Positions 1 to 64,000 of a stretch of DNA of 64,000 nucleotides are shown piece by piece. The DNA lies in contig CAYGQE010000028.1 of NCBI GenBank assembly GCA_964351995.1, positions 3,980 through 67,979 of the forward strand, given 5' to 3'. The stretch comes from an uncultured Acidimicrobiaceae bacterium (GTDB taxonomy: Bacteria; Actinomycetota; Acidimicrobiia; Acidimicrobiales; SZUA-35). The position numbers were made by a program, and so were the translations under genes. The notes under the pieces were generated by a model. The model saw only the letters and a list, made by a program, of their open reading frames with translations. It was not told the origin of the DNA and did no database searches. Positions within the stretch are counted from its first letter, which is position 1, and each line of letters begins with the position of its first letter.

Positions 1-11
1 TCCTTGCGCTC

Positions 12-698
12 GTGCTCGTGATTTTGATCGACGGCGCGTGGACGACGTCGGCCGTTGTTTGGGGTTCGGTCAGTGGGTTCGCCGGTCTGTGTGGTCTGGT
101 CCTGCTCTACCAGGGTCTCGCTGACGGACCCAACCGCCTGGTCAGCCCACTCAGCGCGGTGATCGCTGCCGTTGTGCCGGTCGCCGTCGGCGTCTCGCTC
201 GATGATCGGCCGGATGCTCTCGCGATCATGGGACTCTGTATCGCCCCGATCGCCATCTGGCTCGTGGCAGGTGGCGATCTCAAGATGATCGGCTCGTCGA
301 AGCGGCCACTGCTCCTCGGAGTTGGCGCCGGTCTCGGGTTTGGCACCTTCTTTGCGCTCCTCGCTCAAACGCCCGACGATGCCGGTGCCGTGCCGCTGCT
401 GGCGGCGCGACTGACGTCGGTGGCGATGCTGGTCCTGGCGGCAATGGTCACTCGGCCAGGCAAGCCCGCGCCGTCTGTTCTGTCGATCGCCGTTGTTGGT
501 GGTGCACTCGACATGACGGCGAACGGACTCTTCCTCTGGTCGACGCTGGAGGGTGAACTCGCCGTGGTTGGTGCGCTCGTGAGTCTCTTTCCGGCCACCA
601 CGGTGCTTCTTGCTGTGGCATTCCTCGGCGAACGGCTCGATCGCAAACAGTTCGCTGGCCTTGCGCTTGCTGTCGTCACCGCAGCCCTGCTGAGCTGA
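12..698 (+). CDS. EamA/DMT family transporter, probably 5'-partial
   Basis: Many hydrophobic helices; C-terminal LFPATTVLLAVAFLGERL is typical of EamA repeats. The ORF may begin before the window. Confidence 0.8.
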   Translation: MLVILIDGAWTTSAVVWGSVSGFAGLCGLVLLYQGLADGPNRLVSPLSAVIAAVVPVAVGVSLDDRPDALAIMGLCIAPIAIWLVAGGDLKMIGSSKRPLLLGVGAGLGFGTFFALLAQTPDDAGAVPLLAARLTSVAMLVLAAMVTRPGKPAPSVLSIAVVGGALDMTANGLFLWSTLEGELAVVGALVSLFPATTVLLAVAFLGERLDRKQFAGLALAVVTAALLS

Positions 699-735
699 CC
701 GCCGGGTGGTCATCTTCCGGGCAGTTCGCCGCAGA

Positions 736-1818
736 TCATGCGGCGGAGCGGTGTCGAGCTCGGTGGCAGGGCGCGCAACGCGGTTCGAGTTCGTTGGTGA
801 CGGTGTGTCGAGTCATCTCGTACGACGGGTTGTGGTCGAGTTCGATGAGGTCGGTGCTTGCACACTCAACGCATTCGTGGCCATGCGTCTCCATGACAAC
901 CCGCTTCTGTCGGGTGGTCGAGTGGCGTCGGCGGCTGGACGCGTTGATCGGTCGACGTTCGGCGTCGTGGATCAGGAGCCGGATGAAGGAACGGTCGAGT
1001 TGGCGGCTGATGGCGTTGGTCGTGATTGGTGTGCCGTCGTCGAACGTGTTTCCGTCGCCTCGAACGTGGATCACCACCTCGGTCGTGAGTGCGATGTCGA
1101 GGTCGAGGAACAACACGGTGAAGGCATCGGCGTGCTGCTGGGCGAGCGTGGGGATGGTCCAGTCGGATGCTGGCTGCCAAGACCTGCGAAGCCGATGAAG
1201 CGTTTGCGGAAGCGGTGTTCGGGAGGCCCGTGATGCGTCCGCGGACGCGGGTGCCTCTCTTGACGTGGTCGATTCAGGAACGTCAGTCACGGTGTGTGAC
1301 CTACACGCGTCCGCGGACGCAACGGTGGCATCTTCGCTCGGAGTTTGGGCGATGCGGCGAACGAGTTCTTCGACCGCAGCGATGATCGGCTTGGCGGTTG
1401 ACGGCGGAAGTGCGATTCGGATGATGCACATGCCGTCGCCGTCGGTGTAGCTGGTGAAACTGCGGTCGTCGTGGAGTCGCTGATCGCGAGCGGTGTCAGC
1501 TTCGTCGAGCGAAAGCACACGAGCGATCGCCGTGGTGAGACGGTTGGCCGAGCGCTTCTCGGCGAGTTCGAGGAGCATCGCTTCGTTGTCGGGGACTGCC
1601 CAGCGGGTGAGGATCCGAGCTTTAGGACTTCAGCGGATAGGGAGAGCACGCAGTGCGTCAACCCGCTGAATCCAAGGAATAGTCACGGCGCGCAGCGCCT
1701 ATCCGCTCTTCCCCTTGGCGTAGGAAATGTCGTTGGATCCGAACGCGGCATCGATCCGTGGGAGTTCTCGCAGCGCGTGGCCGATGCGGACCCATTCTCG
1801 TGCGGTCGAGGTGTGCAT
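736..1818 (-). pseudogene. DUF222 + HNH endonuclease gene interrupted by a 90-bp insertion
   Basis: TAREWVRIGHALRELPRIDAAF..SYAK and ARILTRWAVPDNEAMLLELA lie in the same frame on either side of 1625-1714. C-terminus has CxxC...DH...CxxCH (HNH). Confidence 0.75.
1625..1714. mobile_element. MITE-like element, 90 bp
   Basis: 17-bp imperfect terminal inverted repeats GGACTTCAGCGGATAGG and CCTATCCGCTCTTCCCC (12/17 match). Flanks TTA/TTG resemble a 3-bp target duplication. Removing it restores the ORF. Confidence 0.65.
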
Positions 1819-1841
1819 CTTGGGTTCGAGCTGGCGCGATG

Positions 1842-2978
1842 TCAGCGTAATTCGTAGCGCAGCTGAGCACCCTCGATGGTGACCGCTGCGTCGCCGTTGA
1901 GGCGGAGATGCTCGAGGTGAGCGTAGGTCTCGCTCTCGGCCATCGACCCCCATGACCGCTCTTTGAACAACGCCTTCATGTAGTCGTTGACCGTGCCGTT
2001 GCCGATCTCGTCGGACGCATCTTGGAGCACCGTGAGTCGTTCCTCGTGGTGGGTGCGGATGGCCTTGGCCCGACCGGGAAGATCGGCGAACTCGAGCCCG
2101 TGGGCGGGCAGCACAGTTTTCACCGACTCGAACGACTGCATGCGGTCGAGGCTCTCGAAGAAGTCGGCGAGCGGATCGACGGTGGCGCCCATGCCCGAGA
2201 TGTGCGGCGTGATCGTGGGGAGGATGTGATCCCCACTGATCATCACGCCATTGTCGACATCCATGAGGCAGAGATGATCGGGCGTATGGCCTGGGGTGTA
2301 GACCGACACCCACTCGCGGTCGCCGATCATGATCACATCGGCCTCGTCGACTCGCTTGGTCGGTTGCGGTGTCGACATGAACTTGCCGCCCGCGACCTGC
2401 ATGGCCCGGTAGCGGAGCCGACGGGCGAGCGGCAACTGATGCCGCTCTCCACCCCATGGGGTGTTGCGTTCGAATGGACTGTTGGCCGATGGCCGGTCGC
2501 CGTGGACGCTTGCTTTGGCTTCATCGGCCGATGTCGTGATCTCGGTCTCTTCGTCGTCGGCTTCTGCTTCAGGGTCGAGAAACGTACGGAATCGTTTGTG
2601 GGTGACGATGTCGGCGCCGAACTTGCGGTGCAGGGTGGCGGCCTGACCGAAGTGATCGGGGTGCGAGTGGGTGATGACCACGGTGTGGACCCGGTAGATC
2701 GGCAGACCCGCTGCCGCCATCCGCTTCTTCAGGGCGCGCCAGGTCGGCAGGCCAGGCAGGCCTGGATCGACGAGCGTGATGCCCATGCGGTCTTCGATGG
2801 CGTAGCAGTTGACGTGACCCAGCCCAGGAAGCGAGATCGGCAATTGGATGCGCAACACACCGGGGGCGACTTCCTCTGTGTCGTCCCGCGGAGGTCGGCG
2901 CTCTTCGCGCATCGTCGGCGCCGGGGCGTGTTCGTGGCCCTCGTGAGCATGAGCGTGTCCGGCATGGGAAGAAGACAT
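1842..2978 (-). CDS. MBL-fold metallo-hydrolase
   Basis: THSHPDH, GHTPDH, SGDH and PAHG motifs; His-rich N-terminus. Confidence 0.9.
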   Translation of the reverse strand: MSSSHAGHAHAHEGHEHAPAPTMREERRPPRDDTEEVAPGVLRIQLPISLPGLGHVNCYAIEDRMGITLVDPGLPGLPTWRALKKRMAAAGLPIYRVHTVVITHSHPDHFGQAATLHRKFGADIVTHKRFRTFLDPEAEADDEETEITTSADEAKASVHGDRPSANSPFERNTPWGGERHQLPLARRLRYRAMQVAGGKFMSTPQPTKRVDEADVIMIGDREWVSVYTPGHTPDHLCLMDVDNGVMISGDHILPTITPHISGMGATVDPLADFFESLDRMQSFESVKTVLPAHGLEFADLPGRAKAIRTHHEERLTVLQDASDEIGNGTVNDYMKALFKERSWGSMAESETYAHLEHLRLNGDAAVTIEGAQLRYELR

Positions 2979-3037
2979 TGCGCTATGTCGTAGCGGACAG
3001 AAGGCAGCAGGTCGAACTGACGTCCTATGGTGCGACA

Positions 3038-3715
3038 ATGGACGAGGCCTGGATTCTGTACCCCGAACTCCGTGAGCAGCTGATCTCGCTCGTCGTGTCC
3101 TTGGATGCCGCCGACCGGGATCGCACCGTGCCTCTGACGCCGGGATGGACCATCGAGCAGGTCGTGGCTCACGTGTGTGGCCTCAACGCAGATGTGATTG
3201 CCGGAGCCGTCGAAGGTCTGGGTACCGACGAGCGAACGTCGGCTCAGGTGTCGACTCGTGCAGGAATGTCTTTGGAAGACGTCTGCGACGAGTGGCGTGG
3301 GTACGACGCAGCGATGCAGGCAGCGACAGCCGAAGTTCCTCTTTTGGAGCAGCGGCTCGCTGCAGACCTCGTGATCCACCTGCATGACGTGCAGCATGCG
3401 CTCGATCTCACGATTGACGAGTCTGACGCGGCCACTGCGAGCGCGGCACATGTCTATGCGGTGCGCATCCCCGATCGTTGGGCTGCGGGCACCGGTCTAC
3501 AGGTCTCGATCGAACTGAGCGACGGCTTCCGCTCGCCCTCCGAAGGCGAAGCCGACCTCGTGCTTCGTGCCACGCCGTATGACTTCCTGCGTTCAGTTTC
3601 AGGCCGCCGGAGCCGGACCCAGGTCGGGGCGCTGGACTGGTCTGGAGATGCAGCTGCGGTACTCGATCACTTCAGTCCGTACGCCGAGTTGGGCGACGTC
3701 GACGCCGAGGTGTAG
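3038..3715 (+). CDS. Mycothiol-dependent maleylpyruvate isomerase family (DinB-like) protein
   Basis: TPGWTIEQVVAH and DLVIHLHDVQHAL motifs. Confidence 0.8.
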   Translation: MDEAWILYPELREQLISLVVSLDAADRDRTVPLTPGWTIEQVVAHVCGLNADVIAGAVEGLGTDERTSAQVSTRAGMSLEDVCDEWRGYDAAMQAATAEVPLLEQRLAADLVIHLHDVQHALDLTIDESDAATASAAHVYAVRIPDRWAAGTGLQVSIELSDGFRSPSEGEADLVLRATPYDFLRSVSGRRSRTQVGALDWSGDAAAVLDHFSPYAELGDVDAEV

Positions 3716-3718
3716 CGA

Positions 3719-4984
3719 TCAGACCCTCGAACCGGGAGCGATCGTGGGCGGGGCAGCGTTGAGTGCTTCCATTGCGAACCCGGCCGCCGCTTTGTAGTTG
3801 GCCATGAAGGCTTCGATCTCGACCCGTGGAATCACGTCGTTGATGTCATCGAAGTAGCCGCCTGAGCGCTCGCCGACCAGCTCGAGAATGCCGATGGGAC
3901 CGTGGCCGCGGTTGCGCAGCACGAGGGCCGAGATCGGTTCGATCAGTTGCTCCTCGAAGGCCGCAAGGGCATCAGGGCCAATGCCAGATTCCAAGAAGTT
4001 CGCACCCATCACACGTGCGTCGACGATGGCTTGGCTCGCACCATTTGAACCAACGGGATACATCACGTGAGCGGCGTCGCCGATCAGACAGACCCGGCCG
4101 TCGACCCAGCGGTCGACGGGATCACGATCGACCATCGGGAACTCCCACACGGTGGGTGCAGCTCGGACCAGAGACGGGATGTCCAGCCAATCGAACGTCC
4201 AATCCTCGAAGGCGGGCAGAAACGCGTTGATGTCGACGGGCTTGTTCCAGTCACTGCCGGCCAGGCCTTCGCTGGCATCGACGGTGATCTCGGCGATCCA
4301 GTTCTGCAGCTGCAACCCGGTGTCTGGATCAATCGAGGAGATCGGGTAGTGCACGAATCGCTGATCGATCGTGCCGACCAACGTGAACGCAGCACCGGAC
4401 CGAATCGGCGGGCCGTACGCTGCCCCGCGGTACAGGATCTGCCCTCCCCACTGGGGTTCGGGCTGTTCGGGGTGCATCTGTGCTCGCACCGCTGAGTGCA
4501 GACCGTCGCCTGCGATCAACACCGACCCAACGACTTCGGTCGTGTTGCCGTCGCGGGTGTCGACCTCGACGACCACACCGTCTGACGTGTTGCGGTAGCC
4601 GGTCACCCGGTGACCGCTTCGGAACGCATCCGGCCCCATCCGCTCCAGCACGGCACCGTGCAACAGCATCTGCAGCTTGCCTCGATGAACCGAGTACTGC
4701 GGATAGTCGTAGCCGGCGGCGCGGCCTCGAGGCTCGGCCCAGACATCGTTACCGCCTCGACCAACCAACGCCCACTCCTTGGCCTCGACACCGATGCTGT
4801 CGAGATCACCAGCAAAGCCGAGGTCTTGCAACTCGCGAATGGCGTTTGGCTGGAGGTTGATGCCGACGCCGAGCGGAGCGACGGTCCGCACTGACTCGAG
4901 AACCACGGCCTCAACGCCGATCTCGTGGCACGTGAGTGCCAACGTCAGTCCAGCGATGCCGCCGCCTGCAATCACTACTGTCAT
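3719..4984 (-). CDS. FAD-dependent monooxygenase
   Basis: GGGIAG Rossmann motif, DG motif (AGDGLHS) and GDAAH. Confidence 0.9.
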   Translation of the reverse strand: MTVVIAGGGIAGLTLALTCHEIGVEAVVLESVRTVAPLGVGINLQPNAIRELQDLGFAGDLDSIGVEAKEWALVGRGGNDVWAEPRGRAAGYDYPQYSVHRGKLQMLLHGAVLERMGPDAFRSGHRVTGYRNTSDGVVVEVDTRDGNTTEVVGSVLIAGDGLHSAVRAQMHPEQPEPQWGGQILYRGAAYGPPIRSGAAFTLVGTIDQRFVHYPISSIDPDTGLQLQNWIAEITVDASEGLAGSDWNKPVDINAFLPAFEDWTFDWLDIPSLVRAAPTVWEFPMVDRDPVDRWVDGRVCLIGDAAHVMYPVGSNGASQAIVDARVMGANFLESGIGPDALAAFEEQLIEPISALVLRNRGHGPIGILELVGERSGGYFDDINDVIPRVEIEAFMANYKAAAGFAMEALNAAPPTIAPGSRV

Positions 4985-5056
4985 GACGACTCCCCGTTCG
5001 GTGTGGGTCGCCAGTTCACCGCCAGCCGGTCAGCAACGCAACCGCGGTCCTGTGAG

Positions 5057-6517
5057 CTACTCGCCCTGGCCCAGCGAATACGCCAGCTGGCCGTCGATGC
5101 GATAGAGGTTCTCGGTCTTGATGACGTCGATGCCTGCTGCATCGAGGGCGGCGAGGAGCCGAACGATGTCGCTGTTCGTCACGGAGTTGTCGCCGGCCGG
5201 CTTGAAACGACAGCGCCAGTGATCGGTGCAGAAGGTCTCAGGCATGGGATCGGGGTAGACCTTGACGCCGCGGTTGGTGATCATCTTGAGCGCCCAACCT
5301 TCGGGGGTCGCAGCCTCGAGCGCCGCGCCGAGCACGTTGGCGTGTCGGTCGGCGTCGGTCCAGTCGACGAAGGCGTCGACGCCCACCAGTTCCTTGGGTT
5401 TCGGATCCTGTCGGGTCACCGCAACCGAGATGCCGGTGGTCTTGTACTCCACTGGGGTGAGATGGCTTGGTCCGTCGCCGAGGCGGGCAATCACGGCGTC
5501 GGCAAACTCTTTGGTGCCGACTCGCTCCGAGCTCAAGCCGTCACGGAAGACATCTGGCGTGTGCACGCCATCTTCGAGCGTCTTGAGCCAGGCGTTCTTG
5601 ATCTGGCCGCCGACGTCTGCGGCACCGACGTGCACCAGTAGTTGTGTCGCTGCGACCAACAGGCCAGATGGGTTGGCAACGTTCTTGCCTGCGATGTCCG
5701 GGGCGGACCCATGGACGGCTTCGAACATGGCGATGCCTTCGCCGATGTTGGCCGAGCCGGCAATGCCTACCGAGCCAGAAATCTGCGAGGCGATGTCTGA
5801 AAGAATGTCGCCATAGAGGTTGAGCGTGACGATCACGTCGAAGAGTTCGGGCTGCGCGGCCAATCGAGCCGCGCCGATATCGATGATCTGGTGATCTGAC
5901 TCGATGTCGGGGTAGTCAGCAGCCACCTCCTCGAAGACCCGGGCGAACAGGCCATCGGTCAGCTTCATGATGTTGTTCTTGGTCATGCACGTGACCTTCT
6001 TGCGGCCGTAGGCCCGTGCGTATTCGAAGGCGTAGCGAACGATGCGCTCGGTGCCTGGCCTGGTGATCAGTTTGAGGACCTGCGTGACCTCAGAGGTCTG
6101 CTGATGTTCGATGCCGGCGTAGAGGTCCTCTTCGTTCTCCCTGACGATGACGAGATCGATGCCGGGATGGGCAGAGGTGACGAATGGTGCATACGCCTTG
6201 GTCGGGCGAACGTTGGCGTACAGATTCAGCGTCTTGCGAATGGTGACATTGAGGCTCTTGTAGCCACCACCGAGTGGTGTGGTGATCGGGGCCTTGAGAA
6301 ACACTGGGTTGCGGCGGATCGTCTCCCAAGCTTGAGGCGCGATGCCTGACGTGTGGCCCGCCTTGTAGACCTGCTCCCCGATCTCGATCTCATCGAACCG
6401 CAAAGGAGCCCCGGCCGCTTCGAGGACAGACAAAACGGCATCGGTGATCTCTGGCCCGATGCCGTCTCCCTTCGCAAGGGTGACAGATGCTGGGTGGTCC
6501 GAGGTCGGTGATGCCAT
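5057..6517 (-). CDS. icd: NADP-dependent isocitrate dehydrogenase, long-C-terminus type
   Basis: GDGIGPEI, KSLNVTIRK, RENEEDLYAGIE, NLYGDILSD, EAVHGSAPDIAG and C-terminal MITNRG..CTDHWRCRF. Confidence 0.92.
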   Translation of the reverse strand: MASPTSDHPASVTLAKGDGIGPEITDAVLSVLEAAGAPLRFDEIEIGEQVYKAGHTSGIAPQAWETIRRNPVFLKAPITTPLGGGYKSLNVTIRKTLNLYANVRPTKAYAPFVTSAHPGIDLVIVRENEEDLYAGIEHQQTSEVTQVLKLITRPGTERIVRYAFEYARAYGRKKVTCMTKNNIMKLTDGLFARVFEEVAADYPDIESDHQIIDIGAARLAAQPELFDVIVTLNLYGDILSDIASQISGSVGIAGSANIGEGIAMFEAVHGSAPDIAGKNVANPSGLLVAATQLLVHVGAADVGGQIKNAWLKTLEDGVHTPDVFRDGLSSERVGTKEFADAVIARLGDGPSHLTPVEYKTTGISVAVTRQDPKPKELVGVDAFVDWTDADRHANVLGAALEAATPEGWALKMITNRGVKVYPDPMPETFCTDHWRCRFKPAGDNSVTNSDIVRLLAALDAAGIDVIKTENLYRIDGQLAYSLGQGE

Positions 6518-6690
6518 CTTCACAACATACCTATTGGAAAGTATGTCTTCAACTTCATTTGTGTATTCGTTCGGGGGTGCCGTGTGCGAAGTTGGAGGAA
6601 TGATCGCTCGGATTACCCGGTTGGTTTGCTGAGCACGTGCGGCACCTTCGTGTGGTGTACTGCTGGCCGCTGACGATCATGGAGACCCCG

Positions 6691-8301
6691 ATGCAACCCA
6701 TCTCGATTGCCACCTGGAGCGAGCTTCCGAATCGTGTTCCGCAGGGGGCGCTTGTCGGCAATGTCGATCTTGTAATCGTGCGTTATGAAGAGAACCACTC
6801 GGTGCTCTTCGGTCGCTGTCTTCACCGTGGCGCGCTCATGGCTGACGGCAGCCTCAGTGGCGATGATTTGATCTGTGGTCTGCATGGTTGGGACTACGGC
6901 ATCAAGACCGGCATCAGCGCCTACAACAACGCCGAGGTGCTGGAGAAGTTCTCGAGCTGGATCGAAGACGACCAGTTGATGGTCGACGCCGACGAGATCG
7001 GTGCGTGGGAACGAAAGAATCCGCAGCCGTACAACCGTGACGCCTATCAGGGTGCGTACCAGGATGTGCATGGCGCGCCGGAGGAGCCCCATGTTGGGCT
7101 CATCCGAAACCTCGCGAATGACGGGCTGACCAAGACTGGCCATCACGGTCCGACGACCTCGATGGGTGTGCCTCGCGATCAGTTGCCGTTGTGGGATGAC
7201 ATTCAGTTCGTGACCGCTCAGGTGGCGACTCGGCCGTTGCTCGATGAGGAGCCGGTGAGTTCCACGACGGTCATCGGGCCGAACGCCGTTCGTCCGCTGG
7301 AGCTCGATCGTCCGTTGTTTGTCTCCGACATGAGTTTTGGTGCGTTGTCGGAAGAGGCCAAGGTTGCCTTGGCGCTTGGCGCTGATCAGGCCGGCACGGG
7401 CATCTGCAGTGGTGAGGGCGGCATGTTGCCGGAAGAGCAGGCGGCCAACAGCCGCTACTTCTACGAGCTGGCGTCTGGCCGTTTTGGGTGGGAGATCGAG
7501 AAGGTCGAAAAGGTTCAGGCGTTTCATTTCAAGTTCGGGCAGGGGGCGAAGACGGGCACCGGTGGTCACCTTCCTGGCAACAAGGTGCAGGGCAAGATCG
7601 CCGAGGTTCGAGGCCTCGAAGAGGGCGAGCCGGCGATCAGTCCGGCGACGTTCCCTGATCTCGTTTCGATCGAGGACTACCAGGTGGTGGCGGCCGAGGT
7701 CCGGGAAGCGTCGGGTGGTATTCCGATTGGGGCGAAGTTGAGCGCTCAGCACATCGAGGCCGACATCGACGCGGCGCTGGCCATTGGTGTCGATTACGTG
7801 ATTCTCGATGGTCGTGGGGGTGGCACGGGTGCTGCGCCGGTGATCTTCCGGGACAACATCAGCGTGCCGACGATTCCGGCGCTCGCTCGGGCTCGTCGTT
7901 ATCTCGACTCACTTGGTCGGGGCGACGTCACGTTGGTGATCACCGGCGGGTTGCGCACGCCGTGGGACTTCGCCAAGGCGATGGCGCTGGGTGCTGATGC
8001 CGTGGCGGTTTCGAATGCGGCGATGCAGGCCATTGGTTGCATTGGTATGCGGGCGTGTAACTCGAACAACTGCCCGGTTGGGATTGCGACCCAGCAGCTT
8101 CACCTTCGTGAGCGGCTGCCGGTGCAGGATGCGGCCGACCGGCTCGAGCGTTTCTTCCGATCAAGCACCGAGTTGATGGAGGTGTTGGCCCGGGCGTGTG
8201 GTCATCGCTCGCTCGATCAATTCAGCATCGACGATCTCACCACGTTCGATCGTGAGATGCATCACCTCACCGGTATCGCCTACGGCGGTGTGCTTGCCTG
8301 A
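6691..8301 (+). CDS. Rieske [2Fe-2S]-fused FMN-binding glutamate synthase-domain protein, copy 1
   Basis: CLHRG..CGLHG Rieske motif; MSFGALS, SGEGG, GQGAKTGTGGHLPG and DGRGGGTGA; CIGMRACNSNNCP cluster motif. Confidence 0.9.
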   Translation: MQPISIATWSELPNRVPQGALVGNVDLVIVRYEENHSVLFGRCLHRGALMADGSLSGDDLICGLHGWDYGIKTGISAYNNAEVLEKFSSWIEDDQLMVDADEIGAWERKNPQPYNRDAYQGAYQDVHGAPEEPHVGLIRNLANDGLTKTGHHGPTTSMGVPRDQLPLWDDIQFVTAQVATRPLLDEEPVSSTTVIGPNAVRPLELDRPLFVSDMSFGALSEEAKVALALGADQAGTGICSGEGGMLPEEQAANSRYFYELASGRFGWEIEKVEKVQAFHFKFGQGAKTGTGGHLPGNKVQGKIAEVRGLEEGEPAISPATFPDLVSIEDYQVVAAEVREASGGIPIGAKLSAQHIEADIDAALAIGVDYVILDGRGGGTGAAPVIFRDNISVPTIPALARARRYLDSLGRGDVTLVITGGLRTPWDFAKAMALGADAVAVSNAAMQAIGCIGMRACNSNNCPVGIATQQLHLRERLPVQDAADRLERFFRSSTELMEVLARACGHRSLDQFSIDDLTTFDREMHHLTGIAYGGVLA

Positions 8302-8368
8302 GCAGGAAGGCGATGGCGTTGCGTCAGAAGCGGGGCATGTCAACCGGTTCTGGCGTTCGGCTCGACGT

Positions 8369-9103
8369 TCAGCTCGTCATGCCGCCGTCGACCACGAACT
8401 CTTGGCCGGTGCAGTAGCTCGAGTCGTCAGAGGCGAGAAATTGCACGAGCAGCGCAACCTCATCAGCGCTGGCGACGCGCTCCATGGGGATCTGCGTTTC
8501 CATGCGCTCTCGCACGCCAGGTCCGAACTGCTGCAGCATGTCGGTGTCGATGATGCCGGGGTGGACCGAGTTCACCCGAACGCCTGAAGGGCCGAGCTCG
8601 ACCGCTGCTGATTTCGACATTCCTCGTACCGCCCACTTGGTCGCAGCGTATGCGTGGGCGCCAGCGGCAGACTTCATGCCGGCGATCGACGAGATGTTGA
8701 TGATGCTGCCCATTCCGTTCTCTTTCATCACCGGCGCAACGGTCTTCATGCCGAGGAAGACGCCGGTCTGGTTGATGGCCAACATCTGGTTCCACAACTC
8801 CATCGACGTATCGAGCATGCCGGCGGTGATGAAGATGCCAGCGTTGTTGACGAGTACTTCGATGTGGCCGTGTTGGGCCATGACCGCCTCGACCACCGAG
8901 ACCCATTCGGCCTCCGAGGACACGTCGTGGTGAAGGAAGGTGCATGCATCGCCCAAACGCTCGGCAGTTGCCGCACCCTCTTCGTCGAGAATGTCAGTGA
9001 TCACCACCTGAGCACCGGCTTCGACGAAAAGTTCGGCCTCGGCCGCACCTTGACCACGTGCGCCTCCGGTGATCAACGCCACCTTGCCATCAAGTCGATT
9101 CAC
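8369..9103 (-). CDS. Short-chain dehydrogenase/reductase
   Basis: TGGARGQG, NNAG and YxxxK (YAATK). Confidence 0.92.
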   Translation of the reverse strand: MNRLDGKVALITGGARGQGAAEAELFVEAGAQVVITDILDEEGAATAERLGDACTFLHHDVSSEAEWVSVVEAVMAQHGHIEVLVNNAGIFITAGMLDTSMELWNQMLAINQTGVFLGMKTVAPVMKENGMGSIINISSIAGMKSAAGAHAYAATKWAVRGMSKSAAVELGPSGVRVNSVHPGIIDTDMLQQFGPGVRERMETQIPMERVASADEVALLVQFLASDDSSYCTGQEFVVDGGMTS

Positions 9104-9174
9104 GTTCGCACGTCCTTCATCAGCAGTCGAAGCAGAGAGCTTGCTGCACGATCACCTCTGGCACCAGTCCACTG

Positions 9175-9888
9175 TCATTGTCCAATCCCGATGTTCGCGG
9201 CCATCAGCCGGGCCGACGCGTCGAACAGATCGCGATGGTGCTCGATGACGCCCCGAGTTTGGTTGGAGAGTTCGAAGCTCAACAGGCCAAACAGCTGGGT
9301 CCACGCGGTGAGAACGGCAAGAAGCGCATCGTCGCCGAGGAGGTCGGTGTCGGCGACGTTGGCTCGCAGCTGCTTGAAGTCTTCGGTCAGCTCATCCGAG
9401 ATCGGGATGGTCGGCCTTCCTCGATGACGCTTCAGCTGCTTGTCGATCTTGGCCTGGGTCACGATGCTGACCAGCGCACGAGTCGCGCGTGTGCCCGAGG
9501 ACGCCGTGATGTCTGGGGCGGCGTAGCCAGGGACCGGTGTGCCGAACAGCAGGAAGTACTCGTGCGGGCGAGTGAGCGCCCAGTCGCGAATTTGGTGTGC
9601 TGCCAAGACCCAACGTTCGAGGGGTGGAGTGTCAGTGGTTGACGCCACAGAGGTTTCGACGAGTTCGCCGAGCGAGTCGTACGCCTCGATGATGAGACGA
9701 GTCAGGAGGTCGTCTCGGCTCTCGACGTAGCGGTAGACCGCAGACGAGACCATCCCGAGCTCGCGTGCGACCGATCGCAGCGAGAGGCCTGCGGCGCCGT
9801 GTTGCACCAACTGTCGTCGCCCCTCCTCGATGATGTCTGCGGTGGTCTTCTCCCGAGCCAGTGCCCGCGGGGTTTGCTTCGCCGTCAT
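9175..9888 (-). CDS. TetR family regulator with WHG-type C-terminus
   Basis: LSLRSVARELGMVSSAVYRY HTH and WTQLFG. Confidence 0.9.
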   Translation of the reverse strand: MTAKQTPRALAREKTTADIIEEGRRQLVQHGAAGLSLRSVARELGMVSSAVYRYVESRDDLLTRLIIEAYDSLGELVETSVASTTDTPPLERWVLAAHQIRDWALTRPHEYFLLFGTPVPGYAAPDITASSGTRATRALVSIVTQAKIDKQLKRHRGRPTIPISDELTEDFKQLRANVADTDLLGDDALLAVLTAWTQLFGLLSFELSNQTRGVIEHHRDLFDASARLMAANIGIGQ

Positions 9889-9909
9889 GGGCGCATCATG
9901 GCAGAAAAG

Positions 9910-9975
9910 AGAGCAGTGCTCTTGCTTTTCATTGGAGGTTCATGTTGACTGATCAAAGCGAGAGCAGTGCTCTCG
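9910..9975. promoter_or_regulatory. Two palindromic putative TetR operators
   Basis: AGAGCAGTGCTCT at 9910-9922 and CGAGAGCAGTGCTCTCG at 9959-9975, between divergent tetR and its target. Confidence 0.75.
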
Positions 9976-10003
9976 TTTCAAGAAACGAAAAGGAACCCTC
10001 CCC

Positions 10004-10474
10004 ATGACCATCAAAACCACGACATCCGCTCGCTACATCCGTCCGGATCCGTTCTCCAAGTACGTCTTCAACCCGCTGGTCGCGGGCCTGACGAAACTGG
10101 GCATCAGCATCTTCGGCTCGAGAGTCCTGGAGGTACGTGGTCGGACCTCGGGCGAGTGGCGGTCTGTGCCGGTGAACCCGCTGACTCTCGAGGGTGAGCG
10201 ATTCCTGGTGGCGCCTCGAGGAACGACGCAGTGGGTACGGAACATCCGCGCTGCGGGTGGCGGTCGTCTCCGCAAGGGGCGGCGGCTCGAGAATGTCACC
10301 GTGTCCGAACTCGCTGATGCCGACAAGGTGCCGATGTTGCGGGCCTACCTCGATGCCTGGGAGTTCGAGGTCGGCAAGTTCTTCGACGGTGTCGACAAGC
10401 ACTCGACCGATGCCGAACTCGCCGCGATCGCACCCGGATTTCCGGTGTTCCGAATCACCGCCACCGCACGGTGA
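10004..10474 (+). CDS. Deazaflavin (F420)-dependent nitroreductase family protein
   Basis: GRTSGEWRSVPV, WVRNIRAAG and PVFRI motifs. Confidence 0.85.
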   Translation: MTIKTTTSARYIRPDPFSKYVFNPLVAGLTKLGISIFGSRVLEVRGRTSGEWRSVPVNPLTLEGERFLVAPRGTTQWVRNIRAAGGGRLRKGRRLENVTVSELADADKVPMLRAYLDAWEFEVGKFFDGVDKHSTDAELAAIAPGFPVFRITATAR

Positions 10475-10480
10475 GCGGGA

Positions 10481-11509
10481 CTATGCGAACAGCCTCTCGC
10501 AGCCGGTGTCAGCAAGCACCGCGTCCACTCGCTCTCGGTCGTTGTCTTCCAGCGCAGCGTGAGCCTCGCGAAGCCATTGCAGGCACTTGCCCTGGTAGCC
10601 GAACGGACCTTGGCGATACTCGTGACCGTCGATCTCGCAGGTCATCTCGTCCGCCCCGGACATCAATGCTTCGGCGTTGGCGACCATGAACGGTGCGTAG
10701 GTGCGGCCGGCCTCTGCCAGGAGCTTGCTCGTGCCTGGATCGAGTGTGTCGAGTGGTGCCCACCCGTCATCGCCTTCGACCGGAAGCCATGCGAGGTCGT
10801 CCATGCGCTCGACCCAGTTGATGACCTTGGGGGCAATATCAATGGCGACCGCCGTCGAGGTCGGCTCCCATCGAACGAGCTGGGTGAGCTGGCCGTAGAG
10901 GCCGAAGTCGCCACGACCGGGTCGGTCGCCCAGCATGAAATCGCCGGACGCAAAGCGGGTGCTCATTGCCTCGAGTATCCGCCGGTACGAGTCTTCGATC
11001 AGCGGAGCGTTCCAGTCGGTCGAGCCCACGAGCGCCCGCCGCGTGATCTGGCGGTTGGTGATGAAGTCGTACATCTGCTGTGACTGATCCGAGTCGAGCT
11101 GCAGATCGCCTGAAAGTGGAAGGAGCTTGCCGGCTTTGTCGATGTCGGGTGCGTAGGCCCAGCGGTAGTGGTACATGGCTTTGGTCAGCCATTCGTCGGC
11201 GAAGTCCTCGATGAGGAGGTCGATGAAGGCAAGGGCAGGATCGGTTGGCGTGAGCGCTCGCCCGGAGTGTTCGCTCTCGAGTCGGGTGATCTGGGGAGAT
11301 GAATCGACAGTGATGTCCCCGTACCCAGTTCCGTCCTCGTTCGGGTAGGCAATGACGGGGATGATCGGGACCGGCGGTGCGGGCAGGTCGTCCCACTTCG
11401 AGGTTCTCAGCATCCAGCGGAACGGGATCTGGCGATAGCGGAGGACGCCTCGCATCTTCAACGTGTACGGCGAGCCGTACTGGCCAGCGAGAACGATGGG
11501 CTTGGTCAT
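10481..11509 (-). CDS. Glutathione S-transferase family protein
   Basis: GSPYTLKMR, DSSP, IEDFADEWL..HYRW and LGDRPGRGDFGLYGQL. Confidence 0.8.
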   Translation of the reverse strand: MTKPIVLAGQYGSPYTLKMRGVLRYRQIPFRWMLRTSKWDDLPAPPVPIIPVIAYPNEDGTGYGDITVDSSPQITRLESEHSGRALTPTDPALAFIDLLIEDFADEWLTKAMYHYRWAYAPDIDKAGKLLPLSGDLQLDSDQSQQMYDFITNRQITRRALVGSTDWNAPLIEDSYRRILEAMSTRFASGDFMLGDRPGRGDFGLYGQLTQLVRWEPTSTAVAIDIAPKVINWVERMDDLAWLPVEGDDGWAPLDTLDPGTSKLLAEAGRTYAPFMVANAEALMSGADEMTCEIDGHEYRQGPFGYQGKCLQWLREAHAALEDNDRERVDAVLADTGCERLFA

Positions 11510-11618
11510 GAGGCGAATCCTTCCACGGCGGCGAACGTACGTTGCTGTGTCGGCGAGTGCCAGTTGGAAGCGCAGGGGATCCCGAGCGGCGAGTACGGTG
11601 CGGCGTCGTGAGGCCGAC

Positions 11619-12755
11619 GTGGCGTTGGAGCGTGCAACGGTGACTCCTGTCGAATCTGATGAAGTGATCGTCGCCCGAGTCGAAGCTGACGATGTGCCGA
11701 TCGTGTGTGGCTACCAGACCTTGCGGGAGGTTGCGAGGGATTGGCGGGCGTACTCGTCGAACACGCCGTTCCGTGTCCCAATCCCCGATGAGTCTGACCT
11801 ACGGGACGTGCAGCAGTTCCCGATCGAGTCCGATCCTCCGGAACACCAGGCCTATCGCAAGCTGATCGAGGAGCGATTCAGTCGAACGGCGGCCGGCCGA
11901 TTGGCGTCGACGGTCGCTGACCTTGCCCGTTCGTCACTGTCCCCGTGGCCTGCGGGCGGACTTCGGGTCGTCGATGATCTTGCTCTGCCGATCGTCGCCC
12001 GGTCGATTGCCGAGACGCTCGGTCGGCCGGAGGATGCCAGCCGCATCGAGTCGTGGGGCGTCCACGTGTTCGTGAATCCTCGGACGGGACAGCGTGAGCG
12101 AAACCGCGATGTCGACGCGTATCTGAATGAGCGTGTCGACCATGCTCGAGCCAACGGTGCCGATGATCTCTTCGGCGACCTGGTCGAGGCCGAAGTGTTT
12201 GACCGCTTGCTCACTCGCGATGAGATGCTGGGTATCGGGTCGCTCGTTCTGGCGGGCGGTCGGGACACCGTGATCAACGCGATCGTTGGGGCGCTCTGGT
12301 TCCTGGCCTCACACGAAGCGGAGCGTCAGCAACTCCGCGCCGACCCCAGCTTGATTCCAGCGGCGGTGGAAGAGTTCCTCCGATACTTCTCACCACTTCC
12401 GTTCATTGGCCGGACCGCCGTTGCTGAGGGTGAGGTGCATGGTTGTCCCATCGCCTCAGGGGCACGGATCGGCCTCGGGTTTGCCGCTGCCAATCATGAC
12501 CCTCGAGCGTTCGATGGTCCTGAACGGATCGCAATGCAGCGTCGACCGAATCGTCACGTCGCGTTCGGCCATGGCCCTCACACCTGCGTTGGTGCTCCGC
12601 TGGCTCGCACGGAACTCGCTGTGACGATCGAGCACTTCGTTGCCGCCGCTCCGGAGCACGTCGAGGCATCGAGGCCATGGACGCCCCGCCCTGCCAGCGC
12701 CTCGCTTTCCACCGACTGGATCCCGCAAGACCTGCGGCTCTCGGTTGGCGGTTGA
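11619..12755 (+). CDS. Cytochrome P450 (start uncertain)
   Basis: AGGRDT I-helix, EEFLR (ExxR) and heme motif FGHGPHTCVG. Confidence 0.9.
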   Translation: MALERATVTPVESDEVIVARVEADDVPIVCGYQTLREVARDWRAYSSNTPFRVPIPDESDLRDVQQFPIESDPPEHQAYRKLIEERFSRTAAGRLASTVADLARSSLSPWPAGGLRVVDDLALPIVARSIAETLGRPEDASRIESWGVHVFVNPRTGQRERNRDVDAYLNERVDHARANGADDLFGDLVEAEVFDRLLTRDEMLGIGSLVLAGGRDTVINAIVGALWFLASHEAERQQLRADPSLIPAAVEEFLRYFSPLPFIGRTAVAEGEVHGCPIASGARIGLGFAAANHDPRAFDGPERIAMQRRPNRHVAFGHGPHTCVGAPLARTELAVTIEHFVAAAPEHVEASRPWTPRPASASLSTDWIPQDLRLSVGG

Positions 12756-12770
12756 GTCGGCGAAACGGGG

Positions 12771-13250
12771 TCAGAGGCGATCGGGAGTGAAGTTCTCGTG
12801 GTCGCAGAGGGTTGTGGCGACCTTCGACAAGGCAGTCGCCAAGCCAGCGGTCTCGGCGTCGTCGAGGTGGTCGAAGATGAGGCGTTGGACGTCGTCGACG
12901 TGGGTTGGGGCCACGGTGTCGAGCAGTTGTTGCCCGGCTGTGGTCAGCGTTGCGTTCTTGCCTCGACCGTCCTCGGCGTCGGCGGTGATGTCGACGAGGT
13001 CTCGCTCGGTCATCGTGCGGAGGCGATGGGTCAGTCGGCTTTGCGACAGGTTCGCATTGTCGGCCAGGTCTGACAGACGCATGGTGTGGTCGGGAGCGTC
13101 CGAAAGAGTGAAGAGGATCGAGTAGTGCACGACGAGCAAGCCGTGAGCTTTGAGTGTTCGCTCGAGTTGCGGCAAGCCTCGATTGACGAGCACCAGGAGT
13201 GCGCGCCAGGCCTGGGCCTGTGTCTCATCGAGCCATCGCGGTTCATCCAT
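12771..13250 (-). CDS. MarR family regulator
   Basis: MRLSDLA..LSQSRLTH winged helix and DGRG wing. Confidence 0.9.
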   Translation of the reverse strand: MDEPRWLDETQAQAWRALLVLVNRGLPQLERTLKAHGLLVVHYSILFTLSDAPDHTMRLSDLADNANLSQSRLTHRLRTMTERDLVDITADAEDGRGKNATLTTAGQQLLDTVAPTHVDDVQRLIFDHLDDAETAGLATALSKVATTLCDHENFTPDRL

Positions 13251-13281
13251 GCTCCGACACTAGCCCTTCTGACGAAATTGG

Positions 13282-13339
13282 TTGACACGGCAAGTTCTTC
13301 TGATAGCTTGACTCTTCAAGTAGATAGTTGACCTGTCAA
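13282..13339. promoter_or_regulatory. Three putative MarR operators (TTGAC-N4-CAA)
   Basis: TTGACACGGCAA at 13282, TTGACTCTTCAA at 13308 and TTGACCTGTCAA at 13328, between divergent marR and pirin. Confidence 0.7.
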
Positions 13340-13346
13340 GCAAAGG

Positions 13347-14243
13347 ATGCATGTGGCTACATTCCGAAGTGTCGAACGAATCATTCCGGCGTCCAGCACG
13401 ATCGAAGGTGGCGGCTTCGAGGTGTATCGCCCATTCCCGGGACGGTTGGCCGATTGGTTCGACCCGTTCTTGTTGCTCGACGAGATGGCGCCGAACTACG
13501 TCGAGCCGGGCGCAGCCGTGGGTGCTCCCCCTCACCCGCATCGAGGCTTCGAGACCGTCACCTACATCTTGCAGGGCGAAGTCGAGCACCGAGATTCTGC
13601 GGGAAACCATGGGCTCATCGGGCCAGGCGACGTCCAGTGGATGACGGCTGGTGACGGCATTGTCCACTCAGAGATGCCGAGTGCACGGGTGCAAACAGAG
13701 GGCGGTGTCGGGCACGGGCTCCAGTTGTGGGTGAATCTGCCAGCGGCGCTGCGCCGTACGCAACCGAGATATCAAGCGCTGGTTGCCGATGGTATGGCCG
13801 AGGTCGCCGGCACTGGATGGACCGCACACGTCGTCGCCGGCTCGATGCTCGGAGTCGAGGGCCCGGCAGAAACGCACACACCCATCGGGTTCGCACGGGT
13901 CACCATGCAGCCAGGTGCGACGCTGAGCATCCCTGTCATCGAGGGGCACACCGCCTTGGTCTATTCCTTTGCCGGCACCGCCTCGATTGGCTCGCCGGGT
14001 CACGGCCAGCTTGCAGCGCACCATCTCGCTGTGCTCACGCGAGATGGTGACGAGTTGACCCTGGTCGTCGCCGACGACGCCGACCGTCCGTTCGATTGCG
14101 TTGTCCTGACCGGCGAACCCATCAACGAACCGATGGTGCGCTACGGGCCATTCGTCATGAACACCGAAGACGAGATCGCCGAGGCGATCACCGATTTCAA
14201 CGCCGGACGGATGGGCACGATCACCGCCGTCGGCACCGTCTGA
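13347..14243 (+). CDS. Pirin family protein
   Basis: DPFLLLD, HPHRGFETVTY, GIVHSE, LQLWVNLP and GPFVMN. Confidence 0.95.
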   Translation: MHVATFRSVERIIPASSTIEGGGFEVYRPFPGRLADWFDPFLLLDEMAPNYVEPGAAVGAPPHPHRGFETVTYILQGEVEHRDSAGNHGLIGPGDVQWMTAGDGIVHSEMPSARVQTEGGVGHGLQLWVNLPAALRRTQPRYQALVADGMAEVAGTGWTAHVVAGSMLGVEGPAETHTPIGFARVTMQPGATLSIPVIEGHTALVYSFAGTASIGSPGHGQLAAHHLAVLTRDGDELTLVVADDADRPFDCVVLTGEPINEPMVRYGPFVMNTEDEIAEAITDFNAGRMGTITAVGTV

Positions 14244-14296
14244 TCCACCGATCTTCCACCTAAACCCTCACCCGAAGAACCATTGGAGTCTCACCC

Positions 14297-14857
14297 ATGA
14301 AACTGCTTGCCTTTGCCGCCACGACCAACACCCAGTCGGTCAATCGACAGCTGATCGACTACGCCAGCGAACTGCTCGGCGATGGTCTGGTCGCTGACGT
14401 CACCATCGAGATCATCGATCTCAACGACTACGAGATGCCGATCTACAGCGCTGATCGTGAGCTCGCCGGCGGAGTTCCCGATCTCGCTCAGGAGTTCTAC
14501 GCCAAGATCGGCGAGGCCGATGCCGTGATGGTGTCCTTCGCCGAACACAACGGTTTCTACACCGCTGCCTACAAGAACATCTTTGACTGGGCGTCGAGGA
14601 TCGACATGCGGGTCTACCAAGACAAACCAACGGTCCTCTTTGCGACTTCTCCCGGTCCCCGAGGTGGCGGCAACGTTTTGCAGACCGCCGTGATGTCCGG
14701 GCAATTCTTCGGCTACGACGTGAAGGCCAGCCTCTCGATCCCGAGCTTCTACGAGAACTTCGACAGCGAGGCCGGGAAGTTGACCGATCCCGATCTCGAC
14801 GCACAGTTCCGTTCGGCATTGGCGACGCTCGGCAGCGCAGCGGAGGTGGCAGCATGA
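14297..14857 (+). CDS. NADPH-dependent FMN reductase
   Basis: Flavodoxin-like fold; AEHNG..KNIFDWASR and TSPGPRGG. Confidence 0.88.
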   Translation: MKLLAFAATTNTQSVNRQLIDYASELLGDGLVADVTIEIIDLNDYEMPIYSADRELAGGVPDLAQEFYAKIGEADAVMVSFAEHNGFYTAAYKNIFDWASRIDMRVYQDKPTVLFATSPGPRGGGNVLQTAVMSGQFFGYDVKASLSIPSFYENFDSEAGKLTDPDLDAQFRSALATLGSAAEVAA

Positions 14858-15369
14858 CCGACATGACCACGCTCCCAACCGGCATCTGGGCGATCGACCC
14901 CTCTGCCACGACGGTGACGATCTCGGTCACCAAGCTCGGCTTCGTCAAGGTTCCGGCAACGCTCACGGTCCTTTCTGGAAGCGTCGAGATCGACGGCAGT
15001 CATGAGGTGGTGAACGTCGAGATCATCGCTGATGCTGCGTCTTACACGAGCAAGAACCCGAAACGCAACGAACATGTGATCGGCCCCGACTTCCTGGATG
15101 CAGCGAGCCACCCCGCCATCGTCTTTCGGGCAGATCGCGTCGTCGAGGGTTCCAACGGCTACGTCGCCGCAGGCACCGTGACGATGAAAGGCCAGTCAGC
15201 TCCGGTCGAGGTCACGGTGTCGAATGTCGAGGTCAGTGGCGAAGCTGGCTCGTTCACCGCAGCGGCCACGGTCGACCGGAAGAGCATCGGTGTGGACAAG
15301 ATGCCGTCCTTCGTCATTGGACGCGAGCTCCAGTTGACGGTCGAAGCGAAGGCGACCTTGACATCGTGA
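14854..15369 (+). CDS. YceI family protein
   Basis: WAIDP, RNEHV..DFLDA..HPAIVF. Confidence 0.85.
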   Translation: MTDMTTLPTGIWAIDPSATTVTISVTKLGFVKVPATLTVLSGSVEIDGSHEVVNVEIIADAASYTSKNPKRNEHVIGPDFLDAASHPAIVFRADRVVEGSNGYVAAGTVTMKGQSAPVEVTVSNVEVSGEAGSFTAAATVDRKSIGVDKMPSFVIGRELQLTVEAKATLTS

Positions 15370-15428
15370 ACGCATGACTCCGCTGAGTGGGACGGCCCTG
15401 AGAACCTCCGGCTGAGTGGTCGGCGGCG

Positions 15429-16358
15429 TTACATCGTGTCGATGGCTTGCAGCTTCTCGAGGAGGTAGTCGCCAGCGAGGATCGGTTCGTAGGTCGCGGG
15501 CCCTCCAACGTCGAGTGTTTCGACGAGAGCGTCGGCAGCGATACCGCAGAACAACACGAGTGAGAGCAATTGCTCACCGGGATCCTCTGCGCTCGGCGGG
15601 AGGACACGGTGCACCGTCGAGCGCCATCGGTCGCCGGTCCACCGGGCCAGCAGATCGCCAACGTTCACGGTCAACGCTCCTTCGATGTAGGGGGCATCAA
15701 CCCACTCCCCATCAACGGTCTGTAGTTGCAGCCCGCCGTAGCCAACTTGGCGGTCGAGGAGGGTGAGAACACCGAAGTCGCTGTGCGGACCGATGCGGAA
15801 CTGTCCGGGCAGCGGCGTACCCACACTCTCGAGGGCCGGGTACCAATTCAGATTCAGGGATGATTCTTCGGCGGAGGCGTCGCCTGTCAACGTGCCCGGC
15901 TCCAGCTTCAGCGCGTCATTGAACAGGTCGAAGCAGTCGAGTGCGAGCCGCCAGGCCTTGGAGAGGTACGCCTCGGCGGCTGGGCGCAGGGTCGGTACCT
16001 CATCAGGCCAGCGGTTCGCCATCGGTGAATCATCGAGGTAGTACCCGGCCTTGAAGGTCTCTTTGAGGTCGGGCGGTGACTCCTCACCCGACGCATAGGC
16101 ATTTGCCTCAGCTCCGGGTGGGATCCAGCCTCGTTCGCCCACGCGTGCCTGCAGCGCAGCCTTCTGCTCGGGCTCGAGGGTGAAGAAGTGATGAGCCTCT
16201 TGCCGCACGGCAGCAGCAAGGGCGGTGGGAACTCCATGGTTGATGAGCATGAGGAAGCCCGATGTGCAAAGCGCATCGTCGACCTGTGCTGCGATGGTTG
16301 CTCGTGTTGCGTCGTCACCAGATCGCCAGGCACCGATATCAATCGTTGGGACGGTCAT
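15429..16358 (-). CDS. Isopenicillin N synthase-family Fe(II) dioxygenase 1
   Basis: VPTIDI, GF..INHGV, DLKE, HSD..H facial triad. The RxS Arg is replaced (LLS). Confidence 0.88.
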   Translation of the reverse strand: MTVPTIDIGAWRSGDDATRATIAAQVDDALCTSGFLMLINHGVPTALAAAVRQEAHHFFTLEPEQKAALQARVGERGWIPPGAEANAYASGEESPPDLKETFKAGYYLDDSPMANRWPDEVPTLRPAAEAYLSKAWRLALDCFDLFNDALKLEPGTLTGDASAEESSLNLNWYPALESVGTPLPGQFRIGPHSDFGVLTLLDRQVGYGGLQLQTVDGEWVDAPYIEGALTVNVGDLLARWTGDRWRSTVHRVLPPSAEDPGEQLLSLVLFCGIAADALVETLDVGGPATYEPILAGDYLLEKLQAIDTM

Positions 16359-17374
16359 CCGGGCTCCTTGTTGACCATTTCGTCCAGCAAACGTCGGTAC
16401 GCCACGCTCAGCCGATCGGCACGGGTGTGGACCTCGACCTTTGGATCGAGGTGCAACACGTTCGCCCCGAATCGTTCGAGCACGTCGAGGTCTTCGTCAA
16501 GCACGCGATCTTCGAAGTCGAGCATGTCGGCGATCAGTTCTGGGTCGCCAGCAAAGTCGTTGCGGGCCATCACTTTGAAGATGCGCGTGGACTCGTTCGA
16601 CTCTGGTTGCATCGCGTAGAGGATCGAGATGACCTGATCAGTCAGTGGAAAGCCCAGACGCATATACACCGAGAACGGTGCGAGCGCCGTCTTGTCGATG
16701 GTGTGCGGCTGTGCCAACTCGTGCTCACCGGTCGCAACCAGTGGGTCGTCGTGATTCATGTACCACGTCGTGTAGTGGGTCGACGCAGTCCAGTCGTTGC
16801 TGATCACCTCGGTGTTCTCGACCTCGGTGTTCTCGGGTACTCCGAAGGTCGATACGTGGACGGTCGCGAAGTGGGTTGCATCGACGAAGTTGTCCATGAG
16901 TTGGGCCGCTCCAGCCGTCGTCCGCCGAGGCACTGTGTGAATCTGATCGAAGCTGGCGAGGTCCCACTCGGGGATCTCGGGAAGCGGCAGAACGGGCTCG
17001 TCGGGAGCGATCCAGACCATGCCGAGATACTCGGCGACCCCGTGAGGCATCGAGGCCCGGGCCCGGGGTGGAATCGCGGTCGTCTCAGGGGCTGAAGGAA
17101 CGCGAACACAGGCACCGTCGACACCAAACCGCCAGCCGTGATACCGACATTGCAGCGTGTTGCCCACAACCGACCCGATGCTCAAGGGAGCAAGGCGATG
17201 CGGGCACTGGTCTCGGGCGACGAACAGCTCACCGTTGAGTCGCACGACGACCCACGGCTCTCCAAGGAGCAAGACGCTGATGGGTTCGGTCGTGACTTCA
17301 GACGACAGAGCGACCGGAAGCCAGGCCCGACCAAGGCCCGGTGTGACGTTGTCAACGTATGTGTGGGTCATCAC
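16355..17374 (-). CDS. Rieske non-heme iron oxygenase (VanA/NdmA-like demethylase class)
   Basis: CPHR..CRYHG Rieske motif, DNFVDATHFATVH mononuclear Fe site and EDL. Confidence 0.9.
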   Translation of the reverse strand: MMTHTYVDNVTPGLGRAWLPVALSSEVTTEPISVLLLGEPWVVVRLNGELFVARDQCPHRLAPLSIGSVVGNTLQCRYHGWRFGVDGACVRVPSAPETTAIPPRARASMPHGVAEYLGMVWIAPDEPVLPLPEIPEWDLASFDQIHTVPRRTTAGAAQLMDNFVDATHFATVHVSTFGVPENTEVENTEVISNDWTASTHYTTWYMNHDDPLVATGEHELAQPHTIDKTALAPFSVYMRLGFPLTDQVISILYAMQPESNESTRIFKVMARNDFAGDPELIADMLDFEDRVLDEDLDVLERFGANVLHLDPKVEVHTRADRLSVAYRRLLDEMVNKEPG

Positions 17375-18234
17375 CCGACCGCTGTGTCGATAGCGACGAG
17401 CTTGTCGATCAGGAACTGCACGGCGTCCATCGGTTCGTCGTCGGGTCGACCGATCGGTTGAAGAACGGCACCCATGGCGGTTTCCAAGAACAGCACGAGT
17501 GACAGGCGCCCTTCTCGAGCCGCCTCACCTGTCGGTGCGGGAATACGATGCGGATTCGAGCGCCAACGTCCACCAGACCAGTAGGCAACCTGATCGCCGG
17601 TGTTGACGATCAATGCGTCGGGGACGTGAGGAAGGTCGGCCCACGTGCCATCGACGAGTTCGACTTGGAGCGGAGGGTCCGAGGCCTCTCGCTGCAGGAT
17701 GGTGATCGTTCCAAAATCGCTGTGTGGTCCGATGCGGAACTGGCCTGGCTCGGGCTCAAGAACGTCGTCACCGTCTGTCATCGGGGGATACCACGTGAGG
17801 TTCAGGTTGTGCAGCGGTGGTGTGCACTGCAGATTGAAGGTCTCGGGCGGGAGATCGGCGGCCACCGCCCCAGGAGCACACGGTCCGACGGTCCAGGTCT
17901 CTTTCAGATCAGGAGGGCTCGCCTTCCCGCTTGCGTAGGCGTTGGCCTCCGCTCCGATGGGCGTCCATCCGGGACCTCCGATGCCATCACCTTGGCGATA
18001 GCGGAGCTTGTTCTCGGCCGGTAGCGCGAACACGTCGGCACAGGCGCTTCGCACATCGTCGATGAGATCGTTGGCGACACCGTGGTTCGTGATGATGAGG
18101 AAGCCCACTTCTGTGAGCGCAGTATCGACGGCCTCAGCGGTTTGGCGACGCTCCTCGGGGTCGCCTGACCGCCACTGCTCCATGTCGATCAACGGGACAA
18201 TGCTGGCCGCGGGGGAATCGTCTGTCTTCGTCAT
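17371..18234 (-). CDS. IPNS-family dioxygenase 2 with apparent internal in-frame deletion
   Basis: HSD..H and RLS present; lacks the NxWP plus helix segment present in both paralogs. Confidence 0.8.
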   Translation of the reverse strand: MTKTDDSPAASIVPLIDMEQWRSGDPEERRQTAEAVDTALTEVGFLIITNHGVANDLIDDVRSACADVFALPAENKLRYRQGDGIGGPGWTPIGAEANAYASGKASPPDLKETWTVGPCAPGAVAADLPPETFNLQCTPPLHNLNLTWYPPMTDGDDVLEPEPGQFRIGPHSDFGTITILQREASDPPLQVELVDGTWADLPHVPDALIVNTGDQVAYWSGGRWRSNPHRIPAPTGEAAREGRLSLVLFLETAMGAVLQPIGRPDDEPMDAVQFLIDKLVAIDTAVG

Positions 18235-19295
18235 GGTTGATGCTCCTTGACCTCTTGGGTGCGGTCGCTGACGCCGATGATGTGATCTGCCCGATCACCG
18301 ACGGTGCTGGTGGCCTCGGAAGCCGAGAGTGTCTTCGGGCCAACCACCTTTCCGGTCAGGTGATCACCGACCGAGAAGGGCTCGTACTGCACCGGGTTCG
18401 AGCCATCGACACATGTTGGTAGCGGCTCGACGATCACGTCGGGGTTGGCTTCATGGAAGTAGGCAAACGAGCGCCGCTTCGCTGCACCATCGAAATCTGA
18501 GGGAGGAGGCACGACGCGGTGAAGGGTCGATCGCCAGCGATCGTTGGTCCAGGCTGCCAACAGGTCACCGATGTTCACGAGGAAGGTGCCGGGCGTGGGC
18601 ACGACCTCGTGCCAGGCGCCATCGAGCCCGAGAATCTGCAGTCCGGGAACCGGATCGGCCAGCAGGATTGTGCACGTGCCGTAGTCCGAGTGTGCGCCCA
18701 ACCTCAGCTGTCCTTCGAGTGGTTCGGGATCGCCCAGCCGCCGTTCGTAGTTGATGCCGCGGAGTACGTCTGGTGAACGGTCGGCACAGTCTTGGAGCCA
18801 ATGGGCATCAAGACCGAGCGCCACGGCAAAGATGCCGAGCATCCGGTCGGACAGTTCGTACATGGCTTCTGCGTAGGCCAGCCAGGCCGAGCGGAAGTCA
18901 CTCGGCGACTCTGGCCAGACGTCGTTGGCCCACAGGGAGCCCGCTGATTCGTCGATGCCGAGCAGCTCACCAACGCCGATATTGAACGCCTCGAAGAGAT
19001 CAGGTGGGGTGTCGACCCCGATGCTGTAGGAAAGCGCTTCGCGTCCCGGTGGGGTGTAGCCCCGGTCGATCTCGGGCGCCGTGACGTACTGGAGTTTCTC
19101 TCCTTCAGGCAACGCGAAGAACTGGCCGCTGACCTCGAAAAGCCGGTCGATGAGTTCTGGGTCGACGCCGTGGCCGTCGATCTTCAGGAACCCGATCGTT
19201 CGGCAGGCGGCATCGACAGCCTCAGCAATCGCACGGTCACGCTGCGGATCGCTGTTCCAGTCGCTGATGTCGATGGTGGGGACGTCCATACTCAC
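18231..19295 (-). CDS. IPNS-family 2OG-Fe(II) dioxygenase 3
   Basis: HSDYG, STLHRV and RRS motifs. Confidence 0.9.
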   Translation of the reverse strand: MSMDVPTIDISDWNSDPQRDRAIAEAVDAACRTIGFLKIDGHGVDPELIDRLFEVSGQFFALPEGEKLQYVTAPEIDRGYTPPGREALSYSIGVDTPPDLFEAFNIGVGELLGIDESAGSLWANDVWPESPSDFRSAWLAYAEAMYELSDRMLGIFAVALGLDAHWLQDCADRSPDVLRGINYERRLGDPEPLEGQLRLGAHSDYGTCTILLADPVPGLQILGLDGAWHEVVPTPGTFLVNIGDLLAAWTNDRWRSTLHRVVPPPSDFDGAAKRRSFAYFHEANPDVIVEPLPTCVDGSNPVQYEPFSVGDHLTGKVVGPKTLSASEATSTVGDRADHIIGVSDRTQEVKEHQP

Positions 19296-19888
19296 GCCGA
19301 CGGTGGATCGAGTTCGAGGTACATCGCAAGCAACTCATCTCGCGGGCCCACATCCCGATCTTCGACCTCAGGCCGGATTTCGGTGCCGGTGGCAAACCAG
19401 TCGTACATCGTCCGGCCCATCTCTTGCCCGCGTCGAGTGTGGATGCACAGGGCAACGTCGGGGATCGTCGGGGCGGTGTCGTTGTGGAGAGCGAGCTGCA
19501 TCAGCTCGCCGTTGATGGGGTCCTTGATGGTTCTGGCCAGGTAGCCGGCCGCCTGAGCGGCGAAAACGAGACGGTCGTAGGACCCGGGCTCGGTGTCATC
19601 AGCGCTGTCGTGGAGGGCTTTGACGATCGTGATCGACGCCGGTTCGCCCATGCCGATGTCCTCGGCGGCGAGGACTTGCAGTCGTCGCCACATCTCAGCC
19701 TCGTGTTCGGCATCAGTCCGGGCCATTTCGAGTGCAGCGAGGATCGCCTGTTCCGCATCGCCTAGCCGTACGTACTTATGGATCGATGAGCGAACCTCGT
19801 CGCTGGGGAGGCCATGGATGGTCTGCTTGCCGGCAAATGGATCGGTCGACCAGTGAGGGATGGGGCGTTCCCACTGCGGATCGTTCAT
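19292..19888 (-). CDS. Stand-alone MgsA/RarA C-terminal-like domain protein
   Basis: SSIHKYVRLGD..A and WRRLQVLAAEDIG resemble RarA SAxxKSxRGSD and RRLxxxAxEDIG. No Walker A motif. Confidence 0.65.
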   Translation of the reverse strand: MNDPQWERPIPHWSTDPFAGKQTIHGLPSDEVRSSIHKYVRLGDAEQAILAALEMARTDAEHEAEMWRRLQVLAAEDIGMGEPASITIVKALHDSADDTEPGSYDRLVFAAQAAGYLARTIKDPINGELMQLALHNDTAPTIPDVALCIHTRRGQEMGRTMYDWFATGTEIRPEVEDRDVGPRDELLAMYLELDPPSA

Positions 19889-21075
19889 GTTGGTGCTCCC
19901 GGAATCACATCGAGCTGGTGGACGAGTCCGGCAGCTGTTTTGGTCATGTTCACGTGATCGCCGATCACGGCATTCCGCCGATGGATCGAGATCGCCCGAA
20001 CCATCTCGTTGATCTCCATCCGGCCAAGGGCCGCGCCGAGGCAGAAGTGGCGGCCGAGACCGAAGGCGAGTTGCTGCTTGGGTGGATTCCGTTCGATGTC
20101 GAAACGATGGGGGTCGTCGAAGATGGCCGGGTCACGGTGCGCAGCGGCGATCCGGATCGTCACGAATTCCCCGGCAGTGATCCCGACGTTTCCCACCGAG
20201 GTGTCCTCAGTGACGAATTTGATGGTGTGTCGAATCGCCGGTTCGAAGCGGCCGCACTCTTCGACCGCACGGTCGACCAAGGCAGGGTCGTCGCCGATAC
20301 GTCGGAGGTGCCCGGGGTGTTCGAGAAGGGTCCAGATCGCCAGCCCTGTTGTGTTCGCGGTGTTGTCGACCGATGCGCTGAGGAGTTCCTCAACCAAAAA
20401 CGAGAGGTCGAGCTCGTCCACTTCTCCAGCGGCGACGCTGTTCAACATCAAGGAAATGACGTCATCGCCTGGGTTGGCGCGTCGCTGAGCAATCAAGTTG
20501 TGAGTGAGCTCCGCCATCTCGAGTTTCGCGGCCCGCACTGGTTCGACCATGTCGGCGGTTGCGGTGAAGACGGTCAGCAGTGTCTTGGAGAGCCGAGCAA
20601 GTTGGTCCGCCTCTGACTCCGGCGCGCCGATCATCCAGCAGAACAACCGAGCGGGAACGATGTCGGCGTAGTCGGCCATCACGTCGAAGGGTTTCTCCGG
20701 TTCGCAGTCGGCGAGGAGTTCCTCACACAACGTACGCACCCGGTCGCGGAGCTCTTCAACACGCCGTGCGGTGAACCAGGGTCCGACAACTCGACGCAGT
20801 CGCCGGTGATCGTCTCCCTCTGAGTCGGTCAGCGTTCGCCCGACCTCGCCCCAGAGGGGTTCGATGCCGAAGGTGGCGAGCAGCGGGTCGATGCCGGGTA
20901 CGAGCGCCTTGTTGGCGAACGCCTCTGCAGAGGTGGCGTAGTCGAGGGTGGACCAACCAATGCTGTCGGCCACGATCGGAGTGTTCGCTCGGAGCCGATC
21001 GAACGTCGGGTGTGGGTCGGCAAGGTAGCTTTCATCGGAGACGTCGAGGAAGAGGTTTGGCGCGAGCTCCGTCAT
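19885..21075 (-). CDS. Cytochrome P450
   Basis: ASVDNT I-helix, EECGR and FGLGRHFCLG; likely start MTELAP. Confidence 0.92.
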   Translation of the reverse strand: MTELAPNLFLDVSDESYLADPHPTFDRLRANTPIVADSIGWSTLDYATSAEAFANKALVPGIDPLLATFGIEPLWGEVGRTLTDSEGDDHRRLRRVVGPWFTARRVEELRDRVRTLCEELLADCEPEKPFDVMADYADIVPARLFCWMIGAPESEADQLARLSKTLLTVFTATADMVEPVRAAKLEMAELTHNLIAQRRANPGDDVISLMLNSVAAGEVDELDLSFLVEELLSASVDNTANTTGLAIWTLLEHPGHLRRIGDDPALVDRAVEECGRFEPAIRHTIKFVTEDTSVGNVGITAGEFVTIRIAAAHRDPAIFDDPHRFDIERNPPKQQLAFGLGRHFCLGAALGRMEINEMVRAISIHRRNAVIGDHVNMTKTAAGLVHQLDVIPGAPT

Positions 21076-21262
21076 CACGAGCGAGGTAACCAAGCGAGTG
21101 AGAACGTCGTGCAACGGGCTCGTGAACGTTGCGTTTCCAACGCACTGTTCGTCCGTCAGGTCGTGTTCACAGAGCAGCAACAGGGGCGAAACTTCCGATC
21201 CGTAGCTTCGACCGTGGTCGCCTTGGCAGCGGCGCAGAGTCTTCCGAGCCGAGGTTGAAACC

Positions 21263-21748
21263 ATGCAACACAGTGATGATGTCAAGCACCTAGAACGAAC
21301 GATCGAGCTTGCTGATGAGGCTGCTGCTGAGGGCAACCACCCCTTTGCCTCGGTCCTCGTTGACGCTGATGGCGTGGTGCTCGCCGAGGGCAAGAACGAA
21401 TACCTGATCGACAAAGGACCGGGGCACGCCGAAACGAACCTCGCCCGTCGGGCGGCTCGAGAGTTTCCGATCGAGCAGCTTCGAGGGTCGACGCTGTACA
21501 CCTCGGTCGAACCCTGCTGCATGTGTGCGGGCACGGTCTACTGGGCCGAAATCGGAGCGCTGGTCTTTGGAATGACCGAGAAACGTCTTGGCGAGCTCAC
21601 TGGTGATGACCCGTTGAACCCAACGCAAGACCTCGATTGCCGCACCGTGTTCGCGGCTGGCAAGAACGTGGTCGAGGTGCGCGGTCCGTTCCCTGAGCTC
21701 GAGGAAAAGATCATCGCCCAACACCGCGACTTCTGGACCACCGACTGA
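21263..21748 (+). CDS. Zn-dependent nucleobase/nucleoside deaminase (CDA superfamily)
   Basis: HAE and EPCCMC motifs. Confidence 0.9.
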   Translation: MQHSDDVKHLERTIELADEAAAEGNHPFASVLVDADGVVLAEGKNEYLIDKGPGHAETNLARRAAREFPIEQLRGSTLYTSVEPCCMCAGTVYWAEIGALVFGMTEKRLGELTGDDPLNPTQDLDCRTVFAAGKNVVEVRGPFPELEEKIIAQHRDFWTTD

Positions 21749-21902
21749 AGCGGTTGAACACCGTGCGCTGAGCGATTGATCGTCTTTGAACGGATCAGCG
21801 GCTTCGGCGAGAGTCTGCAGTCCCTACGATGCCGAGGTCTGATCGGGCGGAGTTGCTCGAACTGCTCAGCTGAGCAGCAGTCAACAGCTGAGGAGCCGCG
21901 AA

Positions 21903-22829
21903 GTGTCTGGTTTGCACGTGGTCTTCGCCCAGGAGGCGTTCGTTGCCGAAGGCCCCCTGGCCGAGGTCGTCCTTCCGGTCTGCATCGTGGTCATCATGAT
22001 CGCCATGGGGGCGACGCTCACCGCCGCCGACTTTCGGCGCGTGCTCTCTCGCCCGAAGCAGATCGGCGTGGGGCTGCTCTGCCAGTTGGTCCTGCTCCCG
22101 GTGCTTGGGTTTGCGGTTGCGTGGGCATTCCCTCTGGAAGCAGTGTTTGCGGTTGGCATCGTGCTGTTGGCGGCATCGCCGGGCGGCACGACATCGAACC
22201 TGATCGTGCATGCGGCTGGAGGCGACCGTGCGCTCTCCGTTTCGCTGACTTCGTTGTCCAACGCAGTCGTGTGGATCACGATGCCGATCCTGCTCACGAT
22301 TGCGTTTCGTGCCTTCGATCTCGATGAGGCGTCTGTCGACTTTCCGATCGGTGAGCTGATTCTGCAGATCGCGGCGCTCACGATCATCCCGGTGCTCATC
22401 GGCATGGGGCTTCGCCGCTGGAAGCCCAGTCTTTGCGACCGTTTCGAGCAGCCTTCCAAGATCTTCGCCTCGGTATTTCTTGCCCTCGTGGTGATCGCAC
22501 TCGTGGTAACCAACTGGACAGCGGTCGTCGACAACGCGGCAAAGTTCGCGCCGGCGTTCATCGTGCTGAACTTGGTGGCGCTTGCTGTGGGATACGGAGT
22601 CTCCAAGGCCTTCGGTCTGGATCCTCGACAGGCGTCCACGATCGGGATCGAGACCGGACTGCAGAATTCGACGCTGGCCCTCACGATCGCTGTGTCGGTG
22701 TTGGGCAACAGCGAGTTGGCCATCATTCCCGGTCTCTACGGGGTCTGGATGCTGTTCACCGGCTTTGCCTTCGCCTACCTCACTCGTTCCGGTGACGAGG
22801 CCCGAGCAGATGGTGTCGCCGTGCTCTAG
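21903..22829 (+). CDS. Bile acid:sodium symporter (BASS) family transporter
   Basis: PGGTTSN and IETGLQN motifs; start uncertain. Confidence 0.88.
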   Translation: MSGLHVVFAQEAFVAEGPLAEVVLPVCIVVIMIAMGATLTAADFRRVLSRPKQIGVGLLCQLVLLPVLGFAVAWAFPLEAVFAVGIVLLAASPGGTTSNLIVHAAGGDRALSVSLTSLSNAVVWITMPILLTIAFRAFDLDEASVDFPIGELILQIAALTIIPVLIGMGLRRWKPSLCDRFEQPSKIFASVFLALVVIALVVTNWTAVVDNAAKFAPAFIVLNLVALAVGYGVSKAFGLDPRQASTIGIETGLQNSTLALTIAVSVLGNSELAIIPGLYGVWMLFTGFAFAYLTRSGDEARADGVAVL

Positions 22830-22931
22830 GAACTCACTCCTGTGCTCGGGAACTGGCTCCGATGGGGACCGGTTCATGGTTTTGCTGGGCGCTTGGCAGC
22901 GTCTCAAGTGCCTCACAAAACGGGAGAGCCG

Positions 22932-23984
22932 CTATCCGACGAGTGTTTCGACGCTCCAGCGTGAGGCTTCGTCGGACCCGAAGAGAACGACCTCGTCGCC
23001 AGCCGTCGTGGTGAAGTGCGTGGCGAGCTCATTGTCCATGTCGGTCTTGGTGAGGCGGAGTCGGTGGCTCGGGGGCTCCACCTGGTAGGCAGCACAGCCA
23101 TTGTTCGAGACGAACGCAGCGAGTTGATCGACCGCTCCAGCCCGGTCGAAGACGTCGGCTACTACTTCCAGTCCGTACGCCGCGTTGAAGACTCCTGCCT
23201 TGGCCGTCGGGCCGTACTTCGCTGTGGTGGGGTGTGGGGCCGAATCCGTGCCGAGGAAGAATGACGGGTCGCCGCTGGTGGCCGCGGCGACGAGTCGCTT
23301 CTGGTCAGCCGCCGAGTTGATCACGGGCTTGCAGTAGAGGTCAGGCTTCATGCCGTTGGCGAGGAGATCGGAGCGGTCCCTGGCGAGGTGATGGGGAGTG
23401 ATCGTGGCCACGGCTTGCGGGTGGTCCGCCACGAAGTCAACCCCGGCCGCAGTCGAGACGTGTTCGAGGGTCACGTTGAGTTCCGGCATTCGCTCGCACA
23501 GCGGCACCAGCTCGCGCTCGATGAAGGCAGCTTCGCGGTCGAAGATGTCGATCGCAGGGTCGGTGGCCTCGGCATGTACGAGCAAACGGGCGTCGAACTC
23601 TGCCAGCAGCTCGTAGACCTCCATGAATGCAGCCATCGACGTTCCACCAGCTGCAGAGTTCGTGGTGGCACCGGCGGGGTAGTACTTGATGGCGGTGATC
23701 GTTCCGCTCTCGAGGCCCTGCCGAAGATCGGCGAGGTCGAGCTTGGGCGAACAGTAGAGCGTGAGCAACGGCCGGAAATCCGGCGCGTCGGACGGGGCCG
23801 CGGCCAAGATCCGATCGAGATACGCCTCTGCACTTGCAACGCTGACCAGCGGACTGGCCAGGTTCGGCATCACCATTGCGTAGCGAAATCGGCGAGCGGT
23901 GTAGCTGACGACGGCGTCCAGCATCTCGTCGTCACGCAGATGCACATGCCAGTCGTCAGGAAAAGGAATCTCGATCACGGTCAC
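22932..23984 (-). CDS. pyrC: Dihydroorotase, homodimeric E. coli type
   Basis: DDWHVHLRD, VMPNL, KYYPAGATTNS, EHVST, TPHHL and LGTDSAPH. Confidence 0.9.
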   Translation of the reverse strand: MTVIEIPFPDDWHVHLRDDEMLDAVVSYTARRFRYAMVMPNLASPLVSVASAEAYLDRILAAAPSDAPDFRPLLTLYCSPKLDLADLRQGLESGTITAIKYYPAGATTNSAAGGTSMAAFMEVYELLAEFDARLLVHAEATDPAIDIFDREAAFIERELVPLCERMPELNVTLEHVSTAAGVDFVADHPQAVATITPHHLARDRSDLLANGMKPDLYCKPVINSAADQKRLVAAATSGDPSFFLGTDSAPHPTTAKYGPTAKAGVFNAAYGLEVVADVFDRAGAVDQLAAFVSNNGCAAYQVEPPSHRLRLTKTDMDNELATHFTTTAGDEVVLFGSDEASRWSVETLVG

Positions 23985-23993
23985 CCCTGGAGA

Positions 23994-24586
23994 CTATGTC
24001 GGGACGCTGCATGATGGGGAAGCACGTAAACAGTGACTCGCATGACGGCCCGAACCCCTGCTCTTTGTTCTTCCGGGCACGCTCGAGGGGCGGAACTTGG
24101 TGGTCGGCGTTTGTCGTTTGGCGGTTCGTCCGTCGATGACTTGGAAGACTCGTGGGCTCCAGTACATGCGGTCGTACTGGTCGTCGCCGCAGGGCTCGAG
24201 GAGGCGGAGTTCGACGAGGGCTGTGATCGCGTCGCAGTTGGCTTGGTTGGAGCGGCCGTGGCGTCGGTGGGTATCTGCGGCGGTGAGGATGGGGTACGCG
24301 ATGAGTTGCTCGGCGATCTCGACGGCGATGCGCGCTCGCGGTCTCGCTGTCCGGACGGTGGCGGCGAACTCTTCTCGCAGTGAGAGCAGTCGCATGATGC
24401 GATCGTGTCTGGTGCTTGCTTCAGCGGAGACTGCGGTGGCGAAGAACTCGATCCACGGGGCACAGTCACCCGTTTCGCTGACTGCGAAGAGATGTTGGCG
24501 GTACTCCCAGGTGAACGAGTTCCTTCGGTCGATTCGTTGCGCTGATTGTGTGCTTGGTTCAGACCAGGGGAAGCGAGGCGAGGCAT
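23994..24586 (-). pseudogene. Fic-family protein C-terminal remnant
   Basis: EYRQHLFAVSETGDCAPWIEFFATAV plus a wHTH-like tail; catalytic HPFxDGNGR absent. Confidence 0.55.
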
Positions 24587-24802
24587 CTGGGGCGCCGTCT
24601 GGCGAGCATGGGGGCCGTGCCATCACAGTGCGGTGTGCACCCGGCGACGGCCTCACAAAGAGATGACAGGTCGTTGATCGCGGAGAACCTCCCTGGTCAG
24701 GGCGTCGCTGGCCTTGACAATGCTGACGGGCCTCGGCCGATAACGAATGGGTGACAACGAGGCTGTCGGCGGCTTGAAACGGGCGAAGCGGATGGTGCCG
24801 AC

Positions 24803-25391
24803 ATGGGCATCAACCATCGACTCAGCCGTGTCAGGCATACATCCAAGCGTGCACCCCGCCGTCGTTTGCCGCTCTCTACGTGGCTCGTCGGCGTTCTTGT
24901 GGTCGTCGGCGGGATTGCTGTTTCGATCGAGCCGGAAAACGCTGGGTCGCTTGGTGTGAGTTCTCCATCAAGCGTGGCGGCCGCCTCGATGCCTGATGAG
25001 GTCATGGCTGTTGAGATGGTCGACATGCCTGTCGAGCTGTGGGACGTCGCTGACTGGGCGGTTGGGCTGTTCGAGGAAGCCGGTCTCGATCTGCCTCCGA
25101 TTCGCTTCGTTCATCACGGCGGAGCGACGGAACCGTGCCAGGGGCGTGCGGGGACACACCGTGAGATCGAAGGTGTGAGCGTAATCGACATCTGTGCCAC
25201 TGAGGTGGGTCGCCCAGTGCAAGTGATGGTTCTGCACGAGACGGCGCATGCGTGGACTGCTGCCACTCTCATCCCTGAGCCCAAGCTGGCATTTCAGGAG
25301 CTGCGTAGTTGAACGCAGTGCCGAACTCGAGGCGGGGTATCGGGTGCTCGCTGGCGTCGACCCGCTGCATGGACTGCGTGACTACTACTGA
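24803..25391 (+). pseudogene. Secreted HExxH zinc metalloprotein, probably broken
   Basis: Signal/TM segment and VLHETAHAW. Stop at 25312; a plausible C-terminus (ELEAGYRVLAGVDP) lies in another frame. Confidence 0.45.
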
Positions 25392-25501
25392 ACGGCCCAA
25401 CCGGCCCGGTTCGGACCTGATCGGTGATCGAGGGAAAGTGGAGCGGGTACAAGATCGGGCGCCTCTTGACCAGCGGGACCTCTCCCTTTACCCTTACATT
25501 C

Positions 25502-25747
25502 ATGGCAGAAGTAAAGAAGCGACGTCGAGGCGCTACCACCATCAGTTCAAAGAACCAGATCACGATTCCAGCAGAGGCCCTCCGCAACGCCGGCCTCGAA
25601 GCCGGCGAACGCGTTGTCGCCCGTGCAGACGGTGCTGGTCGCGTCATCCTCGAACGCGAACACGACGTGATTGCTGAGTTCGCCGGAGCATTGACCGGCA
25701 CCTACAACGCCGACGAACTCGACGACCTTCGCTCCGAATGGGACTGA
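25502..25747 (+). CDS. vapB: AbrB/MazE-type antitoxin (VapB-like)
   Basis: TISSKNQITIP..LRNAGLEAGE swapped-hairpin motif; overlaps the PIN gene. Confidence 0.85.
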   Translation: MAEVKKRRRGATTISSKNQITIPAEALRNAGLEAGERVVARADGAGRVILEREHDVIAEFAGALTGTYNADELDDLRSEWD

Positions 25748-26151
25748 CCCACCTCGATGCCGGAGTGATCATCGGCTTCCTCGATAGCGACGACTCCCAC
25801 CACGAGACCTCACGCGCTGCGCTGTCCCATGCGCTCAAGCAAGGCGACCAGCTCTTCATCGCCGCCTCGGCGCTTGCGGAGTGTCTCGTCGGCCCCGCCC
25901 GACGCAGCGCCAAGGCAGTCGAACTCGTCCGCTCAGCGGTTCATCGCCTTCCCGTGGCCGTGGTGGATCTCGACGAAGAGATCGCTACCCAAGCAGCAAT
26001 CTTGCGAGCACGACATCAGACCCTGAAGCTCCCCGACGCACTCGTGATTGCAGCGGCGGCAACTTCCGGCGCAGACCAACTCATCACGACTGACCGGAAG
26101 TGGCCTTCGGCAAAGGCGATGAAACTCGATTTCATGGTCGAGCAACTCTGA
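25738..26151 (+). CDS. vapC: PIN-domain toxin
   Basis: LDAGV, LAE, DALVIA and TTD acidic tetrad. Confidence 0.88.
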   Translation: MGLTHLDAGVIIGFLDSDDSHHETSRAALSHALKQGDQLFIAASALAECLVGPARRSAKAVELVRSAVHRLPVAVVDLDEEIATQAAILRARHQTLKLPDALVIAAAATSGADQLITTDRKWPSAKAMKLDFMVEQL

Positions 26152-26152
26152 C

Positions 26153-26185
26153 TGGAGCGGTTCTTCTAGGCACGCTCCAGGCGCA
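26153..26185 (+). repeat. Deleted att remnant (att3)
   Basis: TGGAGCGG (tRNA 3' end, reverse complement) abuts GTTCTTCTAGGCACGCTC, which is identical to 29543-29560. Confidence 0.6.
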
Positions 26186-26216
26186 GACAGCTGCTGATTG
26201 GCAGCTTGTCCCCCGG

Positions 26217-26489
26217 CTACTCGGCAGTTATGAGATAGGCGTCGAGCGCGTCGCGGATGACTTGGCTCTCTGAGGTGTGTTCGGCTTCGGCCCGCTTCTT
26301 GATTCGTTCTTTGTAGGTCGGTGGTGCCCGGAAGGTCACGACTTCGGCAGCGGCGTCGCCGATTGTGGGTGTGCGGCGGCGGGTCTTCTTGATGGTGGTG
26401 AGCTCGTCGTTGCTGAACTCGTGGTTGGCGAAGTCGTCGGCGATCTTGGCGATCTCTTCGTTGGTGGGTGTGTGTCCTTTGGTTGTCAT
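26217..26489 (-). CDS. Antitoxin with C-terminal ribbon-helix-helix domain
   Basis: RRRTP..VVTFR..SESQVIRDALDAYL. Confidence 0.75.
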   Translation of the reverse strand: MTTKGHTPTNEEIAKIADDFANHEFSNDELTTIKKTRRRTPTIGDAAAEVVTFRAPPTYKERIKKRAEAEHTSESQVIRDALDAYLITAE

Positions 26490-26737
26490 GAGATGTCTCC
26501 GGCGAGGTAGGCCCGGAACACCGGGCGAAGTGGCATGGCGTGGATGATGAGTTCGATGTCGTCGAGTTCGAGGTAGAGAATTTCAAGAAGGTTGGCTGCG
26601 GGATCGGGACCGATGCAGAGACTCTTTGGTGGTTCTGTGTTGGCGTCGATGGTGAAGTGGTCGATGGCGTTGTTCCAGGCGTGGCGGATCTGCGCGTCGG
26701 TCAAGCCGTGTTTGTTGGCTGTCGGATGGATCCTCAC
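26486..26737 (-). CDS. Putative type II toxin (RelE/BrnT-like fold)
   Basis: 83 aa with KHG..IRHA, IGPD..LLEI and IIHAM; overlaps the antitoxin, toxin-first order. Confidence 0.65.
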   Translation of the reverse strand: MRIHPTANKHGLTDAQIRHAWNNAIDHFTIDANTEPPKSLCIGPDPAANLLEILYLELDDIELIIHAMPLRPVFRAYLAGDIS

Positions 26738-27180
26738 TCGCTAAACGTAATACGGATAAGTGCGATTGTCATGCGGCTTTCCTCGATGCCGGCTCGGGCG
26801 CGGAGGGAATTGCTGTAGGCCGCCTTTTCTCTAGCGACCCTTTGGATAGCGGGCCGTTTCCCTTTCGGCTTGTCTGTCAACTGGAAAGGAATTCGAAGAG
26901 TCGAGCCCTCACGTAGGTGACTGCTTGGGCGATCCCACCGAACTTGGATTCTCGAGGATGTCCGCCAAGTTTCGAGTGTGAAACTTGGAATTGGACGCCC
27001 GTAGTCCAAGTCTTGGGGTCTCGGGAAGGACCCTCGCATTACGACCGACTTTGCCACCTGAGCTGCTACCGCTGATCGTCGCGGAATCGAACTGTCGTCA
27101 GTGGCCGAGACTCGATCGGTATCTCGGTTCGGGAAAGCTGGCAGTGCAAGCCTCTGCCGCAAGTCATCTCTCAGGCGAAG

Positions 27181-27228
27181 TGGAGCGGGTACGGGGAATC
27201 GAACCCCGATATTCCGCTTGGGAAGCTG
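27181..27228 (-). repeat. Degenerate tRNA-Gly 3' copy (att2)
   Basis: 46/48 identical to 48502-48549. Confidence 0.92.
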
Positions 27229-27291
27229 CCGGGCGGGTTGGCTGCTGCGACGCCCTGGCCAGGGTTTTCCCTGGTGAGGGTGTGTCGCGGT

Positions 27292-29082
27292 CTAATCCAG
27301 CTGCTCGGTAGGGGCAGGCGTCACCCGGTCCTCTGAGATCACACACAGCTTCCATTTGTTGTGCCGGCTGCGGCGCTTCTTGCTGGTCGGCTCGACTTCG
27401 CCAGCTTCCTCCATGCGGCGGAGCCATCGAAGCACGCCTTCCTTGGTGATGCTCAGTTCTTCGGCGAGTAGCTGGGCGGTCTGGGGGCCGGGTTCGAGGA
27501 TCGCCCGAATCGCTGGTCGGCGATCTTGTCGGGAACGCTGCGGTGGTTTCTCGACCAAGTCCAGGCGCTGCTGGGGCTCGGATTCGTCGGCGCCAGCGAG
27601 GACCCACACAGCCCAGCGTCGGTCGCTCGTCTTGTCCAAGAGGCCCTCGGCTGCCAGCCCGGTGAGCTCACGCGTGGCTGTGAGCGAGTCCGTTCCGGTG
27701 ACCGAGCGGTACTGCTGGTTCGTGATTCGTTGGTTGCGATGCAAGAAGGCGAGGGCCAGACGCTGCCGGTCGTTGAACGAGGCGGTGTCGATGGTCGAGA
27801 GCCATGCGACGGCGTCATCGTCCAGTAGGCCGTGATTGCGGACGACCATTCGGAACTCGCGGACGTTGTCGATGACCTGTGGCGGCTCCATCCCTGCGTT
27901 GCGTAGAGCTGCAGCAGTTGCGAGAAGGCCGGAGCCTCGGTTCTCGCAGACGGTACGGCTTGTTGATTCGATCTCGACGTCCTCGAGAAGCTTTGCAAGT
28001 CGAGCGTTGCGGGATGAGGACACGGGCTCGGCCAGGAGATCCTCGCGGGAAACCGGACCATGCAGGCCCCCTGGGCTTGATACCTCGAGCCGGTCTGGAT
28101 AGAGCGAGACGCGAACCTGGGTGCCGTGGGCCAGCGGGTGGTAGTCGCGGTGCATCAGGGCGTTGGCGACGAGTTCTCGGATCGCCTCTTCTGGGTACTC
28201 CCACCGATCTTCCCGACCGAGCCCAACCACAATCGATCGGCGTTTCATGTTGCGGCGCAGCGCCGCAAGGGTCTCAGCCACCATGAGAGGGATGGGGCCA
28301 TCGATTGACTGGTTGTCCAGAAATCTGGTGCCGTCCTGAAGCGGTTCACCAGAAATCGTGGCGAGAGCCACGAAGGTCACATCGAGTTGCGGTGCGAACT
28401 GCTGAGGGAATCGACCGAGCGCGAGCAGGCCAGCCAGCGTCACGTAGCGAACGCCGTCCCGGCTGGTCGTGACACCCATCATGTCGAGAATCTCGTCGTC
28501 GGAGGCCTCGGAGAACACCTTCCCCCGAGTTGAACGCAGTCGCCGGATGAGAGCGCTCGTGAGCACTGCATCCAGATCGTCGAGAGTCGCTTCTTCGACC
28601 AGGGCTCCGTCATCGTTGGGCTGGCCTCGCGAGGACCGGAGAACGTGAACCTCGTAGGTCGAAAGCGCCCGGTCGCCATCGAAAGTTCTGACAAAGGATC
28701 CCCGCTCGATGCCGCGGGACTTCACGAAGCACGGCTTCTGGGTTGGCGGAAGCTCCTCGACAATGGCAGCGACGACCAAGCGGCCCTCGATCTGGATTAT
28801 CTCGATCTCGGGTCGGATGGGTGGTTCGAGTTGATCGGCGCATGCTGAGGCGAGGTCTGAGGCGAGCTTGCCGGAATCCACCTCGAGCACAGAGAAGTTG
28901 GTGTCCTCGTCAAGGCCCAGAACGATCAAGCCGCCGTCGGTGTTCGAGAACGCTGAGACAGTTTCGACGATCGTCTTCGACAGACCTCCAACAGCGGCCT
29001 TGACCTCGACTGTGGTGAGGTCGGTCCTCGCGGCGCGCAACTTGGGAAGCACGTCGTGGACAAGCGTGTCGAGATCAGGCAA
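27292..29082 (-). CDS. AlbA_2 (Schlafen-like) + HATPase_c_4/RecG-C + wHTH protein
   Basis: VEVK..ETVSAFSNTDGGLIVLG, RELVANALMHRDY, SPGGL, RNARL and ENRGSG; two C-terminal HTHs. Confidence 0.85.
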   Translation of the reverse strand: MPDLDTLVHDVLPKLRAARTDLTTVEVKAAVGGLSKTIVETVSAFSNTDGGLIVLGLDEDTNFSVLEVDSGKLASDLASACADQLEPPIRPEIEIIQIEGRLVVAAIVEELPPTQKPCFVKSRGIERGSFVRTFDGDRALSTYEVHVLRSSRGQPNDDGALVEEATLDDLDAVLTSALIRRLRSTRGKVFSEASDDEILDMMGVTTSRDGVRYVTLAGLLALGRFPQQFAPQLDVTFVALATISGEPLQDGTRFLDNQSIDGPIPLMVAETLAALRRNMKRRSIVVGLGREDRWEYPEEAIRELVANALMHRDYHPLAHGTQVRVSLYPDRLEVSSPGGLHGPVSREDLLAEPVSSSRNARLAKLLEDVEIESTSRTVCENRGSGLLATAAALRNAGMEPPQVIDNVREFRMVVRNHGLLDDDAVAWLSTIDTASFNDRQRLALAFLHRNQRITNQQYRSVTGTDSLTATRELTGLAAEGLLDKTSDRRWAVWVLAGADESEPQQRLDLVEKPPQRSRQDRRPAIRAILEPGPQTAQLLAEELSITKEGVLRWLRRMEEAGEVEPTSKKRRSRHNKWKLCVISEDRVTPAPTEQLD

Positions 29083-29385
29083 GTGAACTCCTCATACAAC
29101 TTGTTGGATCCTACCGCTTAGGTTGTGTGTGGAGTTGTTAGTTGCTGGTTAGTTGACGGCTACCGTCGATCGCGTGGGCCCGCCTATGGTCAAAGATGCA
29201 CCCCAGGCTTCCATCGCAAGAGCAGGCAAGTTGGCCGTTTCCCACTCTCACCTGTCGACACCGCTCACCGGTCTATCACCGAGGGCTCTAGAGGCTCCGC
29301 TCTTTGCAACAGCCGTGCAATTCGCAAAGTTCTCAGCGCAGACGCTGATAATCGGACCCTGCGAGAAGCCGTCTACCAGGGAAAA

Positions 29386-29433
29386 TGGAGCGGGTACGGG
29401 GAATCGAACCCCGGTATTCAGCTTGGGAAGCTG
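29386..29433 (-). repeat. att1, exact copy of the 3' 48 nt of tRNA-Gly
   Basis: Identical to 48502-48549. Confidence 0.96.
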
Positions 29434-29533
29434 CCGGGCGAGTTGGCCAGCGAAGGCTCTGGCCAGGGTTTTCCCTGGTCAGGGTGTGTGTCGTGTGTCG
29501 ACATCAAGCCCCGCTAATGACCCCTCGAAACCC

Positions 29534-29567
29534 CTGTTTTCCGTTCTTCTAGGCACGCTCTAGGCAC
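29534..29567 (+). repeat. Putative integrase arm-type sites
   Basis: CTGTTTTCCGTTCTTCTAGGCACGCTCTAGGCAC, 31/34 identical to 48408-48441; tandem TCTAGGCAC 11 bp apart. Confidence 0.75.
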
Positions 29568-29687
29568 AAAGCCTTCGTGTAGAGGGGCGAACGCTCAGGG
29601 GGAATCTGTAACGGCGGCGACACTTGCTTGTCTGGTTACGTAACACCGACCAGCAGGCGGCTGACGACCAGCGAAGGAAGCAGTTTC

Positions 29688-30665
29688 ATGAAGTCGAGCG
29701 ATCCGATCAACGAAGCCAACGACGTCATGCCGGATGGGTTTGTGGCCAGAGTGCTCGAGCCGTCTCCCCCTGCAGTGGTCGACGAGTGGTTTGCCGACGA
29801 TCCCGTGAACGCGAGCGTTGGCGAGGGGGTCTGCGTGTCGCCAATTCCCGGTGCCGGTCGGTCGTGGTCAGACCTCGTAGGCGAGTATCCGGGTCTGGCC
29901 GACTTTGCTCGTGAACGTTGGCTCGGGCCGTACAAGACCATTCAGGCGACGCCCCCCGGGTATCAAGAAACGCTGGTCGCGCTTCATCGGTTGGCGATGG
30001 CCGCGATCGGACCGGCCCGACACCAAGCGAATGGCAAGTTCGGTCTGCGTTGGGTGCGTGGCGGGTTTGGCACGCCGTTCTTTGGAGACGAGGTTCAGAT
30101 TCGGGTGATTGGCGACGAGTTGGTGATCCAACGCGCGGGTGAGGTCACTTCGACCAAGATCACGTCGATCGCCGCCGCAGCTGAAACGTTCGGTTCCTCG
30201 GTTGATGTCTCGACGGCGACCGAAGGAGATTCACCTCCAATCGGCTCGATCGATGAGGCCTTGAACGTCGACCCGGCCCACGCCGCGTTCATCAGCGAAT
30301 GGTGGGGCCTGGGGACCGCAGCACTCGAAGCTGTGCGCAGTGACCCCTCCACGGTCAACCCTGGGCGGGTGCAGCTGTGGCCGGGCCACTTCGATGTCGG
30401 GGTCGAGTTCGGCGCTGAAGACGCCCGGGCGTCGTTCGGCGCCAGCCCCGGAGATCACAACGCCTCTGAGCCCTACCTCTATGTGTCGGCGTGGTGGTCA
30501 GACCGGCTCGACCTCGAGACTGCGGACTATTGGAACGCGACCGCCTTTGTGGGTGCCACGTTGTCAGCGTCAGAACTCGTTGGTGTCGCTGACCCGGTGA
30601 GCGCAGCCAGGGCGTTCTACACCGAGGGTCGTGATCGACTCGCAGCTGCGATCAAGGCATCGTGA
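29688..30665 (+). CDS. Hypothetical protein (DUF5996-like)
   Basis: QLWPGHFD..GASPGD..EPYLYVSAW motif; first gene of the cargo operon. Confidence 0.6.
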   Translation: MKSSDPINEANDVMPDGFVARVLEPSPPAVVDEWFADDPVNASVGEGVCVSPIPGAGRSWSDLVGEYPGLADFARERWLGPYKTIQATPPGYQETLVALHRLAMAAIGPARHQANGKFGLRWVRGGFGTPFFGDEVQIRVIGDELVIQRAGEVTSTKITSIAAAAETFGSSVDVSTATEGDSPPIGSIDEALNVDPAHAAFISEWWGLGTAALEAVRSDPSTVNPGRVQLWPGHFDVGVEFGAEDARASFGASPGDHNASEPYLYVSAWWSDRLDLETADYWNATAFVGATLSASELVGVADPVSAARAFYTEGRDRLAAAIKAS

Positions 30666-32629
30666 TGGCAGCCGACGACGACGCTGCTCCGGCCCCCACC
30701 GAGTGGCATCGCGTTGCAGATCTCGACGAAGTGCCCGAGGGTCGCGTCAAAACCGTGACAGTGGGACACACCTCCCTGTGCCTCAGCCACTTCGAAGGTG
30801 ACTACGGAGCACTTGCCAATGCATGTCCGCACCAGGGCGGACCTCTCGGTGAGGGCTCGATCGAGAATGGATGGCTGCGTTGCCCTTGGCACGGCTACGA
30901 CTACCACCCGATCACGGGCCAACCCCCTTCGGGGTTCTCTGATGCCCCGGCGTGCTTCGCTGCAGAAGAGCGCAGCGACGGGGTGTACGTCGAGGTGCCG
31001 GTGGAGATCTCACGAGGTCGAACCGTTTCCGACGTACTCGTCGAAACGATGACCAACTGGGGCGTACGCGCGGTGTTCGGCATGGTCGGCCATTCGAATC
31101 TCGGCTTCGCCGATGCCCTCCGCCATGCCGAAGAACGCAACGAACTTCGGTTCTTCGGGATTCGTCACGAAGGAGCGGCAGCGTTTGCTGCGGGGGCGTA
31201 CGGCAAGTTGACGGGTGAGCTTGCGGCATGTTTCGGCATCGCCGGCCCTGGCTCGACCAACCTCTTGACGGGGCTTTACGACGCCAAGGTCGACCGAGCA
31301 CCCGTGTTAGCCATCTCAGGTCAGGTGCCATCGGCCAGCCTCGGCCGAGGCGCCTTTCAGGATCTTGATCTCTCCGCTGCGTTCGCTGATGTTGCGGGCT
31401 ACTCACAGACGGTCCTGCCGGGCTCAGATCACGCAGAGCTGATGACGTTGGCATGCAAGCATGCGTTGCTCGACCGATCTGTTGGTCATCTGATTTTGCC
31501 GGACGAGGTGCAAGTCGCGCCCAGTGATGCCGAGGCCGGCGGTCCGCAGGGGCGGGTCGGAGTGTCCGCGAGTCCGCCCGACCCCGCCGTGGGTGCCGAG
31601 GCGGTACGGATGATCGCTTCGGCGGAACGGCCGCTGATCCTGGTTGGCAACGGGGCTCGCCACAAGATGGAGTCGATCGTCGAGTTGGCCGAGCGGCTGG
31701 GCGCTCCGGTAGCGACCACGTTCAAGGCCAAGGGGCTCATCTCAGATCACCACCCCCTTGGTTGTGGCGTGCTCGGCCGATCAGGCACACCGATTGCGTC
31801 GTGGTTCATGAACGAGAGCGACCTGATTCTCACGTTCGGAGTGTCGTTTTCGAATCACACCGGTGTCAGCGACTACAAGCCAATCATTCAGGTTGACTTC
31901 GATCCGCAAGCGCTTGGCCGATTCCACCCGGTCGAGCTTCCCGTTCTCGGTGAGGTCGAAGCCACCTGCAAGACATTGCTCGCTGATTTGGCCAGCATTG
32001 AAGTGGCAAGCACGGATCGAACTGAGGAAGTCGCCGCTCGTTGGGACTTGTGGCGCCAGGAAAAGGCAAGCAGAGCGAGCGACGATCTCGGGAAGGGCAT
32101 CAGTGCAGCGGCCTTGTTCGACGCGCTTGGCGATGCCGTTCCGGACAACGCAGTGATCGCCGTGGATGTCGGCAACAACGCCTACTCGTTCGGTCGCTAC
32201 TTCGAGTGCTCTCGCCAAGACGTGCTGATGAGTGGCTATTTGGGCAGCATCGGCTTTGCTCTCCCAGCGGCGATGGGAGCGTGGGCGGCGGTCGGTGATT
32301 CGCGCACGGTCGTTTCGGTGTCTGGCGACGGTGGCTTCGGTCAATACGCAATGGAGCTGACGACAGCGGTCAAGTACCAGATGAACCTCACCCATGTCGT
32401 GATCAACAACGCCGAGCTGGGCAAGATCTCCAAGGAGCAGCGGGCTGGATTGTTCGATGTGTGGCAGACGAGTTTGCACAACCCGAACTTTGCCGAGTTC
32501 GCCACGAACTGCGGAGCACTCGGTATCCGGGTCGACACCGCAGATCAGCTGCACGACGCCATTTCTGCGGCGTTGGCTCACCGCGGACCAGCCCTGGTCG
32601 AGGTGATGAGCGATGTCGATCTGCTCTGA
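30662..32629 (+). CDS. Rieske-fused thiamine pyrophosphate enzyme (pyruvate oxidase/ALS family)
   Basis: CPHQG..CPWHG, RHEGAAAF, GPGSTN and GDGG..NN TPP motif. Confidence 0.9.
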   Translation: MMAADDDAAPAPTEWHRVADLDEVPEGRVKTVTVGHTSLCLSHFEGDYGALANACPHQGGPLGEGSIENGWLRCPWHGYDYHPITGQPPSGFSDAPACFAAEERSDGVYVEVPVEISRGRTVSDVLVETMTNWGVRAVFGMVGHSNLGFADALRHAEERNELRFFGIRHEGAAAFAAGAYGKLTGELAACFGIAGPGSTNLLTGLYDAKVDRAPVLAISGQVPSASLGRGAFQDLDLSAAFADVAGYSQTVLPGSDHAELMTLACKHALLDRSVGHLILPDEVQVAPSDAEAGGPQGRVGVSASPPDPAVGAEAVRMIASAERPLILVGNGARHKMESIVELAERLGAPVATTFKAKGLISDHHPLGCGVLGRSGTPIASWFMNESDLILTFGVSFSNHTGVSDYKPIIQVDFDPQALGRFHPVELPVLGEVEATCKTLLADLASIEVASTDRTEEVAARWDLWRQEKASRASDDLGKGISAAALFDALGDAVPDNAVIAVDVGNNAYSFGRYFECSRQDVLMSGYLGSIGFALPAAMGAWAAVGDSRTVVSVSGDGGFGQYAMELTTAVKYQMNLTHVVINNAELGKISKEQRAGLFDVWQTSLHNPNFAEFATNCGALGIRVDTADQLHDAISAALAHRGPALVEVMSDVDLL

Positions 32630-32638
32630 TCACACCTC

Positions 32639-33904
32639 ATGACCCTCGGTGCGCTTGTTGTCATCGGCGTCTTCATCGTGGTGCTCGCACTGGTTGGCGA
32701 TCAGCTCGAGCGGTTGCCGATCACGCCCCCCATGTTGGCGGTCGCTGTTGGGCTGATGATCTCTGCAGTCGGAAGTCCTCAAGTCTCGATCACGCTCGGC
32801 AGCGAAGAAGTCCTGTTGATTGCCGAAGTCACGTTGATCGTGTTGCTCTTTTCCGACGCATCACGCATCAGCTGGGCGTCGCTGCGTGACACCGGCTCGC
32901 TGCCAGCACGCCTGCTGCTTGTCGGGTTGCCGCTCACCGCAGGTCTTGGAATTCTCGCTGTGGGCTCGATCAGCTCTGGCTTCACCTGGGCGCAGGCTGC
33001 GCTCGTGGCCGCCATTCTCACACCGACGGATGCGGCTCTCGGACAGGCCGTGGTCATGAGTCCGAGGGTCCCCGCTCGTATTCGCCACGCTCTGGAGGTC
33101 GAGTCGGGACTGAACGATGGTCTGATCGTCCCCGTAATCGGGATCATGGTTGCCCTCGTCGTCGGCTCGGGCATCGAGTCGAACAGCGGGGTACTCGTGG
33201 GAGCAATGGGTGACATCGGGCTTGGCGTGCTGCTCGGCGGACTCGGCGGGTACGTCTTCGGACGCATTGGTCGCTCGTCGATGCAGGTCGATGCAGCCCG
33301 TCTCCGCTTGGCAACGTTGGCTGCTTTGGCTGCGACGGTCGGTTTGGCCATCGCGGTCGGAGGGAACGGGTTCATCGCTGCGTTCGTGGCCGGTCTGGCG
33401 CTTCGCTCGGCCGCCGGCGAGTTGTGCGATCGGTGGCTCTCGTTTTCTGAGAACGTCGGTCAGCTCGGCGCGATCGTGGCGTTCGTGATGTTCGGAGCGA
33501 CGATGGTCGGCCCGGCACTTGATGTCTTGGACTGGCAGATGCTCCTGACCGCGTTCGTACTATTGACGGTCGCCCGGATGATTCCGGTGGCGGCTGCCCT
33601 GACCGGAAGTGGTGTGCGGCGCCCGACCGTTGCCTTCATTGGTTGGTTCGGGCCGCGAGGCCTTGCATCGATGTTGTTCGCCCTGGCGCTCAGCCATGAA
33701 GACCTGATGGTCAGAGATACGACAGTGATCGCAACGGTCACGATCACTGTTCTGGCTTCGGTCATCCTGCACGGCATGACCGCAGCACCGCTCGCTCGTC
33801 TGTACGGCAACTGGCTCGATGGTCACCCGAAGAGGGGCGACCTTCGCGAGCACTTCGACGTCAGGCCCCAGCGCGCTCGCCCGAGCATCGCCGCCGACTC
33901 CTGA
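32639..33904 (+). CDS. Cation:proton antiporter (CPA1/NhaP-like)
   Basis: PTDAAL, ESGLNDG and WFGPRGLAS. Confidence 0.9.
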   Translation: MTLGALVVIGVFIVVLALVGDQLERLPITPPMLAVAVGLMISAVGSPQVSITLGSEEVLLIAEVTLIVLLFSDASRISWASLRDTGSLPARLLLVGLPLTAGLGILAVGSISSGFTWAQAALVAAILTPTDAALGQAVVMSPRVPARIRHALEVESGLNDGLIVPVIGIMVALVVGSGIESNSGVLVGAMGDIGLGVLLGGLGGYVFGRIGRSSMQVDAARLRLATLAALAATVGLAIAVGGNGFIAAFVAGLALRSAAGELCDRWLSFSENVGQLGAIVAFVMFGATMVGPALDVLDWQMLLTAFVLLTVARMIPVAAALTGSGVRRPTVAFIGWFGPRGLASMLFALALSHEDLMVRDTTVIATVTITVLASVILHGMTAAPLARLYGNWLDGHPKRGDLREHFDVRPQRARPSIAADS

Positions 33905-33929
33905 TCTTCACCACCTGAAAGGCACCAAC

Positions 33930-35540
33930 ATGCAGCCAATTTCGATTGCCACCTGGAGCGAGCTTCCGAACCGAGAGCCGCAGGGTGCGCTTGTCGGCAA
34001 TGTCGATCTTGTGATCGTGCGCTACGAAGACAACCACTCGGTTCTGTTCGGGCGCTGTCTTCACCGTGGCGCTCTCATGGCCGACGGCAGCCTCAGCGGC
34101 GACGATCTCATCTGTGGGCTGCACGGTTGGGACTACGGCATCAAGACCGGTATCAGCGCGTACAACAACGCCGAAGTGCTGGAGAAGTTCTCGAGTTGGA
34201 TCGAAGACAACCAGCTGATGGTTGACGCCGACGAGATCGGTGCATGGGAACAAAAGCACCCCCAGCCGTACAACCGCGACGCCTACCAGGGCGCCTATCA
34301 AGACGTGCACGGCGCGCCGGAAGAGCCGCATGTTGGGCTCATTCGAAACCTGGCCAAGGACGGGCTGACCAAGACCGGCCACCACGGTCCGACCACCTCG
34401 ATGGGGGTGGCTCGTGATCAGTTACCGCTGTGGGACGACATTCAGTTCGTCACCGCCCAGGTGGCGACTCGCCCGCTGCTCGATGAAGAGCCGGTCAGCT
34501 CCACGACCATCATCGGGCCCAACGCCGCACGCCCACTGGAGCTCGATCGTCCGCTGTTCGTTTCCGATATGAGCTTCGGTGCGCTGTCTGAAGAGGCCAA
34601 GGTCGCCCTGGCCCTCGGCGCAGACCAGGCGGGCACCGGTATCTGCAGCGGTGAGGGCGGCATGTTGCCAGAGGAGCAGGTGGCGAACAGTCGCTACTTC
34701 TACGAGCTGGCCTCGGGCCGTTTCGGTTGGGAGATCGAAAAGGTCGAGAAGGTCCAGGCCTTTCACTTCAAGTTTGGCCAGGGGGCGAAGACGGGCACCG
34801 GTGGTCACCTGCCTGGCAACAAGGTCCAGGGCAAAATTGCCGAGGTTCGAGGCCTCGAAGAGGGCGAGCCGGCGATCAGTCCGGCGACCTTCCCCGACCT
34901 CGTCACGATCGAGGACTACCAGACCCTTGCGGCGGAGGTCCGCGAAGCCTCCGGTGGTATCCCGATTGGGGCGAAGCTCAGCGCCCAGCACATCGAGTCC
35001 GATCTTGACGCTGCGCTTGCGATCGGCGTCGATTACGTGATTCTCGATGGTCGTGGAGGTGGCACCGGTGCTGCGCCGGTGATCTTCCGCGACAACATCA
35101 GCGTGCCAACGATTCCGGCGCTCGCTCGGGCTCGACGTTATCTCGACTCACTCGGTCGGGGCGACGTCACGCTCGTGATAACTGGCGGCCTTCGAACCCC
35201 GTGGGACTTTGCCAAGGCCCTTGCACTCGGCGCCGATGCGGTGGCTGTTTCCAATGCGGCGATGCAGGCCATTGGTTGCATTGGTATGCGGGCGTGTAAC
35301 TCGAACAATTGCCCGGTCGGCATTGCGACCCAGCAGCTGCACCTTCGTGAGCGGTTGCCGGTGCAGGATGCCGCCGATCGACTCGAGCGCTTTTTCCGGT
35401 CAAGCACTGAGTTGATGGAAGTGCTGGCTCGGGCATGTGGTCACCGCTCGCTCGATCAATTCAGCATCGACGATCTCACCACGTTCGACCGAGAGATGCA
35501 TCACCTCACCGGTGTCGCCTACGGCGGCATCCAGGCGTAG
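33930..35540 (+). CDS. Rieske-fused FMN glutamate synthase-domain protein, copy 2
   Basis: Same motifs and length (536 aa) as 6691-8301. Confidence 0.9.
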   Translation: MQPISIATWSELPNREPQGALVGNVDLVIVRYEDNHSVLFGRCLHRGALMADGSLSGDDLICGLHGWDYGIKTGISAYNNAEVLEKFSSWIEDNQLMVDADEIGAWEQKHPQPYNRDAYQGAYQDVHGAPEEPHVGLIRNLAKDGLTKTGHHGPTTSMGVARDQLPLWDDIQFVTAQVATRPLLDEEPVSSTTIIGPNAARPLELDRPLFVSDMSFGALSEEAKVALALGADQAGTGICSGEGGMLPEEQVANSRYFYELASGRFGWEIEKVEKVQAFHFKFGQGAKTGTGGHLPGNKVQGKIAEVRGLEEGEPAISPATFPDLVTIEDYQTLAAEVREASGGIPIGAKLSAQHIESDLDAALAIGVDYVILDGRGGGTGAAPVIFRDNISVPTIPALARARRYLDSLGRGDVTLVITGGLRTPWDFAKALALGADAVAVSNAAMQAIGCIGMRACNSNNCPVGIATQQLHLRERLPVQDAADRLERFFRSSTELMEVLARACGHRSLDQFSIDDLTTFDREMHHLTGVAYGGIQA

Positions 35541-35552
35541 GAAGGCCTTCGC

Positions 35553-36404
35553 ATGACCGTCAACGACGTGAGGGCAGAGCAGATCATCGCCACGATCGTC
35601 CTGGCGATCGTGTTGTTCGTGATTCGGTGGCTTCTGCTGCGGGTGGCCACCCGACAGATGGTGGACACGGTCACGCTGTACCGGGTGCGCAAGTCAGCCA
35701 CGTACGGCGTCACGCTGGCGTTTGCCGTGGCAACAGCCCGGATCTGGTCCGGCGCCTTCGACGACCTCGGAACGTTCCTCGGGCTGCTCAGCGCCGGTGT
35801 CGCGATCGCTCTCGCCGACGTCTTCTTGAACCTCGCCGGATGGTTCTACATCGTCACCCGACACCCGTTCCGCATCGGCGACCGCATCGAGATCGGATCG
35901 CACGCAGGCGACGTGGTCGACATTCGAGTGCTTCGGTTCACATTGATGGAAATCCAGAATTGGGTGGGAGGTGACCAGCCAACGGGAAGGCTCGTCCATG
36001 TACCGACCGGACGGCTCTTTCGCGACGCGATGGCGAACTACACCGAGACCTTCAACCACATCTGGCACGAAATCCCGATCGTGATCACGTTCGAATCAGA
36101 TCGTCGCTTGGCTGAACGGCGTGTCCACGAGGTGCTCAGCTCGATCCAAACTCCGGCTGAGGCTCGTCACACCCAAGCCGACTTCGCTGCCGCAGCCAGT
36201 CACTACGTGATCCCTGTGACCGACTTCACGCCAACTGTCTATGTTGATGCGGTTGACCACGGCGTTCGGCTGACCGCCCGCTTCGTCATTCACCCTCGCG
36301 ATCGACGCAAGGTCGATGACCAGGTCTGGCGAGACCTGCTCGACGCGTTCGAAGCGGAGAGCGCCGTCGACTTCGCGTACCCAACAATTCGGCGAGTCGT
36401 GTAA
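35553..36404 (+). CDS. Small-conductance mechanosensitive channel (MscS family)
   Basis: PFRIGDRIEIG..GDVVDI and terminal FAYPT. Confidence 0.9.
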   Translation: MTVNDVRAEQIIATIVLAIVLFVIRWLLLRVATRQMVDTVTLYRVRKSATYGVTLAFAVATARIWSGAFDDLGTFLGLLSAGVAIALADVFLNLAGWFYIVTRHPFRIGDRIEIGSHAGDVVDIRVLRFTLMEIQNWVGGDQPTGRLVHVPTGRLFRDAMANYTETFNHIWHEIPIVITFESDRRLAERRVHEVLSSIQTPAEARHTQADFAAAASHYVIPVTDFTPTVYVDAVDHGVRLTARFVIHPRDRRKVDDQVWRDLLDAFEAESAVDFAYPTIRRVV

Positions 36405-36484
36405 CGAATCGAGCAGTTGTGAGACCAAGTACCAGGGGCGGCACCGAAGCGGCCCGATGATCTCGTCTGAAGGAACTCGCTCCC

Positions 36485-37153
36485 ATGAATCTCTCGTCGT
36501 TGTGGACCTCTCTCCGGTCGCGCTGGAAGATCTCACTGCCGTTGGCAGTCGCTGGCACCGCAGTGCTTGCTTGGCTTGCATTCGGGGTCTTCGCAATCCA
36601 GACGCTTTTCATCGAAGAGCGAGTCGACGAGGCTCTGCCGGCCTTCTCCGCCGGTCCCGGGGCTTCAGGTCTTCCGAGCGACGTCATCAGCGAAGACCTC
36701 GCCAGCGACATGAACGAGGAAATGGCGAACGATGGGGTTCCGAGCCGCAACGAGATCGACGAACCGATGCCAGCAACGATGACCGTCGAGGAGTCCACTG
36801 AGCCCGCCGTCATCACGGTGGTTGAGGGTTTGTTCATCGACCGTAGCCATCCCACCTCGGGGCGAGCCTTCGTGCTCAACGATGGATCCGAGCAGCGGTT
36901 CTTGAGGTTCGAGGACTTCGAGACCGACAACGGCCCTGATCTGAACGTCTACCTCTCCTCCGCGCCCGCTGACGCACCAGCAGGGGATCTCGGAGCCGAC
37001 TTCATCGACCTTGGCGATCTGAAGGGGAACATCGGCCCACAAAACTACGAGATCCCGGTTGATGTCGATCTCGATGAGTATCCGACCGTGGTGGTGTGGT
37101 GCGTGCGGTTCGATGTGGTCTTCGGCGCTGCAGACCTCGCTACAGCGAGCTGA
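36485..37153 (+). CDS. Membrane-anchored DM13 domain protein
   Basis: HPTSG, NGPDLNVYLS, LKGNIGPQNY and VWC..F..FGAA. Confidence 0.88.
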   Translation: MNLSSLWTSLRSRWKISLPLAVAGTAVLAWLAFGVFAIQTLFIEERVDEALPAFSAGPGASGLPSDVISEDLASDMNEEMANDGVPSRNEIDEPMPATMTVEESTEPAVITVVEGLFIDRSHPTSGRAFVLNDGSEQRFLRFEDFETDNGPDLNVYLSSAPADAPAGDLGADFIDLGDLKGNIGPQNYEIPVDVDLDEYPTVVVWCVRFDVVFGAADLATAS

Positions 37154-37154
37154 C

Positions 37155-38501
37155 ATGCCCACTTCCGCCCTCCACGACCTGGACGCTGACGTGAGCTGTG
37201 CGCTTCGCTTGCGATTCGAGGCGGTGCGAGCGTGCACCGAGCAACTCGCCGCACCGCTGACCGCCGAAGACCAGATGATTCAGTCGATGCCCGACACGAG
37301 TCCGACGAAATGGCATCGAGCACACACGACGTGGTTCTTCGCCGAGTTCGCACTGGAGGCCGATGGCACCAGCGGTCTCCCATGGGACCGCCCTGAGTAT
37401 CGCTTTCTCTACAACAGCTACTACGACGCCGTTGGTGCCCGGCACCCTCGCCCGAGTCGAGGGATGGTCAGTCGCCCGACACTCGCAGAGGTCTCGTTCT
37501 ATCGAGCGGCCGTCGACGAGGCAGTCCTCGGCAAGCTTGCCGATATCGACAGTCTTCCCGTCGATCAAGCTCGGAAGTTTCTGGACATCGTGCTACTTGG
37601 CACACACCACGAGCAGCAACACCAAGAGCTGTTGTTGATGGACATCAAGCACGCATTGTCGCTCAACCCCGCCGTTGCACCGGCCTACATTGCACGTGAG
37701 ACGACGCCAGCGATCGACTCCGGTCCGATGGGTTGGAAAGACTTCGACGGAGGCCTGGTCGAGATCGGTACCTCACCAGAGGTCGACCAGTTCAGCTGGG
37801 ACAACGAATCTTCTCGGCACGAAGTTCGTCTCTACGACTTCGCATTGGCTGATCGCCTGGTGACCACCGTCGAATGGGAAGCGTTCATCGACGATGGTGG
37901 CTATCGGCGACCCGAACTCTGGAAGTCGGACGGGTGGTATCGGGCTCAGTCGCAGCAGTGGGAGGCCCCCGAGTACTGGCACCGGGATCTGGACAACCCA
38001 GAGAGTTGGCTTCACCACACGCTCAGCGGCGTCCGACCGCTCGACCCCTTCGAACCGGTCGTGCATGTCTCGCACTACGAAGCCGACGCATTCGCCGCTT
38101 GGGCCGGCGCCCGATTGCCGACCGAGTTCGAGTGGGAACACGCAGCGAGCCTTTCGGGGGGCATGAAGAACCATGAGCTCGGCGGCACCGTCGGCCAGCG
38201 CGACGCCAACTTCCACCCGGCCGGAGCTGGCCCAGTGAACGGCGAGCTACGACAGATGTTCGGCGACTGCTGGGAATGGACGTCCTCGGCGTACCAGCCG
38301 TACCCCGGGTTCGAGATTCCGGCCGGGGCGATTGGCGAATACAACGGCAAGTTCATGTCAGGCCAGCAGGTGCTTCGCGGTGGCTCGGTGCTCACGCCGC
38401 CCGGCCACACCCGCACGACCTACCGCAACTTCTTCCATCCGCACACCCGTTGGCACGCCTCTGGCGTTCGCCTTGCGGTCGATGACAGGACTTCTCGATG
38501 A
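37155..38501 (+). CDS. egtB: Ergothioneine sulfoxide synthase
   Basis: SPTKWHRAHTTWFF, NSYY, HHEQQHQE, RLPTEFEWE, EYNGKFM and YRNFF. Confidence 0.93.
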   Translation: MPTSALHDLDADVSCALRLRFEAVRACTEQLAAPLTAEDQMIQSMPDTSPTKWHRAHTTWFFAEFALEADGTSGLPWDRPEYRFLYNSYYDAVGARHPRPSRGMVSRPTLAEVSFYRAAVDEAVLGKLADIDSLPVDQARKFLDIVLLGTHHEQQHQELLLMDIKHALSLNPAVAPAYIARETTPAIDSGPMGWKDFDGGLVEIGTSPEVDQFSWDNESSRHEVRLYDFALADRLVTTVEWEAFIDDGGYRRPELWKSDGWYRAQSQQWEAPEYWHRDLDNPESWLHHTLSGVRPLDPFEPVVHVSHYEADAFAAWAGARLPTEFEWEHAASLSGGMKNHELGGTVGQRDANFHPAGAGPVNGELRQMFGDCWEWTSSAYQPYPGFEIPAGAIGEYNGKFMSGQQVLRGGSVLTPPGHTRTTYRNFFHPHTRWHASGVRLAVDDRTSR

Positions 38502-39460
38502 ATTCGCACGCTGACCCGACCGATCAATCTGCGTCGTCGGCTCAGGCCGAACTCCGGCGAAGTCTGGGCGCCCACCCTCGACGCGTTCCTCCCCGTTGGT
38601 TGTACGACGATCGGGGGAGTGAGCTCTTCGATCAGATCACGCGGTTGCCGGAGTACTACCAAACCGAGGCTGAGCGCCAGATTCTGTTGGACCATGCCGC
38701 GATCATCGCCAAACGAACGGCGGCCTCGACGGTGGTCGAGCTCGGCTCTGGCACCAGCGACAAGACTTGCACGTTGCTCGATGCGTTTGTCGCTCATGGC
38801 ACCATCGAGCGGTTCGTCCCCCTCGATGTGAGCGCCGAGACACTTCACGCGGCGGGCGAGATGCTCCGTCGTCGATACCCGGGGTTGGTGGTCGAGCCGC
38901 TCGTGGGCGACTTCAACCTGGACCTCCATCGGTTGCCCGCAGGCGGAACGCGGCTCGTTGCCTTGCTTGGCGGCACCATCGGCAACTTTTACGTCGAGGA
39001 GCGATTGGGGTTTCTCGGGGCACTTAACAGTGTGTTGGAGCCGGGCGATTGGTTACTTCTCGGCTTCGATCTGATGAAGTCTGTCGATCGTCTGCTTGCT
39101 GCATACGACGACTCGGCGGGAGTGACAGCTGCGTTCATTCGCAACGCACTCGATGTCATCAACCGCGAGGTCGGCGGCGATTTCGATGCTGGAAACTTTT
39201 CCTATGTCCCGCTCTGGGACAGATGTGAGCAGCGAATCGACATGCGGCTTCGAGCCAACGAGCCCGAACAAGTTCGACTCGAGGGCCTGGACATCGATCT
39301 GGCGCTCGAGGCCGGTGAGGAACTCCAGATCGAGATCTCAGCGAAGTTCGAACCGACCGACCTCATCTCAGAATTGACCGAGGCCGGGTTCGGCGGCGGC
39401 GAGGTCTTCATTGACGACGGAAACGACTTCGGCCTGGTGCTGGCACAACGTGCGTTTTGA
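38498..39460 (+). CDS. egtD: Histidine N-alpha-trimethylase
   Basis: YDDRGSELF..ITRLPEYY, ELGSG, GTIGN, AYDD..GVTAAF and EISAKF. Confidence 0.93.
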   Translation: MNSHADPTDQSASSAQAELRRSLGAHPRRVPPRWLYDDRGSELFDQITRLPEYYQTEAERQILLDHAAIIAKRTAASTVVELGSGTSDKTCTLLDAFVAHGTIERFVPLDVSAETLHAAGEMLRRRYPGLVVEPLVGDFNLDLHRLPAGGTRLVALLGGTIGNFYVEERLGFLGALNSVLEPGDWLLLGFDLMKSVDRLLAAYDDSAGVTAAFIRNALDVINREVGGDFDAGNFSYVPLWDRCEQRIDMRLRANEPEQVRLEGLDIDLALEAGEELQIEISAKFEPTDLISELTEAGFGGGEVFIDDGNDFGLVLAQRAF

Positions 39461-39462
39461 GC

Positions 39463-39759
39463 TCAGGCCTGTCGCTCGGTGAACAGAGTGAGTAGCTCGT
39501 CGAAGTTGCCGGGAAGCTCGATGCTGGGCCGGTCGGCGTCACTACCCCCACGCTCGGACTGCGTTGCGGAACGGTCGCCAACAAGTGTGACGGTCATCTT
39601 GATCTGATCGATGTAGACCGAACAGGCTTCGCAGTCCTCGACGTGATGGTCGAATCGTTCGAGATCCTCCGGCGACAGGGCACCGTCGAGGTAGTCGGTG
39701 ACGATTTCGACCAGATCAACGCAATGGATGTCGACGTAGAACGCCTCGAGATCACTCAC
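39463..39759 (-). CDS. Zinc-binding anti-sigma factor (zf-HC2)
   Basis: C..VTDYLDG..HVEDCEAC; overlaps the sigma gene. Confidence 0.85.
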   Translation of the reverse strand: MSDLEAFYVDIHCVDLVEIVTDYLDGALSPEDLERFDHHVEDCEACSVYIDQIKMTVTLVGDRSATQSERGGSDADRPSIELPGNFDELLTLFTERQA

Positions 39760-40402
39760 CGGTGAGATACCTTTCGATCTTCGCTCGGATCGCCGTGCGT
39801 CCACGATGCAGAAGCACACGTTGGTTGACGGCCGAAATGCTCAACGCGCTGCAAGTCTCCTCGGATGCCCAACCGTGAACATCACGCAGCGTCACGACCT
39901 CTCGTTGGGAGACGGGCAGGGCGGCGATTGCAGCATCAACGACCACCCGAAGTTCAGCCGCTTCCGCTTTCTCCGAAGGCAGCGTCCATGTCGGAGGTGG
40001 CTTGGACCAGTGTCCGGCATATTCGCCAGTCGACTCGTAGTTCTCGTAACCGACGGCGGGCCTTGTGTTATCACGGTCGTAGCCCATCGACGTGAACGGA
40101 ACGATCTTGGATTCACGCTTGGCGAGCGTGCGGGTCTTGTTCATCGCGATGCGGAAAATCCATGTTTTCAGCGATGACCGTTCTTCGAACGCATCGATCG
40201 AACGAACGACGGCGATCCACGTCTCCTGCACCACCTCTTCTGCGAGAGCGTCCGGCAAATACATCTTGGCCACGCGCAAGAGCAGTGGGTTGAGCTCCAA
40301 GACGAGACAACGGAACGCCGAGTGGTCGCCAGAGCGCAGGGCGTCAAGCGACCAGACTTCGGAAGTAGCCCTTCGTTCGATCGTTGGTTCTTGGCTGCGC
40401 AC
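39752..40402 (-). CDS. ECF RNA polymerase sigma factor
   Basis: EEVVQETW, FEERSSLKTW and QRVLLHRGR. Confidence 0.9.
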   Translation of the reverse strand: MRSQEPTIERRATSEVWSLDALRSGDHSAFRCLVLELNPLLLRVAKMYLPDALAEEVVQETWIAVVRSIDAFEERSSLKTWIFRIAMNKTRTLAKRESKIVPFTSMGYDRDNTRPAVGYENYESTGEYAGHWSKPPPTWTLPSEKAEAAELRVVVDAAIAALPVSQREVVTLRDVHGWASEETCSALSISAVNQRVLLHRGRTAIRAKIERYLTGE

Positions 40403-41178
40403 AGACCACAGTGTCTACCGGCTCTCAGCCGTTCGCCCCACCGAGCAAGGCCATCGATCCTTCCAGAATTACCACGCCCTGGCGACATCTGAGTCCGCAG
40501 CAGCAAGGATGTTTGCGGACAAAGCATCGATGACAGATCTGAAGCAGAACCTTCCCGCTGACCTTACGACTGTCCGGGCCTGTCAAGCTCGGCTCACGCT
40601 GGTTCAACGGTGGTCTGCCCGCGAGGTGCCTCACTCCGTCGGCTGGGAGGAGATCTGCTGTCGAATCGCGGAAGCCTCGATATCTCGGCTTGAGAGCAGC
40701 TTGCCTCAGGCGTCCTTCGAGTGGCTGGCTGGACAATCCGGCGCGAGTCGACGTCGACGTTGACATCGCTGAGAACGGCCACGAGAGAGCAATCCAAGGA
40801 GGGTCTAGCGCTCCCGCTCGGACTCGAGCCAAGATCTGGCACTACAAGTCAGCTCCTTCGGCACCGCGATGACGGCCAAGGCTTTCAACCGGTCAGGCCT
40901 GCGAAGCACCTCGAAGCCGTTGGCGGACAGCGGATCGGAATCCGGCTGGCTTCGCGGTGACATCTGGCGAAGCGGCCAGCAATGTCGAGTAGCTGGTCCG
41001 TAGGCATAACAGTGGTGAAGTGAGTTCCCGAGCAACTGCCCGAGCGACTTCCCAAGGCGGATTTCTGGCCCGATCTTTCCCGGGATCCTTCCCGCCACAC
41101 TTCCCAGGGGCGGTTCGAGGGGCCGGAGACGACCTCGGTAGCGACTTGGCCTCTGATGGTCTTTCGATCGCCCGGGTG

Positions 41179-44100
41179 CTATAGCTCGATACCCAGATCG
41201 GGTCCGTCGATGCGATGGGTGTCGACCCGTTCGAGCGCGTCGATCAGGTCCTGATTGCTTGGGCGAGCGAGTCCGAGGTCGGTTTCGAGTGTGGTCCTCG
41301 CCCTTGATCGGGCTTGATCGTCGCCGCCCTGTTCGAGTTGGTTGGTGTTGTCGTTGCGTTCGTTGGTGAGGTCGGGGAGTTGGTCGACGGCGGCTTCGAG
41401 GTCGGTGATTCGTGCGGTCAGTTCCGGGATGCCTCGGTCGGTTGCGGCAAGGTCATCCTTGAAGCCGGTGATCTTGATGGGAAGTTCGGCGACGGACTTC
41501 TTCGCTTCGTTGATGGTGTTGCGGTGTTTGCGGCGCTGGAGTGGTCGGTCGTAGGCGCCGAGGATTGCTCGGGCGTCGCCAAGCTTGATCCGAGCGTTGT
41601 CGAGTTGTTTGGCGATGCCGGGTCGTTCGGTGGTGAGTTGTTTGAGTTGGCGCCGCGTTTGGGCGAGTTCTGGTCGGGCGTGGTTGATGATGTTGGCGAG
41701 TTCGTTCTGTCGTTGTTGGAGACGATTGATCTCATCGGCCGGTAGCTGCCCTGGGAGGCGTGGTCCGGCGGCGAGTTCGCGTTGGCGGACTCGTGCTGGT
41801 TGGTCGATCCATTGGTTGGTGACGGCTGTTTTGATGGTGTCGAGGGCGGTGGGGTGGTCGGGTGCGGTGACGTACGCGGTGTTGGTGTGTCGCCCGCGGG
41901 TGAGGGCGACGTAGATGCCGGGGCTGTTGGTGGGGGTGTCGAGGACGAGGAGGGCGTGGTCGACGGTTCGTCCTTGTGCGGCGTGGCTTGTTTGGGCGTA
42001 GCCGAGTTGGACGTGTTGTTGGACGTAGTTCGCTGGCAGCCGCACCGACTCAGCGGTGTCGCCGATGCGGCTGGCGTGGATGGAGCCGTCGGTGTCGATG
42101 TTGGTGATGGTCCAGCGATCACGGTTCTTGACGGAGTGCTGTTGCGTGGTGGTGATGGTGCGTTGGTTGCGGCGGGTGACGATCTCGTCACCGACGTGGA
42201 GCCGGTCACCGGCGGGTGTGGTCAGCCGCACCCCCGAATCGTCGAGAAGGCCGGCCGTGATGAGTGTTTGTTGGGCGGTGTGGTTGAGTCGTTTGACGGT
42301 TTCGTTCGACGGTGCGAGCAGCATGACGTCGGCGCCGGCTCCACGATGTTGGTGCCAGTCGGTGATCGCTGTTTGGTCCATACGGGTGATGGTGCCGTGT
42401 TGGATCCGGCCGTGTGCGTCGTAGGTAGCGATGATGTTGGGTTTGCCTCGGCGGAGTTGGAGTGAGGCTTCTCGTTCCCATGGCTGGTGGAAGCGGCGGA
42501 CGGTGTCGAGTTCGATAGGTCCGTGGGTGTCGATGAGGTGTTGGAACATGCCGCCCCGTCCGACGGCGGAGAACTGCATCGGGTCACCGACGAGGGCGAC
42601 TCGCCAGTGTTTCTGGTCGGCGAGGATCGTGAGGTGTGCGAGGTGGCTGGTGGAGACCATCCCGGCCTCGTCGATGATGAGCGTTGATCCGGGCGGGAGG
42701 TTGAAGCGCCTCGACGGCCCGTCGGGGTGTCGGTGTTCGTAGAGCAGCTTGTCGATTGTGTCGGCTGCAACGCCGGTCTCTGAGGCGAGAACGTCGGCGG
42801 CTGCTGCGGACGGTGCGACACCAAACACCACACGCCGATCGGCCTGGAGCTGAGCGACAGCAGGGGAGAGAGCGGTGGTCTTTCCGGTGCCGGCTGGGCC
42901 GACGATCATGACGAGGTCGGCGTCACCGGCAACAGCTGCCGCAGCTTGGGACTGCGGCCCAGACAGTTCCACGTCCGACCGCGAAGCCGCTCGGGTGTTG
43001 GGGGTGCCTGGGACGTGGGAGCGGCGGTCGGCCCAGGCGGCGAGGTCGTCTTCTTGTTCGAGCACGAACTCGGTGGTGAGGGCCCGGTCGGTCGCGGGTT
43101 CAGAGTACGGACGCCCATCACGGCGGACCGTGTCGCCGTGAGGCACAGGTCGGGAGATGTCGACGCACTGCTCACCGATCGTGCGCTGGGTCCAGGTCTC
43201 GAGTTTGTCGACGAAGTCTGCGGTGTTCTGGATTGTGAAAGTGGGGAGCTGCCTGGCGATCTCGCGTGAGAGCTCGGCTGGCCGCCAAGACGACTGTGAC
43301 TCCTCGAGCGCCTTCATCGCGCCGTTGCAGGCGATCTCCCAATTACGATCCGTCAACACCCGCCCGGCAATCCGGCCGATGACGAACCGCTCCAACTGCC
43401 CCGGCCCGATCCCCAGTTCGACGAGTTGTTCGGTCCAGTGGGTGTGGAGCTCAGCGGCGTTGACGTCCTTGGCTTTCACCGGTCGGGAGTCGGTGACGGC
43501 TTCGCGTTCCAGTCTCCATCGTTCGCGTGGTGTGGGGTCTCGGTCGAAGGTGTCAACGAACCGATCGATCTTGGCATCCAGACGTTTGTCGATCGCTGCG
43601 GTCCTGGTCGAGAACTCGGCCAACACCTCTGATGGGAAGTGGGCGATCTCGGCGATGCCGTTCACGACGGGTTCGAATTCGACACCGAGCCGGCGAGTGA
43701 GTTCGGTGCGCATGGTGGCGTGGTAGATCGCCGACGCCGTTCGTTGGTCGAGTTTGAGTGTTCGGGCGTCGAGGGCGAGCCATCGGCCGTCGGGGGATAG
43801 GACGCGGTTGGGGACCACGATGTGGGTGTGGAGTTGTGGGTCGAGGGCTCGGGAGGTGTGCTGCCGGAATGTGGCGGCCACGATCCCTTCGGCGTCGACG
43901 GTCGCTACCTCGCCTGCGATTCGGAATCGGGTGTGTGCGGTGCTCTGCACCCACTGGATGATCGCCGCCACGCCGGTGTCGTGCGATGCCAGAACGTCCG
44001 CACGCACCTGGTCGCTTCCGACGGCGAATAGGACCGACATCGACTTCGGTGCTGAGGCGGTGATGTCGAACCCGCGAACAGAGTTCTCCCCATACGCACG

Positions 44101-44313
44101 CCCCAACCGCAACGTCTCGTCGTGGGGGTAGGCGCCGGCCATCAGGTTCAAGAACTCGTCGTCACCAACCTCACCGCTGAGACCGAGGGCAGCGGCAGCT
44201 TTGCCGTGCCAGCGGCCCCGGGGCTCATCCGCGTCGAGGTAGTAATTCGGCAACGCATCCACGTAGTAGGAACCGGTGTCGGTTCCTTTGAGGGTGGTGA
44301 CCCGAACCGTCAT
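41179..44313 (-). CDS. MOBF (TrwC-type) relaxase-helicase
   Basis: N-terminal YY..YY, D..SAPKS.S, HTSR..DPQLHTH, Walker A GPAGTGKT, DEAGM and GYAQTSHAAQG; coiled-coil tail. Confidence 0.93.
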   Translation of the reverse strand: MTVRVTTLKGTDTGSYYVDALPNYYLDADEPRGRWHGKAAAALGLSGEVGDDEFLNLMAGAYPHDETLRLGRAYGENSVRGFDITASAPKSMSVLFAVGSDQVRADVLASHDTGVAAIIQWVQSTAHTRFRIAGEVATVDAEGIVAATFRQHTSRALDPQLHTHIVVPNRVLSPDGRWLALDARTLKLDQRTASAIYHATMRTELTRRLGVEFEPVVNGIAEIAHFPSEVLAEFSTRTAAIDKRLDAKIDRFVDTFDRDPTPRERWRLEREAVTDSRPVKAKDVNAAELHTHWTEQLVELGIGPGQLERFVIGRIAGRVLTDRNWEIACNGAMKALEESQSSWRPAELSREIARQLPTFTIQNTADFVDKLETWTQRTIGEQCVDISRPVPHGDTVRRDGRPYSEPATDRALTTEFVLEQEDDLAAWADRRSHVPGTPNTRAASRSDVELSGPQSQAAAAVAGDADLVMIVGPAGTGKTTALSPAVAQLQADRRVVFGVAPSAAAADVLASETGVAADTIDKLLYEHRHPDGPSRRFNLPPGSTLIIDEAGMVSTSHLAHLTILADQKHWRVALVGDPMQFSAVGRGGMFQHLIDTHGPIELDTVRRFHQPWEREASLQLRRGKPNIIATYDAHGRIQHGTITRMDQTAITDWHQHRGAGADVMLLAPSNETVKRLNHTAQQTLITAGLLDDSGVRLTTPAGDRLHVGDEIVTRRNQRTITTTQQHSVKNRDRWTITNIDTDGSIHASRIGDTAESVRLPANYVQQHVQLGYAQTSHAAQGRTVDHALLVLDTPTNSPGIYVALTRGRHTNTAYVTAPDHPTALDTIKTAVTNQWIDQPARVRQRELAAGPRLPGQLPADEINRLQQRQNELANIINHARPELAQTRRQLKQLTTERPGIAKQLDNARIKLGDARAILGAYDRPLQRRKHRNTINEAKKSVAELPIKITGFKDDLAATDRGIPELTARITDLEAAVDQLPDLTNERNDNTNQLEQGGDDQARSRARTTLETDLGLARPSNQDLIDALERVDTHRIDGPDLGIEL

Positions 44314-44764
44314 CGCCAAGCCTCGGGAAGGGTGTGGGAAGTTGCCCGGGAGAGCACAAGCGCAGCTGTGCACTCGTCTGTTCTTTGGGTGTTGGATCTT
44401 TCCCGAGGCATGCGCCGAGGGTGCGGTCGCTTGTCGAGGACGTATGTGAAAACGAACTCCATGCCATAGCTACGTGCATGCGACGGCTCTGTTTGTGACA
44501 AGAAATCGCGAGAAGCCGTCCTCGTCGGGGCTCGTTGTGGGTGGAAGGTGATCTCGCCTGGCCCCGACGATCGGGGACTGCTGCGGATGACCCCGGCGAC
44601 GAGCCGCATCCCTTGGGAAGTGAAGCCCCGTCGCTCCTGTCCGCGGCGTGTCACTTCATCTTGCGGGGCCTTGCGATGTCTTCGGTTGAGGTCAGCGCAT
44701 CAAGGTCGCCGACCGGCGTGCCGACGTCCAACGCCCAACCCGTCTCGTCCTTTACGATCGGAGG

Positions 44765-45670
44765 GTGCTGTACGACGTGTTTGTGTGTCATGCGAGTGAG
44801 GACAAGGACGATTTCGTTCGACCGCTCGTCGAACGGCTCAGGGAGGAGCACGTCGAGGTCTGGTACGACGAGTTCAGCCTGAGGGTCGGCGACAGCCTGC
44901 GGAGATCGATAGACGTCGGGCTACGCCAATCCCTGTTCGGGATCGTCGTGCTCAGCCCGCACTTCTTTGAGAAGCAATGGTCACAGTGGGAACTTGACGG
45001 CCTGGTTGCCCGGCAGAACGACGGTGCCAACGATGTGATCTTGCCGATCTGGCACGGAATTGACCGGAGCGACATCATGGCCTACGACATCCACGGTCAA
45101 ATCGCTTCCCTTGAGGGTCTCGTCGGTCTCGTCGAGAGCCTTAGTGATGCTGACTTCGTGTTTTTGGGTGACTACATCAACAAGGGAAGGGCCTCTCGCG
45201 AGGTGCTCACGCTCCTTCTCGAACTCGAGACCGCAGGGCGAGCGACTGTCCTCGGCGGCAACCATGAGGCCGCCCTACTGGAGGCACTGGATACGGGGGA
45301 GGTGGCGAGCTTTCTCAGGATGGGAGGGGCGGCCACAATCCGCTCGTTCGTGGGGCCAAGAGTTGGACCGAACGTGACCGAAGGGTTCCGCAATTCCTTC
45401 CCTGACAACCTCGTGCAATTCCTACGCCGGATGCCCGACGCGTACGAAGACGAAGAGGTCATCGCTACTCATGCTGGAACAAGGACCGGGAAATTCTCCG
45501 TTTCTGCACACTCGTACGTAGGCCCAGTGCCACGAGTCGGTCCGATGGCGGCCGAAGTCGACACCGGGTGTGGATCCAAAGGCGGAATCCTGACGGCCTT
45601 CTTCTGGCCAGCTCGGACCTGGGTGCAGGTCGATGAGAACGGGAATCGAGTTCGGTCCGAGATCCGGTAG
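44765..45670 (+). CDS. TIR domain fused to PPP-type metallophosphoesterase
   Basis: YDVFVCHASEDK..VWYD..GDSL..LSPHFF..WSQWEL (TIR), then DIHG, GDYINKG, GNHE, THAG and DTG. Confidence 0.85.
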   Translation: MLYDVFVCHASEDKDDFVRPLVERLREEHVEVWYDEFSLRVGDSLRRSIDVGLRQSLFGIVVLSPHFFEKQWSQWELDGLVARQNDGANDVILPIWHGIDRSDIMAYDIHGQIASLEGLVGLVESLSDADFVFLGDYINKGRASREVLTLLLELETAGRATVLGGNHEAALLEALDTGEVASFLRMGGAATIRSFVGPRVGPNVTEGFRNSFPDNLVQFLRRMPDAYEDEEVIATHAGTRTGKFSVSAHSYVGPVPRVGPMAAEVDTGCGSKGGILTAFFWPARTWVQVDENGNRVRSEIR

Positions 45671-45705
45671 AGGATGGCTGATTCAAGAGGCTTCGATCGG
45701 CGACG

Positions 45706-47130
45706 TCAGCTTTCTTCCGCTCGTTGAACCAACCAAGCGGCTTTCTCCTCACCCTTTGCGTCTCGTATGCCTTGATTGAGTTCTAGACACTGTTGGGCCC
45801 AAGTTCGTTCGTCGGCTGAATTGCCGAGGGAGCGTGCGGCCTGAGCCATCAACCGAAGCGAGATCGCTTCGCCTCGTTGGTTCCCAGTGTTGCGGTTTAT
45901 CGCACGAGCCCGTTCAGCATGGCTCAACGCGGATGTGGCATCGCTTTGGCGGATGCTGATCTGCGCCAGAAGAACTGCGCAATTCGCGCGAAGACTCGGC
46001 AGATCGCCAGTAAGGAGTTGCTCTGCTTCGCGTGCAAGGCCGTGAGCTTCGTCAAGGTTTTGGAGCGCCACCTCGGCTCTCGCCATGTTGATAAGCGATT
46101 GTGCTACGTCAGCAGGCGAACCGCTGTTGCGGCGAAGTTCAAGAGACTCTGAGAAGTGTTCGATGGCGGTGAATGGCCTACCCATGGCCTTCTCGGCAAG
46201 CCCGAGATCATCGAGAATCCGAGCCCGGACAATGGCCGCATCTTCAGATTCCGGGAGCATGTGAAGCGCTGCTTTGAGCTTCTCGATTGCCTCGAGCGGC
46301 TCCGACGCTTGGCGAAGGAGCCTTGCGTGAGCAGCGAAGACTTCGGCGGTGTGGATGTCCCAGAGCGCTCCGTGGTGGGCGGTCGCCACTTCGATTGCCC
46401 TAGCGGTTCTTTCCAAAGCTTCGTCGATCCGGCCCACCCTTGCGAGATGTTTCGCAAGCGCCAGCAATTCACCAGAACCACCAAGGTCAACTGCTCGCTC
46501 AAGCCGAGCGATTCCTAGGTCCACGACTCCTAGTGAGATCAGACGCTCGCCTTCCAGTCGAGCGGTTTGAGCTCCCAGCACGTCTAATCCTGACGCGGGA
46601 AGCAGGTTGACCGCTCGCACCACCTTGGCTTCAGAATTTGCCCATCCTCGCAGCCGTCTTCCGAGCCTCTCTTTGAGGTCGGCGGGATTCGAGGGGTTTT
46701 CATACAGGAGGGCGTGATGCTCTTCCATTGAGTGTCTGAGTGCTCGAACTTGATCTTCAGGCTCTCGACCGGGCATGAATGCAACCCAGATGTCGCGCAT
46801 CGGACTCTCCGGCCTGCCAAGCGCCAACAGACCGGTGAACAGCTCCTCCTCGGTCCCGGATGAATAGCCAGTCTGGCCGCCAGGATTGCTGCCCCAGCGT
46901 TCCTTGAACATGACAATCATGAAGTCGCACGACTCCACGAAACGGTTGATCTCTGATTGGGGCCGGACCGTTGTGCCGCTGATATGTTCCCACCCGACCA
47001 GCGCAATCTCAGGAGTCTTGCGATCGGGCAACCCGTTGTACGCAGTCACCTCGTCTCGGATCACCTGACGTTCAGCGTCAAGGTCCCCGGGTGACGCAAG
47101 GAATACTCGGAATGGGCGCGGTGTAAGCAC
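45706..47130 (-). CDS. DUF4062 (TIR-like) + TPR protein
   Basis: RVFLASPGDL..ER, CD..I..RWGS and SGTEEE, followed by TPR-like helical repeats. Confidence 0.8.
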   Translation of the reverse strand: MLTPRPFRVFLASPGDLDAERQVIRDEVTAYNGLPDRKTPEIALVGWEHISGTTVRPQSEINRFVESCDFMIVMFKERWGSNPGGQTGYSSGTEEELFTGLLALGRPESPMRDIWVAFMPGREPEDQVRALRHSMEEHHALLYENPSNPADLKERLGRRLRGWANSEAKVVRAVNLLPASGLDVLGAQTARLEGERLISLGVVDLGIARLERAVDLGGSGELLALAKHLARVGRIDEALERTARAIEVATAHHGALWDIHTAEVFAAHARLLRQASEPLEAIEKLKAALHMLPESEDAAIVRARILDDLGLAEKAMGRPFTAIEHFSESLELRRNSGSPADVAQSLINMARAEVALQNLDEAHGLAREAEQLLTGDLPSLRANCAVLLAQISIRQSDATSALSHAERARAINRNTGNQRGEAISLRLMAQAARSLGNSADERTWAQQCLELNQGIRDAKGEEKAAWLVQRAEES

Positions 47131-47288
47131 TTTGGGAACCTAGCCGTCGCTAGGTGGAGAGCTGGCCGATGTGCAAGTTGGCAGAAGCAGTCGCTGCGTG
47201 CCGAACCGCGTCCGTTAGTCGGTGAATCTGGGTTCCTTCCCGATGGCATAACCCTTGAAGGACTGCCGCGAGCCGTTGCGCTAGGGGG

Positions 47289-48398
47289 TCAGTTGCGTTT
47301 CAGGTCCAAATTCTTTGGCATCCTGGCCTCGATGGCCGCAGCGATCTCGGCGTCCCGGCTCTCGGAGGCTTTGAGGTAGCGGAGCGATGCATCGGACGAG
47401 GAGTGACCCATGCGGGACATGATCTCTCGAAGCGAAGCGCCGGCTGTTGCTGCCGATGTCCCGGCGAGATGCCGCAGATCGTGGAACCGCGTGGTGCTTG
47501 GAAGTCCAGCTTGCACCAACGCCTTCTTCCAGTACGGGGCGAAGTACCGGTTGAGCAGCGGGCTGCCCTTCAACGACGTGAAAACGAAGGCGTGCGGTTC
47601 ATCTAAGGCGAACGTGTCGAGGTGATCGGCGAGTAGCTCGGCTGTGCTCGATGGGATCGAGACGGTTCGGTGAGCGGCGTTTGACTTCGGCGGGCCGAGC
47701 GTCGGCCCTTCTCCTCTGATGAACATGAGCGCTTGGTCGACTCGCAGTGTTCGTTCCTCGAGGTCGACGTTGGCCCGGGTGAGGCCGGTGAGTTCGCCGA
47801 AGCGAAGGCCTGAGGTTGCGGCCACCCACACGAGGGCGCTGAAGCGAGGTTCGATGACCGAGGCAAGCTTCTGCACGTCATCCCAATCGAGAGGCGGCCG
47901 CTCGGCCATCTGCTCGACGGCTGCGCCCTTGATGTGGACCGGGTTGACCCGGAGCAGTCCGTCGTCGACGGCGGTGTCCATCATCGTGCGGAACAGTCGG
48001 TAGATCTTCGCCACCGTGTTGGGGTGCTTCTTCGATTTGGCTTGCCGCCCATGCCACGAGCGAACAGCAGTGGGTGTGATCTTGCGCAGCTCGACGCTTT
48101 CGAACTCTTCGAGAATGTGGGCGAGCTGTGACTCGTAGGTGTCTCGAGTTCGTGGCCTAACGTCACGCGCCTCGAGCCAACGACGCGAGTAGTTGCCGAA
48201 CGTTTCCCGACCGCTCGACGGGTCGACGTGACGTCCGCCGAGGATCTCGGTTTCCATCGTGGCGAGCCACGCTCGCGCCTCGGCCTTGGTGGCGAACGTG
48301 GTGTCCGCCGGCACCTGATTTCCGAGGCGGTAGTAGCGCGCCTGATAGCGCCCGCTCTTCAGTTTGCGAATGTTCCCGAACGGCCTGCTGGACCCCAT
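47289..48398 (-). CDS. int: Tyrosine recombinase/integrase
   Basis: SGRYQARY arm-binding domain; SGLRFGE, PKS, HDLRH, MGHS and LRY catalytic residues. Confidence 0.95.
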   Translation of the reverse strand: MGSSRPFGNIRKLKSGRYQARYYRLGNQVPADTTFATKAEARAWLATMETEILGGRHVDPSSGRETFGNYSRRWLEARDVRPRTRDTYESQLAHILEEFESVELRKITPTAVRSWHGRQAKSKKHPNTVAKIYRLFRTMMDTAVDDGLLRVNPVHIKGAAVEQMAERPPLDWDDVQKLASVIEPRFSALVWVAATSGLRFGELTGLTRANVDLEERTLRVDQALMFIRGEGPTLGPPKSNAAHRTVSIPSSTAELLADHLDTFALDEPHAFVFTSLKGSPLLNRYFAPYWKKALVQAGLPSTTRFHDLRHLAGTSAATAGASLREIMSRMGHSSSDASLRYLKASESRDAEIAAAIEARMPKNLDLKRN

Positions 48399-48407
48399 GC
48401 GTGCCTA

Positions 48408-48441
48408 CTGTTCTCCGTTGTTCTAGGCACACTCTAGGCAC
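48408..48441 (+). repeat. Putative integrase arm-type sites upstream of int
   Basis: Tandem TCTAGGCAC; near-identical to 29534-29567. Confidence 0.75.
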
Positions 48442-48501
48442 GGAGACTGGCTGGGTCCAGGGTGAATATGCCGATTGGGCACTCTGACCTGGGAGTTCAT
48501 A

Positions 48502-48575
48502 TGGAGCGGGTACGGGGAATCGAACCCCGGTATTCAGCTTGGGAAGCTGATGTTCTACCATTGAACTACACCCGC
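48502..48575 (-). tRNA. tRNA-Gly(CCC)
   Basis: GCGGGTGTAGTTCAATGGTAGAACATCAGCTTCCCAAGCTGAATACCGGGGTTCGATTCCCCGTACCCGCTCCA folds as a cloverleaf with anticodon CCC and encoded CCA. Confidence 0.97.
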
Positions 48576-48639
48576 ATAACCCTCCATGTTAGTCGCTGGT
48601 GCTGGGTGAATCGACCCCGCTGCGTGGCCTTCTGGCTCA

Positions 48640-50340
48640 TTGCCTGCAGAGCTCGATAGGGCCAACCTTGGACCTGTTCGAACGAGGGAAGGGGGGCTCC
48701 TGTTGCCGCTGCGTCGCCAGCATGAGCTCGAATCGAGCATCTCTCGGTCAGCGGCGGAGCGATTGCATCGTCCGCTGACCGAGACGACTCTCTCGGTGCT
48801 GCTCGGCTTTGTGTTCCTGGCTTGCGTCGCCGTTGGCGCCCGCCTCGTCGCCGATCTGCCGCCAGCGTCGATCGCACAATCGTGGCTTCTCGCTTCGGCT
48901 GGCCGTTCGAATCTGCCACTCGTTCTCGCGGCGATTGCAGCGCTCGCCGGCTTGTGGCGATTCGGAAAAGGCTCGCTACTGATCTCTTGGGCCGAACTCG
49001 ATCGGGGCCGAGCTCTTCAGGGCTTCAGCACCGCCTTGGTGTTCGTGTTGACCTGGCGGCACCTGGCTGCTGACTTCGACTATGCATACGGCCAGTGGTG
49101 GGCACTGGACCGGATCGGCCTCGTGCTGTTCGGCGCTCTCGCTGTCTGGCGCCCCGTTGCACTGTTGGCCTTCATCGTCCAGATCCGACTGCTGCAAGCG
49201 CCACTCCGCTCTGCGTTCGGCCTGGCGTCGGGGGCAACGCTTGACGACCTTCCGATCCTCGCCCTCATCGCTGTGGTAGCGACCGTGCTGGTCACCGTCG
49301 TGGTCGGCGATCGCAAGACACACGTGTTTGTCAATCTGATCGCAGCGGCGACCGCGGCTCAGTTCTTCGTGTCTGGACGGCGCAAGCTTGCCGATGGGTG
49401 GTTGGCTGACAATGACCTGTCGAACCTTCCGCTCAACGGTTACGCCCAGGGTTGGCTTGCCGCCGGTGATGGTTCGCTCGCTCGAGCACTGTCAGACTTC
49501 TTCGCTACGTTCCGCTGGCCGTTGCTCGTCGCCACCGTCGTGCTCGAAGTCGGCGCCGTCGTCTTGCTCGCACGACGACGAACACTGATGGTGGCACTCA
49601 TCGGCTGGACCGGGTTTCACCTGTTCGTGTTCCTGAGCTACGGGTTCTCCTTCTTGGAGTGGGCCATGGTCGAGCTCGGCGTGGTTGCTCTGCTGTTCGG
49701 GGCAGCGGGTGCGATCTGGTCCAAACCAGCGTTCCGACCGCTGCCAGTCGTGCTCACAGTTGTTTTCGTTGTGTTCGGCGGCTTCATCTTCAAACCGCCG
49801 ACCCTTGCCTGGTTCGACGGTCCGATGACCTACGCCTACGAGTTCAATGCCGTGGATGCCAATGGGAACGAACGCTTGTTGGTAGCCGACGACTTCGCAC
49901 CCCACGAGGCGGCCGCTGCCTTCGGGTTCCTTCACCTCGGGCCGACGTCGCCACTCGCTGCTGGCTACGGGGCGCTCAATCGTGAGCGATTCGAGGATTT
50001 GACCGGTGTGGTCGATTGGGACGAGATCAGCGAACTCGAGTCGCCAGTTGCAGCGGAGGACCCGCGGCGTGATCAGGTCGTTGCCAACATCGAGCAGTTC
50101 TTACTGGCGTCGTGGAATGAGCCGTCGATCTTCGATCGACTGCCGCATGCGCCGACCCGCTACGCCACCGAGCGCGAGGGTCAGAACTACGTCGATGGAA
50201 CCGCTCTGGTCTCACTTTCTGTCACGAGAGTCACCTCGCTGCGCACCGATGACGACGTCCTCATTCGTCGCGAAGAGGTGGTCGAGTTCACTGTCGTCGG
50301 CAATGAGGTCTCGGTCCAGTGGGTGGAACCACCCGCCTGA
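48640..50340 (+). CDS. Polytopic membrane protein, possibly HTTM-like (start uncertain)
   Basis: About ten hydrophobic segments and a soluble C-terminal domain. Confidence 0.6.
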   Translation: MPAELDRANLGPVRTREGGLLLPLRRQHELESSISRSAAERLHRPLTETTLSVLLGFVFLACVAVGARLVADLPPASIAQSWLLASAGRSNLPLVLAAIAALAGLWRFGKGSLLISWAELDRGRALQGFSTALVFVLTWRHLAADFDYAYGQWWALDRIGLVLFGALAVWRPVALLAFIVQIRLLQAPLRSAFGLASGATLDDLPILALIAVVATVLVTVVVGDRKTHVFVNLIAAATAAQFFVSGRRKLADGWLADNDLSNLPLNGYAQGWLAAGDGSLARALSDFFATFRWPLLVATVVLEVGAVVLLARRRTLMVALIGWTGFHLFVFLSYGFSFLEWAMVELGVVALLFGAAGAIWSKPAFRPLPVVLTVVFVVFGGFIFKPPTLAWFDGPMTYAYEFNAVDANGNERLLVADDFAPHEAAAAFGFLHLGPTSPLAAGYGALNRERFEDLTGVVDWDEISELESPVAAEDPRRDQVVANIEQFLLASWNEPSIFDRLPHAPTRYATEREGQNYVDGTALVSLSVTRVTSLRTDDDVLIRREEVVEFTVVGNEVSVQWVEPPA

Positions 50341-50415
50341 GGACGAGGTCTTGGGCCTATCCCTGGGTGGGCTTGCTCTCTCTTGCTGTTGATGTTGCGA
50401 GTCGAAAGCCAGAAC

Positions 50416-50883
50416 ATGAGGATTTTCGGAAACCGCCGACGCCTGACCGACGAGCGTCGATCCAGCTCTGCTGTCCAACGATCAACCCAACCGCATCCGC
50501 TCTTCTCCGATGCGCTCGACCATCTACCAAACGCCCGCTGGGCCGTTGCTTGCGTGGCGGAGTTTCGCACCGAAGGACGAGATGGACTTCGCGGAATCCT
50601 TCACCATGATGGTGCACTGTTGTGCTTCACCACGTGGGGAGGGGCCGAACGCTTCGTTGGGGCACCGATGGAGTTCTTGTGGCACCAAACAGCAGACGGC
50701 ACTTTTCACATCACGGGCCGGGATGCCACGGTTCGTTTCTGTCGTCTCGCTCCGCTGTCGAGTTTCGTCCAGCATCCGCCGCCGTTCGCCGCTGCTGAAG
50801 ATCAACCTCTCGCCGAGTCGCTGGCCGGCTGGATGGCAACTTGGGCGCCACCCCAGGTGTCGCCGCTAGCCTCTCCGATGTGA
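50416..50883 (+). CDS. Hypothetical protein
   Basis: ORF whose stop overlaps the dcd start. Confidence 0.5.
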   Translation: MRIFGNRRRLTDERRSSSAVQRSTQPHPLFSDALDHLPNARWAVACVAEFRTEGRDGLRGILHHDGALLCFTTWGGAERFVGAPMEFLWHQTADGTFHITGRDATVRFCRLAPLSSFVQHPPPFAAAEDQPLAESLAGWMATWAPPQVSPLASPM

Positions 50884-51446
50884 TTCTGTCTGACCGCACC
50901 ATTCGCGAAGAAGTAGCAGCCGGCCGCATCGTCATCGAGCCGTTCGAAGACAGAGCAATTCAGCCCTCATCTGTCGACCTTCGGCTCGACTCCTACTTTC
51001 GGGTTTTTCGCAACCACACGCTGAGCCACATCGACGTGAAGCAGAACCTCGAAGAACTCACCGAGCTCGTCGAGGCCTCTGACGAAGATCCTTTCATCCT
51101 GCACCCCGGAGAATTCGTACTCGGCTCGACTCTGGAGCGCGTGGCGATCCCGTCTGACCTCGTCGGCCGCATCGAGGGCAAGAGCTCGCTTGGTCGCCTC
51201 GGCCTGTTGATCCACACCACTGCCGGCTTCGTCGATGCCGGGTGGGACGGTCAGCTGACTCTTGAATTCTCCAATGTGGCGAGCCTGCCGATCACCCTCT
51301 ACCCGGGGATGAAGATCGGCCAGATCAGCTTCATCCGGATGACGACCGATGCCGATCAGCCCTATGGCACCGGCAAGCTCGGCTCGAAGTACCAAGGGCA
51401 GAAGGGGCCTCGCCCCAGCCGCTACTGGGAGAACTTTGACCTCTAG
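50880..51446 (+). CDS. dcd: dCTP deaminase
   Basis: IQPSSVDLRL, EGKSSLGRLG, AGFVDAG..LTLE and KYQGQ. Confidence 0.96.
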   Translation: MILSDRTIREEVAAGRIVIEPFEDRAIQPSSVDLRLDSYFRVFRNHTLSHIDVKQNLEELTELVEASDEDPFILHPGEFVLGSTLERVAIPSDLVGRIEGKSSLGRLGLLIHTTAGFVDAGWDGQLTLEFSNVASLPITLYPGMKIGQISFIRMTTDADQPYGTGKLGSKYQGQKGPRPSRYWENFDL

Positions 51447-51499
51447 CTTGAAGTCCTGATTCAGCCGACCTCCGGAAGTTACCGGCTGGTTGTGTTTCA

Positions 51500-52129
51500 A
51501 TGGCCCTTATGCGAGCCCGCCACACCATCGTTGAACTCACCGAAGCCGACGATGCGCCGCTCTTCGACCTCGTCGACGGCATGGGTGATGACAGCGCGGT
51601 AGACGGCGACATCGAGTTGATCGATGCATCGGTTGCGCCACAGCCGATGCTGCCAACCCAGCTCGGCACCGATCGTCGGGCCGCTCGACCGTCAGGCTCT
51701 GCCGTCCCGGCGATTCAGCCGATCAACCAGCCAAAGCCGATGCTGCCCTGGGGTCTCGGCACCGATGGCTGGCCTCGATACAACAGCCGACTGGTTCGCT
51801 TGTTTGCGTCCGACCCCGGCGAGTTCACCGACGCAGCGGCCGGTGAGGACTGGGGCTGTCTCCGCCTCGCGCCAGACTGGCGACTGGCCAAGGCCAAACA
51901 CCGGGCGACGCCCGGTTGGCCTCGGCTCATCGACGGCACCATACAAATGCCGTACCGGTCTCCGGTGCTCCGGGTTCAGTTGCAGATCCAACCGTTCCAC
52001 GACCGGTACGCCCGTGTCGACATCATCTTGAAGTCTCGCCACCGCTGGCCTCGCCGCTACTTCGATGTGGCCTCGGTCTGCCTCACCCAGATGCAACGGC
52101 TGGAGCGGCCGCTCGCGCTCTCGCGCTGA
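51500..52129 (+). CDS. Hypothetical protein
   Basis: ORF with plausible coding composition; no motif recognised. Confidence 0.55.
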   Translation: MALMRARHTIVELTEADDAPLFDLVDGMGDDSAVDGDIELIDASVAPQPMLPTQLGTDRRAARPSGSAVPAIQPINQPKPMLPWGLGTDGWPRYNSRLVRLFASDPGEFTDAAAGEDWGCLRLAPDWRLAKAKHRATPGWPRLIDGTIQMPYRSPVLRVQLQIQPFHDRYARVDIILKSRHRWPRRYFDVASVCLTQMQRLERPLALSR

Positions 52130-52134
52130 ACCTC

Positions 52135-52653
52135 TCAGCCGCCGAGAAGCGGGAGCATGTCGGTCATGGGGTGCTCGCTCGAGGGAATGGCGAAGAAGAT
52201 GTGTGTCTTGCCATCGAGCTTGCAGCTGAGGTGGGGGCCGGGCAGTCCCTTCAGTGCTGGCGGCGTGTTCATGCCGGTCTTTGTTGTCAGCTCGACCTTG
52301 GTGACGTCTGACAACGGAATCGTGCGGGTCTTCTTGTGCTCGTCGAGCATCCCCCGCCCACCCTGGTTGTAGAGCTCGACGTTTGCTTCGATCTCTTCAC
52401 GGAACTTGTCGACGACCTTGCCGCCGATGGCGTTGCCGATCTTGCTCCCGAGGGCGTCCTGGGCCATCTTTTCGGTGTAGAGCTGGCCCTCGTCGTAGGT
52501 GGAGAAGCCCTTCACCTTCAACTCGGCATGCGCTCCGCCCTTGCCCAGATACCCGAGCCACAGCGACGTGCCATCGAGCTCTGCTACGTAGGTGCTTGCG
52601 ATGCCAGTCATGCCCTTGGGCCAGGCGACGCAGATGTTCGTGAACGTTGTCAT
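52135..52653 (-). CDS. Hypothetical protein
   Basis: Strong GC3 bias and GGAGG RBS; no motif recognised. Confidence 0.7.
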   Translation of the reverse strand: MTTFTNICVAWPKGMTGIASTYVAELDGTSLWLGYLGKGGAHAELKVKGFSTYDEGQLYTEKMAQDALGSKIGNAIGGKVVDKFREEIEANVELYNQGGRGMLDEHKKTRTIPLSDVTKVELTTKTGMNTPPALKGLPGPHLSCKLDGKTHIFFAIPSSEHPMTDMLPLLGG

Positions 52654-52709
52654 TGTTTGGTTCCCTCCAAGCGGCCGAGCCGCTGTTTTGTTATTTCCGA
52701 TGTTCGGGC

Positions 52710-55037
52710 TCAGTCGCCCGCGACGACATCTCCGGAGACAGCGTCTCCCGAGATGGTGAACGTGCGCTCACCACTCTCGATGGCCGCTTTGCGGGCGCCG
52801 TCGTCGACCGCTGCATTGGCCTCGCCGTTCTCGATCGCTTCGAGCACGTGCATGGCGATGTCGGCCACCTTGACCTCGGACTCTTCCTTGCCCTGGGCCT
52901 TCACACCGTCGTCCATCATGACGTAGCAGAAGGGGCAGGCCGTGGCGACGCGTGAGGCGCCGGTCTCGACGAGTTCCTTCGAACGCTCATCGTTGACCTT
53001 GGTGCCGATGTCTTCTTCCATCCACATGCGAGCGCCACCGGCGCCACAGCACATACCTTTGGTTCCGTTGCGACCCGCTTCGACGATCTGGATGCCCTTG
53101 AGGGATCCGATGACGTTGCGAGGGGCGAGGTACACGTCGTTGTGGCGACCGAGATAGCAGCTGTCGTGGTAGACAACCCGCTCCTCGAGCGTGGCCTCGG
53201 AGACGTCGAGCTTGCCTTCGCTGATCAGCCACTCGAGGAACTGGCTGTGGTGGACCACTTCGTAGTTGCCGCCGAGCTGCGGGTATTCGTTCTGCAGGGT
53301 GTTGAAGCAGTGCGGGCACTGCGTGATGATCTTCTTCACACCAATACCGTCGAGCGTGGCGATGTTCTGCTGAGCGAGCATCTGGAAGACGTATTCGTTG
53401 CCGCCACGGCGAGCGGAGTCTCCGGTGCAGAGCTCGGATGGGCCGAGAATGGCGAAGTCGATGCCAGCTCGGTCGAGCAGCTTCGACATGGCCTGGGTGA
53501 CCTTCTGGTTCTTGTCATCGAACGAACCAGCGCAGCCAACCCAGTAGAGGTACTCGTGCTTGAGCGTCTCGGTCGGGTCGATGATGTCGACGTCGAGATC
53601 CTTGGCCCAGTCGGCCCTGGTGCTCTGGCTCATCGCCCAGGGGTTGCTCTGCTGTTCCATGGCCCGGAATGCCGACCCGAGTTCGCTCGGGAAGTCGGCC
53701 TCCATGAGCGTGAGGTGGCGACGCATGTCGAGGATCTTGTCGAGGATTTCGATGTTCACGGGGCAGATCTCGTCGCATGCCTTGCAGCTGGTGCAGGCCC
53801 AGACCTCTTCAGAGGTGATGCGCTCGAAGACCGAATCAGACTCGACCTTGATCTCGGCGATCACGCCAAGCGGAGGTGACACAGCGGGGGAGCCGGTGCG
53901 GGCCATGACTTCGCCGGTCTTCAGAACGATTTCGCGAGGGTCGAGCGGCTTACCGGTTGCGTGGGCCGGGCAAACCGACGTGCAACGGCCACACATGGTG
54001 CAAGCGTCGGTGTCCATGAGCTGCTTCCAGGTGAAGCTGTCGACGGTGTTGGCGCCGAAGTTCTCGAGGGCGGACTCACCAGCAACGAGGTCGGGCATGG
54101 CCTTCATGGCGCCCTTGGGGCGCTCACGATCCGAGAGGTACATGTTCAACGGTGAGGTGAACATGTGCCGCATCATGGTTCCGGGAATGATGATGATGAA
54201 AGCGAAGAACGTGAGGACGTGAGCGATCCACCAGGCCTGGTGCCAACCGGAGAGATTGCCAACATCCTCGACGAGGCGAGCCAGCGGCCAGCCGATGACG
54301 CTCCAGCGCTCGAACTCGGGGAAGCCCTGCTCGGCAATGCGGAAGGCTTCGGCGCCGAAGCCAGTGATGCCGATCGAGAGCAGGACGCCGTTGATCACGA
54401 GGTGTTCTGGCTTCGACTTGGTGGCAATGCGGTAAGGGCGCCAGCTGCGTGGGCCGTATCGGCGGGCAATGGCGAGGAGCATTCCGGCGACAAAGCCAGC
54501 CCCTGCGAGATCGCCGATGAGGGCGTAGCCCCGGTACACGTTGCCGTTGAGGAACTTCAGGCCCTCGGGGAGCACGTGGTTGATCTCGAGCACGGTGGTG
54601 ACGCCGAGCAGGATCAAGAAGTTGAAGTAGATGAGGCTGTGCATGATGCCGGCCCCGGGCTCGCGGATGAGGGTCTGCATGTAGACGCCGGCGCGGAAGT
54701 CGCCCATGCGCTGCTTGAAGTTCTTGGGCGTGGTCGACCGGTCGTCCGGTGCACCTCGTTCCCAGTTCTTCACCCGATAGCTCAACTGGACGGAAGCCCA
54801 GAGGATCAACAGGGGCAGGGTCGAGTAGAAGACCAGTTTGAAGGAGGTCGGGATGTTCCCGAACACCTCTCGCTGGACTTCGGCATCATCGGTCCAGGCC
54901 AGGATCGTTGTGGCGATGCCAGAGGTGATGATGAGGCCGGCGACCAGCGCGCCAGCCAACACCCAGAGTTGGCTGGCCTTGACCCTGTTGTTTCCGGGAT
55001 CGGTGGCCTTGAGTTCTTCTGAAGCGGGAGCGTCCAT
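52710..55037 (-). CDS. Membrane Fe-S oxidoreductase (FadF/HdrD-like)
   Basis: TM domain, two CxxCxxCxxxCP ferredoxin motifs and CCG domains. Confidence 0.9.
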   Translation of the reverse strand: MDAPASEELKATDPGNNRVKASQLWVLAGALVAGLIITSGIATTILAWTDDAEVQREVFGNIPTSFKLVFYSTLPLLILWASVQLSYRVKNWERGAPDDRSTTPKNFKQRMGDFRAGVYMQTLIREPGAGIMHSLIYFNFLILLGVTTVLEINHVLPEGLKFLNGNVYRGYALIGDLAGAGFVAGMLLAIARRYGPRSWRPYRIATKSKPEHLVINGVLLSIGITGFGAEAFRIAEQGFPEFERWSVIGWPLARLVEDVGNLSGWHQAWWIAHVLTFFAFIIIIPGTMMRHMFTSPLNMYLSDRERPKGAMKAMPDLVAGESALENFGANTVDSFTWKQLMDTDACTMCGRCTSVCPAHATGKPLDPREIVLKTGEVMARTGSPAVSPPLGVIAEIKVESDSVFERITSEEVWACTSCKACDEICPVNIEILDKILDMRRHLTLMEADFPSELGSAFRAMEQQSNPWAMSQSTRADWAKDLDVDIIDPTETLKHEYLYWVGCAGSFDDKNQKVTQAMSKLLDRAGIDFAILGPSELCTGDSARRGGNEYVFQMLAQQNIATLDGIGVKKIITQCPHCFNTLQNEYPQLGGNYEVVHHSQFLEWLISEGKLDVSEATLEERVVYHDSCYLGRHNDVYLAPRNVIGSLKGIQIVEAGRNGTKGMCCGAGGARMWMEEDIGTKVNDERSKELVETGASRVATACPFCYVMMDDGVKAQGKEESEVKVADIAMHVLEAIENGEANAAVDDGARKAAIESGERTFTISGDAVSGDVVAGD

Positions 55038-55084
55038 AGCGCCCAACAAGCTAGTACCTCAGCTCGGACATGCCCCAGCCAGTG

Positions 55085-55624
55085 CTAGTGATCGTTTGAA
55101 GATGTCCCCGGGGTCGGTCCCTCATCGAGCTCGGCTCTGGCTTGATCGAGCAGCTCGAGACGCTGGGACAACTCGGCCAATTGCGTCTGGACGTCGCCTG
55201 CGGACAGTTCGGCGGAGCGTTGAATCAGCTGAGCGGAAACGTTCTCGATCTGGTCCACTGCGGCGCTCAGTTCGGCGATGGCCGGACCCTTCAGCCGGTC
55301 GGCCATTCTCGAAGCAGCCACGAGCTGCTGCTCGATCTTGAGGGCTTCTCGTTCCACGACCTCAACGTTGGCCATCACGAGTGTGTCGTCCTCGGTTGCG
55401 TCGCGTAGCCCAGACATTGCTTTCCCCAGTCGCCGGTGGAGCTTGGCCTCGGGGGTGTGGGCTCCCGCCCAGCCGAGTGGCACTGCGCTGGGCGTTCCCG
55501 GCGAGATCTGCTGGCTGCGTTGGGTGTTCTGTTTGACGCGTTGCGCTCCGAGGGCGAGCGCTGCGCCTCCGACCGCAGCGCCAACAACGGCGATGAACAA
55601 CACGGCGATGATGAACCCGCTCAT
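55085..55624 (-). CDS. Membrane-anchored coiled-coil protein
   Basis: N-terminal TM segment and helical C-terminus; overlaps the upstream gene. Confidence 0.7.
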   Translation of the reverse strand: MSGFIIAVLFIAVVGAAVGGAALALGAQRVKQNTQRSQQISPGTPSAVPLGWAGAHTPEAKLHRRLGKAMSGLRDATEDDTLVMANVEVVEREALKIEQQLVAASRMADRLKGPAIAELSAAVDQIENVSAQLIQRSAELSAGDVQTQLAELSQRLELLDQARAELDEGPTPGTSSNDH

Positions 55625-56997
55625 CCGCCGGCAACCGATCGGATGACCAAGATGATGGCGATCAACAACACGACCGCAGCAATGGCGAAGCCGATCTTGA
55701 CCTTGCTCCATGGGCGTTGGCCGTGCACCTCACCGGTCGCACCGTTCATGAATACCTGCCAGGGCTGGCCGTCGTAGATCACGGTCAGCAACCAGATCGG
55801 TAGCAACACGTGTTTGTACGTGACTGCCGACAGGTTCGTGTTCTTGCGATCGATCCGCTGCTGGTCGCCGCCGATGTCTCTGCGGATCGTGTGATCGATC
55901 TCGCTGGCCATACGGACCTTGGCTTCGTTGAAGCACTGGGTGACGTCATTGTCATAGGTCCGGCACAGGTGCCCGGCGATGTAGTCGGGTTGGTATGGCT
56001 GCAGGTTCTGAGTGGGCCAGGGTTCGAGCTCGTTGACGTACCTGGTTTCAAAGCCGGTGTTGGCGAGGATGGTCATGTCATCGAAGGAGTTGTGGACGTG
56101 GCCGGACACTCGATGCCAGCGAGTTTCGGTGACCGTTCGCTTGTTGTTGCCGCTACCGACGGTTCGAGTGTGGGTGGTGCCGCGCTGACCTTGGTAGGAG
56201 GTTGCCGCTTCGGCGTCATAGGTGAAATAGGCGGCGTACACGCTGGAGAACGAACCGTTGGTCGAGTACTTTTTGAACTCGGTTGGAGCAAACCAGCGCT
56301 TGTTCACCCACTTCTCGAGGAGGTCCTCTGCGACCTTTTCATCGAGCACAAACGGTAGGACACCGTCGACGTCGAGCCGGTCGGGCGCCTCGTGGATGTC
56401 TGACCGCTGGAGGGGTGTGGCGCAATACGGGCATCGAGTGGCCGTCGTGCTGCCGATGAAGGTGGTGTGGCCGCCACAGTTCTGGCACACGATCTCTTTC
56501 TCACCCTCGATGTGGCTCATTCCCTTGCCGGAAAGCGCCTTGATTGCGTATCGATCGAGAGCGTTTTCGTCCACCGACGCGTCAGCGGCGTGGACGATCT
56601 CCTCGGTGCTGCCGCAGTGGGGGCACTTCAACATCTGCTCAGAGATGTCGAACACGAAGTTTCCACCGCAGTTCGGGCATGGACGAACGTCGACGCCCTG
56701 CTGGTCGTTGTAGGTCTCGGGTTCAGACCTTGCCTCGGTGATGTCGGTGTACGCCGGCATCGGGTCGTTCAGTGGCGGAGGGTCGGTCAGGGGAGGTGGC
56801 CCACTGATTGCTTGCGGGCTGTTGAGCGGCGGCGGGGCAGGCGGCGCGGCCTGCCCTGGAACCGGAGGCGGGGAAGGCATCGACGGTGGCGCCGGCATGG
56901 CGGGTGGAGCCACCTGCGGTGTCGGTGGTGGGGTGGGGTCTGCTGGTGGTTCAGGAGAACCGCCGGGACGCTGTGGGGGCTGGATCGATCCCTCCAT
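55621..56997 (-). CDS. Double zinc-ribbon membrane protein with Pro-rich N-terminus
   Basis: Four CxxC pairs, LLPIW..NGATGEVHGQRPWS and a C-terminal TM segment. Confidence 0.8.
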   Translation of the reverse strand: MEGSIQPPQRPGGSPEPPADPTPPPTPQVAPPAMPAPPSMPSPPPVPGQAAPPAPPPLNSPQAISGPPPLTDPPPLNDPMPAYTDITEARSEPETYNDQQGVDVRPCPNCGGNFVFDISEQMLKCPHCGSTEEIVHAADASVDENALDRYAIKALSGKGMSHIEGEKEIVCQNCGGHTTFIGSTTATRCPYCATPLQRSDIHEAPDRLDVDGVLPFVLDEKVAEDLLEKWVNKRWFAPTEFKKYSTNGSFSSVYAAYFTYDAEAATSYQGQRGTTHTRTVGSGNNKRTVTETRWHRVSGHVHNSFDDMTILANTGFETRYVNELEPWPTQNLQPYQPDYIAGHLCRTYDNDVTQCFNEAKVRMASEIDHTIRRDIGGDQQRIDRKNTNLSAVTYKHVLLPIWLLTVIYDGQPWQVFMNGATGEVHGQRPWSKVKIGFAIAAVVLLIAIILVIRSVAGG

Positions 56998-57006
56998 CGA
57001 TGCCTC

Positions 57007-58167
57007 CTAGTTGCTCGGTGGAACGGGTGGCGGGGTGTTGCCAGGTAGTGGAGGCGGTGCCGCGAAGAGTTCAGCCAACGCCGGTACCTCGTTGGCCGCA
57101 GTCCAGCCGGCCATGCCGTTGGTCCAGACCAGGTCGGTCGGCTTCATCGTTCCATTGCTCAGGCCAGCTCGCATCTGCTCCATGTTGAACGGTCCGGCCT
57201 GCTCGCCGTTGAGGGCGACGTGGTACGAGGGAAGCGGTGGGGGCATCGCTGCGGCTGGCGCAGGTGCCGGCCCGCCCATCGAGCCCTGCAGGGTCTGCGC
57301 CATCTGGCCGGCCATGGCCATTCCCATGCCCATGCCCATCATGTCGCCCATCGCTCCACCGCCCCCAGGGTTGCTGGCGGCTGCGGTCATTGCGTCGGCG
57401 GCGGCAACCTGCTGCAGCTTGTTGACGTCGCTCACGTTGTCGATGTAGCCGGAGGTCTCCACACCCTTGGCCACGCCTCGCGTCATTGCCTCAGTGATCT
57501 CATCCGGCAGCGTGATGTTCATGTCCATGCTGGGGATGGCGAGGCCATATTCGTCGTCGACTCGTTCGGCGACGTACTCCCGCAGCTTCTCTGAAAGCGA
57601 CCGCTGTTGGCCTTGCAGATCCAACGCTCCGAGGCCGGTTTCCATCACCATGTCGGAAAAGGCGGTGATGATCACTCGGCGGAGTAGTTCAGTGATCTCG
57701 TCGATCTCGACAGCGGAATCGGTCCCGATGATCTCGCGAAGGAAGATCGCAGGATCGTCGACCTTGACCGAGCACAGTCCGTTGGCCCGGATTTGGACCA
57801 TCTTGAAGTCGGGGTCGCGCACCGTGACGGGCTGAGGCGTGCCCCACCGAAGGTCGGTCACGGGTCGGGTGTTGATGAAGTAGACCTCGCTGCGGAAGGG
57901 GGAATCGAAGCCGTACTTCCAGCCCTGCAAGGTGCTGAGCAGGGGCAGATTCTCGGACTCGAGGGTGTAGTGCCCGGGGTCGAATTGATCGGCGAGTTGG
58001 CCTCGGTAGACGAATACCGCCTTTTGCCCCTCGCGAACGATGAGTTCTGCCCCGTTCTTGATCTCGTTTTGGTAGCGCGGGTACCGCCACGCCAACGTCG
58101 AGCGCGAATCGTCGATCCACTCGATGATGTCGACAAGCTCATTCCGGAGCTTCTTCATCAATCCCAT
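57007..58167 (-). CDS. SPFH-domain (YdjI-like) protein with C-terminal GYF_2 domain
   Basis: LIVREGQ.AVF, SPFRSEVYF, WGT and GPF..LVW..GMAGW. Confidence 0.85.
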   Translation of the reverse strand: MGLMKKLRNELVDIIEWIDDSRSTLAWRYPRYQNEIKNGAELIVREGQKAVFVYRGQLADQFDPGHYTLESENLPLLSTLQGWKYGFDSPFRSEVYFINTRPVTDLRWGTPQPVTVRDPDFKMVQIRANGLCSVKVDDPAIFLREIIGTDSAVEIDEITELLRRVIITAFSDMVMETGLGALDLQGQQRSLSEKLREYVAERVDDEYGLAIPSMDMNITLPDEITEAMTRGVAKGVETSGYIDNVSDVNKLQQVAAADAMTAAASNPGGGGAMGDMMGMGMGMAMAGQMAQTLQGSMGGPAPAPAAAMPPPLPSYHVALNGEQAGPFNMEQMRAGLSNGTMKPTDLVWTNGMAGWTAANEVPALAELFAAPPPLPGNTPPPVPPSN

Positions 58168-58390
58168 GTGAGGCCCTCCCTCTTTCTGTTCTGGACCGAC
58201 TCCTGCTGGTCGGCCGTGCGGTGCTCTCGATCGAAGTGACCCTGCTGACCCGAAGCAACCATGTTGGCTCATCTATCGGCCGGCTGCAGGTTGCGTTGAC
58301 AGAAACGGGTCCGATCCGGATTTGGTTCCCGGCTGCTTGGTTCATGTTGGCGAAACAATCGGGAAATATTGCCTCAGTACGTTCCTCTCC

Positions 58391-58963
58391 ATGGACGTGG
58401 CACTCGTGCGTTGGCCAGAAGATGAGGCGAAGCGGCGGGAACTCCGCGCTGCGCACCGCCCTCGGCTTCTGATGGTTGACGAAAAAGCGCCGGCACCTGT
58501 TTCGGGTGATCCGCTCGAGGATTGGATCCGGCTCCCAGCCGACGATCGTGATCTGCGAGCTCGTCTGGATGCGCTCACATTGCGCAGTGGTGCCGAGGTC
58601 GACGTCTTTCCAGAGATCGACCGCGACGGCCTGCTCCGTATGAGTGATCAATGGGTGTCGTTGCCTCCAATCGAACAGCGGTTGGCGACGGCATTGCTCG
58701 ACAAGCCATCGGCAGTGGTGTCGAGGGACGCGTTGGCGAAGGCCGGTTGGCCAGGAGAGACCGCCACTCGCAATGCCCTCGATGTCCACATGTTGCGGCT
58801 GCGGCGTCGAATTGAGCCTCTCGGATTGTCCATTCGGACAGTGCGGTCGAGGGGCTACGTGCTTGACGTCAAACCGCCAGTCATCGGCAATGGCGCCTCG
58901 GTTGACGCAGATGGGGGCTTCTCGGTTGACATAAGAAATGCGTCAGCTGAGCGTCGCTTGTAA
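58391..58963 (+). CDS. OmpR/PhoB-type winged-helix regulator without a canonical receiver domain
   Basis: NALDVHMLRLRRRI and IRTVRSRGY. Confidence 0.8.
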   Translation: MDVALVRWPEDEAKRRELRAAHRPRLLMVDEKAPAPVSGDPLEDWIRLPADDRDLRARLDALTLRSGAEVDVFPEIDRDGLLRMSDQWVSLPPIEQRLATALLDKPSAVVSRDALAKAGWPGETATRNALDVHMLRLRRRIEPLGLSIRTVRSRGYVLDVKPPVIGNGASVDADGGFSVDIRNASAERRL

Positions 58964-58990
58964 GTAACAAAGACCTAACGAACCCGAAAT
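58964..58990 (+). promoter_or_regulatory. GlnR-box-like repeats upstream of amtB
   Basis: GTAAC-N6-CTAAC-N6-GAAAT with 11-bp period; resembles gTnAc-n6-GaAAc. Confidence 0.55.
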
Positions 58991-59053
58991 CCGGGCCACA
59001 TAACTTTCACATCCGCCCGGGAACCGTCCCGAGCGGGAGACAGGGAGATCTCG

Positions 59054-60454
59054 ATGAAACGCAAGTTGTTCACAGCTGGGGCAGGCGCAGTAGCGCTCCT
59101 CGGACTGTTCGCCGGCACAGCCGGCGCCCAAGATGCCGAAGTTTACGAATGGACCACCCAGGACATTCTGGACAACACGTGGATCCTGATTGCTGCGGTC
59201 CTGGTGCTCTTCATGCAGGCCGGCTTCGCCTTGGTCGAGACGGGCATGACCCGGACCAAGAACGCCGGCAACATCATGATGAAGAACATGATGGACCTGT
59301 CGCTTGCAGGCATTGGCTTCTTCGTTGTCGGTTACGCCATTGCGTTCGGTGGTGCCGATTCTGACATCGCTGGCTTGGTCGGTACCGAGGGCTTCTTCCT
59401 CAAGGGCCTCGGCGACTACGAGGGAGGGCTCTCCACCGAGACGTTCTTCATCTTCCAGGTCGCCTTCGCCGGCGCTGCAGCCACCATCGCTTCCGGCGCC
59501 ATGGCAGAGCGGACGAAGTTCTGGAGCTACGTGGTGTTCGCCATCGTCATGACCAGCTTCATCTACCCAGTGGTCGTGCACATGTTCTGGGGTGGCGGTC
59601 TCATCGCTGACCTCCAGATCGGCAACGCGAAGTTCGGCGACTTCGCCGGATCGACGATCGTCCACTCTGCTGGTGGTTGGGCTGCCCTCATGGGTGCGCT
59701 CTTCCTCGGACCACGCCTTGGCAAGTACGACAAGGACGGCAACCCCCGAGCGATCCCCGGTCACTCGATGCCGCTGGCCATCACCGGTGTGTTCATTCTC
59801 TTCATCGGTTGGTTCGGCTTCAACGGCGGCTCTGAGCTCGCCGCTGATGAGTTCGTCCCTGGCATCTTCGTCACCACGTTCCTGGCTGCCGTTGCTGGCG
59901 CCATCGGTGCCACTGCTGCCATCACCGCCATCACCAAGAAGCCTGATGTGGGCATGGCTGGCAACGGCTTGCTCGCTGGCCTCGTCAGCATCACCGCCGG
60001 TACCGGCACCATCACCCCCGTTGGTGCGGTCATTGTTGGCTTCATCGGCGGCGGTCTCGTCGTTGCCTCGGTCATCTTCATCGATCGCAAGGGCATTGAC
60101 GATCCGGTCGGCGCAGTCAGCGTCCACGGCGTCTGCGGCGTCTGGGGCACCCTCGCTGTTGGCCTGTTCGCTGTGAACGGCGATGCCTTCGTCGACGCAG
60201 CCTTCCCGCTCGAGGACGGCACGGAGTACACCGCTTCCGGTCTGTTCTACGGCGGCGGCATCAACCAGCTTCTGGTCCAGCTCGCCGGTGTTGTCATCGT
60301 CGCTGCTTGGGTCTTGATCACGACCGGCATTCTCTTCAGCGTCTTGAAGGCCACCATGGGCCTCCGAGTGAGCGAACAAGAAGAGCGTGAAGGCCTTGAC
60401 GTCCACGAACACGGCGCACCGGGCTACGCTCCCGATGTCACCGTCTCGGTCTGA
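59054..60454 (+). CDS. amtB: Ammonium transporter
   Basis: FMQAGF, DFAGSTIVH, GWFGFNGGS and DDPVGAVSVHG. Confidence 0.97.
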   Translation: MKRKLFTAGAGAVALLGLFAGTAGAQDAEVYEWTTQDILDNTWILIAAVLVLFMQAGFALVETGMTRTKNAGNIMMKNMMDLSLAGIGFFVVGYAIAFGGADSDIAGLVGTEGFFLKGLGDYEGGLSTETFFIFQVAFAGAAATIASGAMAERTKFWSYVVFAIVMTSFIYPVVVHMFWGGGLIADLQIGNAKFGDFAGSTIVHSAGGWAALMGALFLGPRLGKYDKDGNPRAIPGHSMPLAITGVFILFIGWFGFNGGSELAADEFVPGIFVTTFLAAVAGAIGATAAITAITKKPDVGMAGNGLLAGLVSITAGTGTITPVGAVIVGFIGGGLVVASVIFIDRKGIDDPVGAVSVHGVCGVWGTLAVGLFAVNGDAFVDAAFPLEDGTEYTASGLFYGGGINQLLVQLAGVVIVAAWVLITTGILFSVLKATMGLRVSEQEEREGLDVHEHGAPGYAPDVTVSV

Positions 60455-60471
60455 GATCCAGGGGGATCTGA

Positions 60472-60813
<342 letters not shown>

Positions 60814-60861
60814 CGCTGGCCAGCCCTTCGGGTCGAGCAACAACTGAACAGCAAGCGTGAC

Positions 60862-60887
60862 CGGGCGGGCCAGCGATGGCCCGCCCG
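60862..60887 (+). terminator. Putative terminator hairpin after glnK
   Basis: CGGGCGGGCCA-GCGA-TGGCCCGCCCG, 11-bp perfect stem. Confidence 0.6.
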
Positions 60888-60984
60888 ATTCGCGCCCAAA
60901 CCACGGGTTTCTGACCGTCAGTTTCGATGGTCGCGGCCCCGGGTTGTGCTCAAGAACTGTGCTCGAGCAGTCGATGGCCACGTC

Positions 60985-61290
60985 ATGACCGTGATCGATG
61001 TTTCGCCAGTTGACTCAGCGAAGAGTCTCGAGACGCAGGGTCGGAAGTGGCTGGCGATCTCGTTCATCTTCTGCCCCTGCCACTTGCCGCTGATCATGGC
61101 GGTGCTTGGTGTCGTGTTCGGTGGCAGCGCCTTGGGAGCGTTGATTGGCCGAAACACGCTTGCGGTCGGACTGGTGTTCGGTGTCGTCTACGTTGCGCTG
61201 CTCGGTGTCGGATTCCGACATCTCCGGGCGGCGACCAAAAGGACCGACTGCAGCACCGGCGAGTGCGAAGTCTTGTTCTCGAAACCCTGA
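60985..61290 (+). CDS. Small MerE-like membrane protein
   Basis: CPCHLP in TM1 and a C-terminal CxxGxC. Confidence 0.55.
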   Translation: MTVIDVSPVDSAKSLETQGRKWLAISFIFCPCHLPLIMAVLGVVFGGSALGALIGRNTLAVGLVFGVVYVALLGVGFRHLRAATKRTDCSTGECEVLFSKP

Positions 61291-61415
61291 TTCCGGCTGT
61301 TCAGTTTGGGGGTCATGCCCGATTCTGCAACCGACCGCCGTCGTAGGTTCAGCGACACACCACTAGCTCGCCACTTCCGGTTCGAGTCTTGAAGCGCTGC
61401 TTGTAGCGTCGCCGG

Positions 61416-62618
61416 GTGACCGATTCCGCTGTCGAAAAGCAGACCAGTAGCCCACTGCTCACGATCCTCGTCTTCGCAGCTTTGTCGGCCACGCTTTCCA
61501 GCGGCTACGGCGTGCTCTTCACCGTGGTCGGCGATTTCCGATCTGAGTACGACATCAGCGAGGCCATGGTCGGTTTCATCATCGGCATCGGCTTCTTCGC
61601 TGGATTCTTAGCTCAAGTTTTCATCGCGCCGATCGGCGATCGTGGCAGAGCTCGACAAGTCGTTGCCTTCGGAGTCCTCATCAATGTGGTTGGTCTCATC
61701 CTGATCGGCATCGGCGGCAGCGTGGAACTGATTTTGCTCGGCCGGTTTATCTCTGGGATTGGGATCGGGTCCGCTGCGCCGGCGATTCGCCGGATCGTGA
61801 TCCTGGTCGATCCGGCGAACCTCGGGCGCAATCTCGGTTGGCTGCTCTCAGCTGATGTGTTCGGTTTTGCTCTCGGTCCAGCGGTTTCTGCGGTTCTCGT
61901 TGGCCCGTTTGGCCTCGCCGCACCGTTTCTCGTGATCGCGGCCCTCGCACTGATGCTGCTGCCCAACCTGTGGAGGGTCAACGTCAGAGAAGACAAGGCA
62001 GCGACCGCTCAACGGCTTGCCCTTGACCTCCTGTCAGACAAAGCGGTGGCCGGCGGTGTGATGCTTGGCGCCGGTGTGTTCTTGATGATCGGCGGCTTCG
62101 ACGCACTTTGGGACGTTGTTCATGAAGACCTCGGAACGAATGACTTCATCGCCAACCTCGGCATCACCTTGTTCGCTCTTCCGCTGATCTTCCTGGGTCC
62201 CTATAGCGGCGTCCTTGCGCAGCGGGTCGGGCCGTTCATCATGGGTTCGATCGGCCTCGTTGCCGGAGCGTTCTTCATGACGTCCTACGGTCTTTTGCCA
62301 AGTGGCAACTGGATCTTTGCGTTTGCCATGTTCCATGCGGTCACCGATGGGCTCACGATCGCTGCCTCCGGTGTTGCCATCGGCCTTGCCGTGTCAGACG
62401 AGCGCCAGGCTGGGGCTCAGGGGCTGATCGGTGCTGCGCAGGCGATCACCGCTGGAACGACGGCGATCGTGGTTGGTGCGCTGTACGGCAGCGCTGGTCG
62501 GTTCGTGGCGTACAGCGCAACGGCGGCGGGCATTCTCGTCTGCGTAGCCATTGCGCTCTACTTGGGCCGCGATTTCCGGAGGGAAAGGAAAGCCGCAGCT
62601 GTTGCTGCCGCCAGCTGA
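61416..62618 (+). CDS. MFS transporter
   Basis: About twelve TM segments, GDRGR loop motif and GRFISG. Confidence 0.88.
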   Translation: MTDSAVEKQTSSPLLTILVFAALSATLSSGYGVLFTVVGDFRSEYDISEAMVGFIIGIGFFAGFLAQVFIAPIGDRGRARQVVAFGVLINVVGLILIGIGGSVELILLGRFISGIGIGSAAPAIRRIVILVDPANLGRNLGWLLSADVFGFALGPAVSAVLVGPFGLAAPFLVIAALALMLLPNLWRVNVREDKAATAQRLALDLLSDKAVAGGVMLGAGVFLMIGGFDALWDVVHEDLGTNDFIANLGITLFALPLIFLGPYSGVLAQRVGPFIMGSIGLVAGAFFMTSYGLLPSGNWIFAFAMFHAVTDGLTIAASGVAIGLAVSDERQAGAQGLIGAAQAITAGTTAIVVGALYGSAGRFVAYSATAAGILVCVAIALYLGRDFRRERKAAAVAAAS

Positions 62619-62834
62619 CCGTCAGGCGTAGCTGATGGCGTCAAGCACGTTCAGCCGTGATGCTCGGCGGGCCGGGAGCGCTGCGGCCAGCAGGCCAGCG
62701 AATCCACAGACCGCCACCAGAATGGCGATGCGGCTGAACGGGAATGCCAGAGTTGAAACGAAAGAGTCGGGAAGTCCTGAGAACCTCGAGGTGGAGGCCC
62801 GATTAGATTTGTGTCCAATCTCACACTCATCAAA

Positions 62835-62855
62835 GTTGATGGTGGTACACTCAAC
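62835..62855. promoter_or_regulatory. HAIR-like HspR operator
   Basis: GTTGATG-N7-ACTCAAC versus consensus CTTGAGT-N7-ACTCAAG, upstream of dnaK. Confidence 0.55.
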
Positions 62856-62988
62856 TAGTTATCATCTGTCCAACGTTGCCGATACTGTGACCAACTTCCG
62901 GTCGATTCGGCCGCAGATCTCGTTCACATCAACGAACCCCAAACCGATGCACTCGCGCATCAAGAAACCCCGAAAGAGGAACCCTCCC

Positions 62989-64000
62989 ATGGCAAAAGCT
63001 GTAGGCATCGATCTCGGTACCACCAACTCCGTCGTCGCCGTTCTCGAGGCTGGCGAGCCCGTCGTCATCGCCAACGCCGAGGGCCAGCGCACCACCCCGT
63101 CAGTCGTCGCGTTCAGTAAGGACGACGCCGAAGTGCTGGTTGGCGAAGTTGCCAAGCGTCAGGCCATCACGAACCCCGACCGCACCATTCGCTCGGTGAA
63201 GCGTCACATGGGCACCAACTGGACCGTCGACATCGACGGCAAGAAGTACAACTCCCAGGAGATCAGCGCTCGCACGCTGATGAAGCTCAAGCGCGATGCC
63301 GAGGCCTACCTCGGTGAGGCCGTTACTCAGGCCGTCATCACTGTCCCCGCCTACTTCGACGATGCCCAGCGCACCGCCACAAAGGAAGCCGGCACGGTCG
63401 CAGGGCTCGAAGTCCTGCGCATCATCAACGAGCCCACTGCAGCCGCTCTGGCTTACGGCCTCGAGAAGGACAACGACGACCAGACCATCCTCGTGTTCGA
63501 CCTCGGTGGCGGCACCTTCGACGTCTCCGTCCTCGAGATCGGCGATGGCGTCTTCGAGGTGAAGAGCACCTCTGGAGACACCCAACTCGGTGGCGACGAC
63601 TGGGACGAAGCCATCATCAACTGGATGGTCTCCCAGTTCAAGAACGCTCACGGCGTCGATCTCGGGGCCGACAAGATGGCCGCTCAGCGTCTCAAGGAAG
63701 CTGCCGAGAAGGCCAAGATCGAGCTCTCGCAGACCCAGAGCACCTCGATCAACCTTCCGTTCATCACCGCCACTGCTGACGGCCCGCTCCACCTCGAAGA
63801 GACACTGTCTCGCTCGAAGTTCCAGGAGCTCACCTCCGACCTGCTTGCTCGGGTGAAGAAGCCCTTCGAGGCAGCCATCAAGGACGCTGGTCTCAAGCAG
63901 TCCGACATCGATCACGTCGTCATGGTGGGCGGCTCGACCCGCATGCCCGCCGTCACCGAGCTCGTCGAGTCGATGACCGGCAAGGAAGCCAACAAGACCG
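62989..64000 (+). CDS. dnaK: Chaperone DnaK, 3'-partial and absent from the ORF track
   Basis: [44 protein letters not shown] and VGGSTRMP. Confidence 0.98.

Follow-up and report, generated by a model that had tools for sequence, protein, structure and literature searches.

DUF4062 (NIR) domains have been described as TIR-like NADase effectors in defence by three 2026 preprints (10.64898/2026.05.01.722283, 10.64898/2026.09.04.749371 and 10.64898/2026.06.25.731849), and the NIR systems named so far are Swarozyc, Vulcan, Vesta and Evangelion. In Vulcan, NIR/DUF4062 is fused to HEAT repeats and acts as a single-protein NADase defence (10.64898/2026.09.04.749371), while Swarozyc (10.64898/2026.05.01.722283) and Evangelion (10.64898/2026.06.25.731849) each combine a DUF4062 core with an auxiliary region in a single gene. 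Two-gene arrangements include Vesta, in which a small NIR protein is paired with an alkaline phosphatase, and Metis, which consists of the PF00149 NAD+ diphosphatase MisA and the HAD phosphatase MisB. Neither needs its accessory enzyme for defence; that of Metis removes a nucleotide trigger and so prevents self-toxicity. Hailong couples the ion channel HalA to the nucleotidyltransferase (NTase) HalB (Tan et al. 2025, as covered by the review PMC13434031).

We analysed a 64,000-nucleotide stretch of DNA from an uncultured Acidimicrobiaceae bacterium (the window) with a TIR-phosphoesterase open reading frame (ORF) next to a DUF4062-TPR gene. Comparison with relatives makes it likely that a three-gene module of actinobacteria has been damaged in the slot holding these two genes, and that the TIR-phosphoesterase ORF is the scar left by loss of an NTase gene.

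The slot between relaxase and integrase

The earlier note had reported two convergent genes between a relaxase and an integrase. Pfam searches and an ORF check bore out the ORFs, their strands and their flanks, and the two genes were found where they had been placed, separated by 35 nt. The features of the slot are as follows.

41179..44373, minus strand: TrwC-type relaxase with helicase, left border of the slot (Pfam TrwC E 3.4e-74, AAA_30 E 6.1e-53)
44374..44764, no strand: spacer from the relaxase start to the chimeric ORF, with stops in all three forward frames
44765..45670, plus strand: chimeric TIR-phosphoesterase ORF, 301 aa, GTG start
44765..45085, plus strand: TIR-derived head, codons 1-107, beginning MLYDVFVCHASEDKD, with catalytic-type E76 in WSQWEL
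45066..45079, plus strand: possible internal start, GGAG at 45066-45069, 7-nt spacer and in-frame ATG at 45077-45079 (Met105)
45086..45670, plus strand: phosphoesterase-derived body, codons 108-301 plus stop, small calcineurin-type metallophosphoesterase
45706..47130, minus strand: DUF4062(NIR)-TPR gene, 474 aa (Pfam PF13271 above cut-off, TPR_12)
45721-46533, minus strand: TPR array, about aa 200-470 (TPR_12 E 4.5e-20, three stretches)
46636-47130, minus strand: N-terminal TIR-like NADase-type (NIR) domain, aa 1-165, with the invariant SGTEEELF motif (E94-E96)
47289..48398, minus strand: tyrosine integrase, right border of the slot (Pfam Phage_integrase E 1.3e-20)
48475..48575, minus strand: tRNA-Gly(ccc) with an att-like copy of its 3' part (direct-repeat families D2 and D7)
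48502..48575, minus strand: tRNA-Gly(ccc) itself (ARAGORN; Rfam tRNA 71.8 bits)

The repeat finder returned further partial tRNA copies at 29359-29447 and 27154-27242 and a 20-nt piece at 25431-25450; on inspection by eye, no att copy was seen near 41 kb that would delimit a small relaxase-to-integrase element. The A/T-richness attributed to the gene pair is real but small: 44765-47130 has a GC content of 0.591 where the window averages 0.621, which puts it at the very bottom of the window's range (0.2 percentile among sliding windows of equal length). At third codon positions the TIR part (0.794), the relaxase (0.759) and the integrase (0.77) are alike, and the phosphoesterase part has a value of 0.677. 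A promoter and terminator scan of 44300-47350 produced no promoter-like and two terminator-like sites, not above shuffles, Rfam found only the tRNA over 44000-48700, and no RNA runs containing the stretch are listed. The slot does carry defence-type cargo, as had been suggested. In two related elements from the same taxonomic order, the space between relaxase and integrase holds other defence-like genes: Fic together with a PIN_10 protein in one and an HTH-Mrr-STAND protein in the other.

A TIR head joined to a phosphoesterase body

The head of the chimeric ORF matches Pfam TIR_2 at aa 5-98 (E 3.9e-19) as well as the profiles of ThsB1 (E 5.9e-36) and PADLOC PDC-S66 (E 1.5e-51). Over aa 1-108 it is 75-82% identical to stand-alone TIR proteins of about 475 aa, in which an N-terminal TIR is followed by a conserved C-terminal domain of about 340 aa with no Pfam match. 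On the DNA level, similarity to 80 loci of this parent family starts at 44752-44766 and reaches 45085 at most. The catalytic-type Glu proposed earlier is present, as E76 aligns with a Glu (E107 in the family protein P0013) that all 18 compared family members share, but the TIR domain surrounding it is truncated before the end of the fold. The TIR_2 match ends at profile position 92 of 122, PDC-S66 is covered over positions 149-253 of 282 (149-280 in the intact relative P0019), and the head stops after strand D, so that the last ~27 TIR profile positions are absent. It falls short of the complete five-strand, five-helix TIR fold with strand E and helix E, and both the family's continuation ...AYSPPLADK... 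and its C-terminal domain are missing from the chimera. Strand E and helix E of TIR domains form assembly interfaces needed by TIR NADases, and the head, which is without strand E and helices D and E, is probably inactive. AF2 modelled the TIR part as a four-stranded half-domain with a pLDDT of ~69, falling below 50 at the junction (aa 96-105). Signs of decay in the head appear weak: it deviates at 2 of the 40 columns that are at least 97% conserved in 67 relatives, a score shared by two of these relatives, and one of the deviations is R57L, at a position where 67/67 relatives have R. The parent family has no conserved neighbour gene across its 80 loci; P0013 searched against 401 genomes gave matches in 11, two of them full-length at 46-47% identity, and no close relative.

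The remainder of the ORF scores 30.5 bits (cut-off 21.5; E 6.3e-07) with Pfam Metallophos (PF00149) over aa 108-175 and carries a GNHE motif at aa 165-168. Together with this score, the metal motifs DxH, GD, GNH(E), H and H place it in the small PrpA/ApaH/Pnkp-like metallophosphoesterase group. It is 44-54% identical to stand-alone phosphoesterases of about 202 aa and retains all family-invariant residues from D108 onward, among them D108, H110, D136, N166, H167, H236 and H249, which are invariant in 20 sequences including that of the window. The body lacks its own first ~9 residues; the N-terminal strand of the family, M..E.AFVG, is replaced by the TIR-derived ...DIMAY, with loss of the near-invariant G before D108. 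Production of the phosphoesterase is still conceivable in two forms: the whole 301-aa chimera, or a 197-aa protein devoid of the TIR head if the possible internal start, the ATG at 45077, is used.

The join lies between Y107 and D108 (45085/45086), where the alignment sets ...DIMAY|DIHGQ of the window against ...[LI][AT]Y|SPPLADK of the TIR family and M..E.AFVG|DIHGN of the phosphoesterases. A single ORF with both domains exists as the earlier note had claimed, but it belongs to no family. A word-index search of 5.8 billion protein sequences (lengths 165-527; 5088 matches among 8000 scored, 120 listed) found TIR and PF00149 together only in the chimera's own cluster, P0001, the other 119 listed matches being phosphoesterases of about 200 aa or TIR-only proteins. 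In an exhaustive phmmer search of 1.84 billion representative sequences, each of the best 150 matches aligned to query residues ~1-181 or ~102-298 and never to both halves, so that the proposed search for full-length homologues yielded none besides the own cluster among the 120 listed and best 150 matches. P0241, the top phmmer match with two aligned stretches, proved to have two TIRs and was rejected as a TIR-phosphoesterase. By these comparisons, the ORF is a one-off union of two unrelated genes and not a protein family.

The join is not the artefact of one assembler. A Logan contig of run X1 (independent assembly, 4140 nt, depth 21) has no differences from the window over 44400-47200, although this run is possibly the source sample of the genome; a 192-nt contig of run X4, from another sample of the same study, spans 45055-45246 and crosses the join; and the chimeric protein is on record from two contigs. 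That two contigs were merged at a short shared word during metagenome assembly is hardly credible, even with the genome in 163 contigs and with the runs that fully contain the stretch coming from one study, possibly its source, as an erroneous merger would hardly have preserved the reading frame and fallen precisely where the DxHG motif begins.

The DUF4062-TPR partner and the conserved trio

The order of DUF4062 followed by TPRs described earlier was recovered, DUF4062 (PF13271) scoring 35.4 bits at aa 8-97 against a gathering cut-off of 24.7. Full-length relatives have 452-566 aa and 41-47% identity, and the TPR part resembles the TPRs of LGN/Pins (E 2e-15). The AF2 model of aa 1-170 has a pLDDT of 84. 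Of the 11 best chains in a VIA-align wide search with this NIR model, nine are TIR domains (Z 12.0-10.3); MilB, deoxyribosyltransferases and ThsB rank next, while Foldseek against the PDB gave generic flavodoxin-like matches alone (TM 0.4-0.5); the predicted fold of the DUF4062 domain is TIR-like or nucleoside deoxyribosyltransferase-like. E94, E95 and E96, invariant in 25 and 27 family members, are located at the start of helix C in the model. Catalytic glutamates published for DUF4062 are E97 of KpSwz, E98 of Vulcan, E103 of VstA and E108 of PsAvs2 (10.64898/2026.05.01.722283; 10.64898/2026.09.04.749371); E94-E96, close to these in residue number, are candidates for the catalytic Glu. The sensor and effector roles given to the two genes before have to be reversed, because DUF4062 has been shown as a NADase effector domain in the three preprints, and the DUF4062-TPR protein is likely an effector-sensor and not a sensor alone. 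The window protein may be attenuated or simply divergent, given 12 deviations at 97 columns invariant in 24 relatives (0-5 in the relatives themselves), two of them affecting Arg positions of the loop that connects strand B to helix B. The family had no match in the phage record collection. Complex prediction for DUF4062-TPR with phosphoesterase aa 105-301 gave scores of 0.06 and 0.16, below the threshold of 0.32.

We surveyed 35 Actinomycetota genome loci with a DUF4062-TPR relative found with an alignment-based profile; an earlier scan with the single window protein had given 40 pattern matches, none of them confirmed. A phosphoesterase gene lies within ~1.3 kb in 30/35 loci, 27 of them convergent and 3 collinear; among the five others, three run into the end of their contig and two are only fragmentary. 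Elsewhere, co-occurrence of the pair applies to the phosphoesterase and not to the TIR, which was found in 0/35 of the module loci, just as the pair was found in 0/80 TIR-family loci. The third member is an NTase, present in 29 of the 30 loci with both genes and normally encoded upstream of the phosphoesterase; in at least 15 loci the two reading frames share 4 nt. Clustering of ORFs of at least 100 aa from the 35 loci revealed no fourth conserved gene, and the flanks are variable beyond the trio, and in 13/28 module loci an integrase, a relaxase or a Pfam family of defence type lies no more than two genes away. The Rhodococcus erythropolis plasmid pLRE138 has the same layout annotated (record positions 437645-440749; 28% identity), and Microlunatus lacustris likewise carries an intact trio. 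In Raineyella antarctica (L003) the DUF4062-TPR gene is intact, whereas the NTase gene is reduced to its final 14 codons, next to an IS-like ORF.

The trio NTase matches HalB in the PDB (9dbh; E 1.4e-13, profile positions 30-210) and NCBIfam anti_phage_HalB (NF051895; E 6.6e-25, 88 bits, below the cut-off of 190), and matches MntA much more weakly (E 0.0011); on these scores it is HalB-like, not a HalB equivalog. In the 5.8-Mb genome to which the window belongs (97% complete), tblastn of three NTases gave nothing at E <= 1e-3 and a profile of 19 NTases gave no matches, nor was any NTase remnant detectable in the spacer at 44374..44764. This spacer and the TIR head occupy the position that the HalB-like NTase gene has in intact modules. 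Across 401 genomes of the phylum, the NTase profile returned six MNT-like partial matches of ~110-130 aa and no family member, which makes the trio a rarity among these genomes.

With the TIR head exactly at the place of the signal-making NTase, one might suppose that the TIR replaced it, and that a working enzyme, whose TIR makes or destroys an NAD-derived signal processed by the phosphoesterase, forms a new two-gene defence with DUF4062-TPR. An ORF open over 301 codons, the retained TIR Glu and phosphoesterase metal ligands, and the modelled half-domain would suit such an enzyme. We nevertheless consider it very unlikely, in view of the missing TIR positions with strand E and helix E, the lost C-terminal domain of the parent family, the R57L exchange, the poorly modelled junction and the singleton status of the fusion among the listed or best matches from both protein collections. 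Compared with its relatives, the TIR piece in the window is a scar. Against a scar stands the unbroken reading frame of the chimera, an outcome that a young scar reaches by chance in 1/3 of cases and that selection would also produce.

Proposed workings of the trio and comparison with known systems

From the surveyed loci, the intact module consists of a HalB-like NTase gene in 4-nt overlap with a gene for the ~202-aa phosphoesterase, usually tail-to-tail with that for the ~477-aa DUF4062-TPR protein. In the window, by comparison, the NTase gene and the first ~9 phosphoesterase codons have been lost, and the first 107 codons of an unrelated TIR gene are joined in frame to the remainder, most likely by a single deletion or illegitimate recombination. 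The single-deletion scenario is unproven because the parent arrangement, a TIR gene beside the trio, was absent from both sets of loci (0/35 and 0/80). A related contig of run X6, 97.7% identical over 44716-45066, stops 20 nt short of the join.

By analogy, the intact trio is probably an anti-phage system. A phage cue would be recognised by the TPRs, setting off NAD+ hydrolysis by the NIR domain and abortive infection as in Vulcan, Avs2-NIR and Swarozyc, while the NTase would make, and the phosphoesterase trim or clear, an (oligo)nucleotide that tunes the NADase. The NTase product could inhibit the NADase, as in Hailong, or activate it. Inhibition of the HalB kind, with NTase loss being toxic, has against it that a DUF4062-TPR gene left without its NTase should then not persist in intact form, as it does here and in Raineyella antarctica. 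The earlier idea of a nucleotide signal being processed or reset by the phosphoesterase is plausible for the intact trio, with the NTase and not the TIR as signal maker; in the window, this NTase-phosphoesterase regulatory arm would be broken. A more specific version, which we put forward only tentatively and consider rather doubtful, is that the trio is an undescribed anti-phage system combining the logic of Hailong with a NIR NADase: a protein-primed oligonucleotide, synthesised by the HalB-like NTase and then released, trimmed or turned over by the phosphoesterase, would be the ligand that gates the TPR-NADase, the window and Raineyella loci being NTase-less derivatives whose DUF4062-TPR defends alone like Vulcan.

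The 4-nt overlap and tight linkage also suit toxin-antitoxin logic, the trio is carried by mobilisable elements and a plasmid, and the NTase superfamily includes MntA-type antitoxins (weak matches). Trio and remnant might thus be a selfish addiction or regulatory cassette instead of an anti-phage one, for example a toxin-antitoxin-like NADase restrained by nucleotidylation and its removal. We regard this as unlikely: those DUF4062 proteins that have been tested protect from phage by way of NAD+ loss, the NTase is closer to HalB than to MntA, and the effector has outlived natural NTase loss twice, unlike a toxin freed of its antitoxin. With the effector kept, the window and Raineyella loci are natural tests of whether the NTase product is an inhibitor or an activator.

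Should the trio prove to be a defence system, it would join Hailong's constitutively made DNA "guard" signal with the DUF4062/NIR NADases, a family of TIR-like NADases also found in human TEP1; the two have so far been separate. It would show that the output of HalB-type NTases can be a soluble NADase as well as an ion channel, and a dedicated phosphoesterase would gain a role in signal handling. For the mining of domain architectures the locus advises caution, since an in-frame two-domain ORF in a defence slot may be a deletion scar, the nature of which was here revealed solely through comparison with relatives.

No description of the trio was found in the literature searched, the supplements of the DUF4062 preprints and the full Hailong paper lying outside that search. 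Thoeris ThsB and PDC-S66 share with the window head the TIR domain alone, truncated in the window. Thoeris places its ThsB TIR gene beside one for ThsA (SIR2/TM or Macro plus SLOG); no ThsA-family Pfam match occurs in the relaxase or DUF4062-TPR beside the head, and the parent TIR family has no conserved neighbour, ThsA or other, in its 80 loci. Swarozyc and Evangelion resemble DUF4062-TPR in their TIR-like DUF4062 effector core, mobile elements and NAD+ depletion, but have other C-terminal regions than its TPRs, and the words TPR, phosphoesterase and nucleotidyltransferase are absent from the main texts of both preprints. Vesta and Metis, like the trio, pair an NAD+-depleting effector with a phosphatase-type accessory; the phosphatase families differ, the phosphoesterase of the trio has no sensor domain, unlike MisA, and the trio has the NTase as a third gene. 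Vulcan has an N-terminal DUF4062 with a conserved Glu near 95-100, helical repeats directly after it with no NTPase between, and mobile or defence neighbourhoods, all as in DUF4062-TPR. The two, compared by description and not by sequence, differ in having HEAT and TPR repeats, respectively, and DUF4062-TPR of intact loci is always linked to the NTase and phosphoesterase, unlike single-protein Vulcan. With Hailong, the window shares no NTase, this gene being absent from window and genome. The NTase of the intact trio is homologous to HalB across catalytic core and helical C-terminal half, with the GS...D.D motif kept and D49/D51 invariant; whereas Hailong pairs HalB with HalA, the trio has no HalA-like gene among its clustered ORFs, and the partner is a soluble NADase-TPR protein together with a phosphoesterase.

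The relaxase-integrase slot and its chimeric ORF

The slot between a relaxase and an integrase holds two convergent ORFs separated by 35 nt, with exactly the coordinates and orientation that the earlier note had assigned to them:

41179..44373, minus strand: TrwC relaxase-helicase, left of the slot (Pfam)
44765..45670, plus strand: TIR-phosphoesterase ORF, 301 aa; TIR_2 at aa 5-98 (E 3.9e-19), Metallophos at aa 108-175 (Pfam)
45706..47130, minus strand: DUF4062-TPR ORF, 474 aa; DUF4062 at aa 8-97, TPR_12 with E 4.5e-20 (Pfam)
47289..48398, minus strand: tyrosine integrase (Pfam), right of the slot and followed by tRNA-Gly(ccc)

Metallophos and DUF4062 scored 30.5 and 35.4 bits against cut-offs of 21.5 and 24.7 bits, respectively. 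The impression by eye that the slot is A/T-rich was right, with a small dip: GC over its 2.4 kb is 0.591 vs a window mean of 0.621, the 0.2 percentile among windows of the same size.

The note had read the first ORF as a TIR-phosphoesterase fusion, for which no second case emerged among the best matches listed in two homolog searches. Among 5.8 billion clustered proteins, searched at lengths of 165-527, 5088 of 8000 scored candidates matched, and of the 120 matches listed only P0001, the window's own cluster with 2 contigs, combined TIR with PF00149. The others were ~200-aa phosphoesterases matching the back ~60% of the query at 46-55% identity, or TIR-only proteins, mostly of ~450-480 aa, with 75-82% identity over aa 1-108. 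Exhaustive phmmer against 1.84 billion representatives of any length gave 16243 matches at E <= 0.001, and none of the best 150 carried both halves, each being TIR or phosphoesterase in part; the top two-stretch match (P0241) has two TIR domains without a phosphoesterase, and two further ones (P0339, P0352) score at TIR-only level.

The join can be placed to the residue (slash): the window reads ...ILPIWHGIDRSDIMAY / DIHGQIASL, where the TIR family has ...ILPIWHGVERSDIITY / SPPLADK... and the phosphoesterase family starts MNTEVVFVG / DVHGNLSAL. DNA likeness to 80 TIR-family loci stops no later than 45085. GC3 differs between the two parts in a way that fits two origins: the TIR part, at 0.794, resembles the relaxase (0.759) and integrase (0.77), vs values of 0.677 for the phosphoesterase part and 0.594 for the DUF4062-TPR gene. 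As a weak hint only, an AF2 model of the chimera has pLDDT ~69 in the TIR part, <50 at aa 96-105 and ~89 in the phosphoesterase part. Independently built Logan contigs back the join: one of sequencing run X1, which may be the source sample, covers the whole stretch with 0 differences, and a 192-nt contig from another sample of the same study (X4) bridges it across 45055-45246. Judged by its sequence, the ORF thus reads as a one-off chimera.

The TIR head is truncated, covering positions 149-253 of 282 in the PADLOC profile PDC-S66, which an intact relative (P0019) matches to 280. The ORF lacks the ~340-aa C-terminal domain that is conserved in the parent family, and the window's 5.84-Mb genome (97% complete) shows no trace of it. 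Two of 40 highly conserved columns deviate in the head, among them R57L, an arginine in 67/67 relatives; a relative at 97.7% identity in a run from another study (X6) has a G in the second position of this codon (44934), which would restore R57. The phosphoesterase part lacks only a short N-terminal strand and keeps all invariant catalytic residues in the alignment. It could be produced as part of the chimera, or separately from an ATG inside the ORF at 45077, which has GGAG 7 nt upstream.

The donor of the head is a large ~475-aa family with at least 571 confirmed stretches in one scan (L047-L126, P0013, P0019, P0113). Its members stand alone, with a ThsB/PDC-S66-like TIR at the N-terminus and a well conserved C-terminal domain (WWLD...AESN...MGWGRWGFPLP) without a Pfam match. 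Across 80 metagenome loci there was no conserved neighbour, and no phosphoesterase, DUF4062-TPR or nucleotidyltransferase (NTase) gene nearby (0/80). This family is itself a candidate for single-gene defence.

A three-gene module and its damaged copy in the window

A pattern scan with the alignment of DUF4062-TPR relatives, covering one genome for each of 185,579 species, found 35 loci, all in Actinomycetota. The co-occurrence proposed in the note held for the phosphoesterase, which adjoins DUF4062-TPR in 30/35 loci (27 tail to tail, 10-90 nt apart; 3 collinear), and failed for TIR, found at 0/35. The remaining five comprise three loci that end at a contig end and two gene fragments. Two MAG loci (L033:6001-6638 and L035:6001-6365, one of them Acidimicrobiaceae) retain just frameshifted N-terminal pieces of the DUF4062-TPR gene, the phosphoesterase and NTase being absent from the vicinity, and represent additional decayed copies of the trio.

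Clustering of the ORFs brought out a third gene, ~260-300 aa long and immediately upstream of the phosphoesterase in 29/30 loci, with a 4-nt overlap between the two in at least 15 loci. By profile comparison, it is a HalB-like NTase, a relative of HalB rather than HalB itself: a profile of 19 such proteins matches three PDB HalB entries (9dbh, E 1.4e-13) over catalytic core and helical C-terminal half, and NCBIfam anti_phage_HalB matches with E 6.6e-25 and 88 bits (equivalog cut-off 190). All three genes also occur, as a more distant copy at 28% identity, on plasmid pLRE138 of Rhodococcus erythropolis, where RefSeq names them DUF4062 domain-containing protein, metallophosphoesterase and nucleotidyltransferase domain-containing protein.

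The exception among the 30 is Raineyella antarctica (L003:8047-8448), where just the last 14 codons of the NTase gene are left (...GSDYAEVEKILL), with phosphoesterase and DUF4062-TPR genes intact and the latter's product deviating at 1/86 invariant columns. The remnant lies beside an IS-like ORF (IstB-type by eye) that runs off the contig. The window's genome contains neither an NTase nor a second phosphoesterase of the trio families. The window and L003 are thus two natural NTase losses with an intact predicted effector, which argues against a simple logic in which NTase loss is lethal.

Mobile setting

An integrase, TrwC, type I methylase or defence-type family (ThsA_Macro, KAP, PIN_8, AAA_21/DUF4435, Abi_C, HEPN_Swt1-DUF499 or an M78-HTH protein) lies within two genes of the trio in 13/28 loci, a count that includes three close kin (L004, L010, L028) and leaves out two loci with Hypoth_Ymh or DUF2971. 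ORF clustering found no conserved flank beyond the trio. In two related relaxase-integrase elements from the same order, the slot is filled by a Fic and a PIN_10 protein (G492) or by an HTH-Mrr-STAND protein of 1358 aa (G545). As the note had supposed, the slot is a hot spot for defence-type cargo.

The 3' part of tRNA-Gly recurs in full or partial copies:

25431-25450, 27154-27242, 29359-29447 and 48475-48563: tRNA-Gly 3' part

This recurrence suggests islands stacked in tandem at tRNA-Gly. A 26-nt motif (GTTCTTCTAGGCAC...) lies near the copies at 24067, 26160, 29543 and 48417. A 2.2-kb unit between two att-like copies is occupied by a 596-aa protein (27295-29082, minus strand) that combines Schlafen AlbA_2 and HATPase_c_4 with a MarR-like end and is possibly another small island cargo. 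Metabolic genes are likewise present in the 29.4-48.5 kb stretch (a TPP enzyme carrying a Rieske domain, a Na/H exchanger, a glutamate-synthase-like gene, MscS, EgtB, EgtD and a sigma/anti-sigma pair). A 300-nt direct repeat of 90% identity (6691-6990 and 33930-34229, the latter inside the glutamate-synthase-like gene) suggests that paralogous metabolic genes lie at a distance of 27 kb. A short contig of the same genome (G000:C140:1-2407) has a second relaxase copy with 88% DNA identity to 41954-44360, indicating a related element elsewhere in the genome.

The predicted effector and known systems

The text of three 2026 preprints describes DUF4062 as a TIR-like NADase domain (NIR) acting against phage via NAD+ depletion (10.64898/2026.05.01.722283, 10.64898/2026.09.04.749371, 10.64898/2026.06.25.731849), places the catalytic Glu at residues 97-108 and reports it in Swarozyc, Avs2, Vulcan, Vesta and Evangelion. 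The window's N-terminal domain fits: its AF2 model (pLDDT 84) best matches TIR domains (Z 12.0-10.3), then MilB, deoxyribosyltransferases and ThsB, and the family-invariant SGTEEELF is kept at the start of helix C. We therefore infer that DUF4062-TPR is an effector-sensor. The window's gene is open with the Glu motif kept, and its product departs at 12/97 columns invariant in 24 relatives (0-5 among the relatives), two of them arginines in the loop that links strand B to helix B, which may reflect divergence or attenuation.

In the mechanism we propose, the TPR repeats would sense and the NIR domain would burn NAD+. By analogy with Hailong, the NADase would be under a nucleotide-based regulator, made and either trimmed or cleared by the NTase together with the phosphoesterase that is translationally coupled to it. 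In Hailong, HalB is described as constantly making oligo-dA that holds the effector HalA shut until a phage exonuclease removes it (PMC13434031, on Tan et al. 2025). The predicted regulatory arm of the window's copy is broken, and we rate the locus as a damaged, TIR-scarred copy of the trio rather than a new TIR-phosphoesterase enzyme.

We found no description of the trio in the text of literature on DUF4062, HalB-type NTases and Hailong, nor with TPR, phosphoesterase and nucleotidyltransferase as words in the text of the three DUF4062 preprints; figures or supplements may show it. Among reported systems, Vulcan joins NIR to HEAT repeats (10.64898/2026.09.04.749371) and Vesta joins NIR to an alkaline phosphatase. 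The latter's VstB and MisB of Metis, which is reported to clear a nucleotide trigger, are phosphatases described as dispensable for defence and offer related precedents for the trio phosphoesterase as an accessory enzyme. Hailong HalB shares core and helical C-terminal half with the trio NTase, which falls under the equivalog cut-off. We rate the trio as joining already known kinds, namely NIR effectors and Hailong-type NTases.
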